Below, in pieces: positions 1 to 64,000 of a DNA stretch of 64,000 nucleotides. Within the stretch, counting starts at the first letter, position 1, and each line of letters begins with the position of its first letter. The notes under the pieces were generated by a model. That model searched no databases. It saw nothing but the letters and a program-made list of their open reading frames with translations, and had not been told where the DNA came from. The DNA is taken from contig NC_043008.1 of the NCBI RefSeq assembly GCF_006345805.1, positions 67,270,001 through 67,334,000 of the forward strand, in the 5' to 3' direction. This stretch comes from Octopus sinensis (taxonomy: Eukaryota). Made by a program: the position numbers and the translations under genes.

Positions 1-373
1 TACACACACACACAACAATCCCCTTTCAGTTTCCATCCACTAAACTCAGTCACAAGACTGCTTGGCCCAGAACTATAGTAGAAGATATTTGCCCCAAAGT
101 GCTGTGCAGTGGGACCAAACATGAAACTACATGGTTAAGAAGCAATGCCTGTTGCCTTTATAACTATCCAGCCATGCTTGTATCTTGTTTTTCATTATAA
201 ATCTACACTAACAAGGCTGACCTGGTGCTAAACAACATTGGAAATTCTCATTAGCTACATACATTCATCTATACATCCACCAACCAAACCTTTAAACTGA
301 AGCAAAGCAACACATCTTAAAGAAATAAGTTTATTCACAGTCAATTGCAGATTATATTTACAACAGGAAAATA

Positions 374-494
374 TCAGCTTTCCAAAAAACGTGCCCAGGC
401 TGGATTTGAAGGTTCTGGGGGTAAAACCCAAGTATCAGGGATCCGACTGGCACCGGGTGCAGTTTCTGGTGCCAAATAACAATCCCAGTCTCTC
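374..494 (-). CDS. PDCD7: PDCD7 terminal exon 9 (RDWDCYLAPETAPGASRIPDTWVLPPEPSNPAWARFLES*)
   Basis: Translated by hand; tcttatag| acceptor, TGA at 374-376; resembles the PDCD7 C-terminus WDQYLVP...GWVLPPLPSNDIWA. Confidence 0.94.
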
Positions 495-1329
495 CTATAA
501 GACAGAAAAAAAAAATAAGAGAGTAAAAAATATGTATTTAAATTTATATATTTTACAAAGTAGTAATATTTTAATTAACAAAAAGATGAAAATTTGATTT
601 CAGTGTTCATGTGAGACCTTATTTTGAAATATAAAAATTAAAGTGCACTGTGGTCATCAAAACTAGCCATTCAAAATGAATATATAATCCATGAATGATC
701 AGGTATGGGTTGGACAAGACCCACCGAAGCAGTGTTTAACTGCAGGATGTTCTTCCTCTCACCAACTCTTGTTTTTCAAGTAAGATTTCTTTTTATTCCA
801 CTGGTCTTTATGTTAGAATAAACGAAACCATCAAGCTATGGGACATAATGCTTATGGGAGACAAATGTCACAGATGCTCAAATCATCAATGTGAAAATGC
901 AAGAAGACAAACACACACACACATATTATGAGGGAATGCTGAAAAGTTCTTGGCTTTGGGTAAAAGAAAATACAGGAGGATCAGTTAATTATGATTTTAT
1001 CCAACATATTCTCCTCTCAGATTCACACACTTAGCAGTCCTTCAGTATTTCCAAGGCCTGTAAAAGGAGTTGGAAGGTTGGGCCTCCAACCATGCCTTTC
1101 GCAGTATCCTTAAAGCCAGGAACTTTGCAGATCTCCCTTGTATGTGTGTATGTATTCATTCAAAAGCCAATACAATGCAAATTAAAGTAATAAAGACAAA
1201 ACAACAGTTGTTCTCTCTTCATTCAGCTTTCATTCTTATATTTCATTTTGCACACACACACCTACCATACTGTCCACACACACACCAGCATTACTGTTTA
1301 CACACAATTGCTCCAGTTGAAAAACTCAC

Positions 1330-1417
1330 CGAATCTGCAGAAAAGACTCCCAATTGTCAATGGCCTGTGTGTAGTATTTCAGGAAAGGGTAACAAGGATC
1401 CATTGAATCAATGACAT
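1330..1417 (-). CDS. PDCD7: PDCD7 exon 8 (DVIDSMDPCYPFLKYYTQAIDNWESFLQIR)
   Basis: Translated by hand; ttccccacag| acceptor, CG|GTGAGT donor, 88 nt, phase 1/2; resembles PFRQYYLQAEHSLPALIQIR. Confidence 0.93.
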
Positions 1418-2135
1418 CTGTGGGGAAGAAAAGACCCAGAGAATTACTGGCACTATAAGAATTATTTCACAACTATAATAACAACAAGCAACCCATTAAG
1501 GGTGTTTCTATGTGGTTTCTAAATCTGCTGAAAGCAGCAGCCATACCACTCCTCAAATTACAACCTACCTTTTTAAAATAGGAAGAATGGAGTACTTGAT
1601 ATAAAAAATGAGAAGGTCATGGTTGAAGCACCTTTGATCAGTTAAAGTTGATATGGAGTTAGATAACAAGAGTCTTATGTTCTAGTAAATTTAGGCTTCT
1701 CTAATAAAGAAAGCAAAATTGTTCCATATTGACTAAATCCACCTTGTCATCTCTGTGTAACCACTGCAACAAACTGTTTTTCTTATATGAAGATGCTACT
1801 ACTCAGGATCCCCACACAGTCATCCACCACAGTACTAATCAACAAAGAAGCCTTTACAACAGGCATGGGTAACCTTTTTGAGAAGCTGGGCCACACGAGA
1901 CAGGCTTATCATCAGGTAAGCCACATTACTAAAAAAAAAACAGGAGGTAATTTATTTCATTAGGTATCAGACACTGGGCCTCACTGAGGAAATGACAAGG
2001 GACCGGGAGATGTAGTAATTTGCTATACTTGATAAGACACATCAAGCTAAGTAAAATCACTGTGTTCCATACATATAGGTTTGTCCTCTCAGTGCCAGTA
2101 ACACTTAAAGACCACCCATGTCGGTACTTTATTAA

Positions 2136-3222
2136 CCCTTTCGTTACTATATTTCTGACCAAATTACACCCCTTATGTGTTTCAATTAATTTCTAACGTA
2201 ATCATAAATTTAGTCTGGTTTCATTAAACAACTCTAACTTTTTTATTTATCAATATATTAATCTGATTTTTGGAAGATAATTTAATGAAATATTCTCAAC
2301 CAATTCTATACTATAATTTTTGTCACAAAGTGACTCTAATTGCAGGTAGATACAGGTAAATTCCACAAAATATAAAATTATTAAAATTTTGTTCAAACAT
2401 CGCCATAGAAAATGGGTTATTAGCTAATATTCAATTGGGTATACAACAAAATTTTACGATAGAATTTGTTATTCTGGGTAACTTTCTGATACCCATAATA
2501 ATATTTATGGCAAAATAGTCTTAATTTCATTTAAGGTTGTGGGAAACCACAAAGTATCCTTTCTTTCGTTTTGTTTACATTTAGTGTAACAGTTCGTTTC
2601 TGCCGTAATGATTTCAAATAGGCTCATTCGAAAAAGTAAATAGATATAGTCTAAGGCTTTACCCTTCTGGGAAAGTCTGTGGCTTGGTCCAGTTTCTTCA
2701 GAAAAGTCACCGAAAGAAACAGTTTTTAAATTTTCACTCCATTCAGGTGCCAATTCGTTTTCTTTATCGCTATCGGAGATCTCAGATTCACTGTTTTCAC
2801 TTTCGGAAAATGAAACATCAGATTCATTATCAAATACCACATGCTTTTTTTTTTCAGTCATAGAGTTAGATTTATGAAGGTCTTCAGTAGAAAATCCTTC
2901 GAATTCTGACTCGCTGCTTGATATAATGAAATTCGTATCCATTTTTTGTCAGAATTACAAATTTTGAAAACACAATAGGAACAAATTTCGGAAAAAAAAT
3001 CTCCCAAAATTCACGGAATTAAAATTACACTTCGATTATTGTACAAAACTGTAGTTGAACTGTTTACGAAGTATAATACGTGTTTTCACGAATGTACTGA
3101 AGAGATTTGCTCTGATATTCTCATTTAAATATGAATAGGTAAATTCGGGCGGCTTTGGGCGGTTTGGTCTCATAAACCAAAATTTTTTTCGGCCGGCTTT
3201 GGGCGGTTTGGTAACGAAAGGG
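2136..3222 (-). mobile_element. Internally deleted piggyBac transposon (PGBD4-like transposase N-terminus)
   Basis: TTAA at 2132-2135 and 3223-3226; TIR CCCTTTCGTTAC/GTAACGAAAGGG; ORF 2505..2942 has an acidic N-terminus and LDYIYLLF..LFEIITAETN..W.PTT.NEIK. Confidence 0.9.
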
Positions 3223-3499
3223 TTAAAGCACCTGTGCCAGTGGTAAGTAAACAGCACCCAGCACACTCTGTTAAGTGGTTGGCATTAGGAAGGGTATCCA
3301 GTCATAGAAACTATGCCTTAACAAACAGTTGGAATCTGGACAGCTCCATGTCAAACCGTCCAACCCATGCCAGCATAGATAGTAGACGTTAAACGATGAT
3401 GATGTCATTTGGAAAGTCCCATGAGCTGAAGGTTACATGTGACTCCTTTACAGGATCTTTCAACCTACAAGAAATAGTAGCCAAATTTCCTTCACTCCA

Positions 3500-4990
3500 C
3501 TAGACATACACCAGCTTCTCACCATCATCATTGAAAATAAATATTTCACTTTCTATCACCACACATACAAACAAACAACAGGCCTGCCCATGGGGTCCAG
3601 TCTCTCAGGCCTTCTAGCCATCACCTATATGAACCAACTGGAACATTGAGTGCTAAACACCTGCTGCTCCTGTGTTTCCTTCACCCAATACATAGACGAT
3701 ATACTCATCCTCACATCATCCTGTGAGGGGCTGACTAAATATCTATGACATTTTCAAATGCAGATAACAACATATAATTTACCACAGAACACCCTTATAG
3801 AAATGGTTCCTTGTCTCTGCTGGACTTCCAACTTAGAATAACAGATGATGGTACTATATGCATCAACTTCTATAAGAAAGCTGCCAGCAGAGACTTGTTT
3901 GTGCATTATAGATCAGTTCTTCCCTTTGGTGCTAAAACCAGATACATAAGAAATGAACTTACATGTATCTGGAATAAATGTAGCAAGATAGAAGGCCAGA
4001 TCACTCACACTGCACACTTCATAGATGTACTGAAGATGAATGGATACCCAACATCCACAATGAATTGACTTAAGAATCAAAGGTGCCGCTGTCATAAGAC
4101 CTCCTCTGACATCTGTTTCATGAAATTACATCTTAGCAAAAGCATAACCAAAGCTATCCGCAGAGCAATCCACAAAGGACTGGACATACAGTTAGCACAT
4201 TCCAACCCTTCTCTGCATGGATACCTGTCTAAAAAGCAATCCAGAGACAATAATCAATGTTCGCTGACTAACTGCCCTATCCGTGATACAGGTATGTACC
4301 GGCAGATACATGAGGTATACCAGACTGAATGCAACAAATGTAAGGAGCTGTACATTGGTACAATTCGAACACTCCACACTGGCATTAAAGAACGCCTCAA
4401 CACAAGCGCATCCTCATTCAAGAAGCACATTGACAAATGTAGAAACATCAACCAACATAAAGCCAGTGATAGAAATGTGAGCAACTTGAAAATCAAGGAA
4501 GCCTTGCTCATACATAGACTCAATCTGCAAATAAATAATAGATTAGAAATCAGCACACAATACTTGACATAAAAAGAAAGACCCACAGGCACACAAACTA
4601 AACACCTTGTGGCGGCACAAGCAATCAGCGCCATATTGGATGAGCCATTGCCATCTCCGGGACTGGAGCGAGACCTCACCTGCATCCATTTGCCATGCAC
4701 AAGATCACAACGAGGCTTGCAATGGAAAACTATATAAAGAGAAAACCCGATTCAGACCTCTCTCTTTTGGTGCCACTTCACAGCAGCGCTGGTTAAACAC
4801 CACCACTGGCTGTATCTTTCTGCATGTGTACCTCCAGAGGCAATTTGCACCCGCACTGTTGGAGCTACTGCACAAAGCACACAGCTAAAGATGGTAGCTG
4901 AGAGCAGCACACTTCACCAATCCTGTGAAACTTGTAAATAAAACCAGTTGTAAATAGCATTTGTACTTAAAGTCTTCTCTCTTCACCTGC
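3500..4990 (+). mobile_element. Decayed Penelope-like retroelement (RT plus GIY-YIG endonuclease)
   Basis: GLPMGSSLSG and YIDDILI RT motifs; LLDFQL..FYKK thumb region; VYQTECNKCKELYIG..RTLH GIY-YIG-like segment; stops and frameshifts. Confidence 0.88.
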
Positions 4991-5247
4991 CGGAAGCCTG
5001 AACTACACAAAGAACAAAAAGATAATGGAAGAACATGATATTCTTCCGATATCGTAAACCTTGCCTTCCATTATAATCTCATACAACAAAAAAATTGATT
5101 TCGCAAAATACTATATTGGTAATTAATGTCATTCACGTGTAAAGCGAAGTAACTATCAAAAACACTCTCAAAAAACTGAAGAAAAAATTTTAATCAAATC
5201 AAAAATTTTATCTCAAAGAGAGGAAATTGGAACATTATTCACTGAAA

Positions 5248-5307
5248 GTTCCTTAAACCCTGATGAAGGGATTTTTAGGTCTTGAAATATTGGACAGTTA
5301 AAAGAAC
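5248..5307 (+). ncRNA. Degenerate minimal type I hammerhead ribozyme, Penelope-associated type
   Basis: CTGATGA(A)-GGGAT/GTCTT stem-GAAA-TATT-GG, with flanks GTTCCTTAA/TTAAAAGAAC able to pair. Confidence 0.45.
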
Positions 5308-5610
5308 AACAATAAATACAAAACAAAGATTACTGGGTAACTTAATCATCGTTACCGCATCTTCCAATCCATTTTACATTGTTTAGCCTTCTATCTCTTT
5401 CTATGTTATATATCAGACAATGCTTCAAGCAAACTTTGACATTTTAGTTATATTTTTAGTTTAGGTGTACCATCGAATTTTGAAAAGAATATAAGTGTAC
5501 CATAAGTGAAAAAAAAAGGTTGCAGAGCACTACAAGAAATCAAAGGGTATGTGTAGGAGCGTTGTTCCAGAAAGGGATATTAGCTAAATGCAAAAAATGT
5601 TTCCACAAAC

Positions 5611-5731
5611 CTTTGCCAAACAGAAGTTGTAGTTCGCGTTTCTTCTCTCGCTTCTCAATTTCTTTCTTAACTTTGTGTGACTTTGCCCGTTCACGTTCTT
5701 TGGTCTCTTCCTGTTCACATTCCAGCATTAC
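5611..5731 (-). CDS. PDCD7: PDCD7 exon 7 (VMLECEQEE...LQLLFGK)
   Basis: ttgttgcag| acceptor, AAG|GTTTGT donor, 121 nt, phase 0/1; resembles VMLEGEQEE...KLFG. Confidence 0.92.
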
Positions 5732-5959
5732 CTGCAACAAGGCACAAACATATTTTAGACAAAGCATCAGATTATAAGCATGAGTGTTAGTGTACAAGCA
5801 TACAAGCATCTATATGCCACCATACACCCACACGCACACATGCAAATATGTCATTACACAACTTTTTTGTATGCGTGTGTAAAGCTGTATCATTATGTTG
5901 ATCAGACTATCAGATGTTATATATCACTGGTCACAATGCGCTTCCAAGACTTTCTTGAT

Positions 5960-6340
5960 TGCAACATTCTTTTTCATCTTGGCCCAAATCATTTAACTAA
6001 ATTGTCTTCCCATTGGTTTGGAAGCCTTCCAAGAGGCCTTCACCAATCTCTTGGAAACCACTCAGCAACTGCACAGGTCCATCTACCAACTGTAAACTTT
6101 GCAACGTGTCCAGTCTAGAGGAACTTGTGCTTTCCATATTCTGCAATCATGTCATTCACTCCGCTCTATTCACAAATTATCTCATTTTAGATATGCTCTC
6201 GCAATGATATTCCTAGAGGCCTTTTGCATCATAGCCAATCGATCTTCTTCCCTCTTCCTAGTAAGCCACATCTCACTGCCATATAACTGCATGTAGAATG
6301 GTACAATTAAAGAGCCTAGCATGTATGGTCATGTCCAGCA
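5960..6340 (-). mobile_element. RTE-type LINE 3' fragment (decayed)
   Basis: Minus-strand RPLGRLPNQWEDNLVK resembles the RTE C-terminal R..GRP..RW.D motif. Confidence 0.6.
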
Positions 6341-7453
6341 TTGCATTGAGCACAAACTTTATTGAGGTAAATGTCTTCCCTCCTACCCTTATTCATCATC
6401 ATCATCATTTAGTGTCTGCTTTCCATGCTGGCATGGGTTAGACAGTTTAACTGAAGCTGGGGGAGGGGTCTGCACCAGGTTTCAGTCTGATTTGGCATGG
6501 TTTCTACAGCTGGATGCCCTTCCTAACACCAATCACTCCAAGAGTGTAATGAGTGATTTTTTTACATGCCACCAGCACAGGTGCCTGTTATGTAACACCG
6601 GCATTGGCCATGACTATAATTTCACTTGGCTCAATGGGTTTTCTCAGGCACAACATATGATCAAAGGTCTCAGTCACTTATTATTTCCTCGGTAAGGCCC
6701 AATGTTTGAAGGGTGCTTTTTAAGGGCTACCAGCACAGGTGCCAGTTACATGACACAGGTATTGGCCATAACTACGATTTCACTTGGCTTGACAGGTCTT
6801 CTATGTATAATTTGATATACATTAATAAAGATAAGTTTAACACATTAAATTAACTTCATTAAAGCTGCCACTGAATTTAGGACATTTATATTACTTATGC
6901 AGTATTCTATATGTTTTAGCTAGAGTATAGTTGGGTCTCAAGGAGGTAGTATAAACTTAGCAATATTTGTTTTATAGTGAAAAGAAAATTTCCATTCAAA
7001 TGGAACGATTTCTGTTCGAGTCTAGCCATTTTAAATTGTAGTGGAAATGCGACCTATGTTACAAATAGGCATATGAATATTGTATGAATTATATAATTGA
7101 AAAATTTCCATATTTTGTACATGCGAGTATATAGGCCTGTAGGCGCAATAGAAAGTGCTCGCAGAGGTTTCCTACCCCTGGGTTAGATAAATATGTATTA
7201 TTATTGAAACATAATATAACTGAATGCCCTTCTGATTGCTAATTCATAATTGTTTTTCTAGAGGGGAATTATTTTTATTTTCCTCTTTCTGACTACCTAA
7301 TCCTAAATTTAACATGAAATATTTTTGACTGACCAGTGATGTTCAGTATTTAACACAGGATCTGTATAAGGGACAACAAAAAAAAAAGCAAATGAAGGAA
7401 AATATTATAATACAAGGGTGTGTGGGTGAACTGGTGAATAATGATAGGTTTAC

Positions 7454-7566
7454 CATAAGGGTACGCTGCTCTGCTTCATAGACATCCATCTGGTTATTCA
7501 GCATCCTTTGTAAGCCAGAGATGTCTTCCTCAAATTTCTTATCAGAATGGAATAATGTATATAAGC
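7454..7566 (-). CDS. PDCD7: PDCD7 exon 6 (GLYTLFHSDKKFEEDISGLQRMLNNQMDVYEAEQRTLM)
   Basis: Translated by hand (not in ORF track); ctccttcag| acceptor, ATG|GTAAAC donor, 113 nt, phase 1/0; YEAEQRTL resembles YEAEERAL. Confidence 0.92.
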
Positions 7567-8484
7567 CTGAAGGAGAAAAACAAAAACATTAAGAAGAAAG
7601 AAATGAATCATATTTTCTTATGATTTAGGGGGATTAATTACACTTTTATAAAACGTTGGTGTAGTTGTTAATAATTGGTGTTAATAATTCATAATTGGTG
7701 GCAAGCTGGCAGAATCATTAACATGCCAGGCAAAATACTTTGTGGCATTTCATCCATCTTTACATTCTGAGTTCAAATTCTGCCACGATTGATTTTGCCT
7801 TGCCTCCTTGTGGGGTGATAAAATAAGTACCAGTTGAACACTGGGGTCAGTGTAAATCAGTTTACTCCCACAAACAGTGCTGGCCTTGTGCCAAAATTTG
7901 AAATCAAAATTATGAATATAGGTAAGGCATCAAACTGGCAGAATCATTAGCATGTAGGGAAAATGTATCTGTTCCAGTCTTTGCTTTCAGACAGCAATGT
8001 ATGCAGCATCACTGTTGCTAAGCTTTGTTGACCCAAGAGCAGTAGCCTTTCCCTCAAGCAACAGTTGGCATGGAGAAGGAAAACTTGCATTCATGGACAA
8101 CTGCTAAAGTTCCATGAAAATAAAAATAAATAAAAAACCCTAGCCTACCTCTGAAGATATAGAAGCAGGTAGATTAGATGATGAACCTTAACACTTAACT
8201 GTGCAATTAAATTTCGAAGTTATTCCAATAATAAGGTTAAATATCTATCAAAAAATAGAATTGGTATTTTCTTCAAGCTTTAAATGAACTTGACATATCT
8301 CAATGGAAAGTCGTTTCAAACATGACATTCTTCAAGAAATGGTAAAGGTAATGAGATTTTTTGAGTGGATACATCTGATTTATGCAGGAATCTAGGATAT
8401 AAAAAACTACGAGGTTTCTTCCTTCCATCTCAAAATGGTCGAAAAAAAAAAAAAAAAAAGAAAGAAAAAAACATGCAAACACAC

Positions 8485-8623
8485 CTTTCTTAGCAACATT
8501 CTCTTTGCGGATTTTCCTCAGTTTACTCAAGTTTCCAATCAGTTCCAGCATTTTGGCAACATCAGACTTCTTCTTACGAACTTCACCCAGGACTGAGTCA
8601 ACAGCCACTTTCATTTCTTTCTC
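8485..8623 (-). CDS. PDCD7: PDCD7 exon 5 (EKEMKVAVDSVLGEVRKKKSD...LSKLRKIRKENVAKK)
   Basis: tttttag| acceptor, AAG|GTGTGT donor, 139 nt, phase 0/1; resembles the PDCD7 motif ELKAAADGVLSEVRKKQAD...LEKLRKLRKE. Confidence 0.93.
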
Positions 8624-9305
8624 CTAAAAATACAAGTAAACCAGTTAGATCATTATCATCATCATCATCATTTAGCATCCGTTTTCCATGCTAGCATGGG
8701 TTGGACGGTCTAACTGGGGTCTGTGAAGCCGGAAGGCTTCATCAGGCCCAGTCAGATTTGGCAGTGTTTCTACAGCTGGATGCCCTTCCTAACGCCAACC
8801 ACTCCGTGAGTGTAGTGGGTGCTTTGAATATTCCGAGAAATACTTCAGTTCTACATTCCCAGTATGAAAGAATCATTTTTGTTAAAACTTTTAATTAAAA
8901 TCACTTTAATTAGTTAAAGAAAGGAAAAAGAGGCAATAGAGGCAATGGTCATATCCTTTTCAAGGCCTGCTAGTTAAATCAATATAAAGATTGTACAAAA
9001 AAGTACACAGACATAACAACATAGATGTAGAAGTGTTGTTATGAACTTAGTCACAGCTCTGGTATTACAGACATGTGATTAGAATGTCACAGGAAAGGCA
9101 AGCAAGATGGATTCTTCAAGCCAAGCCAACAGGTAGGACACAAGGCAGTTGACTAAGAATGAGATGGTTGGGTAATATCCATAGCTTCATTTGGTCACGC
9201 TTGGGAATCCAGTCAAGGAAGTCTAATATTTCTGATAGGAACCTGTGGAGGAGGTGCTTGGAGATTCTACCCCTACAACCCTCCCAGGAATAGTGGGAGA
9301 AGATG

Positions 9306-9342
<37 letters not shown>

Positions 9343-9835
9343 ATAGATAAGGTTGGTCTATGGGATTATCCCACAGACACCGGCCTTATCTATTTTTATA
9401 CTATACTGCTCTGGAGTGTACTTTCTTTTCAGATTTATGATTTATTAATGATATATATATATAATCACTCGTTATGTTTTTTATGCCTGTTTTTTTCATG
9501 TTCCTATAGGTAACATAAATATATTATTGAGGCACTGTTTTACAGCTGAATGTCCTTCTCGACACAAACCCATACCTATTTTCTAAGAGTATATATATAT
9601 ATATATACACATATTAGTCTTGTAATCAAGCAGTTAAAGGGAGAAAAATAGAGAAAGGGTAGGGGGACAGGATAGATTTCTGAATATGCATATTACTGTG
9701 TAAAGCTTATTAAACATGACAAATTGAAATAGAAAATTTATCCAACAAACTAAAAAAAAATTTTTTAAACAAAAACAAACCACCACAACCACAATCATCA
9801 TCCTCATTGTCATCGTCATCATCATCATCCCTTAC

Positions 9836-9967
9836 CTGTTTAATTTGCTGTTCTTTCTGAGATATGGAATCTCTCCAATCATCCAAGGTCCGATGCAGTT
9901 CCTTCCTGAAAGACATAGCCCTTTCTCGTTCTTCATATTTTTTTTTCCGTAAGCGTTTCAGCCTCGC
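9836..9967 (-). CDS. PDCD7: PDCD7 exon 4 (ARLKRLRKKK...LDDWRDSISQKEQQIKQ)
   Basis: tttgcag| acceptor, CAG|GTAAGG donor, 132 nt; LDDWR resembles the IDRWR segment of human PDCD7 as I recall it. Confidence 0.9.
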
Positions 9968-10084
9968 CTGCAAATCATTCAGAGAAAACTCATTTCAAGC
10001 AGAAAGGAACATCATTAAAAATGAAAGCAGAGCAGAGTGCTTCTACACTATAGATAGATATGGTCACAATACAAAACAGAAGTG

Positions 10085-10300
10085 TAAATTATAACTATAA
10101 AATAGAATACAGGTAGATATAGCCACAGTATAAGTAGATCTGGCCATGACACAGGTAGGTATAATCATAAGACAAAATATGGTTACATTATACAGTAGAG
10201 GTAGGTAGGGTCATAATACTGAATATAAATAGTTATGGCCATAATGCAAAATACAGGTAGATTTGGCCACACTACAGTATATAGGTAGATAATATAGCTA
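10085..10300. repeat. Degenerate tandem repeat of about 20-30 bp (atacaggtagatatagccac-like)
   Basis: About seven imperfect copies. Confidence 0.55.
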
Positions 10301-11167
10301 TATATAAGCAATAGTACAATACACGACGGCCATCAAACATATATCTAAAATATGGGCTACAATTGAACTGGGAACTATTCTATTTAAAAAGAAAAATCTT
10401 GTATTGCATGAGAAAAGTTGATATATAGGAATTCTAGTAATATTTGAAAACAATTCTGTAAAGTCAGCCATACTGTGATGAACTTTGTACAAGACTTACT
10501 GTTTCAATTTACACACCATGTGTTGTATGACTTTGATTTTCTTGAGTTTCTACTAACAGAAACTCCATCAGATAGCATCATTTGATATCCAGTTTTACAC
10601 CATGTATTTTCTATCATTCCTGACTTGGTGAGGTTTTCTCCGTTGACAGTTTAATTATCATTATTATTATTACCTGGACTCAAATTACATTTGTACATCC
10701 ATCACAAATAGATGCAGCTTCTTTTATGCTTTTATTTTTAAAGTCGTTTTTCCTTTTTCTCTCATTTTTTTCTCTTTCTCACCTTTTTGGTTCTTTAAGT
10801 CCTCTCCTTCAAACACTTATACATTGAAATCAATGGAGCGAACATCATTATTTTGGTCATCTTCAAACTTCTGCCAAGAAGTGCTATATCGTTTCATTGT
10901 TTATAAACTCTTTATCCATGAATAAAAATTAACAATTTCAGAATAGATCATCAATGGTGTAACATAGGTTGTGAAAGGTGTATGGACTCCACTAGATGGT
11001 CACCTCATAGACATGCATTTGATATAGTCAAAAGTATGTTATAATTAAGGAATGAAACAGCCGAAACCCATTTAGGCCACAGAAAATCCCTACATCCAGA
11101 TACCCTTAATGTTCTCATCCTAGACAAGTATGGTAATATAAAACCCATTTCTTGTTCTTCCTTGTTC

Positions 11168-11375
11168 ATTAACCTCTAAGCATTTAGATTACTCTGTGAA
11201 ATGTAATGTTTATTTGCATTGTTTTGAATTAATCATGCATTATATCACAGCTTTGTGATTGTGTATTTTTAGAATGATATAAGGTAGGCATGAGAGGCTG
11301 GATCCTACCTTTTTGAACATAAAACAGGTAGGATATTTGGGATGGATATGGCCTGTCTAAATCCTAAAGGGTTAA
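11168..11375. mobile_element. Second TTAA MITE family; copies at about 19600-19820 and 61889-62110
   Basis: TTAACC..TAAGCATT...CTAAAGGGTTAA ends and shared internal sequence in three copies. Confidence 0.7.
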
Positions 11376-13914
11376 AATTCAGTATTTACTGCAATGATTC
11401 CATCCCCCACCCTCATGGTTGTAGCTAGATCTAAACTCCTCAATGAAAAACACCAAGTGCTATGAAAAACCTTACAAATCTCACAGATAGAGCAGTTATT
11501 TTGTAACACAAATCTTCCCTCACTCCTCCTGGTGAAAATCTATGCTATGGAAAGCCCAGAGTAATGTTAAGATACTCTAGTATATAGTTCTTTTATGACA
11601 AACAAAATCATAATATCAGAAGCTGGATTACTGCTGAAACAACAGATTCAGTTATCAACAATGAAAGACAACTGGTTTTATTTGGGACTCTTTCAATCCA
11701 CCAGTCTCAGAGAACCTGCAAAATCAATGGATAAAGCCAGATCAGAAATAAAAAAATCTGTACCTTCTTCATCATAACATATCTATTTCTAACACAGCTT
11801 ACTTTGTCACTGATATGTTGAGCAATGGAAATATACTCTGGAGTTATTACCAATTGTCTTCTTTGGGTGAACATGGAACCAAAGATTTTCAGAGCAAGTA
11901 TAAATGGAAGTTGTGATGTTCTTGTCTTTCCTAAAGGCATTAGTAACAGAAAGGAAGCAAAATGTAAAAGCCTTTTAAGATTCCAGAGGCTTTTAATGGC
12001 CAGTGTCTAGAGCTAGTTTTGTGAAAGTAAGCAGACAACAGATAAATTACCCACATGGATAGGGTAACAGTTTATTGTTTATTATTACAGTTAGCATGCT
12101 GAGAAAATTTGGGCATCTTCTACTATAGCTCCAGGCTGACTAAAGCCTTGTGAGTGAATTTGGAAGTTAGAAACTGAAAGAAGCTTGTCACATATGTAAA
12201 TGTGCATGTTGTGTTTGTATATGTACATGTGAGTGTTTGTGTGTATTCTTGTCTTGACAATCACATGATGGTTGTAATAGAGTATCACCATCATCAAGTG
12301 GTGTTGTTCATTTCCAGTCTGGCCACGGGAAAATCATTTTGCTTTGGAAAAGGGATGGGTTGGTGACAGGAAAGGCATCCAACCATAGAATATCTGCCTC
12401 AGTGAATATATCTGACCCATACAAGCATGGAAAAGTAAATGTTAAATGATGATGATAAAGAGGTAATCAAGCACATATTCCTGAGAGCTAAATGAATCAA
12501 AATGTGAAGGATTAAGTGAAATTGTCTTGATATTCATGTAATAAGTTGTAACTGCAATGGATTTAAACATAACACCTAAAAAACAACTGAAAGACAAGTT
12601 GATTTCCAATCCTCTGTGAAAACATGTTTCGTCATAGAGAAATATTACCTAGTTTGGAAGCAGGTGGGGGTTGACAACAGGAAAGGCAACTCTATCCAAC
12701 CCCATGTAAGCATGGAAAAAAAAATGGATGTTAAAATGATGATGACATGAGCCCCTTATCTCAGAGAGACTGTGAAGGTTATAGACACAGTCTATTTGTG
12801 TGTCCCCCCCCCAAAAAAAAAAATTGAAAAAAAAAAAAAAGAAGAAATAGCAGCTTAACATAAATTTCACTTCCACAATGCAAGTGAAGTGATTCCAATT
12901 GAGAACAGAAACCAGAACTTCAATTTCAGTAAGTGGAAAATATTCAACAATAAAATAGCAATGGGGAGGAAAAGTGGAACTGAAAGCCACACCCTCTGGT
13001 TAATGTTTAAATCAATAAATTTTCTCTATGCTCTCTCTTTTGAATACCTTAACCAGTTTCAGGCAGAACTTAATGTGCTTTCTCCAGGTAAAGATGAATC
13101 TGGAAAATTTTAGGAAGATGTGGACAGAGTAGGGAGTAAATGAGTGTCTAGATTTTTTCAAAGCTTTCCAATAAACAATTGGCAGAATGGGTCTAAAATG
13201 TTGCCTGGTTTAAAATCTGCAGCAGGTTTTGGAGTTCTTTTAGCAGAGTTCATTCTCTTGCATTCATTCACAACAGAATGCATGCAAAAGCACACACACA
13301 GAGTTTAAAAGGATAACAAGAAAGTAGACCAATGGTATTTCAATTATTTCATTACAATCATTTTGATTGTTAATAATCAATAATTAGTACATATTATATT
13401 GATAACCATTCACCTCATCAGATGAACATTGGGTATTTCAACATGCTAGCTGATGAGGTGGTTAATTACTGGTAGCACGGTACCACTGTATTGCGCAGAC
13501 TCTCAGATGTTGTTATACACCACTGGTCACAATGTGCTTCCTCACATTGCTATAGCTTTTGAATGATGCCATCCCACTGGCTAAGGCAGACAGATCAACA
13601 TTCCCTCTCAATGGAATACCAATTCGTCGCAGGGTTACTCATTTACTGCTGAGCATAGAGAAATGAAGTGTTTTGCTCAAGAACACAATGCACCTTTGAT
13701 CTGGGAATTGAAACCACAATCCTGTGATCATGAATGCAACACCTTAACCACTGAGCTACATGTCCTCATTATCAATATAATATGTACTGATTAGTCATTA
13801 TCAGCTGTTGAAACAACTGTAATGAAATAAAATTGAAATACCAACAGTTTGCTTTTTGGCCATTGACAATGGCTTAGCTGGCCGAAATTCCAAAGATACT
13901 GTCAAGAACATTCT

Positions 13915-14012
13915 TGTATAAGAATAATAAATTTGTACTCCACAAAAATATAAATTAACCCATCAGATTAATGCAAAATTGTTTTCATTATAAGTGAACA
14001 TAAAAACAAACA

Positions 14013-14055
<43 letters not shown>

Positions 14056-14468
14056 GAAGGTTTGGAAGTGATGAACAGGTATTATATATTATAAAAAATA
14101 AGGTACACAGAAATTTGGATGGTTTTATATTCACAGATTTTTATTAATATGTCACATGTTTTTATAAATCAGATATTAGCGCTTGCATCTACTCTAGTAG
14201 AAGCTCCAGATTCTACTAGAGCAGATGTTCAGTTATAATGAAAACAATTTTACATTAATCTGATGGGTTACTTTATACTTTTGTGGAGTACAAATTTATT
14301 ATTCCTATACATATTCTACTCTAGTAGAATCTCCAAATCTGAAGATTCTACTAGAGTAGATGCAAGGGCTAATATATGATTTATAAAAACACGTGACATA
14401 TTAATAAAAATCTGTAAATGTACAACCATCCAGATTTCTGAGTACCTTATTTTTTCTAATATATATAT
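13915..14468. repeat. Interleaved inverted repeats A-B-A'-B'
   Basis: A 13915-14001 pairs with 14225-14311; B about 14081-14205 pairs with about 14340-14468. Confidence 0.85.
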
Positions 14469-15859
14469 ACACACATATATATATATATATATGGCTATTG
14501 CCAGTGTCATTTAAATGGCACCCATGAAATCATAATTGTGGCCGTTGTCAGTAGCATGATCCTTAAATGTTGGGACTCATGGAGGTGAGGGATGAGGTTG
14601 TGAAGCATAATCTTCAAATGTCAGGCCTCACAGAGGCAATATAACCTTTGGCGATATGCTGGGTTTGAGAATACTTGTCAAGCCAAATGAAACCACAGTC
14701 ATGGCCATTACTAGTGTCATGTAAATAACACCCATGAAATTGTAGTCATGGCCGTTGCTGGCAGTCAAGTAAATGGCACCCATGCCAGTGGCATGTAAAA
14801 AACACCCATTACACTTTTGGAGTAGTTGGCATTACGGTTAGGAGTTAAAAACCATGCCAAATCAGACTGGAACCTGCTGCAGCTCTCCAGCTTGCCAGTT
14901 CCAGTTAAACTGTCTAACCCATGCCAGCATGGAAAGTGGACATTAAATGATGATGATGTAGGAGAATGCAATGTAAGCATAGTATAGAGAATAAGGGTTA
15001 GTGCTCAGATTATTAAGAATTTTTTACTCCAACCTCTTCATCCAGGGCCGGCACCTCAGGCATTGAAAATTAGTTTTAAGAATGATCCTTGCCAAGCCGT
15101 TATGTAGATAGAAAGGCAGATAAACATGGCTAGGCTTAATCCGTATATCTATGTGAAATACAAGATACAAATTATGGAATAAAAAATACTCTTCTCCCAA
15201 GGAGGATCACCAAGCCTAGCTTAAACAAATTCATTGAAACTTATGTTGTTACACACACCTATGACATCATGCACAGCTGTTATGTATGAATTTGATTATG
15301 GCATAAGTCACTGATCTCCCAAATCAGCTTTCGAGATAAGACTGTTATGTAACACCTTTTGTTTTCTTTATTCTGTAATCTGCATTTTGTATTCCATGCG
15401 TATATACACATGTTAAGCATACCTGTGTTTATCTTCCTTTCTATCTGTGTGTGTGTGTGTGTGTGTGTGTTTGTGTGTGAGCTAAAGAAAGAAAGAAAAC
15501 AGAAATATAAAACAGTGAAATACAAATAAATTACAGCTGAAACAAACAACATAAAAAAACCATATCATTATATGTTTCCACCTTGTTATTCATTGGTTGG
15601 TTTGATTGTACATCCAACCAATGAAAACCACTAACTGAAAGTTGAATCTTCATCGTAGCTTTAAAGGAAAAAAGAAATATTTTATTAATGAATTCAATTA
15701 ATTTATTAGCTAAGAAGGAAATGTGATGCCCATAGGTGACTTATGCTTCAAAGAAGTTGAAAATATTCAGGCAAAGAAAAAAAAGTGTTACCATTAAACT
15801 TGGAATTATTATTGGTGGAATTTGAAGTTGTTTGGAATCAAATAGAATATTTGCTGTAG

Positions 15860-16910
15860 TGTCAAAATATATAGCTATTGTGACAAGATGATACCAACAA
15901 TTGTTATAAGTGTTATAGCATTATATCAACACATGTTATATCTACATGATGAATACCAACATGTGTTATAAATGGGTGTTATAACAGTTCAATAATGACA
16001 CATGCTATGACTATGTAATATTGATGTGCTATAACAAGACAGTACCGACACATGCACAACATGGTATCAAATATGCCATAACACAGTGATATTGACATGT
16101 TATAACAGTGATATTAACATGTGCCATAACAATATTGACACATAACAGTAAAATCAACATATACTATAAGCAGTGTAATATTGGTCATTGCACAACAATG
16201 TGATATCAACATTTACTACAACATAATTTTGGCTACTACACAACAATGTGATATCAATATGAACTATAACATGATATTGGCTAATGCACAATTACATAAT
16301 ATCGATATGAGCTATGACATGACATTAGCTCAATGCCATAACAGTGCAACATTGACATATGCTATAAGCTATAACAAACATCATAACAATGTGATATCAA
16401 CACATGCAGTGACTGTAATATCATCAGATGTAATAGCAATTTATACTGACATGTGCTGTATCAACAAGCTCTGTAAACAATATTGATTTCAAATTTTGGC
16501 ACAAGGTCAGCAATTTTAGGAGAAGGAGTTAAGTCAATTACATTGACCCTCTGAGTTCAACTGGTAGTTATTTTATTGATCCCAAAAGGATGAATCGAAA
16601 AGTCAACCTTGGTGGAATTTGAACTCAGAACATAATGATGAATGAAATGCTGTGAAGCATTTTACCTGGCATGCAAATGATTCAGCCAGCTTGCCACCTT
16701 AGTTCTGTAAACAATATTAACAAGAAGAAATAACAGGATATCAACTATAATAACAAGCTATCAAAAAGAAACATACTGCTAATGCTATATAACATGACAT
16801 CAAGGTACACCCCATCAATATGATAATATAATGTTGCTATCACACATCTTTAAGTGTACGATAACAATAACCTATCAATACATGTTATAAACATGATATC
16901 CACTTATATT
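15860..16910. repeat. Degenerate 24/48-bp minisatellite interrupted by a SINE
   Basis: Recurrent ataacagtgatattgacatgtg-like units; cacaa(c/t) register at 16191, 16239, 16287. Confidence 0.7.
16485..16703 (-). mobile_element. SINE with 15-bp target-site duplication
   Basis: TCTGTAAACAATATT at 16470-16484 and 16704-16718. Confidence 0.85.
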
Positions 16911-16973
16911 GCAGAAATACAAAAAGGCACTGATAGGGATGGTCACTAAAAACACATAATTGCTTGAACTTAC

Positions 16974-17181
16974 AATGAAAAGAAAAGAAAAAATGTCACT
17001 CCCTGACACACAAATATTGTGCATTAATGTAAAGGATATTCAAAGTAAAAGGATATATGAGTTTCGAAGCCCATTCTTTGATCAACTTTGATATATTAGC
17101 CAGAGCTTTAATATAATTTTTGTTTTAAACAAAGGATATATATGTTTTGTTTTATCTGATTTTTTTTAAAGAGGCACAAGG
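16974..17181 (-). other. Candidate poison cassette exon in PDCD7 intron 3
   Basis: Acceptor ctccacttgcctgtttcag| before 17181, donor ATT|GTAAGT after 16974, 208 nt, in-frame TAA at codon 10; contains all three U11-site motifs. Confidence 0.5.
17031..17139 (-). promoter_or_regulatory. Candidate USSE (U11 snRNP-binding splicing enhancer): tandem ATATCCTTT motifs plus a third copy
   Basis: Plus strand aaaggatat at 17031-17039, 17048-17056 and 17131-17139, i.e. ATATCCTTT on the PDCD7 sense strand. Confidence 0.75.
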
Positions 17182-19139
17182 CTGAAACAGGCAAGTGGAG
17201 TAACTGCCTAGATTGGTCAGTCAAAATGGAATATAGACTTCCTAAAGGTACACCATGTATATTTCCAATAGGTCACACCAGGGAAGCTTGAGCCATACAT
17301 ACTGCAACCAAATAGGAATTCAGTTAAAGTTTCAGATATGACAGACAATATAGATTCTTTTTAAATAAATAATATATACGTATGTATTTATATAACCTTG
17401 CAAACCAATCCCCTATCCAGCCGTTTTTCTACTCACCTTGTGTCTTGAGGGACCACATAGACACCTCATTGCCATGATCTATCTCTTTGCAGCTCCTACT
17501 GATCATTTCATTCTTCTTTTTCTCTCCCTCTCCAACTAAATGTGTGTAACCATGCAGATCCTCTTCAAGAACCTGCTCTGAACCACCCAACTTCTTTCAT
17601 ACTTCTCATATCCTAGCATGAAGATGACTCCACTCTCTCAGGGTTTGTAGTCATGTGAGCTGCATGGCAACCTTACTGGTGCTGGTGGCATGATTAGAAG
17701 CACCCAGTACATGCTGTAAAGTGGCTTGCATTAGGAAGCGCATCCAGCCATAGAAACCATGTCAAAGCAGACACAGGAGCATGATGCAGTTCTTGGACAC
17801 AATGGATCCTGTGAAATCACCCAACCCATGCCAACATAGAATATGGATGTTAAATGATGATGAGGAGGAGGATATGTGTGTGTGTAAAAAATGGTTAACA
17901 GATTTATTTTTTTACATTGTTGTTTATAATTTTAATTCTATTTAATTATTAAAATAATGCCTTAACTCTTTCTGGAAATGGTTTTCCCTCACTTTTCAAC
18001 AATAAAATATATTATATTAAAATATTGAAATCTTTTGAAGAAGGCTCATACCCAATTTCTTTGCAGAAAATGGAGGAACCAATTAAATCAATGCAAATAT
18101 ATTTTGGATATGTAATTTTTATAGACATTGAAGAATATGGAACTCTTTTAGCAAAGTGTCCAATAGAGTATTTGGTCATTTTTTACAAAAGCTAAAACAT
18201 CAAAACAGAACTGGTAAATTAAATATTTCACATAAAACACACTCTTACACATCAACATGACATCGTTTTCAAACACCAAATATGAAAAGATGGCTCTTTT
18301 CACCTTCCAACACCTTAACTGATGTTGGAATGTTCTTTTGGGTGGAGGGATCTTTGTCTCTCTAGCTTGCTCGATATATATTCAAATGCCACACCAAGCA
18401 CCTATTTCTCTATCACTTCTGCTTTATTACATTAAATAGTTCAAGTATTGCTATGTAGTTAAGAGGCTTGCCTCCTAACCATGTTTCAGATTCAATCCCA
18501 CTATGTGGCACCTTGGACAAATGTCTTCTACTACAGCCCCAGGCTGGCCAAAGACTTATGGGTGGATTTGGTAGCAAAAGCTATAAGAAGCCAGTCATAA
18601 TATATGTGTGAGTATGTGTGTGTTAGTGTCTCCTTGTTTTAACAATGTGTAATAATTGTAGATGAATGTCACTATCAGACAAATGTTGTCATTTGTTTTG
18701 TGACATGTTCAGAAAAATTACCATTCTTGGAAACAGGTGGGGGTTGACAATGGTCATAGAAAATTGCCTCAACAAATTCCTTCAGATCCATGCAAACATG
18801 AGAAAGTGAACATTATAAAAAATGATGATGATGATAGACTGATATTAGATACTCCTAAACAGCCATTTTTATTTTTGTAATACTCCATTCATGTTTCCTT
18901 TAATCCTTTTATTACCATATTTCCATTCAAATACTCTGCCTTTGTTTAAATTAATTTTGAAACTAATAAAGAATTTAGTAAAATAACTGTCATTATTACA
19001 CTGGTGTTTCAAACTGATTAAAATAAAATTCTGATGGAAAGTTTTAATTTAGACCACTTTAAAACAGGAAGCTTGTATCATGGAACCAGGAGTGATATCA
19101 GGCAAGTTAGCATCAAAAGGATTAATAACTTATTTCTTT

Positions 19140-19540
19140 TCATTGGCACTTGAGCCTCGTGCTAGTAGGGTGCTAAGAGCACATCCAAGCGTGATTGTTG
19201 CCAGAGCGGCTAACTGGCTTCTGTGCCGGTGGCACATAAAAGGCACCATTCGAGTGTGATCGTTACCAGCATTGCCTTACTGTCACCTGTGTTGGTGGTA
19301 TGTGTAAAAAGATTCAAGCGAGGTCGTTGCCAGTACTGCCTGACTGGCCCCCATGCCAGTGGCACGTAAAAGCACCCACTACACTCTTGGAGTGGTTGGC
19401 ATTAGGAAGGGCATCCAGCTGTAGAAACTCTGCCAGATCAAGATTGGAGTCTGGTGCAGCCATCTAGTTTGCCAGTCCTCAGTCAAATCGTGCTAGCATG
19501 GAAAGTGGACTTTAAATGATGATGATGATGATGATGATTT
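19140..19540 (+). repeat. Abundant (TGA)n-tailed repeat (SINE or LINE 3' end); copies at about 3230-3405, 6395-6800, 8650-8825, 14490-14960, 17660-17870, 20200-20500, 21300-21990, 43130-43480, 51010-51300
   Basis: Shared ggcattaggaagggcatccagctgtagaaac...ccaacccatgccagcatgg...ttaaatgatgatgatg in both orientations. Confidence 0.85.
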
Positions 19541-22500
19541 TACTCATGGTATTCCAACCTTTCATTTTCCTTTTTTCATCCATTCATCATCATTATCCTT
19601 TAACCCTTTAGAATTCAGATTATTCTGTCGAGTATAATGTTTATTTATTCACGTTGTTTTGACTTAATCTCACATTTATCTTTGAGATATCGATGATGTG
19701 GTTGTCTATTTTTAAAATGATACTGCAAGGTAGGTGTGAGAGGCCAGATCTGGCCAGTTTGAACATAAAACAAGTACAATATTTTGGCTGGGTATGATTG
19801 GTTTAAACACTAAAGGGTCAAGGTCTATTTTTCCATGCTGGTATGGGTTGGATGGTTTAACAGGAGCTGGCCTGCTGAAGAGCTGCCTCGGTTCCATGTC
19901 TGCTTTGGCATGGTTTTTACATCTGGATGCCCTTCCTAATGCCATTAAGGGTCTAACTATCCAAGTTGAATTCTCATTAATAGGATCATACGTTTTGTGC
20001 CTATGATTTTTGTTTCATTCAGTTCTGATCTCAAGTCATTATCAAACAGCCCCAGATTGGTTCATATATGTATATGATATGTATATACAAGAAAAAGAGT
20101 TTCAATGATAATCAGAAATCAATCTAATTCAAATGTAATTATCTAAAGAAGAGGGCAACAGTTTAGAAAATTTTACCATATTTTCCTTGCAAATTACTTG
20201 GTGACCCTGCCAGTGTTGGTGCCATGTAAAAAGCATCCAGTCCACACTGTAAAGTGGTTGGTGTTTGGAAGGGCATCCAGCTGTAAATTCTATGCCAAAA
20301 CTGACTTTACCTGTGCTGGTACCACATAAAAAGCACTCAGTCCACTAAGTGGGGTAGTTGGTGTTAGGAAGGGCATCCAGCTGTAAAAGCATGCCTAAAC
20401 AGACACTGAAGCCTGGTGCAGTCTTTTGCTTAGCCAGCTCCTGTTAAATCATCCAACCCATGCCAGCATGGAAAGCAGTTGCTAAATGATGATGATGATG
20501 ACAAGTCAACATTGTATATAGTGTAAGCATAAACATTCAAACATTGTCACCGTCTTTCCAAATCCTGACGCATTTCACATGGAATTTTTGGTCCTCTGGA
20601 GTCATCTTGGTGTTTTAGTTGACTACCTTTGGGGCTGAAAAATTCAACTTGTATGCTGGAAAATATGGCAACTTATTAATCCAGCCACTGTCTTTCTTAA
20701 TTTTTGTTATTTAGTCAGTTATTTTTTTTATCATCTATTTATTTCATCAATCTGTATATATTCTACCTGTATTTCTACTGTTTCTTTTAAGCAGCTATCA
20801 TTATGTTATTTCCACTAGTTTCACCCTCAGATAGAAATTATGTCTGCAACACCATCAAGATAATATCTTGGTTACCTAGGTCCACAAGTTGATCAGCTTC
20901 TACAAAACCCAACTTACATTCAAGAAACAGCCTCTTCATAAAAGCCACTTATTAAAACACCAACTATGTTCAGTGGTACTTTAACTTCAGCAAATTCTTA
21001 GGTTTTCCTGTGTTAATTACAATTACAAATGAACCACAAGGTTGGAAGGTGAAAGTTTTTCTCCAACAAACATCATCGTCACAAGATCAAACTTGTGATT
21101 TATGCCGTTTAGAGTAGGTTTTTACTTAATACTCCATAAACAAGACTCAAAAATATATTTGTTTCAAGTCTACCAGGTTTTCAAAACAAGTATCACTTTA
21201 GTATTTATGATACAATAATTAGTAGCTGTACTTGCATAGCTACTAACTGTAGCTATGCAAATAAAAAATATGCATAGTGTACCACTGCATTACTTAATTA
21301 ATCATCATCATTTAATGTCTGCTTTCCATGCTGGCATGGGTTGGATGGTTTGACCGAGGACTGGCAAGCCAAAAGGTTGCACCAGGTTCCAGTCTGATCT
21401 ACCAAAGATTCTATAGCTGGATGCCCTGCCTAATGCCAACCACACCAATAGTATAGTGGGTGCTTATTACATGCCACCAGCATGAGGGCTAGTCAGGCAA
21501 CACTGGTAACAACCAGACATGAATGGTGTTTTTCACATGCCACCAGCACAGGACCAGTCAAGTGGCACTGGTATTGATCACATTCGTATGGTGCATTTTA
21601 TGTGCCTCCAGAACAGGAGCCAGTCTGGTGGGACTGGCATTGACCACACTAATATGGTGCTTTTTACATGTCAGCTGGCACAGGTACCAGTTTGGCGGTA
21701 CTGGCATCGGCCACGACAATGATTTCACTTGACTCAACAGGTCTTCTCAAGCACAGTATATTGCCCAACGATTGAAGAGTACTTTTAAATGGGGCGGTTA
21801 TGCGACACTCGCATAGACCACAGTTAGGGTCTCACTTGGCTTGCCAGGTCTTCTCAAGCACAGCATATCTCCAATGGTCTCAGTTGATTGTTATTGCCTC
21901 AAAGGTCATGCTTCACCACCTCATCCCAGGTCTTCCTGGGTCTACCTCTTCCACAGGTTCCCACAACCGTCAGGGTGTGACATTTTTTTCATACAGCTAT
22001 CCTCATCCATTCACAATACAATAACCTTCTCTGTATCATTCCAATCTTGTTGAAGATGATGTATGATCGTTCATCTTTTGCCAAAAGACCTGCACAAATT
22101 ATTTGTTTTAGAGAGATCAAATGTATGTGCTATATATTAGCTCATCCCCTCCATTAAATCTATGTTGCCTGAACAGGTGCATGGTGTACCACATACCAGG
22201 TGTTGAAGTGATCATAGAGCAACTTGAGATGAAGTGTTTTGCTCAAGAACACAATGCACCATCTGGTCTAAGAATAAAAACCATGATCACATGATCATGA
22301 GTGCAAACCCTAGGCCATCACACTGGCACGAGGACACAAATGTGTAGAGGAGGAGTATATACTGTTGATAGAATGACCCCTATTTTACTGGTACTTGCTT
22401 AGACGAACCTTTTGGCAGGGTGGGAACAAAAATCAGTCACCAACCCTACAAGTTTTGGACACTTGATGTAAGGAGGATTAAATTTGAATATGGTAGGAAA

Positions 22501-22959
22501 TTATCCCAGTATGCTTACATTTTGCCACTCCAACACCCTAACAATAGTGATAATGATGGGGGGGGGTTCTTGTAGCAGAAAGTCAGAAGAATTGTTGTAA
22601 ACTAATCACAGTACATGTCTTATTTTCCATCACCCAAGTGGAATGAAGAATAAATGTGACTCGAGTGAAATTGGAACTCTGAACATAATGAACCATGACT
22701 AAATACTATAAACCATTTAGCCCAGTATCTTAAAGTCAATAACATCCCTACCCTTAACTACCATCATAGACATAAGGCCACATAGTTTTGAGAGATGGTA
22801 TAAATGATAAAACTCCCCCTTCCATTTCCTCAACTGATTACTCAAGGTAAATTTAAAATACTACCACCCACCAAGCAAGCAAAAGAGCTAAACTAAGATC
22901 ATAAAGAGACATAACTCAATGCTACAATGCTGTGTACAACTTCCTTCCAATTTTGAAAT

Positions 22960-23374
22960 TCAGAGCACCATTTATAATAATGGTTTCTAAACTTAGCACA
23001 CGGCCAGAAATTTTTGAAAGGAAGAGTTAGTTGATTAAAGTGATCCCACCAATACTTGAGTGGTATTTTTATTTCATCATCCAAATGGATGAAAGGCAAA
23101 GATGACCAGGGTGGTATTTGAACTCAGATCATAAAAAGCCAGAAGAAATACTGCCTAGCATTTTGTCTAATACCCTAATGCTTCTGCCAATCCATTGCCA
23201 CCTTATTTAATAAAAACGATGAGGATGATGATGATGGTGACATTGGTAGTGGTGGTTGGGGAGGGTAATTTTAATTTTATTCCAAATATTTGGGAAGTCA
23301 AAGCTGAGAACTTGCCACATAATGAGATACCAATAAGAAACATAATCGGTGTCCTATTGATCATGATATCTACT

Positions 23375-23406
<32 letters not shown>

Positions 23407-23960
23407 CCTTTCTACTGTAGGCACAAGGCCTAAAATTTGGGGGGAGGGGATAAGTCGATCACATTGACCCCAGTGTTTCACTAGTACTTATTTAATTGAC
23501 CCCCAAAAGGATGAATGACAAAGTCAAACTTGACAGAATTTGAACTCAGAATGTAGCAGCAGATGAAATACTGCCACCTCACCGCCTTAATAATAATAAT
23601 AGTAGTAGTAGTAGTAGTAATGGTTTCAAATTTTGCTACAAGGTGAGCAATTTCAGGAGAGGGGCAAGTCAATTACATTGACCCCTATGCTCAAATGGTA
23701 CTTATTTTATTGCCCTTGAAAGGATGAGCGATAAAGTCAATCCCAGTAGCAGTTGAACTCAGAATGAACTGCCACAAGTAGTTTCGTCCGGCATGCTAAT
23801 GACTCTGCCAGCTCACCACTTTAGTAGTAGTAGTAGTTTATAGCTTTAGCAAGGTGACAAATTTGGGAGGCAGGAAGGTCAGTGAAATTATCCCCAATAC
23901 GTGACTGGTAATCTATTTTATTGACTCTGGAATGACAAAAGGTCAAGTCAGCCACAGCTA
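22960..23960 (-). mobile_element. Cluster of four copies of the same SINE family, minus strand
   Basis: Reverse-complement units (gaatttgaactcaga, gtacttattt) separated by (AAT)n/(AGT)n. Confidence 0.8.
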
Positions 23961-25259
23961 ATAACGATGAAGATGGTAATATAAACAGTAATCATTATGA
24001 TGATTTTTGTGGAATCTGTTTGCAACATAACTTCTGGTTTGGCTCACTGCTCCCTCACCTCTCTTCCTCCTATTGTATGTATGTATGTACGCACACACAC
24101 ACACTTATATATTTTTTGACACAGTTATTAACCTACCACTCTTAAAAATAAAATTCCATCAAAATGGAAAGAACAATTATGAATCTTTGTTTTTCAAATT
24201 TCTCTTAAGAAAACTTATAAATAAATATTCATTTTTCTCCGTTAAATTTTAATAAGTTACTTTCCTCACAATAAGAAATGCTATGTATCTATCTATTTGC
24301 TTATCTTCCTATCACTGTTTTTACCTCAATCTCTCACTCAATACACAAGTAACCTAGATGACTCACAGGCAATGTCCACTTCAGTTTCCTGCATTCAATC
24401 ATTTCAGAATGTTGTTGAATGATTATTTGCTTACAACCATTTTAAAATTCATTTTATTATTAAACAGTTTGTCATGAATGAAGAATGAGTAGTTTCACAA
24501 AGTGTAAGCAAGTGATACAACAAGAGGATTCCATCACTTTTTATCTTGAGCTCTCACTGAATACACTCTCTGTCTCTCTCTAACTCTCTTGCCATATGTA
24601 TGTCTGATTCTGTGTGCATGTTTATTTTCTCTTAAAAGAAGTAATTCATTGCAGAATGGAACAAAAAAATTATGAATCTCTTAACTTATGAATAAATATT
24701 TGTTTTTCTCTTACTGAATTTTAATAACTATATTGTCAGGAATTCATCAGAGGTAAAAATTCTTGCTGGTCAGTGTAAATTTACTCTACCAAGGGGATCC
24801 CACCAGCATCCTAATTATGAAAATATAAAATTTTCTAAAATTATAGTATATATACAGACACTGGCTGTCAAAATTTTCTATCTGCGGTTTGTTGTATAGA
24901 ATGCTGCATGTAGAAAAATAGTTAAAAACTAATATGTATTTTGATCTATCAAATGTTTCTTTTATTTCAATACTGTTTTATGTTCCTTTGTTTAATCCTT
25001 TGTGGAATATATATATACCTGTATTTCCTTGAAAGAAAGAATTACTTATTCCAGGTATAACATAAGGGGTCATGCACTAGTAGTAATAATATCTCAAGAA
25101 ATGTTTTAGGCAACTCTGAATTTTAACATTGTTGCTAATGAAACTGGAAATATCCCCCATAAGAAACAGGGCATTAACAGATGAAATGTCAGAGTGATGT
25201 CTGCCTTGGCAGACATCTTGGTCACATAGATCAGTTAGTAAAACAATCAATAAACTTAC

Positions 25260-25349
25260 CCTTTTCTTTAGTCTTGCTTTCACCTTCTTTTCCAGTTCTT
25301 CAATCAGATTTTTATCAGTGATTTTCCGACGTAAATCTTCCAATGTCTC
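25260..25349 (-). CDS. PDCD7: PDCD7 exon 3 (ETLEDLRRK...KARLKKR)
   Basis: ttttttgtag| acceptor, AGG|GTAAGT donor, 90 nt, phase 0/0. Confidence 0.88.
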
Positions 25350-25859
25350 CTACAAAAAATACGTTTTTCAGGAATATATAAGTAATACAATTTTTTTGCT
25401 TTTGTCTTTATATTGGTTGGTTGGTTTATCACAGTCAACACCTCACTTGCAATGTCTCAATATTTTGGCATCAAAATAAAAATCAACCCTAACCCTAGTA
25501 CTCAAGTGGTACCATATTTTATAGACACTGAAAGAATGAAAGGCAAAGCTGACCAACTCCCCACCCCATATAGCGATGATAAAGTGTTGTAAGCAAGATG
25601 ACAAAGGGAAATGCAGTAACAAGTGAGTTTTAGAATTAACCCAAGAAAAACCTGCAGACTTGAGTGTGGATTATGAAAGGATCAGATCATTATGAAAGGA
25701 TCAGATCTTGGAAAATGAAGCAACCAAAACGATTAGGGATATCTGCAAAGGACAATCTTCTGGAGACATATAAACTAATGCAACTGTGAGGAAGGATAGA
25801 CTAAGTATCAAACTTTCATGATACCCTTAAAGCCAGGAACTTTTCAGTACCCCCTCATA

Positions 25860-26400
25860 CATCATTCTTGCACATGTTCAGTCCACTGCCGGATGAAGGC
25901 CTCCACCAACCATGATCTACTGTTTTCCTCATGCATGTTTGGATGCCAAAGAATTTAACAAAGTCTTCATTCCAACTTCTGCATGGTCTTCCTTTCATTC
26001 TCTTTTCTAGACATGGTGTCCACTCTGTCAATTTGCTGTTCCACCTATTATGCTTTCTTCTAAACACATCCCATGAAAAACCATTTCAGGATTATTATTC
26101 TCCGTATAATATCTGTTAAACCTGTTACCACCCTTATCCTGTTATTTCTCCACTTTTGTTATTCCATGGATCTTACTATATTTTCAATGCTCTTCTTGAT
26201 AGTCCATGTTTTTGATGCATATGTAATGATAGGCAACACACACTGGTACACAAAATCACACCATGAGCAGTAACTCTTGCCCATGCGTCTTCAAACCTAC
26301 CGAGAACTCTACATATTCTTATTTACCCAACTGACAATAAACAGTTTCCACTCCAAGATCACAATTGTTACTCTCCATTCAACTTTGATTAAGCAGGCCC
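25860..26400 (-). mobile_element. RTE-type LINE 3' fragment (decayed)
   Basis: ORF 25855..26067: RWNSKLTEWTP...KRMKGRPCRSWNED. Confidence 0.7.
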
Positions 26401-26424
26401 TGCCATCATTTTTTTTTTTGTATA

Positions 26425-26615
26425 CAGTAATCCCTTGACTATCGCGGGTGTTATGTTCCAAAACCTTCCACAGAAATAATTAAAATCTAAAAAAATATAA
26501 ATACCTATCGACTGCAGATATCTGGATATACTGAGGACTCCACAATATAAATTTACATACATCAGCCAGAAAAATCAGCGATGTATTGAGTGTGCGATAT
26601 GGTGAGAGATTACTA
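26425..26615. mobile_element. Tigger/pogo-like MITE
   Basis: TA|CAGTAATCCCTTGACTATCGC ... GCGATATGGTGAGAGATTACTA|TA imperfect TIRs. Confidence 0.6.
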
Positions 26616-26846
26616 TATCTATGTTTACATTATCTTGTGTCCTTATTTTTTTATCTCAACACTAGGGTGTGATTTGAGAAATTTAGCTTCTATATCTAGC
26701 AGGTCAAATAACTGCATAGAACATCCAAATGAAAAAAACAATTTTGCTGATAGGAATCATCTGACCAACATTAACATAATAAAAAATTAATATGTAAAAC
26801 AAAAACAGTGAAAAGATGTGTCATGCATAAAATATGAATATGTTAC

Positions 26847-26990
26847 CTTTGTTGCTTCGATTTTTCTAATTTCAGCCAACCATTCCTCTTCAGTGGCAGT
26901 TTCATGAATATTCTCTAGGGTTTTCTTTAATTTATGAAGTTGTCCAGCAGTCAGCAGCATTTGACGGACAAGATTCTGTGATTCCCAGAT
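26847..26990 (-). CDS. PDCD7: PDCD7 exon 2 (IWESQNLVRQ...IEATK)
   Basis: ttattcag| acceptor, AAG|GTAACA donor, 144 nt, phase 0/0, helical sequence. Confidence 0.85.
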
Positions 26991-29469
26991 CTGAATAACA
27001 AATTTGAATTTAAAAACTGATATATTACACCAGATATTCTTTGAATCAATGATCCAATAAAGTTTTATTATCATAAGGTAGGTGGACAAAGATGATTATC
27101 ACCATCACCCGCATTATTAACTGGGGACATTGAGGTATGGAATTAGTTGATGAAATTGTGCTTCTCTGCACACTTTGGGCTACTATCAATTTTACACATT
27201 CACATGAAATATGATATGTACATGCTGAGACCTAGCCATTGTCAATCTTACACTAGTGTGAAAGGATCAGTTATAGTCCTGATTGTTAGAGTTATTTCAA
27301 AAGTAGTCATATTTAACCAGGGAATGATAACAGCCTGGAGTACCACATCCCAAAATCACTAGGATGTCCATGATATTTAAATTTAAAAAGAAAGCAATCT
27401 TCATTAACAAAGCTGTTATATGCTTTCATCCTAACAAGTCAGTCAGAGTATGTGTTTGAAACAAGAAAGGAACTACTAAATCCAAGCAATGCAATAACTT
27501 ATTAATATAATTAGCCTCAAAATTTCAGAGACAACACTTTTATACTCTCTTCTTAAATAACAGGCAGGACTATCATAATCATCTTTCAGCATCTATGGCA
27601 AGATCTGACAGGTCCAAAACTGCATTGTGTTCCATGCTTTGGCATGGTTTCTACAGCCCTTCGAAACACCATCCACTTTACAGTACACACTGTATTGTGA
27701 TTTTTATTATTTGCAATACTAGCACTAATGAAGTTTGCAAGACTAAATCCCCTTCAACTGAGGGGAGCTATAACAGTGATGAAGGTGAGAAATTAAAGAA
27801 TGAAAGAAGGGAAAAGACAAAACATGTTTCTTGCCTTAGAAGGCTGAGTGGAATTTGATAGCAACTGTATGGAAGGCTGTCTTTACATTGACACTACTTG
27901 GGCAGTGGTGGTATTGTTTATGTTCTGAATGAACAAAAAATCTGACAGCTCAGAGGTCTGATGTGTGAGGATGTGGAATACATGAAAACAAGTAAAGGTT
28001 GACATCAGGAGAGACATCTGACCATGAAATTTCATCCAAATTATGTCAGCATAGAAAAAGTGGACTTAAAAATGATGACCACTCTCAGACACAGTGCAAA
28101 GGGCCAGAAACATTAGCGACTATGCCCTTCACCATAACTGATCTCTTATCAAATCCTCTTACATTGACACAAGCCATCGCTCTTCTCCTCAGATTTCATA
28201 TTTGATCCATTAATATAACTGATCGCTGTTTTACTTATTGTGTCAGTAAAATAATCTACCAATCAATATCACTCTATAACTATTGATCTATTATAGATTA
28301 TTCTGTTGCCATATTCATCTAATACTTTACAATTAAGCATATTTACAAGAACTAAAATGAAGAAACTGTAGGTTTGCCAAGTGAAAAATCCAAACCTGAT
28401 TACTTAATCACTTTCCCCAAGAGTTACAATATTTTCACCTGCAATACCCACACCGATTTCTCACAATAAAATATACATGAAACTGAACTCAGTAGTGGAA
28501 GTTTATGAAACGCATCTCAAATTTACAATGGTGTAGCTGCTTATAATGGTAAGCTGTTTTACTCATTGGTACTAAATGGACTAAGCTGTTGAGTATTAAA
28601 TGTCTGTCTTGGACACAACATGGTGCCTAGATTTGAACCACAAAGTATTTATAATCACCTGTGCAACACATTTACTCAAGGCTCAGACTTTAACTCAGTA
28701 CATTATAAACACTGCCTTAAAACTGAAACTTATAAGAGGAATGCATTACAAATAGCATAAAAGTAAAATGGGTATATTCAAATCCATCCGTGTTCTCTAC
28801 TCACTATTCTTGGAGAGTCCTCAGGCACCTCCTTGACTTATCAACTGTCATTAGACCACTGAGACCATGGATATTATTAAACCATCTCATTCTCGGTCTA
28901 TTCCTGGGTCTCCTACCAATTGGCTCAGCTTGAATCCATCTTGTAATTCTTTCCTGAGGCATTCTAGTCAGTATTACTATAGGTTTGTGCCCCTCAGTTT
29001 TATCATTTTAGAAAAAAAATAAAATGGCAGAGGAGTGTAATTTCGGATACAACTTCACCACCAACACCATCAGTGTGACTACCAGTTTTCTATATTGCAA
29101 GCAATTTTCACTTTATCTATTTAATTATGCCGATTTATGTTTGAAATATCAACATTACATAATCTACACTCTTGAAAGCATATTTCTTGTATGCTGTTTG
29201 GTCACCAAGCAGCTTTGGTCACGCTGACCTATGATCAGAGATATTCCAGTTGTGACCATCTCATCTTTTTGTACATCAGCAACTACACTGTCAGATGTAG
29301 ATTGTCATTTCAAATTATACAAGAGACAGAAGACACTTTGGATAATGTCTTCCTCGATACACTATGCCTGAAACAAAGACATGAGTCAAATACATTCATT
29401 CGTTCGTCTGTCTGTTCAATCTGGAGCTAAACAATAAAATGATAAGAAAATCTTCCAATTTGAACATAC

Positions 29470-30729
29470 CGTTATGGTTGAAGGTTTCTTTGCAGGCCGG
29501 TCCTGGATTTTCGTGGAAAACTTTTGCTTAATCCATTCTTTGTCTTGTTGTCTTTGGAGTTGTAAGGCATCATCGATTTGGGAATATTCAGAATCTACAG
29601 AACTGTCAGGTTTTTGTGGGATCCTGTTCCCATAAACTGGCGTCAGAGGAGGTGGAACACTGAAGTTTGATGTCGCTAAAGTCACATCAGACAGTCCACT
29701 GTTTGATGGAGTGTTAAAATTATTATCCCCGTGTAATTGATTCGTATTTAAGGTGTCGGCCAGAGGAGGGGGCGGGGGAGAAATAAAACTGGGACCGAGA
29801 GGGGGAGGAGGGGGAACAGAAGTGGCATTGGATGGGATGCTAGAAACAATGGAATTAGAACTGTCGGTTCCTAGATACATCGGTGCAGAACAAGGTTTCA
29901 AGTACTGTGGAGGCAGTGGTGATGGACCAGCAGAGGATGGGGCAGATGAAGTATGGGGTATCACCGGTGGTAGTGGTAGGGGTGGCAGAGGCGGCAGGGA
30001 AGGTGGGGGACACGATGTGTCGAGGCCGGGGAAAGGGGGCAGGTTGAAGTTGGCCGGATACTCTGGTGTTGCAACGTTCTTCTGTTGGGGAATGTAATTC
30101 ACTCCCGAGTAGAATCCAGCTTGGTCCCTGATGGGTGGTGGCAGCGGTGGTTGAGGACGAGTCGGTGGTGGCTGTGACGGTAACCTTGTCGTCACTTGTT
30201 GATGCATGTGTAATGGCGGTGGGCGTGGCGGCGGTGGTGGTGGTGGTAAGTTAGTGTTAGGAAACTGTTCTGGTCTGAAACCGCTTCTGCTGTATTTCGG
30301 CGGGTAGTTGTTGTCATTAGTGATTGGTGGAAGAGAGTTCGAATGTAACATGTTCCTCGTGTTATTGTTGTTGTTGTTAGTATTACTAGACCTTGGATGA
30401 TCAGAATAATTATACGGTGGCAAAGCTCCTTCAGTTCGGCCGTAAGGTGGGGGGTAGTTTTTGGAGTCATGATCTTTATAATAATTTCCCTCATCAGGAT
30501 GGTTATATCTGGTACCCCGGTGCTGTTGTTCGCTAGGGGGAAAGTTGCGGAACGTACGTTGGCTCTCGCCGTAGGGTCTGGAAGAGAAGTTGTCATTATT
30601 TGTGTCATATGGTTGATGTTGTTGTGATGGAGGTAGTGGTGATGGAGGTAGTGGTCTACTCTGTTGGCCACGTTGGTGATGCTGATGATAATATGTATCA
30701 TCACTGTAAGCCGATGATGACGGATTCAT
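29470..30729 (-). CDS. PDCD7: PDCD7 / U11-59K coding exon 1 (420 codons; Pro-rich, Q/N/Y-rich low-complexity N-terminus)
   Basis: ORF 29416..30747; ATG at 30729 (MNPSS...); donor ACG|GTATGT, phase 0; splices in frame to eight downstream exons whose product resembles PDCD7. A small upstream coding exon is possible (see findings). Confidence 0.85.
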
Positions 30730-30982
30730 TATAAAACACACTGTCAATGCTCACAGCTTCCACGAGTTTATATTTGGATGAACAAAATATCACAAACAAC
30801 AGCTTATTTTCTATTATAGTTATTTTCTCCTCTTCTTTAAATTACATCAAATGAAAAAGGGAAGAAAGAAATTTAGAAGAAAGTTAATGGAGAAACAAAC
30901 CAGAGTAAGACGCCATGATAGATAACACGAGATTTGATCGAGACTTCAGTATTAAATCTCGTTGTACCACAATAAACATTGA

Positions 30983-31000
30983 CAGTTGCTGTAGCAACTG
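30983..31000. promoter_or_regulatory. RFX X-box-like palindrome in the PDCD7 promoter region
   Basis: CAGTTGCT-GT-AGCAACTG; core GTTGCTGTAGCAAC fits the X-box pattern, about 260 bp upstream of the ATG. Confidence 0.5.
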
Positions 31001-31479
31001 ACCAGAGTTGTGTGTGGATAAAGACTCGATTAACGGGCACAAGTACAGATTGGTGCCACAGACTTCCGTTTTGTCATAACTTTCTGATAATTGCATATTA
31101 TTTAAGGAAATTTTGCAGAAATATGTTTTCGATGATGTAGATTGCAATTATATTGATGAAATTTACAAAAAAAGGACTTGCGAAAGAGTTTTTGATCGTT
31201 TTTCTCCTTCCTCCCCCAGCTGCTTTGACTTTAGGATAACTAATTTCTGTAATTTTACCTGTTTTCACCTTTTTTTCTTTTTCAGGCTTATATGTTTCAA
31301 ACATTAACATTACATAATTAACACTCTCTGTAAAGTATTTCTGAAAATCGTCTCTTAAAAACACGCATTTCAAAATGTTATAAGGAAATAAAATTAGGTG
31401 AGGAATAATTCAAAACACCTTAAACATTTTGGTAATCTGTCAGTATATGGTGTTTGAAAAATAAATAAAAATTAAAGAG

Positions 31480-31740
31480 GAAATAATTAGGTTCTCATAC
31501 CTAAATAATGGTATGTCCACTCACGAAGTGATTGTGCATCAGAACTTTGTAGATCCGACAAATAACGACGCCCTTACGCAAAATGTGGAGAATATATGGG
31601 TGCGGGTAAAAAGAAAATTACGACGTCAAATAATTTATTCGTTTCATATTTACACGCGCTTATATAGAGGAATTCTGTACCAAAGAAAGAGACTTTTGCT
31701 CACTTTTTGGTGGCTATAGCCAATGTCTACGTTAAGCTGA
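31480..31740 (+). mobile_element. Merlin/ISXO2-like (IS1595 family) transposase fragment
   Basis: HEVIVHQNFVDPTNNDALTQNVENIWVRVKRKL resembles the conserved H..VNH..NFVDP..G.HTQNIE..W...KR motif. Confidence 0.75.
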
Positions 31741-33049
31741 CGTATTTATCTCCCCTTGTTAGTCCTCCAATCTTTACTTACTTTTTAATCACCATATACT
31801 GAAAGATTACCTAATTTTTTTTATAGAAAGCACTTTTACTTTATTTCGATTCTTCGAATTTAATAATTACGTATATAACACACACACACATGATACATAT
31901 ATAATACAGAATCACATAAATAGAAATCCAAAACCGAAGAAAACACAAATGTAAGCGAAGAAAGAAAAAAAAATTAATTTTTAATATTAGCAAATTCTGC
32001 CGCGGCTGACTTTGACTTTCATCCTTTTGGAAGCAAAAAAATAAGTACCAGTTGATTACTGGGGTCGATGTTATCAACTTATCCCCTTCACCGAAATTGC
32101 TGGCTTTGTGCCATAATTTGAAACCAATATTATCAATCAATATAATCGTAATCTATATTTTCAAAACTATATCTCTGCAAAATTTCATTAAAAAATAAGC
32201 AATTTTTTTTCTGAAGGGAAACATATTGTTGTCGAAGGGGACCACTCTGTAGTCATAGCTTAGCTCTTTCATTGATATTCACTATTCTTCTCTTCCCTTT
32301 TTCGACAGACAAGAAGCTACTTGGGAGGTCAGATTCTTAACTTGTTTTATTCTACAACACTATAATCGTCATTCAGTAGATGAGTCTGTATACCTGACAC
32401 GAATGAGTTGGATCTAGAAGCAACCCCTTGGAAATACTCCTTTCTACAACAGGCTCGAGGCCTGAAATTGTGGTGGTAGGAGGGTGCTAGTCATTTACAT
32501 CAACTCCAGTGTTCAACTGGTACTTATTTTATCGACCCTGAAGGGATAAAAAGCTAAGTCAACCTTGGTGGAATTTGAACTCAGAATATAAAGACGGCCA
32601 AAATACCACTAAGCATTTTACCCAGTGTGCTTAATGATTCTGTCAGCTCGTTGCCTTACACTTGAGCAATATTATTCATAATAAATAATCATGTCATGAT
32701 TAAAAGGATAGTATTACAAATTTTGTAAATTCTCCATCATTTTCAATGACTGATTTACAGGATCAAGTTATTTTACAGGCTTTCAAACAGTTTTTGTCTC
32801 CCCACTTTCACTTGCAAGATTTAGATAGAACTAAGTCTTAGATTAAAAGACACATCTGAGATGCCATACAATGGAATCAAACCTAGAATCATATAAGTGT
32901 GAAGCAAATTAACCATTCAGCTATGCTATTGTCATGAGGGTGTTTGTTCACCATTGTGGTGGTTGCAATGTATGTGTGTATTGTGTTGTTAGCATATTTA
33001 TTGCTGGATATGATTTACTGTGTTGGCTGTTTGTAAAAGAAAAGTGCTG

Positions 33050-35334
33050 ATAATATAACAGCCAACTGGGAGGAGAGAACCGTACTGTGTCTGGTAGGAA
33101 GCTACTTGTAATACGTTGTGTACCACAAACTATTTCTTGCTCGAGGTGATCTGTCTGAGAGCCAGAGGTGGTCTGATCTTAGCGATCTGCATTCTGTGAG
33201 TGCCCAGGTGGTCTATGTGAATACTGACAAGGCCATCTGCTCTTAGTTGTTTACTGAAGTCATCTGTCATAGCAGTCTGCTAAGGTCATCTGTCTTAGTG
33301 ATCTGTCAAACTACTGCAAGTCACTGGCTGAGTTAGACACCAAACAATTTTTTATAGAGTGAAAAGTGAGTGAATTTTAGATCATCTGATGAGCCATATC
33401 ACACCACAGCTTCCTGCTCATTGATCAATTTATAGATCAATCAAATGAAACTGTAGTGGTTTATTTATGGTTTTAAATAGAATGTTTTGCAGTTGGGGTT
33501 CAAATCCCTACAGCTGTCTTCTTCCAGTAATTTGCAGTGTAAGTGAGAAGAACAAGATAATAAAACAACAAAATAACATACAAATTCAAAATGCCAACAC
33601 AAGAGCAAAAATATGTGCATTGAACACAATAAATACAGAGATAAAATTCATGTAGCCATGATCAAGTAATAAGTTTGTAAGATATGCAAAGCATTGATAG
33701 GAACATGGGATTTTAGCGAAGATTGTTGTTGAATGAATGCTATGCAGTTTAAGTTCAGATGATTTAAAGTCTTCTGATTAAAATGAGTCAGAATGAATAT
33801 CAATAAGAAAATACAAAAGCAAGTTAAAATTTACCACACTGCAACATTTATTTCCAATGCTTAAGTGAATACATCAACTGGTACAACAAATAGAACTCTG
33901 TCAAAAAGTTTACATGGTTTCACAATGTTTCTTTGAGATGAAGTTAAATGTTAGAAGAAACGCAAAACATAGCATTAAAGATTCTGGTTACAAATCTCTC
34001 CTTACTGAAAATGCAAATTGGTAAATATTAACCTCATATCAAAGATAAAAGCTCACACATAACAAACTCACCTCTACTTGGAATTTGCAGGAAAATCATC
34101 CCTTAAATAGCTGATATAGAGACACAAGGATAGTCTATCACGTTAAGGGGTGGACAGTCTAGGTAAAGCTAAATGGAATGGACATCATGTGATGAGCCAA
34201 AATGAGTATCTAAAAGTCAAGAAGCAAAATGTGGGTAGCTAAAGGTAAATACCAAACGTGCTTCTGCTACAAGATAATGTATCTACTGCAGAATTTTCAG
34301 CACCCTTGACATGGCATATATACTCAATAATCTTCGAAATATTATCAAAGTGTCTAATGTCCCATAGGAAATATTTATCTCTTTTGAATTATAACATGTA
34401 GGTTTATAGTTTAAGATCAGTATAACTGAAGTTCTTCCTTCTAAGAAATGGCAAAAGTGCTTTACTGACAAATAGGCTGCTCCTGAATGTACCAGGAACT
34501 AATATTTGGAAATAGTGTCATGAATATGAAAGATGCAACTTATTGAAATTATGCCAAGAAATGTTGTCATGCTTAATCCCAGGAACTGCTGTTTTTCTGT
34601 GTTTGAGTGGCTAATTTTAAAAGAACATGATTGAGTGTATTTGCGTGTGTTTGCACCAAAACGGTTGTGATACCAACAACATGTCATTAGTCTCCCACAG
34701 GGACTGAATGAACAATTTCTTGAAGATATGCAGCACCAAGAATTCAAACATGTAGGGTATCAAGGTAACTGTAATTACATGAGTCTATCCATCAGAGCTT
34801 GAATTTTGTCTTCAATTGTCTAATGAAACATCACCAGTTCAGAGGAAATAGAAGAGACAAAGGTAGGAGGATGTGTTTTTGTGTCAAAAAGTATTGAAAG
34901 AAGAAATATCCATAATACCATGGGAAGTTACCATATTTAAGTGCAAATTATTTGGAATCACTCAAATGAAAAGGATGTGAAAAAAATTAAAATACTGGCT
35001 GTTACTCTGAGGTTGGGAAGGTTCTAGATAAAATTTGCTCTGAAATCATACCAAAGCTGTTTGTCTTAGTGGTCTGCCAAGACCATCAGCATAACTGCCT
35101 GAAGCTGTCTGCACAAATGCTCAAAGCTATCTATTTGAATGCCCAGGGCCATCTGGCTGAGTTGGGCACCAAACGATTTTTATAAGGTGAAAAGGGAGCA
35201 CATCTTAGATCATCTTATGAGCCAAATCACAGTTTCATGCTGACTACCCAATTTATAGATGAATCATGTGAAACTGTAGTGATTTACTAGTGATTCTTTA
35301 CTTAGTATCTTGTGTTTGGCTTCAAATCCCTACA
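33050..35334 (-). mobile_element. Decayed, internally deleted Ty3/gypsy LTR retrotransposon
   Basis: Diverged direct repeats both beginning TGTAGGGATTTGAA on the minus strand (35334, 33512); gag CWYHNRFGANTRK; RNase H AYLSVKHFCHFLEGR..HVKGAENSAVDTLS; purine run before the 3' LTR; left boundary approximate. Confidence 0.8.
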
Positions 35335-36595
35335 CTACATACAAAATACCATAATAAAAAAGGTAAAGTTTCCTTCTCAAGTTATGCCAGTTCATAAGGG
35401 CTGGTTTCCATGGCATATTCATTCCCCACTTGGATGGGACACCAGACCATCACAGGATTACTCATTTTTGCCAGCTGAGTGGACTGGAACAGCATGAAAT
35501 GAAGTGTCACCCGGTCCAGCAATCAAAACCACAATCTTACAATTATAAGCCCAACACCTTAACCACTAAGCCATGTACCTCCACTGAACACCATAAGAGA
35601 GCAGACATTATGGAACACAACCCTTTTAATACCAACTCCAGCCCTGATCCTATGATACAGACTTCCTATTTTAAAGTAATCAATTAGAACCTTCCCTCAA
35701 AATTTCATGCTAATTTATGATCAAAACAACAGATTAATAATGACAATGTTATACTACTAATTCTTCATCTTTAATATTAATTGAAACAACAGAAATATGA
35801 TAGCAAAAAGGTTAAGCGAACCATTATGATAAAAAGTCATTGCCCAAACCATGTGAAATATTATATATGGACTGAGTGACACAATTACTCATGCAGGCTC
35901 TATCTAATCACTAGAAATAACAGCCAAATTTTACTAAAATCACATCTTCTCACCTTAAAAAGGGTTTAACAAATCATTAGTGTCAGACAAAATGGGTTGC
36001 AGTATTTACTACTCCTTTAGATTTTGAGTTTGAATCCCACCAAGCTGATTTTTATCTTTCATCCTTCTGCACTTAAAGAATACAGTAGCAGTCATGTACT
36101 AGCTTCATTTTTTATTCCTGTAATGAGTGTATTCTAGACATCAATGGATTTATAATAGACGACTTAGACACTTTGAACAATGAAAAGGCTACAGTTTATT
36201 TTAGTGGAATAGAATTTTCAGTGTCACTTTTCAGGACACTAGAAACTAGAACCTGAGCATATTTACATATTTATTGCATAGGAGGTATAGTTTTACTATT
36301 ACACACATCTCATGAGACAGGTATAAACTGATTGTCAAACTTTCAGAACAGTATCACTACCTCATGGAGAAGAGAAAAGGCAAGAAATTTGGCATTTATT
36401 TCTGAGAAAGAATTTTTCTACAGCTGGATGCCCTTCCTGGTGCCAACCATTATACAGTGTGAAGTGGGTGCCCTTTTTTGGCACCAATACTAATGAGATT
36501 GCTATGCAGCCTGTAAAACCAAGACCCTCTTCGAATGAATGGAGCTTCAATAGGGATGAAGGGTTAAAGTGAGAGAGACAGGACAGAAAAAACTA

Positions 36596-37170
36596 TAGCA
36601 TGTAAACATTTGGTATTTCCTGTTCTAGACCTTTTAGTACTTCACTTGTTTATTGAATAAAAGAATAATGATTCTTGCTGTTTTGTCTTCCTCATTTTCA
36701 TCATGATTTTATTCTCCAATATCTTGTTTCTCCAGACATACAAATACCTGTACAATTTCTGAATGATCTATAATGTTTCCTTGCTGTATGGGGAGCTAGA
36801 TAGCTTCTCTTACTATAAAAGAGAGGGTAGGAGTGATTGGGGTGAAACTGGAAAAAGGTAAAAATAGTGGCGATGAGATCTTAAGATACAAAGAGCTTGC
36901 CTTGTAATGTTGGAAACTAGTTTCTGTTAGGTGTATTTCCTAGCTAACCACACTTATTATAGCTAATCTTCATTATTATAAATCACTCAGATATTGTACA
37001 GGTGTTTGTATGTCTGGAGAGAGGAGATAATGGAGAATAAAGTAATGATGAAAATGAGGAATACATATCAGAAAGAATCATTATTCTTTAACTGAGTTAA
37101 CAAGTGAAGTGCTAAAAGGTCTAGAGCAATGCAGTTAACTGAACAAAAAATACCAAATGTTTACATGCTA
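36596..37170. repeat. Inverted repeat, arms about 36596-36775 and 36975-37170
   Basis: tagcatgtaaacatttggtattt/aaataccaaatgtttacatgcta and continuing complementarity over about 180 bp. Confidence 0.9.
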
Positions 37171-37869
37171 CAGGATAAACCAATCAAAGGGTACAGGTAG
37201 TGCCTTTTAATTAGCTTATACGCAAAGAGGTTTAGCTTAGAAAATTCTTTTTCAAAACCTAGCTAAAGATAAATTATGAAACAGAGATGAGAACATTTGA
37301 AAGCTCAGTGCCATCAACTTCTGTTCATTTTAGATATGTTACCAGCATCATCACCAATTTCTAAAGAAGGTATTGTGTCTGTTCCATCATCAGGTCCTGG
37401 CACCTTTCAATATTATAATGGTGATCCTGACATTGCTAACACAGTAGTGTATCAGGGACATTGCACGAGTTTTGGCCACTTCACATGATAGCCAAATTGG
37501 TGGTCCTCTTTCTTAAATATATATTTCTTTACTACCCACAAGGGGCTAAACACAGAGAGGACAGACAAACGGGTTAAGTCGATTACATCGACCCCAGTGC
37601 GTAACTGGTACTTAATTTACCGACCCCGAAAGGATGAAAGGCAGAGTGGACCTCGGTGGAATTTGAACCCAGAACGTAACAGCAGACGAAATACAGCTAC
37701 GCATTTCGCCCGGCGTGCTAACGTTTCTGCCAGCTCGCCGCCTTTCTTAAATATATTTTACCATCAGCCTACGTTTGACCATTACTCTCACCAAAGAGGC
37801 TGCCTCATATGGTCATACACCTCAAAGAAAGCAACTGCCCCAACTTCCTGATATGTAAGAAGTATGTTA

Positions 37870-40800
37870 TGTTATATTATATTAATTTGTTTGACTCTGT
37901 GTAGCGCATATAAAACCAACAAGGGATTTCTATCTGCCTCAGTCTTTGGCAATGGAATACAATTGTCCCTAGGTGTAACCACCTGCCAGTATTTCAGTTT
38001 CTGTGGGCCTTCTCTTTGCTGCTTTTGGTATGTCATGTTTCTATCTCTCTTGGGGTGTCCATCAGAGAGCTTACCTTGTAATGTTGGAAACTAGTTTCTG
38101 TTAGGTGTATGTCCTAGCTAACCACACTTATTTGTTTTGATTTGAGTTTCAATAGGTTGTGTTTCTACAAGGCTTTGTTTGTGAGCCTCTTCTGCCATCT
38201 CACTCAAAGGATATCTCAGAGATATCTATTCACAAATGTTTGGAGCTTTGTGACTCACTATGTTTCACATGTGCATAACAGAACCATCTACACATTCATG
38301 TTAAAGATCCTGAGTGTTGTGGTCTCCAGATGGGTCTAAGCACACTGAAGGCAGCTTACCAATCTTTGTTTTTATGCCCTGATCTGTTCTGCCCTCCTTA
38401 TTGACAATGCTTCTCAGATATGCTAAATTACTAAAATTTTCAGTTTCCTCTTTCCTGGCTGTGAAGCTGATATTATTGACTGTGTGTACTCTGATGCTTT
38501 TTGCCTTCCTGATGTCGATTTTGGGACCAATTTCCATTGATGTTACACTCATTTCTGTGACCTTCTCCTCCATGTAAATTTGGTGCTAACAGGGAAGTGT
38601 AATGTCATCAACAAAGTCAATATCTTCCTGATGGTTGAAGAAGGACCATCATATTCCTCTGGGTTATACTTTGGTTGTTTATTTTATCACCCGGTCAATT
38701 GCCATTAAGAAAAGAAAAAGAGATCGTCTCACTCCCATCAGGATAATGACTGGTTTCATCAAAGTTCCATCACATACTACTTGGAATGTTGATTGTTCAT
38801 GAGCAGCCCTGACCGATGTAATCATCTTTGGAATAACAAAATGTCAAAGCAATTTCCACTGTGCCACCCTGTCCATGCTGTCAAATTTTTATAATCGATG
38901 AATGTTGTGTACAAAGGGGTGCTGAAAAGTTCCTTGCTTTGGGTAAAAGAAAATACAGGAGGATCAGTTAATTATAATTTTACTCAACATATTCCCCTCT
39001 CAGGTTCACACATTTATTGCAGTAGTCCTTCAGTTTCTCTAAGTCCTGTAAAAGAACTCGGAAAGTTGGGCCTCCGGCCTGGCCTTTAGTGATACCCTTA
39101 AAGTCAGGAACTTTTTAGCCCCACTGCTCTCATACAAGGAGGTGTTCGATTCCAGTGGCTGATTAATATTCAAAGTATGGCTGTCTGATCAGTGCATGAT
39201 CTCTCCTGTTGGAATCCATCTTTTTCATTACATAAAAGTTTGTCCTCCTCATCTTTCATCTTGTCAAGAGGCACCCAGTCAAATACCTTTCCAAGGATGG
39301 AAAGGCATGTGATACCTCTCCAAATGATGAAGTCCCTTAGGTTTACTTTCTCTGGAAGTTTAATGATATGGCCATGTTTCCAGTCATCTGGCAACCTCTC
39401 TGTATTCCTAATTTTTTTTGAACAGGTAGTAGAAGACTTCAACCAATAAATTTACATCCTCTTCTAATGGTTCAGTTGGGCTTCAATCTGGGTCTGGTGC
39501 TTTCCTGTCTCTCATTTTGAGGATTGCTTTCCATATTTCTCCTTGTGTTGGAGTTTCAGCTAAGTCTCTGCTGGAGGTGTGTCTGGATCATTGACTATAG
39601 CAGGACAATTTAGAAGCTCTTGAAAGTGCTCCTCTGATCTCTCTAACTGATTCTGCTAGTTTGTAAGAGCGTTACCATCCTTGTCTTCGACTAGGTAGGA
39701 AGTGATTTACCAATTTCCTGAAATTCCTTGGTGATGTTGAAAAGTTTTTTCCAGATTTCTTTGGGATGCCACATCTTTTTGGGAAAATTCCTCTACATAT
39801 TTTCTCTTGTTTCACTTTTCACTCACTTTCACCACCTAATTGATTTTGATGTACTCTCTCCCCCTGTTTCTCTAGTTTGCTTGCTTTCCTGTTTTTCAGA
39901 TGTTGAGTTCTTCTTCCTTCTTTTTATAAAGACCTACCATTTGGAGACTTTGTTGAGATCCAGTCTTTGTACTATTTGGTTCTCTCACATAAAATGTTTT
40001 CACAGGCATGTTTTCATGCTGCTTCCATCTCCAACTATGTCTCCCCACTTATGTATCTTCTTTAATGAAGGCCTGGAATCTATTGGTGACATAAACTGTA
40101 TATCTGGCTTTGGCATGCTCATCATTTAACAGGGGAGTGTTGTATCAATACCCTGGTTTGAAAGCCCTTATATTCTGTTCCCACTAAGAGGTGATAGTCT
40201 GATCCTACATCTACTTCTCTGTAAACTCTGACTTACCACGTGGATCTTTTTAACTTGGCGCAGATAGTGATATGATTGATCTGATATTCAGATCTAAATC
40301 ACCTTGTAAAATTTCTTGTGCAGAAAGACACCCCAACCCCAACCAAATTGTTGAATGTGCAGAAGTTTGCAAACATCTCTCTGCCATCATTTATTTCGCA
40401 CTTTCCTTTCCTACCTATCACTTTTCTCCTGCCACTGTTGCTTGATACAGCCTTTGCAATTAGATCTCCTATGAGGATGACCAGGCTTCTCATAGCTTAT
40501 TCAGCTAATGGTGGATTGCGGATGTTTTTATTGTGCTTTCTGCATCATTGGTTAGTGCAGGGTACTGTATTATGCTCTTTTCCTTGTCTTGCTATTGTTG
40601 TGATGATCCTGACTATCCCATCAAGGATGTTGCCATAAGTCCAGGAATGAAATTTGCTTTGGGGATGCAAACCCAGTTTTTCAGGAAAATGTTCAAAATG
40701 CTTTCACTACTCCCCACCACACACACACACCAAATTTTAGTGAGTGCACTCACACTCCCTGTTCTTGAGCCTACAGATGTTGCTGCTTCTCTGGAGAGCG

Positions 40801-40900
40801 TAAAGCCAACTCCTTCAGTCTGTGGTATTTTGTCCTCTTCATGCTCTGAGTAGAGCAAATTTCCTCTGTGGCTAGGTGCATCTGTTCTGACTGTGGGATG
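37870..40900 (-). mobile_element. Long decayed RTE-clade LINE (APE endonuclease plus RT)
   Basis: LYSEHEE..TEGVGFTLSREA and ILIGDLIAK endonuclease motifs; PDDWKHGHIIKLPEK..WRGITCLS..GFQQERSCTDQ RT motifs; DFVDDI; many disruptions. Confidence 0.88.
38910..39125. mobile_element. Mariner-like MITE nested in the LINE; second copy at about 925-1130, remnant at about 25828-25858
   Basis: GGGGTGCTGAAAAGTTCC...GGAACTTTTTAGCCCC terminal repeats; near-identical internal sequence at 930-1125. Confidence 0.7.
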
Positions 40901-42240
40901 ACATCAGCAGCTGGGCAGCTGACTGAAACTTGGGGTTGACCAGAAGAGGAAGGGGCAAGAGTGACGCGCACAAGTAGGGGAGCATCGGGCCTCTTCGATC
41001 GGGGTTGCCGACAGAGCTGGACTTGTGAGCACTTTGTCAAGGTAGGGGAAAAGCAGCTACTATTTTTAGCATTCGGATCGGGCCGCGTGGAAGGGTGCGT
41101 TACCACTGGGGCAGTCTGCATCGATGAAGAGAAGGTAGGTGTCCTTATTTCAAATCTCCTGCATACACCACACTGACTTCAGCTAACTCATCTCACAGGT
41201 CTTGTATTGCAAGCTTGTCGAGCAGTCATGGACAAATTGCAGCCCATGGTACTTTTTGGATGGCATGCCTAATTGAAAAAGTACCTTGAGTCTTTTTTTA
41301 GTAGTGCAATCTGCTTGACAATGAATCATGTCTCATGCAGTTTGCTTCTTAAAAAGATTATCCAGTTGTGGAGCAATCTGGGCCATTTTGAATAGGGTCC
41401 TGACATTCCATGTTCCCAGCCATCTGGCTGTCCTTGGTTAAAAAAAAAAAGGTTGTGCTACATCATAGCTTCCTTTTGACTTTCATTATGTTGCATCATA
41501 TGCAGTCTCTGAGGACTACCCACCCCCCTTACCAAGACTGGTTTCATATGTTCTCTTCTTGACATTTCAGTAGCAATATAAAAACTTGTTAGTGCAGGGC
41601 TGCTAAGCCTACACCTACTATTCCCTTCCTTTCTCAACTGTGTTTAGGACTAACTGCATTGAAGTTGATATGTAGTAAGTGCTTAGTTGTAAATTCCAGT
41701 TCTTCACTTTGAAAGTGACAGCAATAAATTTCCTTAAACAAGTCTAAAGAATTACTACATCTATACTCTTTATTTTACCTGTTCCTCATTGAAATTTCAC
41801 TTGGTTTTCATCTAATGCTTCTTTTCTCTTTATTTACTGTGTTGTGCTGGTTTATAAGTTGTTTAAAAAGTAAGACAGAATGCCTAGTTGTTGGGTAAAC
41901 AGAATGTGTTAATTTGAAGACTAGGGATCCAACATACTCACCAATCTTCTAAGTGAATTTTGGCAAGCTACAACAAAACTACTTCCTGGTCCCAAGAATG
42001 GTGGGATTCTCTCAGAATTCAAGGGTGCCGAACTTTTTCTTTTTTAGGAGGTGGGGCCCAGTAGATAGTCATTGACTCCAGTCTGATGAATGAGTTAAAC
42101 ACATCTCTCAAAAGTCCAGTACACTGGTCCCAATGATACCATAATAGTAAGGCCCAACTATACTCTTTCTTCATATATGAAACTCACTGAAGTTTAAGCC
42201 ATTTTAAGTACCTTATCCAGTATACTCTCTCTCTTTTCAC

Positions 42241-42450
42241 TCTTTTACTTGTTTCAGTCATTTGACTGTGGCCATGCAGGAGCACCGCCTTTAGTTGAGC
42301 AAATCGACCCCAGGACTTATTCTTTGTAAGCCTAGTACTTATTCTATCGGTCTCTTTTGCTGAACCGCTAAGTTACAGGGACGTAAACACACCAGCATCA
42401 GTTGTCAAGTGAGGTTGGGGGGACAAACACAGACACACAAACATATACAT

Positions 42451-42521
<71 letters not shown>

Positions 42522-42700
42522 CATATATACATATATACAATGGGCTTCTTTTCAGTTTCTGTCTACCAAGCCCACTCACAAGTCTTTGGTCAGCCTGAGG
42601 CTATAGTAGAAAACACTTGCCCAAGGTGCCATGCAGTGGGACTGAACCCAGAGCCATGTGGTTGGTAAGCAAGCTACCTAACCACACCCACTCCTGCACC
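42241..42700 (-). mobile_element. Full-length tRNA-derived SINE with internal (AT)n; other copies or pieces at 1-150, 12110-12450, 18450-18830, 49180-49580, 51320-53435 (split), 58860-59015
   Basis: A/B-box-like head (tggttaggtagcttgc...gggttcagtccca) followed by ccttgggcaagtg; recurs many times in the window. Confidence 0.85.
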
Positions 42701-45700
42701 TTTAGTATGTTTTTTTTCTCTTAAGGTGGGTTTTATGGAGTGACTTGACGGAGATTTGGCAACTGTTTCCACTAGATTGACCAACCATATAGAGAATCCA
42801 TCATTGAGCCCCAGATCAATCACAGACAAAAGCATTCCAGCAATGACCACCCTGTCTTTTAGTGGTCTATCTCTACATTATATAAATGCTTTTCCCTTTT
42901 TAAAGATAGTGGATGTTAGCATATTTCTATTGAAATGTGCTATCTTTGTTTCAATTAATTTTCAAAATAATGAAGCATTTAGCAATTAAATTGATGTTTG
43001 AGACAAATTAATATATTTTGATTGAAGGTTTTAATTTAGTTCACTTTAAAACGGGAACATTTGTATCATAGGACTAGGGGTGGTCTCAGACATGTTAGTG
43101 TTAAAAGGAGTAAGGGAGAGTTAACTGCTAGCACCCATGCTAGAGATATAATTAAAAAGCATCTTTTGAGCACTGGGCCTCACAGAAGCAATAACAAATG
43201 ACCAAGACCTTTGGCAATATGCTGTGCATGAGAAGACCTGTCAAGCCAAGTGAAATTATAGTCGTTTGAGATACTTGTGTCGGGCAACTGGCACTCATGC
43301 TGATGGCATGTAAAAGCACCCATTACACTCTCAGTGTGGTTGGCATTAGGAAGGACATCCAGCTGTAGAAACCATACCAAATCAGATTGGAGCCTGTTGC
43401 AGACCCTCAGCTTACCAGCCCTGGTTAAACTGTCTAAACCATGCCAGCATGGACAAAGGATGTTAAATGATGAGGATGATAGTGGTAAGCATCTAAGCAG
43501 ATGCTTCTTTTTATCGTATGAATAATATATAGAAAATATTTATTGATGTGGGTGTATAGCCTAGGTCAGGTTTAAGTGACCTGCAACTACATACCAGGCA
43601 TGTTGTTTATGGTTTTGTGTGGCCTTTGTGATTTTTAGATTTCCTTATTGTCTTTTTCCTCAATCCATTGTGTCAAACAGAACTAAGGTCAAAGGAGTTT
43701 TTAATGAGGCTGTGTCCTTGACTTCTTTGGGTGGATCTTCATCAATGACTTCCATCTGAGAAACATCTGATAAGATCATAGAAAAGCAGAGCTACTATTT
43801 CTGGAAGATTGAACAGCCTCAGAAAACCCCCTTTTGTTGGTTCTGCTTGACTGATCTTATGTAATGTAGTCTCAAGGTGGCTGTAAATGAGTGAATCTTT
43901 GATTGAAGACACTCTTGCTTCAATCATCCTGATTTTTTCAGACATAGTGCACCTTAGATAACACTATATAATGTGTTCTTTGGAGTAACTTGAAGGTGAT
44001 TTGTCTACTATTTCCAGGTCACTTTTTTTCTTTTTCACTGGTTGAGTCTGCAGATAGCGATTACATTATGATCTTTGCAGGCCCTCTGAGATCCTGTTAG
44101 CTTGATGCTGTTAATGCTACATTTAAACTGCTGCAGGTCAATATCTGTGAAAAGACTTGAATGGAGAAGAGATTCCAGAAGATCAATGTTCTGTGGAAGG
44201 AGGACAAAAATAGTCCTTTCTACAATAGGTTCAAGGCCTGAAATTTGTTGGGAGATGGCTAGTTGATTACATTAACCCCAGTGTCTAATTGGTACTTACT
44301 TTCTTAACCACAAAAGATGAAAGGAACTGGGATCAATATAACTGACTAGCCCCCTTCTCTAAAAAATTTCAGGCCTTGTGCCCACTACCACGGATAAGCA
44401 CTGCTGGTTTAAGATAAATATACCTTTTATCCTTTTGGGCTTGATAAAATAAGTACCAGTTGAAATTGCAGGCCTTGTGCCAAAATTTTAAACCATCATC
44501 ATCAGGCTAACTAAATCATTAGTGCACCAGAAAAAATACATTGCACTGTTCTTTCCAGCTCTTTTATGTTCTATGTTCAAATCTGTAGAAAGAAGAGAAC
44601 TATGCTTTTCATCCCTCCAAAGTTGATGAAATAAAGAACCAAATTCTGGGTATTGATGTAATCAACCAGCCCTCCAGACAAAACCTTTTACCTAAATGAG
44701 AGACAGGCTCTTTACCTTTTGACCGGTAAAGATCCGAGAGACAATTACTACTACTACTACTACTACTACTATCTGGTGTTGAACCAACCAACTAAACAGA
44801 TAGCCATACCAGCTGATTTACTGTCTGGTTCAAGGTCATGTTGTTTTGGTTTCAAAATTCTGATGGGATCGACTTTTTCCCCATTCATCCATCTGAAGTC
44901 AGTCTGAGTGAATGTAATACACATCCAATATATCACTCAATCAACCAATTAATTAAATAATTAATTAATTATATCTCCATTCAAAAGTTAGATCCGCATA
45001 CAATCAACTGGTGGCAGTGACATTAAACCTGACATTTTAAGCGGAAGTTAAAAACAGGGCGTTGTGACCTTCATACAATTCACAAGGACAACTTGTGACG
45101 TAAGTGGAGTGAATAGTGTTTCGACCGAGACTCGAAACCGGTTCACGAACTGTACTGTGGTTGCCATTCAATGACAGATTAATTATATATAAGAAAAAAA
45201 TTATTTAGAAGGTGAACTGATATTCCAGTTATACCTTTCTAATTGGCATTAAATCTTTAAGGTTAAATCAAATTATCAACATAAATAAACACGTGTGCAC
45301 ACACGCACATACATGTACACGTGTGCACATACTGCGTATGTCTAGATGTATACGCATAGATGTGTGTGTTTGTGTCTTTTGTTTAATTGTTTGCTTCTAT
45401 GTATTTCAAAACTTATTTTTTCTCTCTCTTTCTCTGTCTGTCTGCCTCTCTCTATACACACACAAACTCATTCTCTCGTATACGTCTAATATTTATTGGG
45501 GAATGAAAATCAGAATGTGATATAAAATGTCTTTGCAAATGACGTTAATTACATAACTAAAAAGGTTACAGCCTATAATCGAAACAGGGTTACGTAAAAA
45601 CGGCTCTCTGCTAAATTCCTCACTCCAAATAGCGTAGACAACAACAACAAAAATTCGATGAAAATGCTATTTTAGAAAGCGCTATTTTATTATTTGTGTG

Positions 45701-45860
45701 TTTCTGGCTGCTGATTTCACTATTTTTTTATTTACTTTTTTCTATTATTTTTGTCCCTGCCGTATATATGACGAAGAACGTTGAGGGTTAGACGGAGGTG
45801 GGGATTGAAACCCTGCACTCTACGACGCCTCACGTTCAAGGTGGCGCTGGCTGTCAGCTG

Positions 45861-45870
45861 GTCACGTGAC
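45861..45870. promoter_or_regulatory. Perfect E-box/CLEAR palindrome GTCACGTGAC in the CpG-rich PTAR1 5' region
   Basis: 10-bp palindrome 15 nt before the ATG; local CpG enrichment about 45740-46000. Confidence 0.6.
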
Positions 45871-45885
45871 AGCAGGTAAACAAGA

Positions 45886-45950
45886 ATGGACGCACGAGGC
45901 GAACGGATTCTATCGGACGTCAACTTGGCCTTCAAGCGTGATCCTTCCAT
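45886..45950 (+). CDS. PTAR1: PTAR1 coding exon 1 (MDARGERILSDVNLAFKRDPSI)
   Basis: ATG in a CpG-rich patch; donor AT|GTAGGT, phase 2, joins in frame to 58608; resembles the PTAR1 N-terminus (QRVVKDITNAFRRNPHI). Confidence 0.85.
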
Positions 45951-48900
45951 GTAGGTAGATCTTCTTCTCTTGTGTGTATACGTGTTCGTCTGTCCGTCTA
46001 TATCTGTATAAACACAACAAACTTTTACACGCGCGTGTATATATGTATATATCTGTGTGTGTGTGACCGTGTATAGTGTTATATAGGTCAGATTTTATGT
46101 ACGATCCGAGTGTAAAAGAGGAGTGGGCAGAAGCGAGTAAGGCTTACAAGAGGTGCGGCATTTCTAACTAAATTAAATATACTGTAACAGTTAGTGTTTA
46201 ACTGGATTGCATATATAACGCAATAATGCACATGTCTGTCTGCCTGTCTATATATATACATACATCCATCCATCTATCTATCTATATATATATATATATT
46301 ATAAAGAGAGAGATAGGTAGATAGATATGTTTAGATATAGATCTATAGATATAAATAAATATGTGCTTATAACTGTGTGTATGTATGTTTAATTTTGTTA
46401 ACAATACATTGACCAGTTTAACATTTATATGCGTAAGGTATTGTGTTCCGTTACGAGTATTGCTACATCTGTAATTGTATATGTGTGTATAATTTTCAAG
46501 TGAAGGTGTATGACAATATACAAACTAGCTTTTTGCCTGTGTGTTTGCATTATCGCATTACTGTTAGCGATATGATCATATATATACATATACATACATA
46601 TATATATATATATCTATATCTATATATATATATATAGATCATTATATGAACACGCGCGCACAGACATACAAATAAATATCCAATTATAAATCCACAGGCT
46701 TATTCATATAATAATTATTGTATATGTATGGCAAAATAATGATGCAGAAGTGGTTGATATATTTGTCATCTTGTCACTGTTTTAATTAGCGACAAGACAT
46801 GCATATACAGATGTGTTTATGAAGATATATATGTACGTGTGTGTTCATTTAACTGAATAACGATAGAATACACAACTAGTGCAACCACGCACTTTTTCAT
46901 GTCACGATGCAGACAAATGCTAGTGATCAGTAAAAATTCAGGCATAACTACAGATTGATGCCCTGGATTTTATTTCCCTATGACTCTCCGAAAAAGGGAT
47001 ATTTTTTTTAATGGATGTTCTTTGAGATACGTTGTAGATTATGATTGTGTTTATAGAATTTAGAAAAACAAAATAAGATATTTCTGTGGAGATCGTTCTT
47101 GTTCTCTCCAACCTGATTTGCTACAAATGTCTTAACTTTAACATTTCACTATTATTTTTTTCTTTTTCGAATTCCTATGATTTAAACGTCAACATTATGT
47201 AATCTACAATCTGAAAAACATGTTTCTGTAAAGTGTCATGTAAAAATATACATGAAGAAACAAAGTCGAAAGAGTGAGGATGATTCGAAACCCTGTTGAA
47301 AAGAAAAAAATTATTGTTTTTAATGTGGTCGCGATAATCATAACCTAGACCATGGGAAACATATTTCTGCAATATTTCCTTAAAAGTTGGCGGGACACTA
47401 TTGTGTAGTTATGCCAATATTTTCTGTCACTTCTATTTGTGTAATATCAGAGAAGATAGAGAAACATACTTCGTATGTAATGTGATTTGAGAAATGGTAA
47501 ACAGCACCAAAATGTCTGTGTGTGTGTGTCTTTGGAAAATGTAACATGATTCTTTCACCCATATATATTTATATATATTTCGTTGTTTTTTAACGATTCC
47601 TAAGCATAATGTAAACAGTAATTTCAACAGACCTAAGAATTATCATCGTGTGTGGAATTGTTTCTTGTATAGGAATGAATCCCGAGATATGGGAAGTTGT
47701 GACTTTCATACCTGCATTTTACCCCCTCCCCCCGCATACAGCAAAAATTAACGAGGTGCAGTTTCGGTTCTGCAGTTACTTATATTGTTTATGTCCTTGG
47801 AAAAGGCATGAACATTATATATTCTCAATCACTCACCACCATCTCGATTACCCCACCGCAAATTTTATACTTGCATGTGTAATCTTCTAGATTCTTACCT
47901 TAATTATGTCTAATTATCCCTATTTTATTTGTTAATTAATTTTTGTCCAGCGTCTCTCATAAAATAAATGTTAGTATTACACAGAAGTAAACTCATCATC
48001 ATCATCATTAGTTACATGTTTACTCAGAAAACCGGCTTTTGAGGTTTAAAATTTCAAGGTTATTTGGCTCTGGTCAAGCCGGCTTTAAATTCTTGGGTGT
48101 AACTGCGACATTTCCTCTTATGTCACTAAAATTTCGGTGGAAAGCACGAGAATCGTATAATCTCATTTCTTCCCCTTGAAATGTAGAAGTTCTTTAATTA
48201 TGATAGATACCAAATATCGTTGTATTTATTTACCGACTTTGCTATGTTCGGTCGTATTCTAGACATTTCGATGCAGTCACGGTAGTTTTTATTCTATTTT
48301 TATTTTATTTTTACGATTCACTTTCGAAATAAGTATTTCAGTTAACGCAATTCTTTTGACAAAAAGGTATTATTTAAGATTTATTAAGTTTTTTTTTGTT
48401 CATATTTCACTTTGAAAGCAAGTGTATATGATTGAATGTGTGTTGTGTGTGAATCGGTGGAAGAGAAAATGGATGTAACAGGGTAAAAGAAGGAAAAGCA
48501 GAATAGAAAAGTTTCACGTTATCATAAATTAACGACACAGTTTTAGAATTTGTTCTATAGCCTTTTAATTCCATAAACTTTCAAATACTATCATTGCCTT
48601 TTTTGAGATTGAGTATCAATCACTTTAGTAACTACTGATTCCATTCCATCACTGTGAAACCAATACCAGTAATATACCAAAAAATATAATTAAAAAAAAT
48701 CCCGGTAAAGAAGCTGCACTGGTTGGAACAATCCTTGTTAGGGGGTGGAGAGAAAACGAATGTCAACATTATGTAAAAGATGTTTGTAAATTTGGATCCA
48801 TAGACAATGAGTCACTAACTGCTCGTCTACACCTTCACTCCAAGTGGGATGCTTTAGTCCTGACAGACAACCTCTGTAGTGCTTCTGGCATATTACAATG

Positions 48901-49310
48901 TACTCAGTCCATACTGAAAAATGGTTGGTGATAGGAAAGACATCCAACTCTAAAACCCAAACAAAAAATGGCAACAAAGTTTGGCAGTTTTTCTTTTTTG
49001 TGTGTATTTAAATCAGCAGTTAAAAGAACTTGTTGCTGTATGTCCTCTATGTGATTTTCAAAGAAATTATAAGGATCCTTAACTATATTTTATGGAGAAC
49101 TCTTGACACTTATTCTAATGACATTAAATAAAACAAAAATTGTTTCAGTAAGAGAATTTATTCATTTAAAACAGGCCTAAGCACTTCCCAGCCACATGGT
49201 TTTAGATTCCATTTCAGTGTAGCACCATGGGCCAGCCAAAGTCAGTGAGTGGCTTTGGTAGATGGAAACTGAAAAAAAAAAGCTTTTTGTGTGTATGTGT
49301 GTTTACATAC

Positions 49311-49341
<31 letters not shown>

Positions 49342-50194
49342 CATGTTTTTGTGTTTCTTTCTCCCAGCATTGCATGATAGTTGTAAGCAAACCAGTTTCG
49401 CCATCATACAAGCGATGTCATTTGTTTTCAATCTTCTGTGAAAACATATCTGGTTGGGAGAAATATTTCCTTGCTTGGAAATAGGTGAGGCATGGCAACA
49501 GGAAGTGAATTCAGCTGTTGGAAACATGCCTCAGCAAATTCTGTCTGACCCATGCATGAATGGAAATGTAAGCATTATGAAAACAACAATGATGATAATA
49601 AAAATTCATACAATAGTTTAAAAATGAATATTTTTTTTTTTTATGAGATGAATTTTTATCAAATTTTGTTGAAAGACATCTTGCAAAATCACAAAATTAT
49701 ACAAAATCCTATATTAGATGATAAAAAAGAATCTACATAAGTGGCTAGACAATGTGTTAGAACACTTGTCCAACCCATGCTAACAAGGAAAAACAGGCAT
49801 GAAATTATGATAATGATGATGTGGTTGAGAAAAGAAATGTACTTTTGTTAGTCTGAAGAGGCATAGCAATGACTAGAGCTTTTTTCAGGCCAGTGTTGGC
49901 TATATGATGGAATGGCTAAGTGTAGTTTGTAATGTGTAGATGGAAGGTGGCAATGTAGATGAGGTATTGGGCTACTTGCTCATAAGCCATGAGTTCAAAC
50001 CCAATGCAGATATTTCCTTGTGTTTATGGGGAGAAATGCTTTATTCTACATAATTTCAATTCACTACGTGTGAGGAATAGGAATCTGATCATCTGGGAAT
50101 GTTTTGTGTACAAGCATTGATGTTTTATCTAGTGCCATTTTAGCAGAACTTATCATCTCTTTAAAAATTCCCTTTGGAACTTGAGGTACATTAA

Positions 50195-50416
50195 CCCTTT
50201 CGTCACTGTATTTATTTTGAGATGCTCTATGCTTCTTTCAATTAATTTAAAATATAACAAAGAATTTAGTTATGTAACTTAGTTATCATTCAGCTAGTGT
50301 TAGAGAACATAAATTGTGACTAAGGTTTGGTGGAAAATTTAAATTCAGAACTTATGGAAACACGACATTTGTACTCAGAGCCAGAGTCGGTTTTAGCTGG
50401 GTTGGTAACGAAAGGG
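50195..50416. mobile_element. piggyBac-type TTAA MITE; related copies at about 18900-19124, 42940-43110, 54092-54315, 59815-60065
   Basis: TTAA|CCCTTTCGTCAC...GTAACGAAAGGG|TTAA; TIR nearly identical to the 2136-3222 element. Confidence 0.85.
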
Positions 50417-51525
50417 TTAATAGAATAGAGAAGTTAATGGGATTGAATGTTTAGTTTGAATTTTTTAAAAGTTTGTTGGTGGAGATGGTGTGGTACAGAT
50501 GAAGTTCCAGATGGTTGGTTTGGTGTAGTATTTAATATAAAATTTTGGATAGTAGGAGTATGCTGTGTCTGCAAGTTCAGACAAATAGAAGCAGCTGTTG
50601 CAACAACATTAAAGAAGAAAGAAATGCTACAACTGTTTGTAGAGTGATGTGAGTGAAGGTTTGACTCTCAAACAGCTTGCTTTCCTCTCCTTTTTATACT
50701 TTTACTATTTGGAATGTTTGTGCATGTTTCACTGTGTATGTGTGTGTGTGTGTATGTAGTCATTACACTGTCCCATATATGCGAGCAAATAATTGTCAAA
50801 TGTAGGTTGTAAGTAAAAGGTTAGCAGCTGTTTATGACTAGCATTATATGAGGTAGCAGACTGTCGAAATCATTAGAGCACCAAGCACAGTGCTGGCACT
50901 ATTTAATTATAACCATTTACATTATGAGTTCTAATCTTACTGAGGTCAACTTTGCCATTCATCTTTTTAAAGTAACAAGGTTAGTTTATTACCCCTAAAA
51001 AGCATTCTGAATCATTATCGTCCTCATCATCTTTTAATGCCTGTCCTCCATGTTGGTATGAGTCAGATGGTTTGGACAGGATCCAATAGGCTGGAGGACT
51101 GTGTTGTGTTCCACTATTTGCTTTGGAATGGTTTCTATAGCTGAATGCCCTTCCTAACATCAACCACCTTACAGAATGTACTGAATGCTTTTTATTGTGA
51201 CACCAGTTCCAGTGGGGTCATCATGTAGCTCACAAGATTAAGCCCCTTTAACTGCGAGGGACGCAATAGAGAGTGAGGAATCTTTATGCTAAGTGATGAG
51301 AGGTTAAAGTATGAATATTTTTTACTTGTTTCAGTCATTAGCCTACGGCCATGCTGGGGCACTACCTTGAAGAATCTTTAATCAAATGGATCGACTCCAG
51401 TATTTTTTTTAAAGCCTGGTACTTATTCTATCAATCTCTTTTGCTGAACTGTTAAGTTACAGGGATGTAAGCAGACCAACACTGGTTGTTAAGTGGTGAG
51501 CAGGGACAAATACAGACACAAAGAC

Positions 51526-53119
51526 ATCATCATTATCATCATCATTGTTCGACCGTGGTCGAGACAATGGAATTTACCATGTTGCGCCAGACTTCACGGT
51601 CCATCATAGCATTACGGAGGTCCTGTTGCTGGATGCCTGTATCCCTGGAGATTACATCAGGGTAGGAGAGTGTGCGCCCTCTGGTGTTGCGAGTAGATGG
51701 CTTCCAGAGGAGAAGAGTAGAAATTAATTCTTTTTCAGCTCTACAACAATGTCCAGCAAACTGGACTCTCCTACCCTTCACAAGAGATGACACAGGTGGT
51801 AATTTCCCATATATTTGCATTTTAGTTGGATGGCGCCTCCACGAGAGATTTTGAGCTCTCATAAGGAGGCGAGTGTAGGTTCCATCCAACCGCCTCTCAA
51901 GCTTCTTTGATAACGTCCAGGTTTCTGAGCCATATAGTAGGATTGGTTCGACTGTGGCTTTGAATATTTCAAGTTTGAAGTCTCTACTTAGATTTGATGA
52001 CCAGATCTTATGCATGTCATTACAGGCTGACCAGGCCATACCCTTTCTAGTTAGAAAGTCTTTTCCAGATGATGATATGTATGACCCAAGATATTTATAA
52101 TCAGAAACCATATTTAAAGGTGCACTGTTGAGAGTGTGGATGATGCAATCACTGTTGGACAGGCACTTGTTTATGTATTCAGTTTTGGTCTCATTAAGGT
52201 AAAGACCTACACAATTTGAGGCTTGTTCAAGAGATTGTAAAAGAGACTGGGCATTGGAGAGAGAATCACTGATAAGAGCGATGTCGTCAGCAAAATCAGT
52301 GTCTGTCAAGTACTCAGCTGGGTGTCTGGAACTTCTTCTTGGTTTTATTTCAAAGCCCTTGCCAGAGATGGTATCAACTGACATACGTAGCACATAATCA
52401 ACAACAATGATGAAAAGAAATGGGGCGAGTGTGTCTCCCTGCAGTATTCCGGCCTCGATCGAGAAAGATGATGTTTCTCCATCAGGGGTTAAGATGGTTG
52501 AAGACGTATCTGTGTAGAGGACCTTGATGGCAGAAATAATTTTGTCTGGTATCCCATAGAGCTTAAGGATTTCAAACATCTTGCACCTATCCACAGAATC
52601 GAACGCTTTAGAAAAGTCTACAAATACCATTGCAAGATCGCGATTAAATGCTTTTGATTCTTCAATAAGTCTGCGCAGGCATAGTATCTGGCTCAGCGTT
52701 GAGCGCCCATGTCTGAATCCATTTTGGTTCTTTCGGAGCTAAGGTTCAACAAAAAGGACAAGACGATTTAGGATCAGTTTGTTGTACAGTTTTGCAGCAA
52801 TTGACATTAGAGATATGCCCCTGTAGTTGGTGACGAGGGACAAATCGCCTTTTTTGGGTATTGGAATGATTTGAGACTGGTGCCAAATCTTTGGAGCGAC
52901 AAAGGTGGAAAGTGTGTGGTTGCAGAGGTTAAGCAAAAGTGTGTGAAATCTATCATCCTTCCAAATCACAGCCGGAATGTTGTCGGGACCAAATGCTTTC
53001 GAGGCTTTTAGTTGCTTGGTGGCTGCTGTTAGTTCAAATATGGTAAAAGGGGAGGTGTTGATGTCCAGCGTGTCTGATATAGGCACACTTGGGAGAGTGG
53101 GGTTATCAGGGATTTTGGC
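51526..53119 (-). mobile_element. Young 5'-truncated RTE-like LINE (RT domain, one premature stop, (TGA)n tail)
   Basis: ORFs 52739..53125 and 51542..52630 are in frame, separated by one TAG; motifs PKKGD..NYRGISL, FVDFSKAFDSV, GILQGDTLAPFLF, FADD, YKYLGS. Confidence 0.95.
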
Positions 53120-53137
53120 ATACACTCACACATATAC

Positions 53138-53271
53138 CAGTGGTTCCCAACCTTTTCACTACCAAGGACCTCTTTTAATATGCTTATCCTAATGTACGTA
53201 CATATATATGAAGTTTTGAATTTAGTTCACGAACCATCAGGGGTTCATGGACCACAGGTTGGGAACCACTG
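53138..53271. mobile_element. hAT (Charlie-like) MITE
   Basis: Perfect TIR CAGTGGTTCCCAACC/GGTTGGGAACCACTG; 8-bp flanks ACATATAC/ACATATAT. Confidence 0.85.
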
Positions 53272-53617
53272 ACATATATGACGGGCTTCTTTCAGTTTCC
53301 ATCTACCAAATCTAATCAAAAGGCTTTGTTTCAGCCTGAGGCTATAGTAGAAGACACTTGCTCAAAGTGTTACTCTGTGGGACTGAACCTAGAACCATGT
53401 GGTTGGGAAGCAATCTTTTTACCACACAACCACATGTGTAGCTATACTATGAATAGAATTATAATAATAAAATTTAGCATTTGTAAATCTATCTTTGATT
53501 CTATGATCAAACATGTAGTGACTCTATCTGAGATTGAGAGTTTGTTAAAAATGACATTTGTGATTAATCAAAATAAACTGTTGTTATTAAACTGTTCAAT
53601 ACCAACTCACTCTTGAT

Positions 53618-54919
53618 TTTACAATACAAAACTTATTTAAAATATTCACAGTTTAATAAAAACTTCCCATTATACTCTTATGTGAAAATCTTTTCAATAC
53701 ATCATATACCAAACCAGCAAATTGTAACAAAATTATTTTATAAAATCACTCTACAACTCTTTATTACTTTTCAAAACTAATTGAAGTACATATGTAGTGT
53801 GTTTTTGTTAGAAATATGATTAGAAATTAAAGAGCAATGGATTGGTAGAGTTGGGAAAGCATTTGACAATATACCTTGGAGTATTTTATTGTGTGATTCT
53901 ATGTTAGGAGTTTATATCCAGCCAAAGTGACTTTGCCTTTTATCTTTCTAGAGTCATTAAAACATATAAATACTAATCAATTTCTGGGCTTGGTTTAATC
54001 AATTTCCACTCTCCACAAAAAAAGAAAGAAAAAAATGTGTTCTTGTGTGACTATATGACTTTAATATCATTATATGATACACACTCCCTGTTTTAACACT
54101 TTCATTATCAACCTGGTTGAAACTGGCTCTGGCAGTACAAATGTCTTGTTTTCATAAGTTTTGAATTAAAATCTTCCACCAAACCTTACTCACAATTTAT
54201 GTTCCTAATACTAGGTGAATGATGACGAAGTTATTTTACTAAATTCTTTGATATATTTAAAGTAATTGAAAGAAACACAGAGCATCTCAAAATAAATACA
54301 GTAACAAAAGGGTTAAAGTGGTCTATTTCTTTTTAATTTATGTTCCAAGCACCAGTTTTATAATACAAAATTGTTTTACTAAATTCACAATGTTTTTAGA
54401 ATTAATTGTTGAAACAAAAGCAGTGTATTTCAAAAGAAATATAGGAACAAAAGGATTAAGAAAATGAATGAGAGTTCAGCAAAGTTATTATCATAGATTT
54501 GTACGTTTGTATTCCTTGTGAGGGAAGATATAATTGTTTTTGAAAGATTATGATAGCACTTGGGCAATCAGTTATCAGAATCTGTAGAATGTTGCACTTA
54601 TGTGTTCTGTTTTTTTTTTTGCATTCTGAGTTCAATTACTTCCAAGGTTAACTTTGCCCTTCATCCTTCAAATGCTTTCCCAATTCTGCCAATCCATTGC
54701 TCTTTAATTTCTAATCATATTTCTAACAAAAACACACTACATATGTACTTCAATTAGTTTTGAAAAGTAATAAAGAGTTGTAGAGTGATTCTATAAAATA
54801 ATTTTGTTACAATTTGCTGGTTTGGAATATGATGTATTGAAAAGATTTTCACATAAGAGTATAATGGGAAGTTTTTATTAAACTGTGAATATTTTAAATA
54901 AGAAGTTTTGTATTGTAAA
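53618..54919. repeat. Local inverted duplication, arms 53618-53866 and 54668-54919
   Basis: About 250-bp near-perfect reverse-complement arms, 801-bp spacer. Confidence 0.95.
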
Positions 54920-55419
54920 TATGTATCGGTCAAGTACCTAGGTTGATTAATTCCTCTCTTTGTCTCTTCTTCACGGCAGAATTGGTTGTACCATGTGTAG
55001 CTCATGGACTACCCCTCACTGTGTGCTTTTCCCATCTTCCAAGAATCTCTTGGTTACAAATCTCTTCTAATCTAGCATGTTACAAAAACAGTCCAAACAA
55101 GTCAAGAAACACAGCAAGCATGGCGGAACCAATGCATTGTACAGTACAAAAATGAAACAAAAAAAATAATAACAATAAAAGATGACAACATGAATGTGTG
55201 TTTAAGGAAAGAGATAAAAATTAAGGAAGTTTGGTAACAATAGCCATGTGAAAAATGTATTTATAAATCTCATGTGACATTTAATTATGCACTTTTAACT
55301 TAAATCCTGTTGAGTTTTTACTGTAGCTTTTGTTCTTGTATGGTAAATAAAATAAGTACTAATAGTGATAAAATCAAAATTGATTTTGAGTCAACGATAG
55401 CTTTTCTTTATTATTATTA

Positions 55420-58400
55420 TTATGGCAGTGAGCTGGCAGAATTGTTACCATGCCAGGCAAAATACTTAGCAGCGTTTCCTCTGTCTGCACATTCTGAGTT
55501 CAGATTCTGCCAAGGTCAACTTTGCCATTCATCCTATTGAGGTCAATAAATTAAATACCAGAAACACTGGGATCGATTAAATTGACTAGTCTCCTCCCAC
55601 AAAATTCAGGCCTTGTGCCTCTAGTAGAAAGGATTATTATTATTATTATTATTAAGGCAGTGAGCTGTCAGAATTGTTGCGACATTGGACAAAATGCATA
55701 AGAGTATTACTAATAACTCTTTATGTTCTGAGTTCAAATCCCACCGAGGTCAACTTAGCCATCTCTCTGGAGTCAATAAAATAATACACCTGTCAAGTAT
55801 TAGGGTCAGTGTAATTGACTTGCCCCCTCCCCTCAAAATTGCTGACATTTTGTCTTAAATTAGAAAGACTAATAATAATTTTTATTGCAGTTGTTAGGGT
55901 GGTAGATTGTCAGAATAATTAGCTCATTGGACAAAATGCTTTTTGGTATTTGGTTTGGCTTTCTATATTCTGAGATCACATCCTTCCAAGGTCAACCTTG
56001 CCCTTTCAACCTTCAGGTCTTGATAAAATAAAATACCAGTCAAGTATTGCGGGGAGGGGTCGATTCAATTGACTTTGTGTCTAAATTTGAAACAATTATT
56101 ATTGCAGTTGTTGTTAGGACATGGAATGGGAGAATTAGTGGAGCACCAGACAGAATGTGTTAAGACATTTTTGCTAGGTTACTTTGCATTCTAAGATCAA
56201 ATCTTGTTGGAGTCTTTTACTTTTATCCTCCTTTGTTGTTTAACTCAAGGCTAAGACATTCTAGCTATGACCATCCTACTGTTTTGTGTATCTAAGACTA
56301 CATTAGCCAGATGTGTCCTTTTATTTTTAAGACTGTTGAATGTGATTTATGAGAATCCATCTGCTATTTCTAACAGTTTGAGTGACTGCATGGAGGCTCC
56401 AGCATTTGGGAATTCCTAAAAAAGTTTTAAAAAAACCCAATTAAATATTGGTGGGGTCAGTTTAATAAACTGTACCCACCTCTAAATGTACCTATGTTGT
56501 TAGGATATTGGGAAGCAGAATTCATAGAATACCAGATGAAATACCATGAAGTATTTAGTTAAGTCATTGTCCATTTTGAGTTCAAATACCACCTGGGCTC
56601 ATTAAATAAGTACCTGTTATGTACTGGAGTTTGATTTGATTGCTTGCACCCATTCACAACATGGGTGGCCTGAACCAATATAAGAAATTAATACCCATGC
56701 TTTTAGTTAACTGTGTTCAATCAGAATCTTATTTCATGGAAAGGATCCTTTGAGCTCTGAAGAACTGTCTTCAAATCTTGCACACTGTATACCTTGTGCT
56801 GAAATGAAACCATTATTATTAATAATAATATCAAATAAGTGGAGAGCTGGCAGAATTGTTTGCATACTTAGTGAAATACTTAGCGGTATTTCGTCTGCTG
56901 CTATGTTCTGAGTTCAAATTCCGCCGAGGTCAGCTTTGCATTTCATCTGTTTGGGGTCAATAAATTAAGTACCATTTGAACACTAGGGTCAATGTAATCG
57001 ACATGTCCCCTCCCCCAGAATGGTTGCCCTTGTGGCAAAATTTGAAACCTTTATTATTATTATTATTATTATCATTATTATTGTGAGGGCAGTGAACTGG
57101 CAGAATTGTTAGCAATTCAGGCAAAATGCTTAATGGCATTTTGTCTGTCTTTATGCTCTGAGTTCAAATTCCACCGAGGTCAACTTAGTCATTTGGAGTT
57201 GATAAAATAAGTATAAGTCGAGCACTGGGGTCAATATAATGAACTTACACCTCCCCGAACTTGCTGGCCTTGTGCCAAAATTTGAAACCATTCCTATTAT
57301 TGAGTGAGAGAGTAATGAATGCCAACAAAGTGATTCTGGAGTACAAATATATGAAGCCCAATACACCCATCATGACTACACATCTGATAAGGGTACACCA
57401 GGCACATGCATCACAGCTATATGTGCACAACATAGTGATCTCATATCAAGATGAAGAGCACATGTCCTTGCATTGGGGCCCAGTTAGAATTTTCTTCAGG
57501 CCGAGAAGCTCATCTCGCTCAAAAAAGGTCCTTGAATAAGATTTCTTTAAGGATGTTAAATGAAACATGTCTCCTGAGGTGAAGTATTCAAACCCCAAAG
57601 AATTCCTCTCAACACATGGCTATGATGTTCCCCTACTACTTCTGCTCATGATCAGAGATGTACATATCGTTAGCCACTAAGGGACATGCTCAACTGGTTA
57701 AGGTAAAGAACTGACCAGCAAATCTGTGGTATTGAGCAGAATATTTGCTGTAACCCATCTTTTATGCCAGGGCAAAACATGTACATGGTAACACTTCCAA
57801 TCAGTTACGATCAGAAGCCAAGAAAGCCACTGCCTGCTATTGCATCTATTATTATTGGTGGTGTTGTTGTGAAGATAGTGAGCTGGCAGAAACGTTAGTA
57901 TGCCAGGTGAAATGCTTAGCGGTATTTCGTCTGCCGTTATGTTCTGAGTTCAAATTCCACCAAGGTCGACTTTGCCTTTCATCCTTTCTGGGTCAATATA
58001 TTAAGTGCCAGTTATGCACTGGAGTCGATGTAATTGACTTAATCCCTTTGTCTGTTCTTGTTGGTCCCCTCTATGTTTAGCTCCTTGTGGGCAATAAAGA
58101 AATAAGATTTATTAACGTATTGCATAAACTGCTTAGAGGCCTTTCTTCTGCTTTTACATTCATAGTTCCAGTTCTCCTAAGGTCAATTTTGCCTTTCATC
58201 CTTTCAAGGTCAATACAGTGAAGTACCAGTCAAGTGAAAGTACTGAGCCTAAGTGTTAGAATGTTGCACTCACAATAACAAGATCATAGTTTTCATTACC
58301 AGACTGGGTGGTGTGTTGCATTCTTGAGCAAAACACTTCATTTCATGTTGCTCCAGCCCACTCAGCTGTAAGTGGGTAACCCTGTGATAGACTAGTATCT

Positions 58401-58600
58401 CATTCAGGGGGAATGTTGTGATTTTGGTCATTTATACTCTCTGGAAACCAAGTAACAACCCTATGAATCCCAGGGCTTGAGATACTAATGTAAAAAGACA
58501 AAATATGTGCTGGGAGTGTTGATGTAATTCACTATCCTTCTCTTCATAAAATTGCTGGCCTTGTGCAAAAATTTGTGTCCATTATTATTGTTGTTGTTCT
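55420..58600 (+). mobile_element. Head-to-tail cluster of about 8-10 tRNA-derived SINEs with (ATT)n tails
   Basis: Repeated unit gagctggcagaa...ttctgagttcaaattcc...gaggtcaactttgcc...aataagtacc starting near 55425, 55655, 55900, 56840, 57087, 57877. Confidence 0.85.
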
Positions 58601-58607
58601 TTTTCAG

Positions 58608-58777
58608 TGATGAATATGACTACCTGCCTGTTGATCAAGCCACACAGAATCGGAGTCCGGTGACACTTGTTAGCCACAAGCTTGGAATAGAGTTTTGGAG
58701 TGTAAAAGTTCTTTTCCAACATGCCTACACAAAACTCCTGGCTTGGCGGAACAGAGAAGCCAATTCCAAATATCTTG
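58608..58777 (+). CDS. PTAR1: PTAR1 coding exon 2 (DEYDYLPVDQATQNRSPVTLVSHKLGIEFWSVKVLFQHAYTKLLAWR...); gene continues beyond the window
   Basis: ttctttttcag| acceptor, G|GTAAGG donor, 170 nt; resembles human DEIGLIPCPEARYNRSPIVLVENKLGVESWCVKFLLPYVHNKLL. Confidence 0.9.
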
Positions 58778-59033
58778 GTAAGGTTCCATTTTTGTTACTA
58801 TCTCTATTTTCTTCAAAGTTTGTCGAAACAGGGAGACACATACACACACACATACACACACAATGAGTGTCTCAGTTTGTGCCTACCAAATTCACTCACA
58901 AAGCTTTGGTCGGCCTGGGACTATAGTAGAAAAACAATTACTCAAGGTGCTGCACTGAACCTGAAACTATGAAGTTGGGAAGCAAACTTCTTCACCAGAC
59001 AGCCATGCCTGTGCCTATGTCTACTGTACTATT

Positions 59034-59244
59034 ATTTGTACTTGTGACGGCGTTCACCCTGGGCGAGTTGAGCCGTTTTCTTCTTTGGTCCTAATGGCAT
59101 CACGAACCATGGTGGCCCACGCTCGACGGTCCTGTGTGAGGTCACTGGAGACAGCGAGCCATTCGCGGTTCCATCTGTGCAGACCTGAGAGTTCAGAGAG
59201 GTCCTCCTTTATCATTGTTGCCCAGGTCTTCAGCTGCCCACCCA
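59034..59244 (-). mobile_element. Short RTE LINE 3' end with 12-bp target-site duplication
   Basis: GGQLKTWATMIKEDL..QDRRAW C-terminus; TACTGTACTATT at 59022-59033 and 59245-59256. Confidence 0.85.
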
Positions 59245-59519
59245 TACTGTACTATTCCACCACCATATCACTTTCCACAAATCTGCAACCTTGCACCATC
59301 CACAGATCTAGTCTTTGGCTTACAGCTGGAACTCCTAGTTTTGTTTTTGAGACTCCCTCTCATCTCCTTCCTTTTTGTATGTTTCACTTAATATATCTTC
59401 AAACTTCGATGTGACTAAGGAATCTTTCTTCCTTACCTTTCTTCTACAAATTGTCTTGTATTTCTGAATCCATTTACCTCTTATTGTAATATCACTAATC
59501 TATATTGGTATATTCTTCA

Positions 59520-59800
59520 CTTGGGGAAAGACTTAGTATTCACAACCAGCTGTCTGTCCCATTTCTTGGTGTGTATGAATTCTCTTTCTGGCTTGCATGT
59601 TCATCATATTGGTAAGTGATCAGAAGAATAGCCAGTATCCTAAAGCTAGTGCTACAAATGGCTAAGTGGTTTGCATCATAGAACTCAAAGAGCCTTGCTT
59701 CCACTTCATTCCTTACACCATATTGATAGCCTCTTTGTACACTGCAGTAGCTGCCTTCATAGTGATTCCTGATATGTTTATTGAAGTTTGCTAACCATGA
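59520..59800 (-). mobile_element. LINE endonuclease fragment (decayed)
   Basis: YGVRNEVEARLFEFYDANHLAICSTSFR resembles the RTE motif G.RNE.G.RLLEF...NNL.I.NT.F. Confidence 0.65.
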
Positions 59801-61125
59801 AAAAGGATTTACTATCAATAATAAATCATTTTATTCTCATATTTTGGTTAAAATACATTACCTAATATTTCAATTAATTTTGAAAGTAATGAATTTTAAT
59901 GAAATTATTTACCAATTTATTAAGCTGGTATTTAGAACTTATATAGATTTGAAATTTTAAAGGTAAGTAAGTATTAGTTTTAGGTCGCACTGAGCAGGAA
60001 GCTTGTATCATATATATATATATAACCAACAGCAGTTTCAGATGAGTTTGATATTGAAAAGGTTGAAGGTAGTGTGCATAAAGACCTTATAGAAATGGAC
60101 ACATTTTGTCATGATATCACATGGTAACTGTAAATGAGTGTTACTGTCATACAAGTGGTTTCCTTTATTTCAAATCTTTATTGGGAACGTCTGACTACAA
60201 GGAATATTATCTTGCTTAGAAACAGGCGAAGGTTGGCAACAGGATGGGTATCCAGCTTTATAAAATCTGGCTCAACACATTGTGTCCAACCTATACAAGC
60301 ATGGAAAAAAGGATATTTAATTTATGACACTAGTACTACTGTTTAAATATTCTCTAAAATGCAGTGTTTTTGTTTTGTTGTGTTTTGTTGATAAACAACT
60401 TCCTTACACAACAAAACTAAATACACATTTAATATAACCGAATTATCTGTTAGCTTACTCTAGGCTAATTTTTCCACAGTGCATAAGAGCTTATTAATTT
60501 TATTCTTATCTTTAGATACACTGGCATTGAGCAAAAAGAAAGCAGCCCTCGCTCTCTCTCTCTCATAGTCTGTTGTAATTACCATGGTCTGGTGCCTCTG
60601 TTCTCTTAGCCAAGTAAACCGAAGCATGTAAAATTAAGTGACCTACTATAAACTACCTGCACTGACATATGATCTCACTATCTCTCAGAGTATCCAGTAC
60701 CTCAGCTCAAACCATTCAACCATTTCACTGCTCCTGTCATCATCATCATCATCATCATGGATATTGCTGTCAAGTGGTTTTTAATAAACTATGTGGCCTC
60801 CATTGGACATTTATTGCCAACATAAGCTATAATTGAGAACTTGTCTGCCGTAGAAGCTACTGGTAAAATTAAAGGTTTGCAATAATCTAAGTTGTTTCTA
60901 CTCTCAGCCACTCAGTACTTTTCAATAGTAATTGTGCTACTGAACAGATATTTCCTTCACAAGGCTTGCTTTGGTAATGTTTCTTAACTAATTGATATAA
61001 TAGTGTTTTTGGTTATGTTTTTCTTTTTGGGGATGAAATTGCATTTCTTTTTCTTTATTTTGTAAGCATAATATTCTGATTACAGGTTAAGTTCACTGCC
61101 ATCAATTCACTGCAGGTGTGAAGGA

Positions 61126-62434
61126 GGAAAATGAAATGTTAGTTTACTTTTTTAATCTTATAGTCAGAAAGGAAGACAGTGCTCAGGACCCTTTATAAAG
61201 GCCTTGAGAAGGGTGGGAGGAACGACCTGGTTTAAATGCTTCTCACAGAGCAGACTCTGCTTAAAACACCCAAGGACCAGGTAGTGATGTTAAACTGGGA
61301 AATGAATTACATCTACCACTTAGGTAGGCAACAGCAGGATTTGAACCAAGAACATAAAGAGCTGGAACAAACACCACCATTCACCACGAAAATATATTCA
61401 TAGTATCGCATCATTATTAATAGCTAAAAACCATTTTATTGAAAAAAAAAATGGTGAATTGATGACAGTGAAATTTCCCTGCAGTGAATTCATGACAGCA
61501 AACTTACTGGAATGTAATATTCTAGTTTATTAGAAAAATATGTTTACAAAGTGTATATTATTGTATGTATCCTGGTTTTTAGAATAGATTAACTATCCTT
61601 GGGTGTTGTAAGCAGTGGCTAATGGGGTCTGCATCATCAGGAAGTGCATCCAGTCATAAAATACTGCTTCAAAAGTCCTGTTCAACATATGATAGCACAG
61701 AAAAAAATATAAAAACAACAATGATGATGATTTGGTGGACTAGCTTGATGGACAAAATATGGCACTCTGGAGAGATATATCCATAACTTGATATTGCCAA
61801 CATCTATATATTTTCTGGTACCAGTCATAGTTAATTTTATATGTTTTAATAAGAGGTTATAAAAGAGTAGATTAAGTTGTTTTGATGATTAACCTTTAAG
61901 CACTCATATTACTCTGTCAAATGTTATGTGTATTCAGCAACTTTGTTTTAAATTAATGATGTATTATCATGTTGCTTCAAGATTTTGATCGTGTGATTGC
62001 ATATTTTTGGAATGACATTATAAAGTAGATGTGAGAGGTTACATATGACTGAACATAAAACAGGTACAATATTTAAGCTGGATATGGCCAGTTTAAATGC
62101 AAAGGGTTAAAAAATGAGGCCAACTTATCAACTTGGGTGGTTGACTTGTGGATTCAGTACTGTCTTGTGCTGTTTGTTCCAGCTCTTTATGTTCTTAGCT
62201 CAAATCCTGCTGTTGCCTACCTAAGTGGTAGATGTAATTCATTTCCCAGTTTAACATCACTACCTGGTCCTTGGGTGTTTTAAGCAGATTCTGCTCTGTG
62301 AGAAGCATTTAAACCAGGTCTTTGATTTGAGAAGAGGTTCCTCTCTCCCTTCTCAAGGCCTCTATAAAGGGTCCTGAGCACTGCCTTCCTTTCTGACTAT
62401 AAGATTAAAAAAGTAAACTAACATTTCATTTTCC
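61126..62434. repeat. Local inverted duplication, arms 61126-61373 and 62171-62434
   Basis: About 250-bp near-perfect reverse-complement arms with one indel of about 15 nt, 797-bp spacer. Confidence 0.95.
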
Positions 62435-64000
62435 CCCATCTCCTTTCCCTCCCCTCCTTTCTCCTCCCCCTCATTCCCACCTCTCTTCTCTTCCTATCCC
62501 CCATCTTTTCCCTCTCATTCCCCCTCTCTCTTTCCTCTTCACTGTCAGACAGAAAACTAGTTTGAAATATTAGATTCTATACTCTTCATGGCAATTGCAC
62601 TTGCCAAACTCTCCTAACTACTACTGATAATGTCCATCACCTCTTCCCTCAGATTCCTGATTTTAGTTCACTTGGTTGTTTGGCAATAGGCACCAGACAT
62701 TAAAAGAATGTATCCTGTATAGACTACTAGCACCTTCCAAAATTAAGTATGTCTGTCTCTGACCAGTTTAATGCTTTAAAATTTGATGCAAAGTCTTCAG
62801 TCTTTGGAAACTTTAGACCCATTAAAATAAATGTTATTTTTCAGAACTAACAATAGAGCCTGTATGCAGGTGCTCATGCTTTACTCAGCCTGCTAGAAAT
62901 AACAACCAAATCTCCCTTAAATCTTACTTTAACATCTTTAAAAATGGAGGGTCATATTGAGTAGTAGAGTCATAAATATATTATACTGCAGCTAGAGTAC
63001 CTTTGATCATAGGTCTACTTTATGATTTGAGCTGGGTGAAATCCCTTCCTGCAGTTATGGAGTTATAGATATTCAAGAACAACATCCACTACATTAATTT
63101 CATCAGTCTCAGTGGGCTAGCAACATCCATGAGCTAAGCACTGGCCTTCTCTCCAAACCAAATCATTAAACAAAAAATTTAATTCATCATTTTTGTGAAA
63201 TTTTTGAAAAAGTAATTTACTCTTTCACATTCCTTGAGAAAGTTATACCAAACTTTGTTATAAAACTCAAAAAATACTTGATAAAATGTTCTATTTAGAA
63301 TACCTTTTAGACCAGGGTTTGTATAGTTTATGTGTGTTTCAGATGAATGAATTTAATGTTCATTTGATTGGGATGGGAACTTTTATTGTGTAAGCATAAA
63401 TTGAGGCAACAAGAGCCATAAATTGGGGTCAAGTTGATAGTATACCAGAGCTACTGACAAAGAGCCTCTGGTTCAAACTTTGTTGTTGACACAGTGCTCT
63501 GACTGTGAATAAAAAAGACCCTGTTCTCTAGCAACACTCCCTACATATCTATAAATAGGTACATAGAGCAGTATAAATATGTTGCAGTAAGCAATGAAAT
63601 CATTATAAAAATTGATGCATTAACGAAGCACTAAACTTATTACAATATTTGATAGCATATATGATGCACATTTTACTCCAGAAAATGTCAACAAAAAAAA
63701 AAGTTATACAGGTCCTACATGCAAAGTTGTACCCTATAACACCTACTTTAATGCACAAGAAACTTTTTTACCTGAATATGTTCAAAAGAATGTGTTCTGC
63801 TGAAATTGGAGTGCATCTAATATGCCCATATGTCTTTTATGCCATCAGATATGGTATATAGAGTTTCGAGTTCAAATCCTGTCAGAGCTGACTTGTAATT
63901 TTCGTCCTTCAGGAGTTGATGAGCACCAGTGATGTTCTGGGGTTGAACCCATTCAGTATACCTCTTCCCCTACAAATCTGTGGCTTTTGTACTATTTGTC

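Follow-up and report, generated by a model that had tools for sequence, protein, structure and literature searches.

Three U11-type motifs in intron 3 of octopus PDCD7 as a likely relocated USSE

Intron 3 of the octopus PDCD7 gene holds three copies of a U12-type 5' splice-site-like motif, two of them in tandem, and the question that they raise is whether a gene for a U11 protein other than the known hosts carries a USSE. On balance, we think that these motifs probably act as a USSE-like decoy that drives the use of an unproductive acceptor upstream. The argument bears on the identity of the host, the rarity of the motifs at such a position, the splice signals around them, the assembled contigs that cover them, and the state of the other minor-spliceosome genes of the same genome.

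The window, i.e., the whole stretch of 64,000 nucleotides analysed here (Octopus sinensis, contig NC_043008.1, positions 67,270,001 to 67,334,000), contains on its minus strand a nine-exon gene running from 30729 to 373 (octopus genome G000, contig C12). The translation of this model is identical to the annotated Octopus sinensis PDCD7 (P0156). The Pfam family PDCD7 is matched above cut-off by exon 5 (E 6.6e-10) and exon 9 (E 8.6e-11), and the O. vulgaris orthologue matches the human PDCD7 of the U11 snRNP structure with an E-value of 1.2e-43. This protein is U11-59K; the accessible portion of bioRxiv 10.1101/2023.12.22.573053 describes it as a scaffold of coiled-coil type, through which SNRNP48 is brought to U11 and which also contacts RNPC3. 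PDCD7 therefore encodes a protein of the U11/U12 di-snRNP, as a USSE host should, and differs from the two published hosts. The gene is laid out as follows:

29470..30729, minus strand: PDCD7 exon 1 of the nine-exon model, proline-rich N-terminus, 420 codons
26847..26990, minus strand: PDCD7 exon 2 of the nine-exon model
25260..25349, minus strand: PDCD7 exon 3, with phase-0 donor AGG|GTAAGT
9968..25259, minus strand: PDCD7 intron 3, in which the element lies; 15,292 nt, U2-type (GT-AG)
9836..9967, minus strand: PDCD7 exon 4 of the nine-exon model
8623-8485, 7566-7454, 5731-5611, 1417-1330 and 494-373, minus strand: PDCD7 exons 5-9, which carry the PDCD7 Pfam domain

The stretch of intron 3 with the element is single-copy in the genome. 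Other features of the neighbourhood were noted in passing: intron 7 contains several overlapping open frames of 96-167 codons (window 3779-4751) that are likely a decayed retroelement; a pair of neighbouring open frames (398 and 128 codons) on the minus strand (window 51542-53125) is possibly a mobile element; and an RRM gene with a 294-codon open frame lies on the minus strand about 52 kb beyond the window end (G000:C12:67385879-67386058).

Three ATATCCTTT motifs are found inside 109 nt of intron 3, and they are the only sense-strand matches to RTATCCTT in the PDCD7 gene span:

17131..17139, minus strand: M1, U12-type 5' splice-site-like motif ATATCCTTT
17048..17056, minus strand: M2, ATATCCTTT followed by T, first motif of the tandem
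17031..17039, minus strand: M3, ATATCCTTT, second motif of the tandem, 17 nt start-to-start from M2

All three are of the AT type, in a genome that is AT-rich. The 5' end of U11 reads AAAAGGG in two of the five U11 loci of this genome, the two best ones (L001 and L002), and in the usual register of pairing between U11 and such motifs it is complementary, as read by eye, to their TCCTTT(T). The genuine U12 intron of octopus RNPC3 has the donor GTATCCTTTT and the branch point TCCTTAAC, which confirms the U12 consensus locally. By its sequence, the locus looks like a USSE in each respect examined: tandem, complementarity to the organism's own U11, and a U11 protein as host. Another U11 locus, L003 (G000:C1794), is divergent, and small contigs such as C8591 and C8594 carry divergent RRM and SNRNP25-like genes; all of these may come from a second organism in the assembly.

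The main alternative is that the motif cluster arose by chance in an AT-rich intron, that its acceptor and donor are cryptic, and that the RNA covering it is unspliced pre-mRNA or DNA. Single RTATCCTT motifs are indeed common (8 in the window vs 5.6 expected). The strict tandem occurs 111 times in 2.72 Gb, both strands counted, so that a uniform model expects 0.0006 in PDCD7 and 0.005 in eight genes of that size, which argues against chance; the loose tandem occurs 886 times genome-wide, again on both strands, with 0.005 expected in PDCD7 and 0.04 in eight such genes under the same model. A reversed control pattern is as common genome-wide as the real tandem (146 vs 111), and the case therefore rests on where the tandem lies, inside the gene for a U11 protein, and not on any excess across the genome. 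A pattern with all three motifs has seven matches in the genome, six of which are tandem or simple repeats by eye, leaving the PDCD7 locus as the sole exception, a rarity that is overstated because the pattern was shaped on this locus after the fact. Chance is favoured by the existence of 110 other strict tandems, none of the 40 that were screened with a home-built RRM profile having a significant RRM match nearby, by the lack of a stable fold in the element stretch (z 0.83), and by the lack of an Rfam family match for it. The element stretch shows no informative local repeat apart from the context of M1 and M2. A separate GT-type tandem, L066 (G000:C6:103366710-103366735), closely resembles the human RNPC3 USSE in its spacer; no RRM gene was found within 90 kb of it.

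The sequence-only reading had enclosed the motifs in a 208-nt poison exon, and the signals that it named are all in place:

16974..17181, minus strand: candidate poison exon, 208 nt, with stops in all three frames and the phase-0 stop at 17154-17152
17182..17220, minus strand: acceptor region of the candidate exon, with branch-like CTGAC, a tract of 76% pyrimidine, and CAG just before exon base 17181
17242..17271, minus strand: alternative acceptor that would open the exon at 17241 and bring a stop after 6 codons
17302..17331, minus strand: alternative acceptor that would open the exon at 17301 and bring a stop after 19 codons
16968..16976, minus strand: candidate U2-type donor ATT|GTAAGT

The branch-like CTGAC lies at 17220-17216 and the acceptor ttactccacttgcctgtttcAG gives 17181 as first exon base, with two AGs (G at 17208 and 17204) in between, which is a weakness of the site; the distance from this acceptor to M1 at 17139 is 42 nt, as had been claimed, and the donor below the tandem cuts at 16974|16973. 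Against the decoy, the M2/M3 tandem is rather far from the acceptors (125 nt for 17181, 245 nt for 17301), and only the single motif M1 is close. Joined in phase 0 to the end of exon 3 (25260), the candidate exon reads PCASLKKIR-stop, just as it had been translated, which puts a stop after nine codons; the two alternative acceptors, also correctly named, bring early ones too. The exons that would run to the donor from 17181, 17241 and 17301 measure 208, 268 and 328 nt, all 3n+1. The phase-0 stop is 178 nt before the donor and has six exons downstream of it (9967 to 373), as the sequence-only reading had counted. Stops more than 50 nt upstream of a junction generally mark an RNA for NMD, and NMD of the cassette product is predicted. 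The encoded product would have 498 of the 735 residues and would be devoid of the Pfam-matching part, in agreement with the loss of the conserved C-terminus that had been proposed.

How unusual is this arrangement? With a filter that demands YAG after a tract that is 70% or more pyrimidine and free of inner AGs, 17181 is the sole acceptor to pass between 16500 and 17800, and 27 of the 832 AGs in the 15,292-nt intron do so. GTAAGT occurs three times inside intron 3, once 57-58 nt below M3. We used 40 of the other strict tandems as controls for the flanks, with thresholds set after seeing the PDCD7 locus: 15 had an acceptor within 150 nt upstream, two had GTRAGT within 100 nt downstream, and none had both; nor did any of the 40 have a third motif within 150 nt. 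Elsewhere in intron 3, a pair of acceptor and donor is found in 0 of 2,820 overlapping slots. Both the missing third motifs and the missing pairs of splice signals among the controls speak against chance, and the 208-nt exon from 17181 to 16974 is the best candidate by sequence alone.

Transcript evidence comes from assembled contigs of four runs aligned to positions 16720-17620, with exons 3 and 4 outside the aligned stretch: X1 (organism A), X2 (B) and X13 (C), which are guessed to be RNA, and X20 (F), which is genome-sized. These are four of the 24 listed runs; none of the 20 carriers is recorded as RNA, and 14 are guessed to be so. The contigs of X1 cover 17302-17009, 16978-16777 and 16795-16720, those of X13 cover 17288-17076 and 17112-16988, and X2 has a single unbroken contig from 17430 to 17003; gaps in coverage (in X1, 16979-17008 and everything above 17302; in X2, everything below 17003) were given no weight. 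Within 16720-17620, none of the four runs has a splice joint, and none of X1, X2 and X13 has a loose end matching 25260-17181 or 16974-9967, in contigs that as such drop rare forms. This absence of a junction, and the unbroken X2 contig, fit the chance explanation. Positions 17181 and 17241 are bridged by single contigs in all three probable-RNA sets, and 17301 is bridged by X2. Hence, the dominant RNA, if it is RNA, is not a transcript that enters at 17181. Since an NMD target is rare and contigs drop rare forms, the missing joint does not refute the cassette. One edge of an X1 contig, at 17302, coincides with a G shared by the last base of exon 3 and the 17301 acceptor; it has no loose end, comes from one study and falls below the bar for a hint, such a G being present at 19 of the 451 positions within 17000-17450. 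The acceptor at 17301 is nevertheless the only one with any hint from transcripts, and 17181 the best one by sequence.

The same contigs tell how the locus varies among close relatives. The donor GT is kept in organism F (X20) and reads TT in organism C (X13, one contig of depth 4.8, near the contig end), so that it is conserved in one of the two, and its absence in C is a point for chance. Placed by eye, the 28 loose letters of X13 span the donor with four changes and an insertion of 2 nt; two of the X13 differences fall where X20 differs too. Motifs M1-M3 are unchanged in both organisms. Divergence is about 2% for F and roughly 4-5% of aligned sites for C. By our estimate, all 27 motif bases would stay unchanged at the latter level in one case out of three to four or so, and the conservation of the motifs is thus not significant. 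The comparison involves close relatives only, and one contig of organism C shows 9 changes and 13 gap letters over 226 nt; an unlisted change in X13, a plus-strand C>T, cannot fall in the motifs and could in principle touch the acceptor. In X2, four extra bases in an A-run move the first stop to codon 26, and a stop is kept.

No octopus protein ending in the poison peptide was found among 39 candidates and 152 shorter ones, and the single match in the search of the shorter ones turned out to be a read-through of exon 2, not the poison peptide. A metagenome scan for a distant version of the intron returned one locus, 2,076 nt long, in which that intron is missing. Four of the 15 listed members of a cuttlefish-type PDCD7 cluster (P0162, P0163, P0169 and P0172, on 19 contigs) end in RG-stop two residues past exon 3. 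Read-through into the intron was rejected as their origin. Exon 4 of the octopus yields the same RG-stop when its frame is shifted by one base, so the cuttlefish-type junction of exons 3 and 4 seems to be one base short, perhaps by splice shift, allele or assembly. Proteins P0165 and P0174 differ upstream of exon 4 and share the same C-terminus; one of the two may contain an alternative exon.

A further point against chance is that PDCD7 encodes a subunit of U11 and that the genes of its partners are here without the element. SNRNP48 is a single locus on C1 (L042, G000:C1:165891957-165893252) with a 451-codon open frame that aligns unbroken to residues 50-326 of human 48K (E 8.5e-32). Its coding region is intronless and therefore offers no coding intron for an element of the vertebrate type. 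No RTATCCTT tandem is present in 40 kb at this locus; two relaxed pairs of the ATATCTTT type lie 4.9 and 9.8 kb upstream, so that a degenerate USSE may exist in an intron of the SNRNP48 5' UTR, which counts against the preferred reading. RNPC3, located via RBM41, is on C8 (L184, G000:C8:5423135-5421033; E 4e-14 to the human RRM) and still has a U12-type intron with GT-AG ends just ahead of the final coding exon. The 120 kb around it, of which 36 kb lie beyond that exon, contain four isolated RTATCCTT motifs, one of which is the real U12 donor, and no tandem. Tandems are also absent at SNRNP25 (50 kb; identified by Pfam PF18036 only), SNRNP35 (30 kb) and RBM41 (30 kb), and two single motifs lie 170 nt apart upstream of SNRNP35. 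Thus, of the six minor-spliceosome genes examined (PDCD7, SNRNP48, RNPC3, SNRNP25, SNRNP35 and RBM41), PDCD7 alone has the tandem. As a separate observation, the open frames that encode the RRMs of SNRNP35 and RBM41 extend over 291 and 310 codons, which hints at wide intron loss among such genes. Taken with the rarity of the tandem and the flanking signals, the distribution among U11 genes makes chance an unlikely explanation.

A second alternative keeps U11 binding and dispenses with the cassette: U11 on the cluster would slow or block the removal of intron 3, or hold the RNA in the nucleus, giving a retained or intron-ended transcript. The contigs that bridge the acceptors fit it, as do the X1 contig from 16978 to 16777, which extends beyond the donor, and the reading of X13 through the donor; an AATAAA is available at 16577, inside a repeat-like stretch. 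Nuclear retention in human RNPC3 needs the USSE, according to the available text of PMC5473595, but the same text makes retention dependent on the 3' splice site upstream, and this alternative consequently overlaps the explanation that we prefer. The contigs, moreover, show neither transcript ends nor levels, and we regard retention without any cassette as quite improbable.

That M1-M3 are real U12-type donors, either closing an exon that starts at an upstream acceptor, as in SRSF10, or joining M1 or M2 to the AC after M3 in a small AT-AC intron, is very improbable: their 5' consensus is a perfect AT-type one, and M3 overlaps TCCTTTAC with an AC 10 nt later, which resembles the consensus of a U12 branch point and AC end, but TCCTTRAC is absent from intron 3, its three relaxed matches do not adjoin exon 4, the branch point of the genuine U12 intron in RNPC3 is TCCTTAAC, and the motifs are covered without a skip by contigs of X1 and X2, and in two overlapping pieces by X13, in assemblies that drop rare forms.

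We return to the decoy as the preferred explanation. The sequence-only reading had called the locus a USSE with the 208-nt exon as its effector arm. The first part is strengthened by the host, the rarity of the motifs, the match to the organism's own U11, a spacing like the human one, and the lack of a tandem at the five other minor-spliceosome genes; as to the second, it is doubtful that the exact 208-nt cassette is the main product. By analogy with vertebrate USSEs, as the consulted sections of PMC5473595 and PMC8329584 present them, the U11 or U11/U12 snRNP would bind M1-M3 without splicing there and, by exon definition, would help U2AF to hold the ordinary acceptor upstream. The predicted product has an early stop and would give no working protein. 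A rise in U11 snRNP would then increase unproductive PDCD7 RNA and cut the supply of new scaffold, a negative feedback of the kind known from vertebrates. Two outcomes can be envisaged: 1) a cassette that ends at 16974 and is sent to NMD, as in 48K; or 2) an exon that runs on, with an RNA retained or ended in the intron, as in 65K. Sequence favours the first; the contigs, together with the absence of the donor GT from organism C, point rather towards the second.

In the literature, USSEs are placed in SNRNP48 and RNPC3 only (PMC8329584, 2021; PMC6865273, 2019, in the portions available), and they occur in plants and animals while being absent in Diptera (PMC3584512, likewise in part). The accessible text of these and other papers (including PMC6558932, PMC12179342, PMC4615840, PMC8034651 and PMC11874965) places none in PDCD7 or in a cephalopod; the species surveys in the primary papers (Verbeeren 2010, Niemela 2015, Turunen 2013) may mention PDCD7. 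With an element in PDCD7, an intronless SNRNP48, an RNPC3 free of tandems, and papers naming those two hosts alone, the octopus element is likely a relocated USSE. A more specific scenario, which we advance tentatively and would put a little short of an even call, is that the octopus has rewired the feedback: SNRNP48 would have lost its coding introns and RNPC3 its USSE, and the three-site decoy of PDCD7 would have become the sole sensor, acting through the poison acceptor of intron 3.

Comparison with known systems brings out what is shared and what would be new. As in the minor-intron autoregulation of SRSF10 (PMC7244321, in the part available), the level of the minor spliceosome would set the amount of an unproductive isoform of a splicing factor; unlike SRSF10, where the minor intron is spliced, PDCD7 intron 3 has no matching U12 branch point. 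With the SNRNP48 (U11-48K) USSE (Verbeeren et al. 2010, as relayed in excerpts of PMC5473595, PMC8329584 and PMC3584512), the octopus locus shares an intronic tandem of U12-type 5' splice sites in a U11 protein gene, a U2-type acceptor upstream, and a predicted poison exon with NMD. It differs by its host, PDCD7, by three motifs instead of two, all of them AT-type, by a candidate exon that encloses the motifs, by the intronless coding region of octopus SNRNP48, and in being known from sequence alone. The RNPC3 (U11/U12-65K) USSE of human consists of two 9-mers 15 nt apart, as read from the blocking morpholino in the available supplement of PMC5473595. Unlike it, the octopus element sits in a mid-gene intron, so that the predicted product truncates the protein, and octopus RNPC3 itself is the gene without a tandem. 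Like it, again by the consulted part of that paper, the octopus element has a closely spaced tandem (17 nt vs 15 nt), its motifs lie inside a candidate alternative exon, and read-through and retention are possible outcomes. If the reading is true, PDCD7 would be a third USSE host, found where the two usual hosts show none, and what is conserved would be the feedback on the level of U11/U12, not an element inherited in place. This raises the question of whether PDCD7 gained its USSE after SNRNP48 lost its introns, and USSE control would be a portable module able to arise anew in another subunit.

What the first reader, a model, noticed from the sequence alone, without database searches (positions are those of the whole stretch)
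17031..17139. USSE-like tandem U11-binding sites in an intron of the U11-59K (PDCD7) gene: candidate minor-spliceosome feedback loop
Seen: the PDCD7 sense strand reads ATATCCTTT-tactttga-ATATCCTTT (17056 to 17031), with a third perfect ATATCCTTT 83 nt upstream, in an apparently repeat-free patch of a 15-kb repeat-laden intron. RTATCCTTT is the U12-type 5' splice-site consensus, yet all eight PDCD7 introns here are U2-type. My rough estimate is about one chance copy of this 9-mer per 64-kb strand, so three within 109 bp is unlikely to be chance. Established: tandem, non-spliced U12 5'ss motifs (USSE) in SNRNP48 (U11-48K) and RNPC3 (U11/U12-65K) bind U11 snRNP and activate an upstream U2 3'ss, giving unproductive mRNA; PDCD7 encodes the 59K partner of those proteins. 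Inference: this lineage regulates 59K the same way. I do not know of a report for a molluscan 59K gene; the literature needs checking.
Basis: partly seen in the sequence, partly recalled or inferred. Interest (0 to 1): 0.92.

Follow-up and report, generated by a model that had tools for sequence, protein, structure and literature searches.

The report
Minor-spliceosome feedback switch in octopus PDCD7
An octopus gene for a minor-spliceosome protein (U11-59K/PDCD7) has three perfect decoy splice signals clustered in one intron, while the two genes that carry this signal in other animals lack a perfect pair here, so a known self-limiting splicing switch has likely moved to a new gene, though the predicted dead-end RNA has not been seen.

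Summary
Observation confirmed. Three perfect ATATCCTTT motifs (17139, 17056, 17039; minus strand) lie on the sense strand of the 15.3-kb intron 3 of a nine-exon PDCD7 gene whose eight introns are all GT-AG without U12 donors. The patch is single-copy. Perfect pairs are not enriched genome-wide (229 vs 240 control), but only about 0.001 is expected in PDCD7's introns; triples occur at 15 places, and this is the only one that neither looks like a tandem repeat nor lies opposite an open frame. New here: SNRNP48 has an intronless coding sequence, and neither it nor RNPC3 nor six other minor-spliceosome genes has a perfect pair (370 kb read). A candidate U2 acceptor lies 42/125 nt upstream; using it gives a stop after 9 codons. 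Against: contigs of three RNA-like runs showed no such splice (two cross the acceptor unspliced; tables were cut), deep conservation is untested, and another animal's PDCD7 has no pair. Best reading (0.6): a USSE-like U11 feedback element relocated to 59K; chance 0.22. The scan earlier noted ordinary SNRNP48 USSEs in two other animals, none in PDCD7.

The parts
17131..17139 (-). U12-type 5' splice-site motif 1, ATATCCTTT (single, upstream)
   Evidence: duplex with this genome's U11 5' end -6.6 kcal/mol
17048..17056 (-). U12-type 5' splice-site motif 2, first of the tandem pair
   Evidence: duplex -8.2 kcal/mol, against -7.6 for the real RNPC3 U12 donor
17031..17039 (-). U12-type 5' splice-site motif 3, second of the tandem pair (8-nt spacer)
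   Evidence: duplex -6.5 kcal/mol
17182..17221 (-). Candidate U2 acceptor: branch-like CTGAC (A at 17217), pyrimidine tract, CAG ending 17182; inferred, use not seen
   Evidence: 15 of 20 pyrimidines, one of 11 such YAG sites in intron 3; branch A 35 nt from the AG with two AGs between
16974..17181 (-). Predicted poison exon, 208 nt, in-frame TAA after 9 codons, ending at a GTAAGT donor (GT at 16973); inferred
   Evidence: no joint seen among rows shown
9968..25259 (-). PDCD7 intron 3, GT-AG, 15,292 nt, rich in interspersed repeats
29470..30729 (-). PDCD7 coding exon 1 (proline-rich)
26847..26990 (-). PDCD7 exon 2
25260..25349 (-). PDCD7 exon 3 (donor that would splice to the candidate acceptor)
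9836..9967 (-). PDCD7 exon 4
8485..8623 (-). PDCD7 exon 5
7454..7566 (-). PDCD7 exon 6
5611..5731 (-). PDCD7 exon 7
1330..1417 (-). PDCD7 exon 8
374..494 (-). PDCD7 exon 9 (last coding exon)

Best explanation
Three perfect U12-type donor motifs sit on the sense strand of intron 3 of the U11-59K (PDCD7) gene and likely act as a USSE-like U11 snRNP landing pad that is predicted to switch on a U2 acceptor 42-125 nt upstream, which would give a stop-containing dead-end RNA and so lower 59K when U11/U12 snRNP is abundant. Shown: the motifs, their host gene and strand, single-copy status, complementarity to this genome's U11, and the lack of a perfect pair in the stretches read around SNRNP48 (intronless coding sequence) and RNPC3. 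Inferred from the human SNRNP48/RNPC3 mechanism: U11 binding without splicing at the motifs, exon definition with the acceptor at 17182|17181, a 208-nt exon to the GTAAGT donor at 16973 (or a longer retained exon), then NMD or nuclear retention. Inferred history: the loop moved to 59K in a lineage whose 48K gene lost its introns.
For: Chance of a perfect pair in PDCD7 introns 0.0012; of 15 genome-wide triple sites only this one is neither repeat-like nor opposite an open frame. U11 snRNA present, 5 matches over the Rfam cut-off, and pairs with all three motifs. SNRNP48: one copy, a 451-codon open frame covering human 48K residues 50-326 without an intron, no RTATCCTT on either strand in 30 kb. 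RNPC3: keeps a real U12 intron (GTATCCTTT...ATCCTTAAC...CAG), so the minor spliceosome is in use, yet no RTATCCT[TC] on the sense strand in 33 kb downstream and no pair, strict or relaxed, in 100 kb. No perfect pair near ZMAT5, SNRNP25, SNRNP35, RBM41, CENATAC, ZRSR2. A pyrimidine-rich acceptor falls within 125 nt upstream of the pair, chance about 0.09 (threshold chosen after the fact). In run X20 (another organism label) the contig over the motifs has 4 differences and no gap in 264 nt, against 125 in 3,254 nt for the 7 other listed intron pieces (Poisson P 0.027).
Against: No exon 3 to 17181 joint among the 15 joint rows shown (2,336 hidden); in 2 of 3 RNA-like runs one unbranched contig crosses the candidate acceptor unspliced (X5 17009-17302, X12 16938-17335). 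These runs are only guessed to be RNA and contigs drop rare forms, so the test is weak. The conservation signal is from one close relative chosen for holding this stretch, one other piece is as conserved (1.2%), and the places of the 4 differences were not shown. An unnamed animal with the same nine-exon layout has no pair and nothing in intron 3 (L124). Perfect pairs are no rarer than the reversed control genome-wide, and a scan of many genomes will meet some chance pairs. Relaxed (one-mismatch) pairs turn up 3 more times in 401 kb, one 4.9 kb upstream of SNRNP48. ZCRB1 was not found, and gene ends were not mapped, so a USSE elsewhere is not excluded.
Confidence: 0.6

Rival explanations
1. 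Chance cluster: an AT-rich 9-mer, helped by a short local duplication, happens to sit three times in a long intron of a minor-spliceosome gene and does nothing.
For: Pairs are as common as the reversed control (229 vs 240); the motif is AT-rich in a 30-44% GC window; no splice to the candidate acceptor among rows shown; no pair in another animal's PDCD7; the site was picked after the fact from a very large scan.
Against: 0.0012 expected in this gene, 0.016 in eight control genes, where none was found; the flanks of the three motifs differ, so it is not an array; both known host genes lack the element here; lower divergence in X20.
Confidence: 0.22
2. U11 binds the motifs but acts by holding the transcript (detained intron 3, nuclear retention) rather than by activating the acceptor at 17181.
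For: RNA-like contigs cover the patch unspliced in 3 of 3 laid runs (runs chosen for holding it). U11 bound to a USSE retains 65K and 48K RNAs in the nucleus (PMC5473595, passages). In the oyster PDCD7 cluster 9 of 15 listed proteins start with intron-like residues fused to the exon 4 equivalent and run on through the later exons, a hint that this intron is removed late there.
Against: In the human case retention needed splicing of the upstream intron (PMC5473595). Low-depth intronic cover is also what ordinary pre-mRNA or DNA gives. The oyster DNA was not seen.
Confidence: 0.12
3. One of the motifs is a real U12 donor (alternative AT-AC/AT-AG intron after a cryptic exon), as in SRSF10 or Drosophila Urp, where major and minor sites compete.
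For: Perfect consensus and a candidate acceptor 42 nt upstream of motif 1 would define a small exon; competing U2/U12 sites regulate SRSF10 (PMC8199999, passages) and fly Urp (PMC2831892, passages).
Against: Only one U12 branch-like match in the 7 kb downstream (11052), with no good acceptor seen beside it and 1.1 kb from exon 4; one donor would suffice, three are present; no joint seen.
Confidence: 0.06

Closest known systems
USSE of SNRNP48 (U11-48K), poison-exon/NMD type (Verbeeren 2010, not held; described in PMC5473595 introduction and PMC8329584 passages)
   Same: Tandem U12-type donor motifs inside a U2-type intron of a U11 snRNP protein gene; candidate U2 acceptor upstream; predicted early stop.
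   Different: Host is PDCD7/59K; three motifs; deep in a 15-kb repeat-rich intron; the predicted exon would contain the motifs; splicing and ultraconservation not shown; this genome's SNRNP48 coding sequence has no intron.
USSE of RNPC3 (U11/U12-65K), long 3'UTR and nuclear retention type (PMC5473595)
   Same: Motifs would lie inside the unproductive exon; the host protein does not itself read the donor, so the loop would be cross-regulatory as argued for 65K.
   Different: Here in a coding-region intron, not the 3'UTR; RNPC3 of this genome shows no pair in 100 kb.
Competing U2/U12 splice sites in SRSF10 and Drosophila Urp (PMC8199999, PMC2831892, passages)
   Same: Minor-spliceosome level read out by alternative processing of a splicing-factor RNA; lineage-specific origin (Urp).
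   Different: Those U12 sites are spliced; here no fitting U12 branch point and acceptor were found.

Membership tests
[quoted passage not shown] | Tandem repeat of U12-type 5' splice-site consensus on the sense strand, non-coding | tested here: met
[quoted passage not shown] | Host gene encodes a U11/U12 di-snRNP protein | tested here: met
   PDCD7 by Pfam and named orthologues; PDCD7 = 59K (PMC3584512 table). Host is not one of the two published ones.
[quoted passage not shown] | Motifs complementary to the organism's U11 snRNA 5' end | tested here: met
   (computed duplex only)
[quoted passage not shown] | Motifs are not used as splice donors | tested here: inconclusive
   No fitting U12 branch point; contigs run through motifs 1-2 (X5) or all three (X12, X18) unbroken, but joint table cut
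[quoted passage not shown] | An upstream U2 acceptor is activated and gives an unproductive isoform | tested here: inconclusive
   Candidate acceptor and early stop exist; use not seen in 3 contig sets, 2 of which cross it unspliced
[quoted passage not shown] | High conservation from acceptor to motifs across species | tested here: inconclusive
   1.5% vs 3.8% differences in one close relative; no distant cephalopod DNA reached; absent in one unrelated animal
[quoted passage not shown] | Effect depends on U11 base pairing (mutation and compensatory rescue) | not testable with these tools
   needs a minigene
U12-type intron | U12 donor at the intron start plus U12 branch point 10-20 nt before the acceptor | tested here: not met
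   Motifs lie mid-intron; intron 3 has a GTAAGT donor; no perfect U12 branch point at exon 4

The most novel reading that the evidence does not exclude
The minor-spliceosome feedback loop has changed host gene: in the octopus lineage SNRNP48 became intronless and RNPC3 lost its element, and a new three-site USSE arose in PDCD7, making U11-59K the dial that sets U11/U12 level. It would be the first USSE outside SNRNP48 and RNPC3.
Probability: 0.45. Interest if true: 0.82.

Novelty: new variant of a known kind. Interest (0 to 1): 0.62.

Why it matters
Two reviews state that USSEs or such regulatory cooperation are known only for SNRNP48 and RNPC3 (PMC6865273, PMC8329584, passages). A working copy in the third member of the 48K-59K-65K chain, in a genome where both known hosts lack a perfect pair, would show that what is conserved is the feedback on the U11/U12 particle, not the gene that carries it, and that the element can arise anew. 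It gives a testable case of regulatory rewiring after intron loss and suggests searching all U11/U12 protein genes, not two, in each lineage.

Tried and rejected
No RNA holder on record was listed (20 holders, 9 only guessed to be RNA); unlaid rows are not used. The one read-laying run covered 16400-25500 at 88% likeness and was flooded by interspersed repeats, so joints and loose ends at exon 3 and at 17181 could not be read. X18's contig stops at 17177, 4 nt inside the candidate acceptor, without a loose end; one study only, not counted. The bin 17008-17311 has summed depth 44.7/22.8/26.1 in the RNA-like runs against 5.1 in X20, but the listed contigs explain only 3-6 of it and the tool bars ranking by depth; not counted; no look-alike found in the genome. 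Metagenome scan with a cephalopod alignment: 596 stretches, none related; with a bivalve-like alignment: 4 loci. Homologue search with exon 1 was crowded by proline-rich words; no truncated protein ending in the predicted poison peptide was among 2 hits or the aligned homologues, weak evidence. Recalled RNPC3 motifs failed; RNPC3 was then found through RBM41. A recalled ZCRB1 motif gave 73 matches that look like a repeat family, so ZCRB1 was not checked. No Rfam family in the window. Niemela 2015, Turunen 2013 and Verbeeren 2010 are not held, so the published distance rule and species lists, including any mollusc entry or supplement, were not seen. Literature searches showed no USSE in PDCD7 or in cephalopods; subscription papers are not covered. 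Rejected: multi-copy repeat, tandem array, codon by-product (no open frame of 60 codons over it).

Full report
Observation. The window holds 7 matches of RTATCCTTT on both strands; shuffles give 1.78 on average. The patch matches only itself in the 2.72-Gb genome, lies in no tandem array and under no open frame of 60 codons.

Host gene. Pfam PDCD7 hits two exons in the window. A nine-exon model gives 735 codons and a stop, identical to Octopus vulgaris PDCD7 over the last 272 residues; all eight introns are GT-AG with no U12 donor, and intron 3 spans 25259-9968. The same cluster holds a 735-residue Octopus sinensis PDCD7 on a contig as long as this window's contig, so the genome is most likely that species. 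PDCD7 is the U11-59K protein that binds 48K and 65K (PMC3584512, passages).

Chance. Perfect pairs within 30 nt occur 229 times genome-wide against 240 for the reversed pattern, and 8-mer pairs 971 times: no enrichment overall. What is unusual is the place: 0.0012 pairs are expected in PDCD7's introns. Four templates for a pair with a third site about 25-90 nt away gave 15 distinct places. Thirteen look like tandem or degenerate repeats (two read directly, the rest judged from the printed match), one lies antisense to a 101-codon open frame, and one is this site. These templates were set after seeing the site, and a scan over many genomes raises the chance of one such hit, so I keep chance at 0.22.

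Anatomy. This genome has U11 snRNA (5 matches over the cut-off); its 5' end pairs with the three motifs at -6.6, -8.2 and -6.5 kcal/mol, against -7.6 for a real U12 donor. The best acceptor nearby ends at 17182, with 15 of 20 pyrimidines, one of 11 such sites in the intron (chance about 0.09 in 125 nt) and a branch-like CTGAC 35 nt upstream, though two AGs lie between. It is 42 nt before motif 1 and 125 nt before the pair. Splicing exon 3 to it gives a stop after 9 codons; a GTAAGT donor at 16973 would close a 208-nt exon that contains all three motifs. Only one U12 branch-like match lies downstream in the intron, far from exon 4, so the motifs are unlikely to be donors.

The two known hosts. 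SNRNP48 was found once, confirmed against human 48K, and its coding sequence is one open frame of 451 codons; no RTATCCTT occurs on either strand in the 30 kb round it. RNPC3, identified by its RRM2 exons, keeps a real U12 intron before its last coding exon but has no RTATCCT[TC] on the sense strand in the 33 kb after it and no pair in 100 kb. Stretches round ZMAT5, SNRNP25, SNRNP35, RBM41, CENATAC and ZRSR2 have no perfect pair either; names other than PDCD7 and SNRNP48 rest on Pfam hits or on my recall of the protein motifs. With one mismatch allowed, weak pairs appear 4.9 kb upstream of SNRNP48, near ZRSR2 and at 11349 in PDCD7. ZCRB1 was not located and gene ends were not mapped.

RNA. Twenty runs hold the stretch; none is on record as RNA. 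I laid 4 of them, three guessed RNA and one from another organism label. Repeats flooded the tables. No exon 3 to 17181 joint is among the 15 rows shown (2,336 hidden). In X5 and X12 one unbranched low-depth contig crosses the candidate acceptor; in X18 the contig stops 4 nt inside it. So the patch is present in these assemblies in unspliced form and the predicted splice was not seen; contigs drop rare forms and an NMD target is expected to be rare, so this lowers the reading only a little.

Conservation. In X20 the contig 16886-17149, which covers all three motifs but not the acceptor, has 4 differences and no gap in 264 nt; the 7 other listed pieces have 125 in 3,254 nt, each with gaps (P 0.027). 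The run was picked for holding this stretch, one piece beside exon 3 is as conserved, and the four places were not printed. No squid or bivalve DNA was reached. One unnamed animal in metagenome contigs has the same nine-exon layout, a single ATATCCTTT in intron 2 and no pair (L124), so the element is not a general feature of PDCD7. In the oyster cluster 9 of 15 listed proteins begin with intron-like residues joined to the exon 4 equivalent, an unexplained hint about the same intron.

Mechanism and comparison. In human SNRNP48 and RNPC3 a tandem of U12 donors binds U11 without being spliced, activates an upstream U2 acceptor, and yields an NMD target or a nucleus-retained RNA (PMC5473595, introduction read whole and passages; PMC8329584, passages). 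The element is reported in plants and animals and as absent in Diptera (PMC3584512, passages), and only in those two genes (PMC6865273; PMC8329584). The octopus site meets the sequence features, in a third host; the functional features are inconclusive or untested, so I file it as USSE-like, not as a proven member. Best reading 0.6; rivals are chance 0.22, U11-dependent retention 0.12, a real U12 donor 0.06. Eight literature searches showed no USSE in PDCD7 or cephalopods, but the three primary papers with species lists were not held. Earlier scan notes describe ordinary SNRNP48 USSEs in an annelid and a sea urchin; if right, they make the intron-borne 48K element the likely ancestral state, but I did not test them.

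Verdict. Real and improbable in place, a plausible relocation of a known feedback element, not yet shown to work. New variant of a known kind; interest 0.62.

Noticed in passing
G000:C1:165,891,960-165,893,250 (L042), minus: SNRNP48 is single-copy with an intronless coding sequence, likely a retroposed replacement; it sits about 8 kb from a nicotinate phosphoribosyltransferase/QPRT-like exon (name recalled).
   Followed up: yes
G000:C8:5,423,135-5,421,034 (L078), minus: RNPC3 keeps a GT-AG U12-type intron with perfect donor and branch point before its last coding exon.
   Followed up: yes
G000:C7:83,905,163 (L158), minus: A one-mismatch pair (GTATCTTT...ATATCTTT) about 4 kb upstream of the ZRSR2-like zinc-finger exon; could be chance or a weak element.
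   Followed up: no
G000:C16:4,021,609 and 4,021,779 (L131), plus: Two ATATCCTTG 170 nt apart in a local duplication about 6 kb upstream of the single-exon SNRNP35 coding sequence.
   Followed up: partly
L124:3565-3614: In another animal's PDCD7 intron 2, a single ATATCCTTT lies 41 nt after a weak AG; the only perfect motif in 12 kb, not beyond chance.
   Followed up: partly
proteins P0012, P0160-P0162, P0164-P0168: Oyster-cluster PDCD7 products that start in intron-like sequence fused to exon 4 and continue through later exons; the named oyster model P0157 skips exon 3.
   Followed up: partly
G000:C9497, C8591, C8901, C6303 (L050, L064, L054, L092): Small contigs carry divergent, compact U1A/U2B-like, RNPC3-like and ZMAT5-like genes with very short introns, suggesting a second eukaryote (parasite) in the assembly that also has a minor spliceosome.
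   Followed up: no
G000:C18:12.40-12.44 Mb and 12.54-12.58 Mb: CENATAC (CCDC84) exons appear twice with equal scores, a recent duplication or an assembly duplicate; no U12 donor motif on the sense strand of the first copy.
   Followed up: no
window 51545-53125, minus: LINE-type reverse transcriptase fragment (RVT_1), interrupted by a stop.
   Followed up: partly
window 17008-17311: Excess summed depth in three RNA-like runs not explained by the listed contigs.
   Followed up: partly
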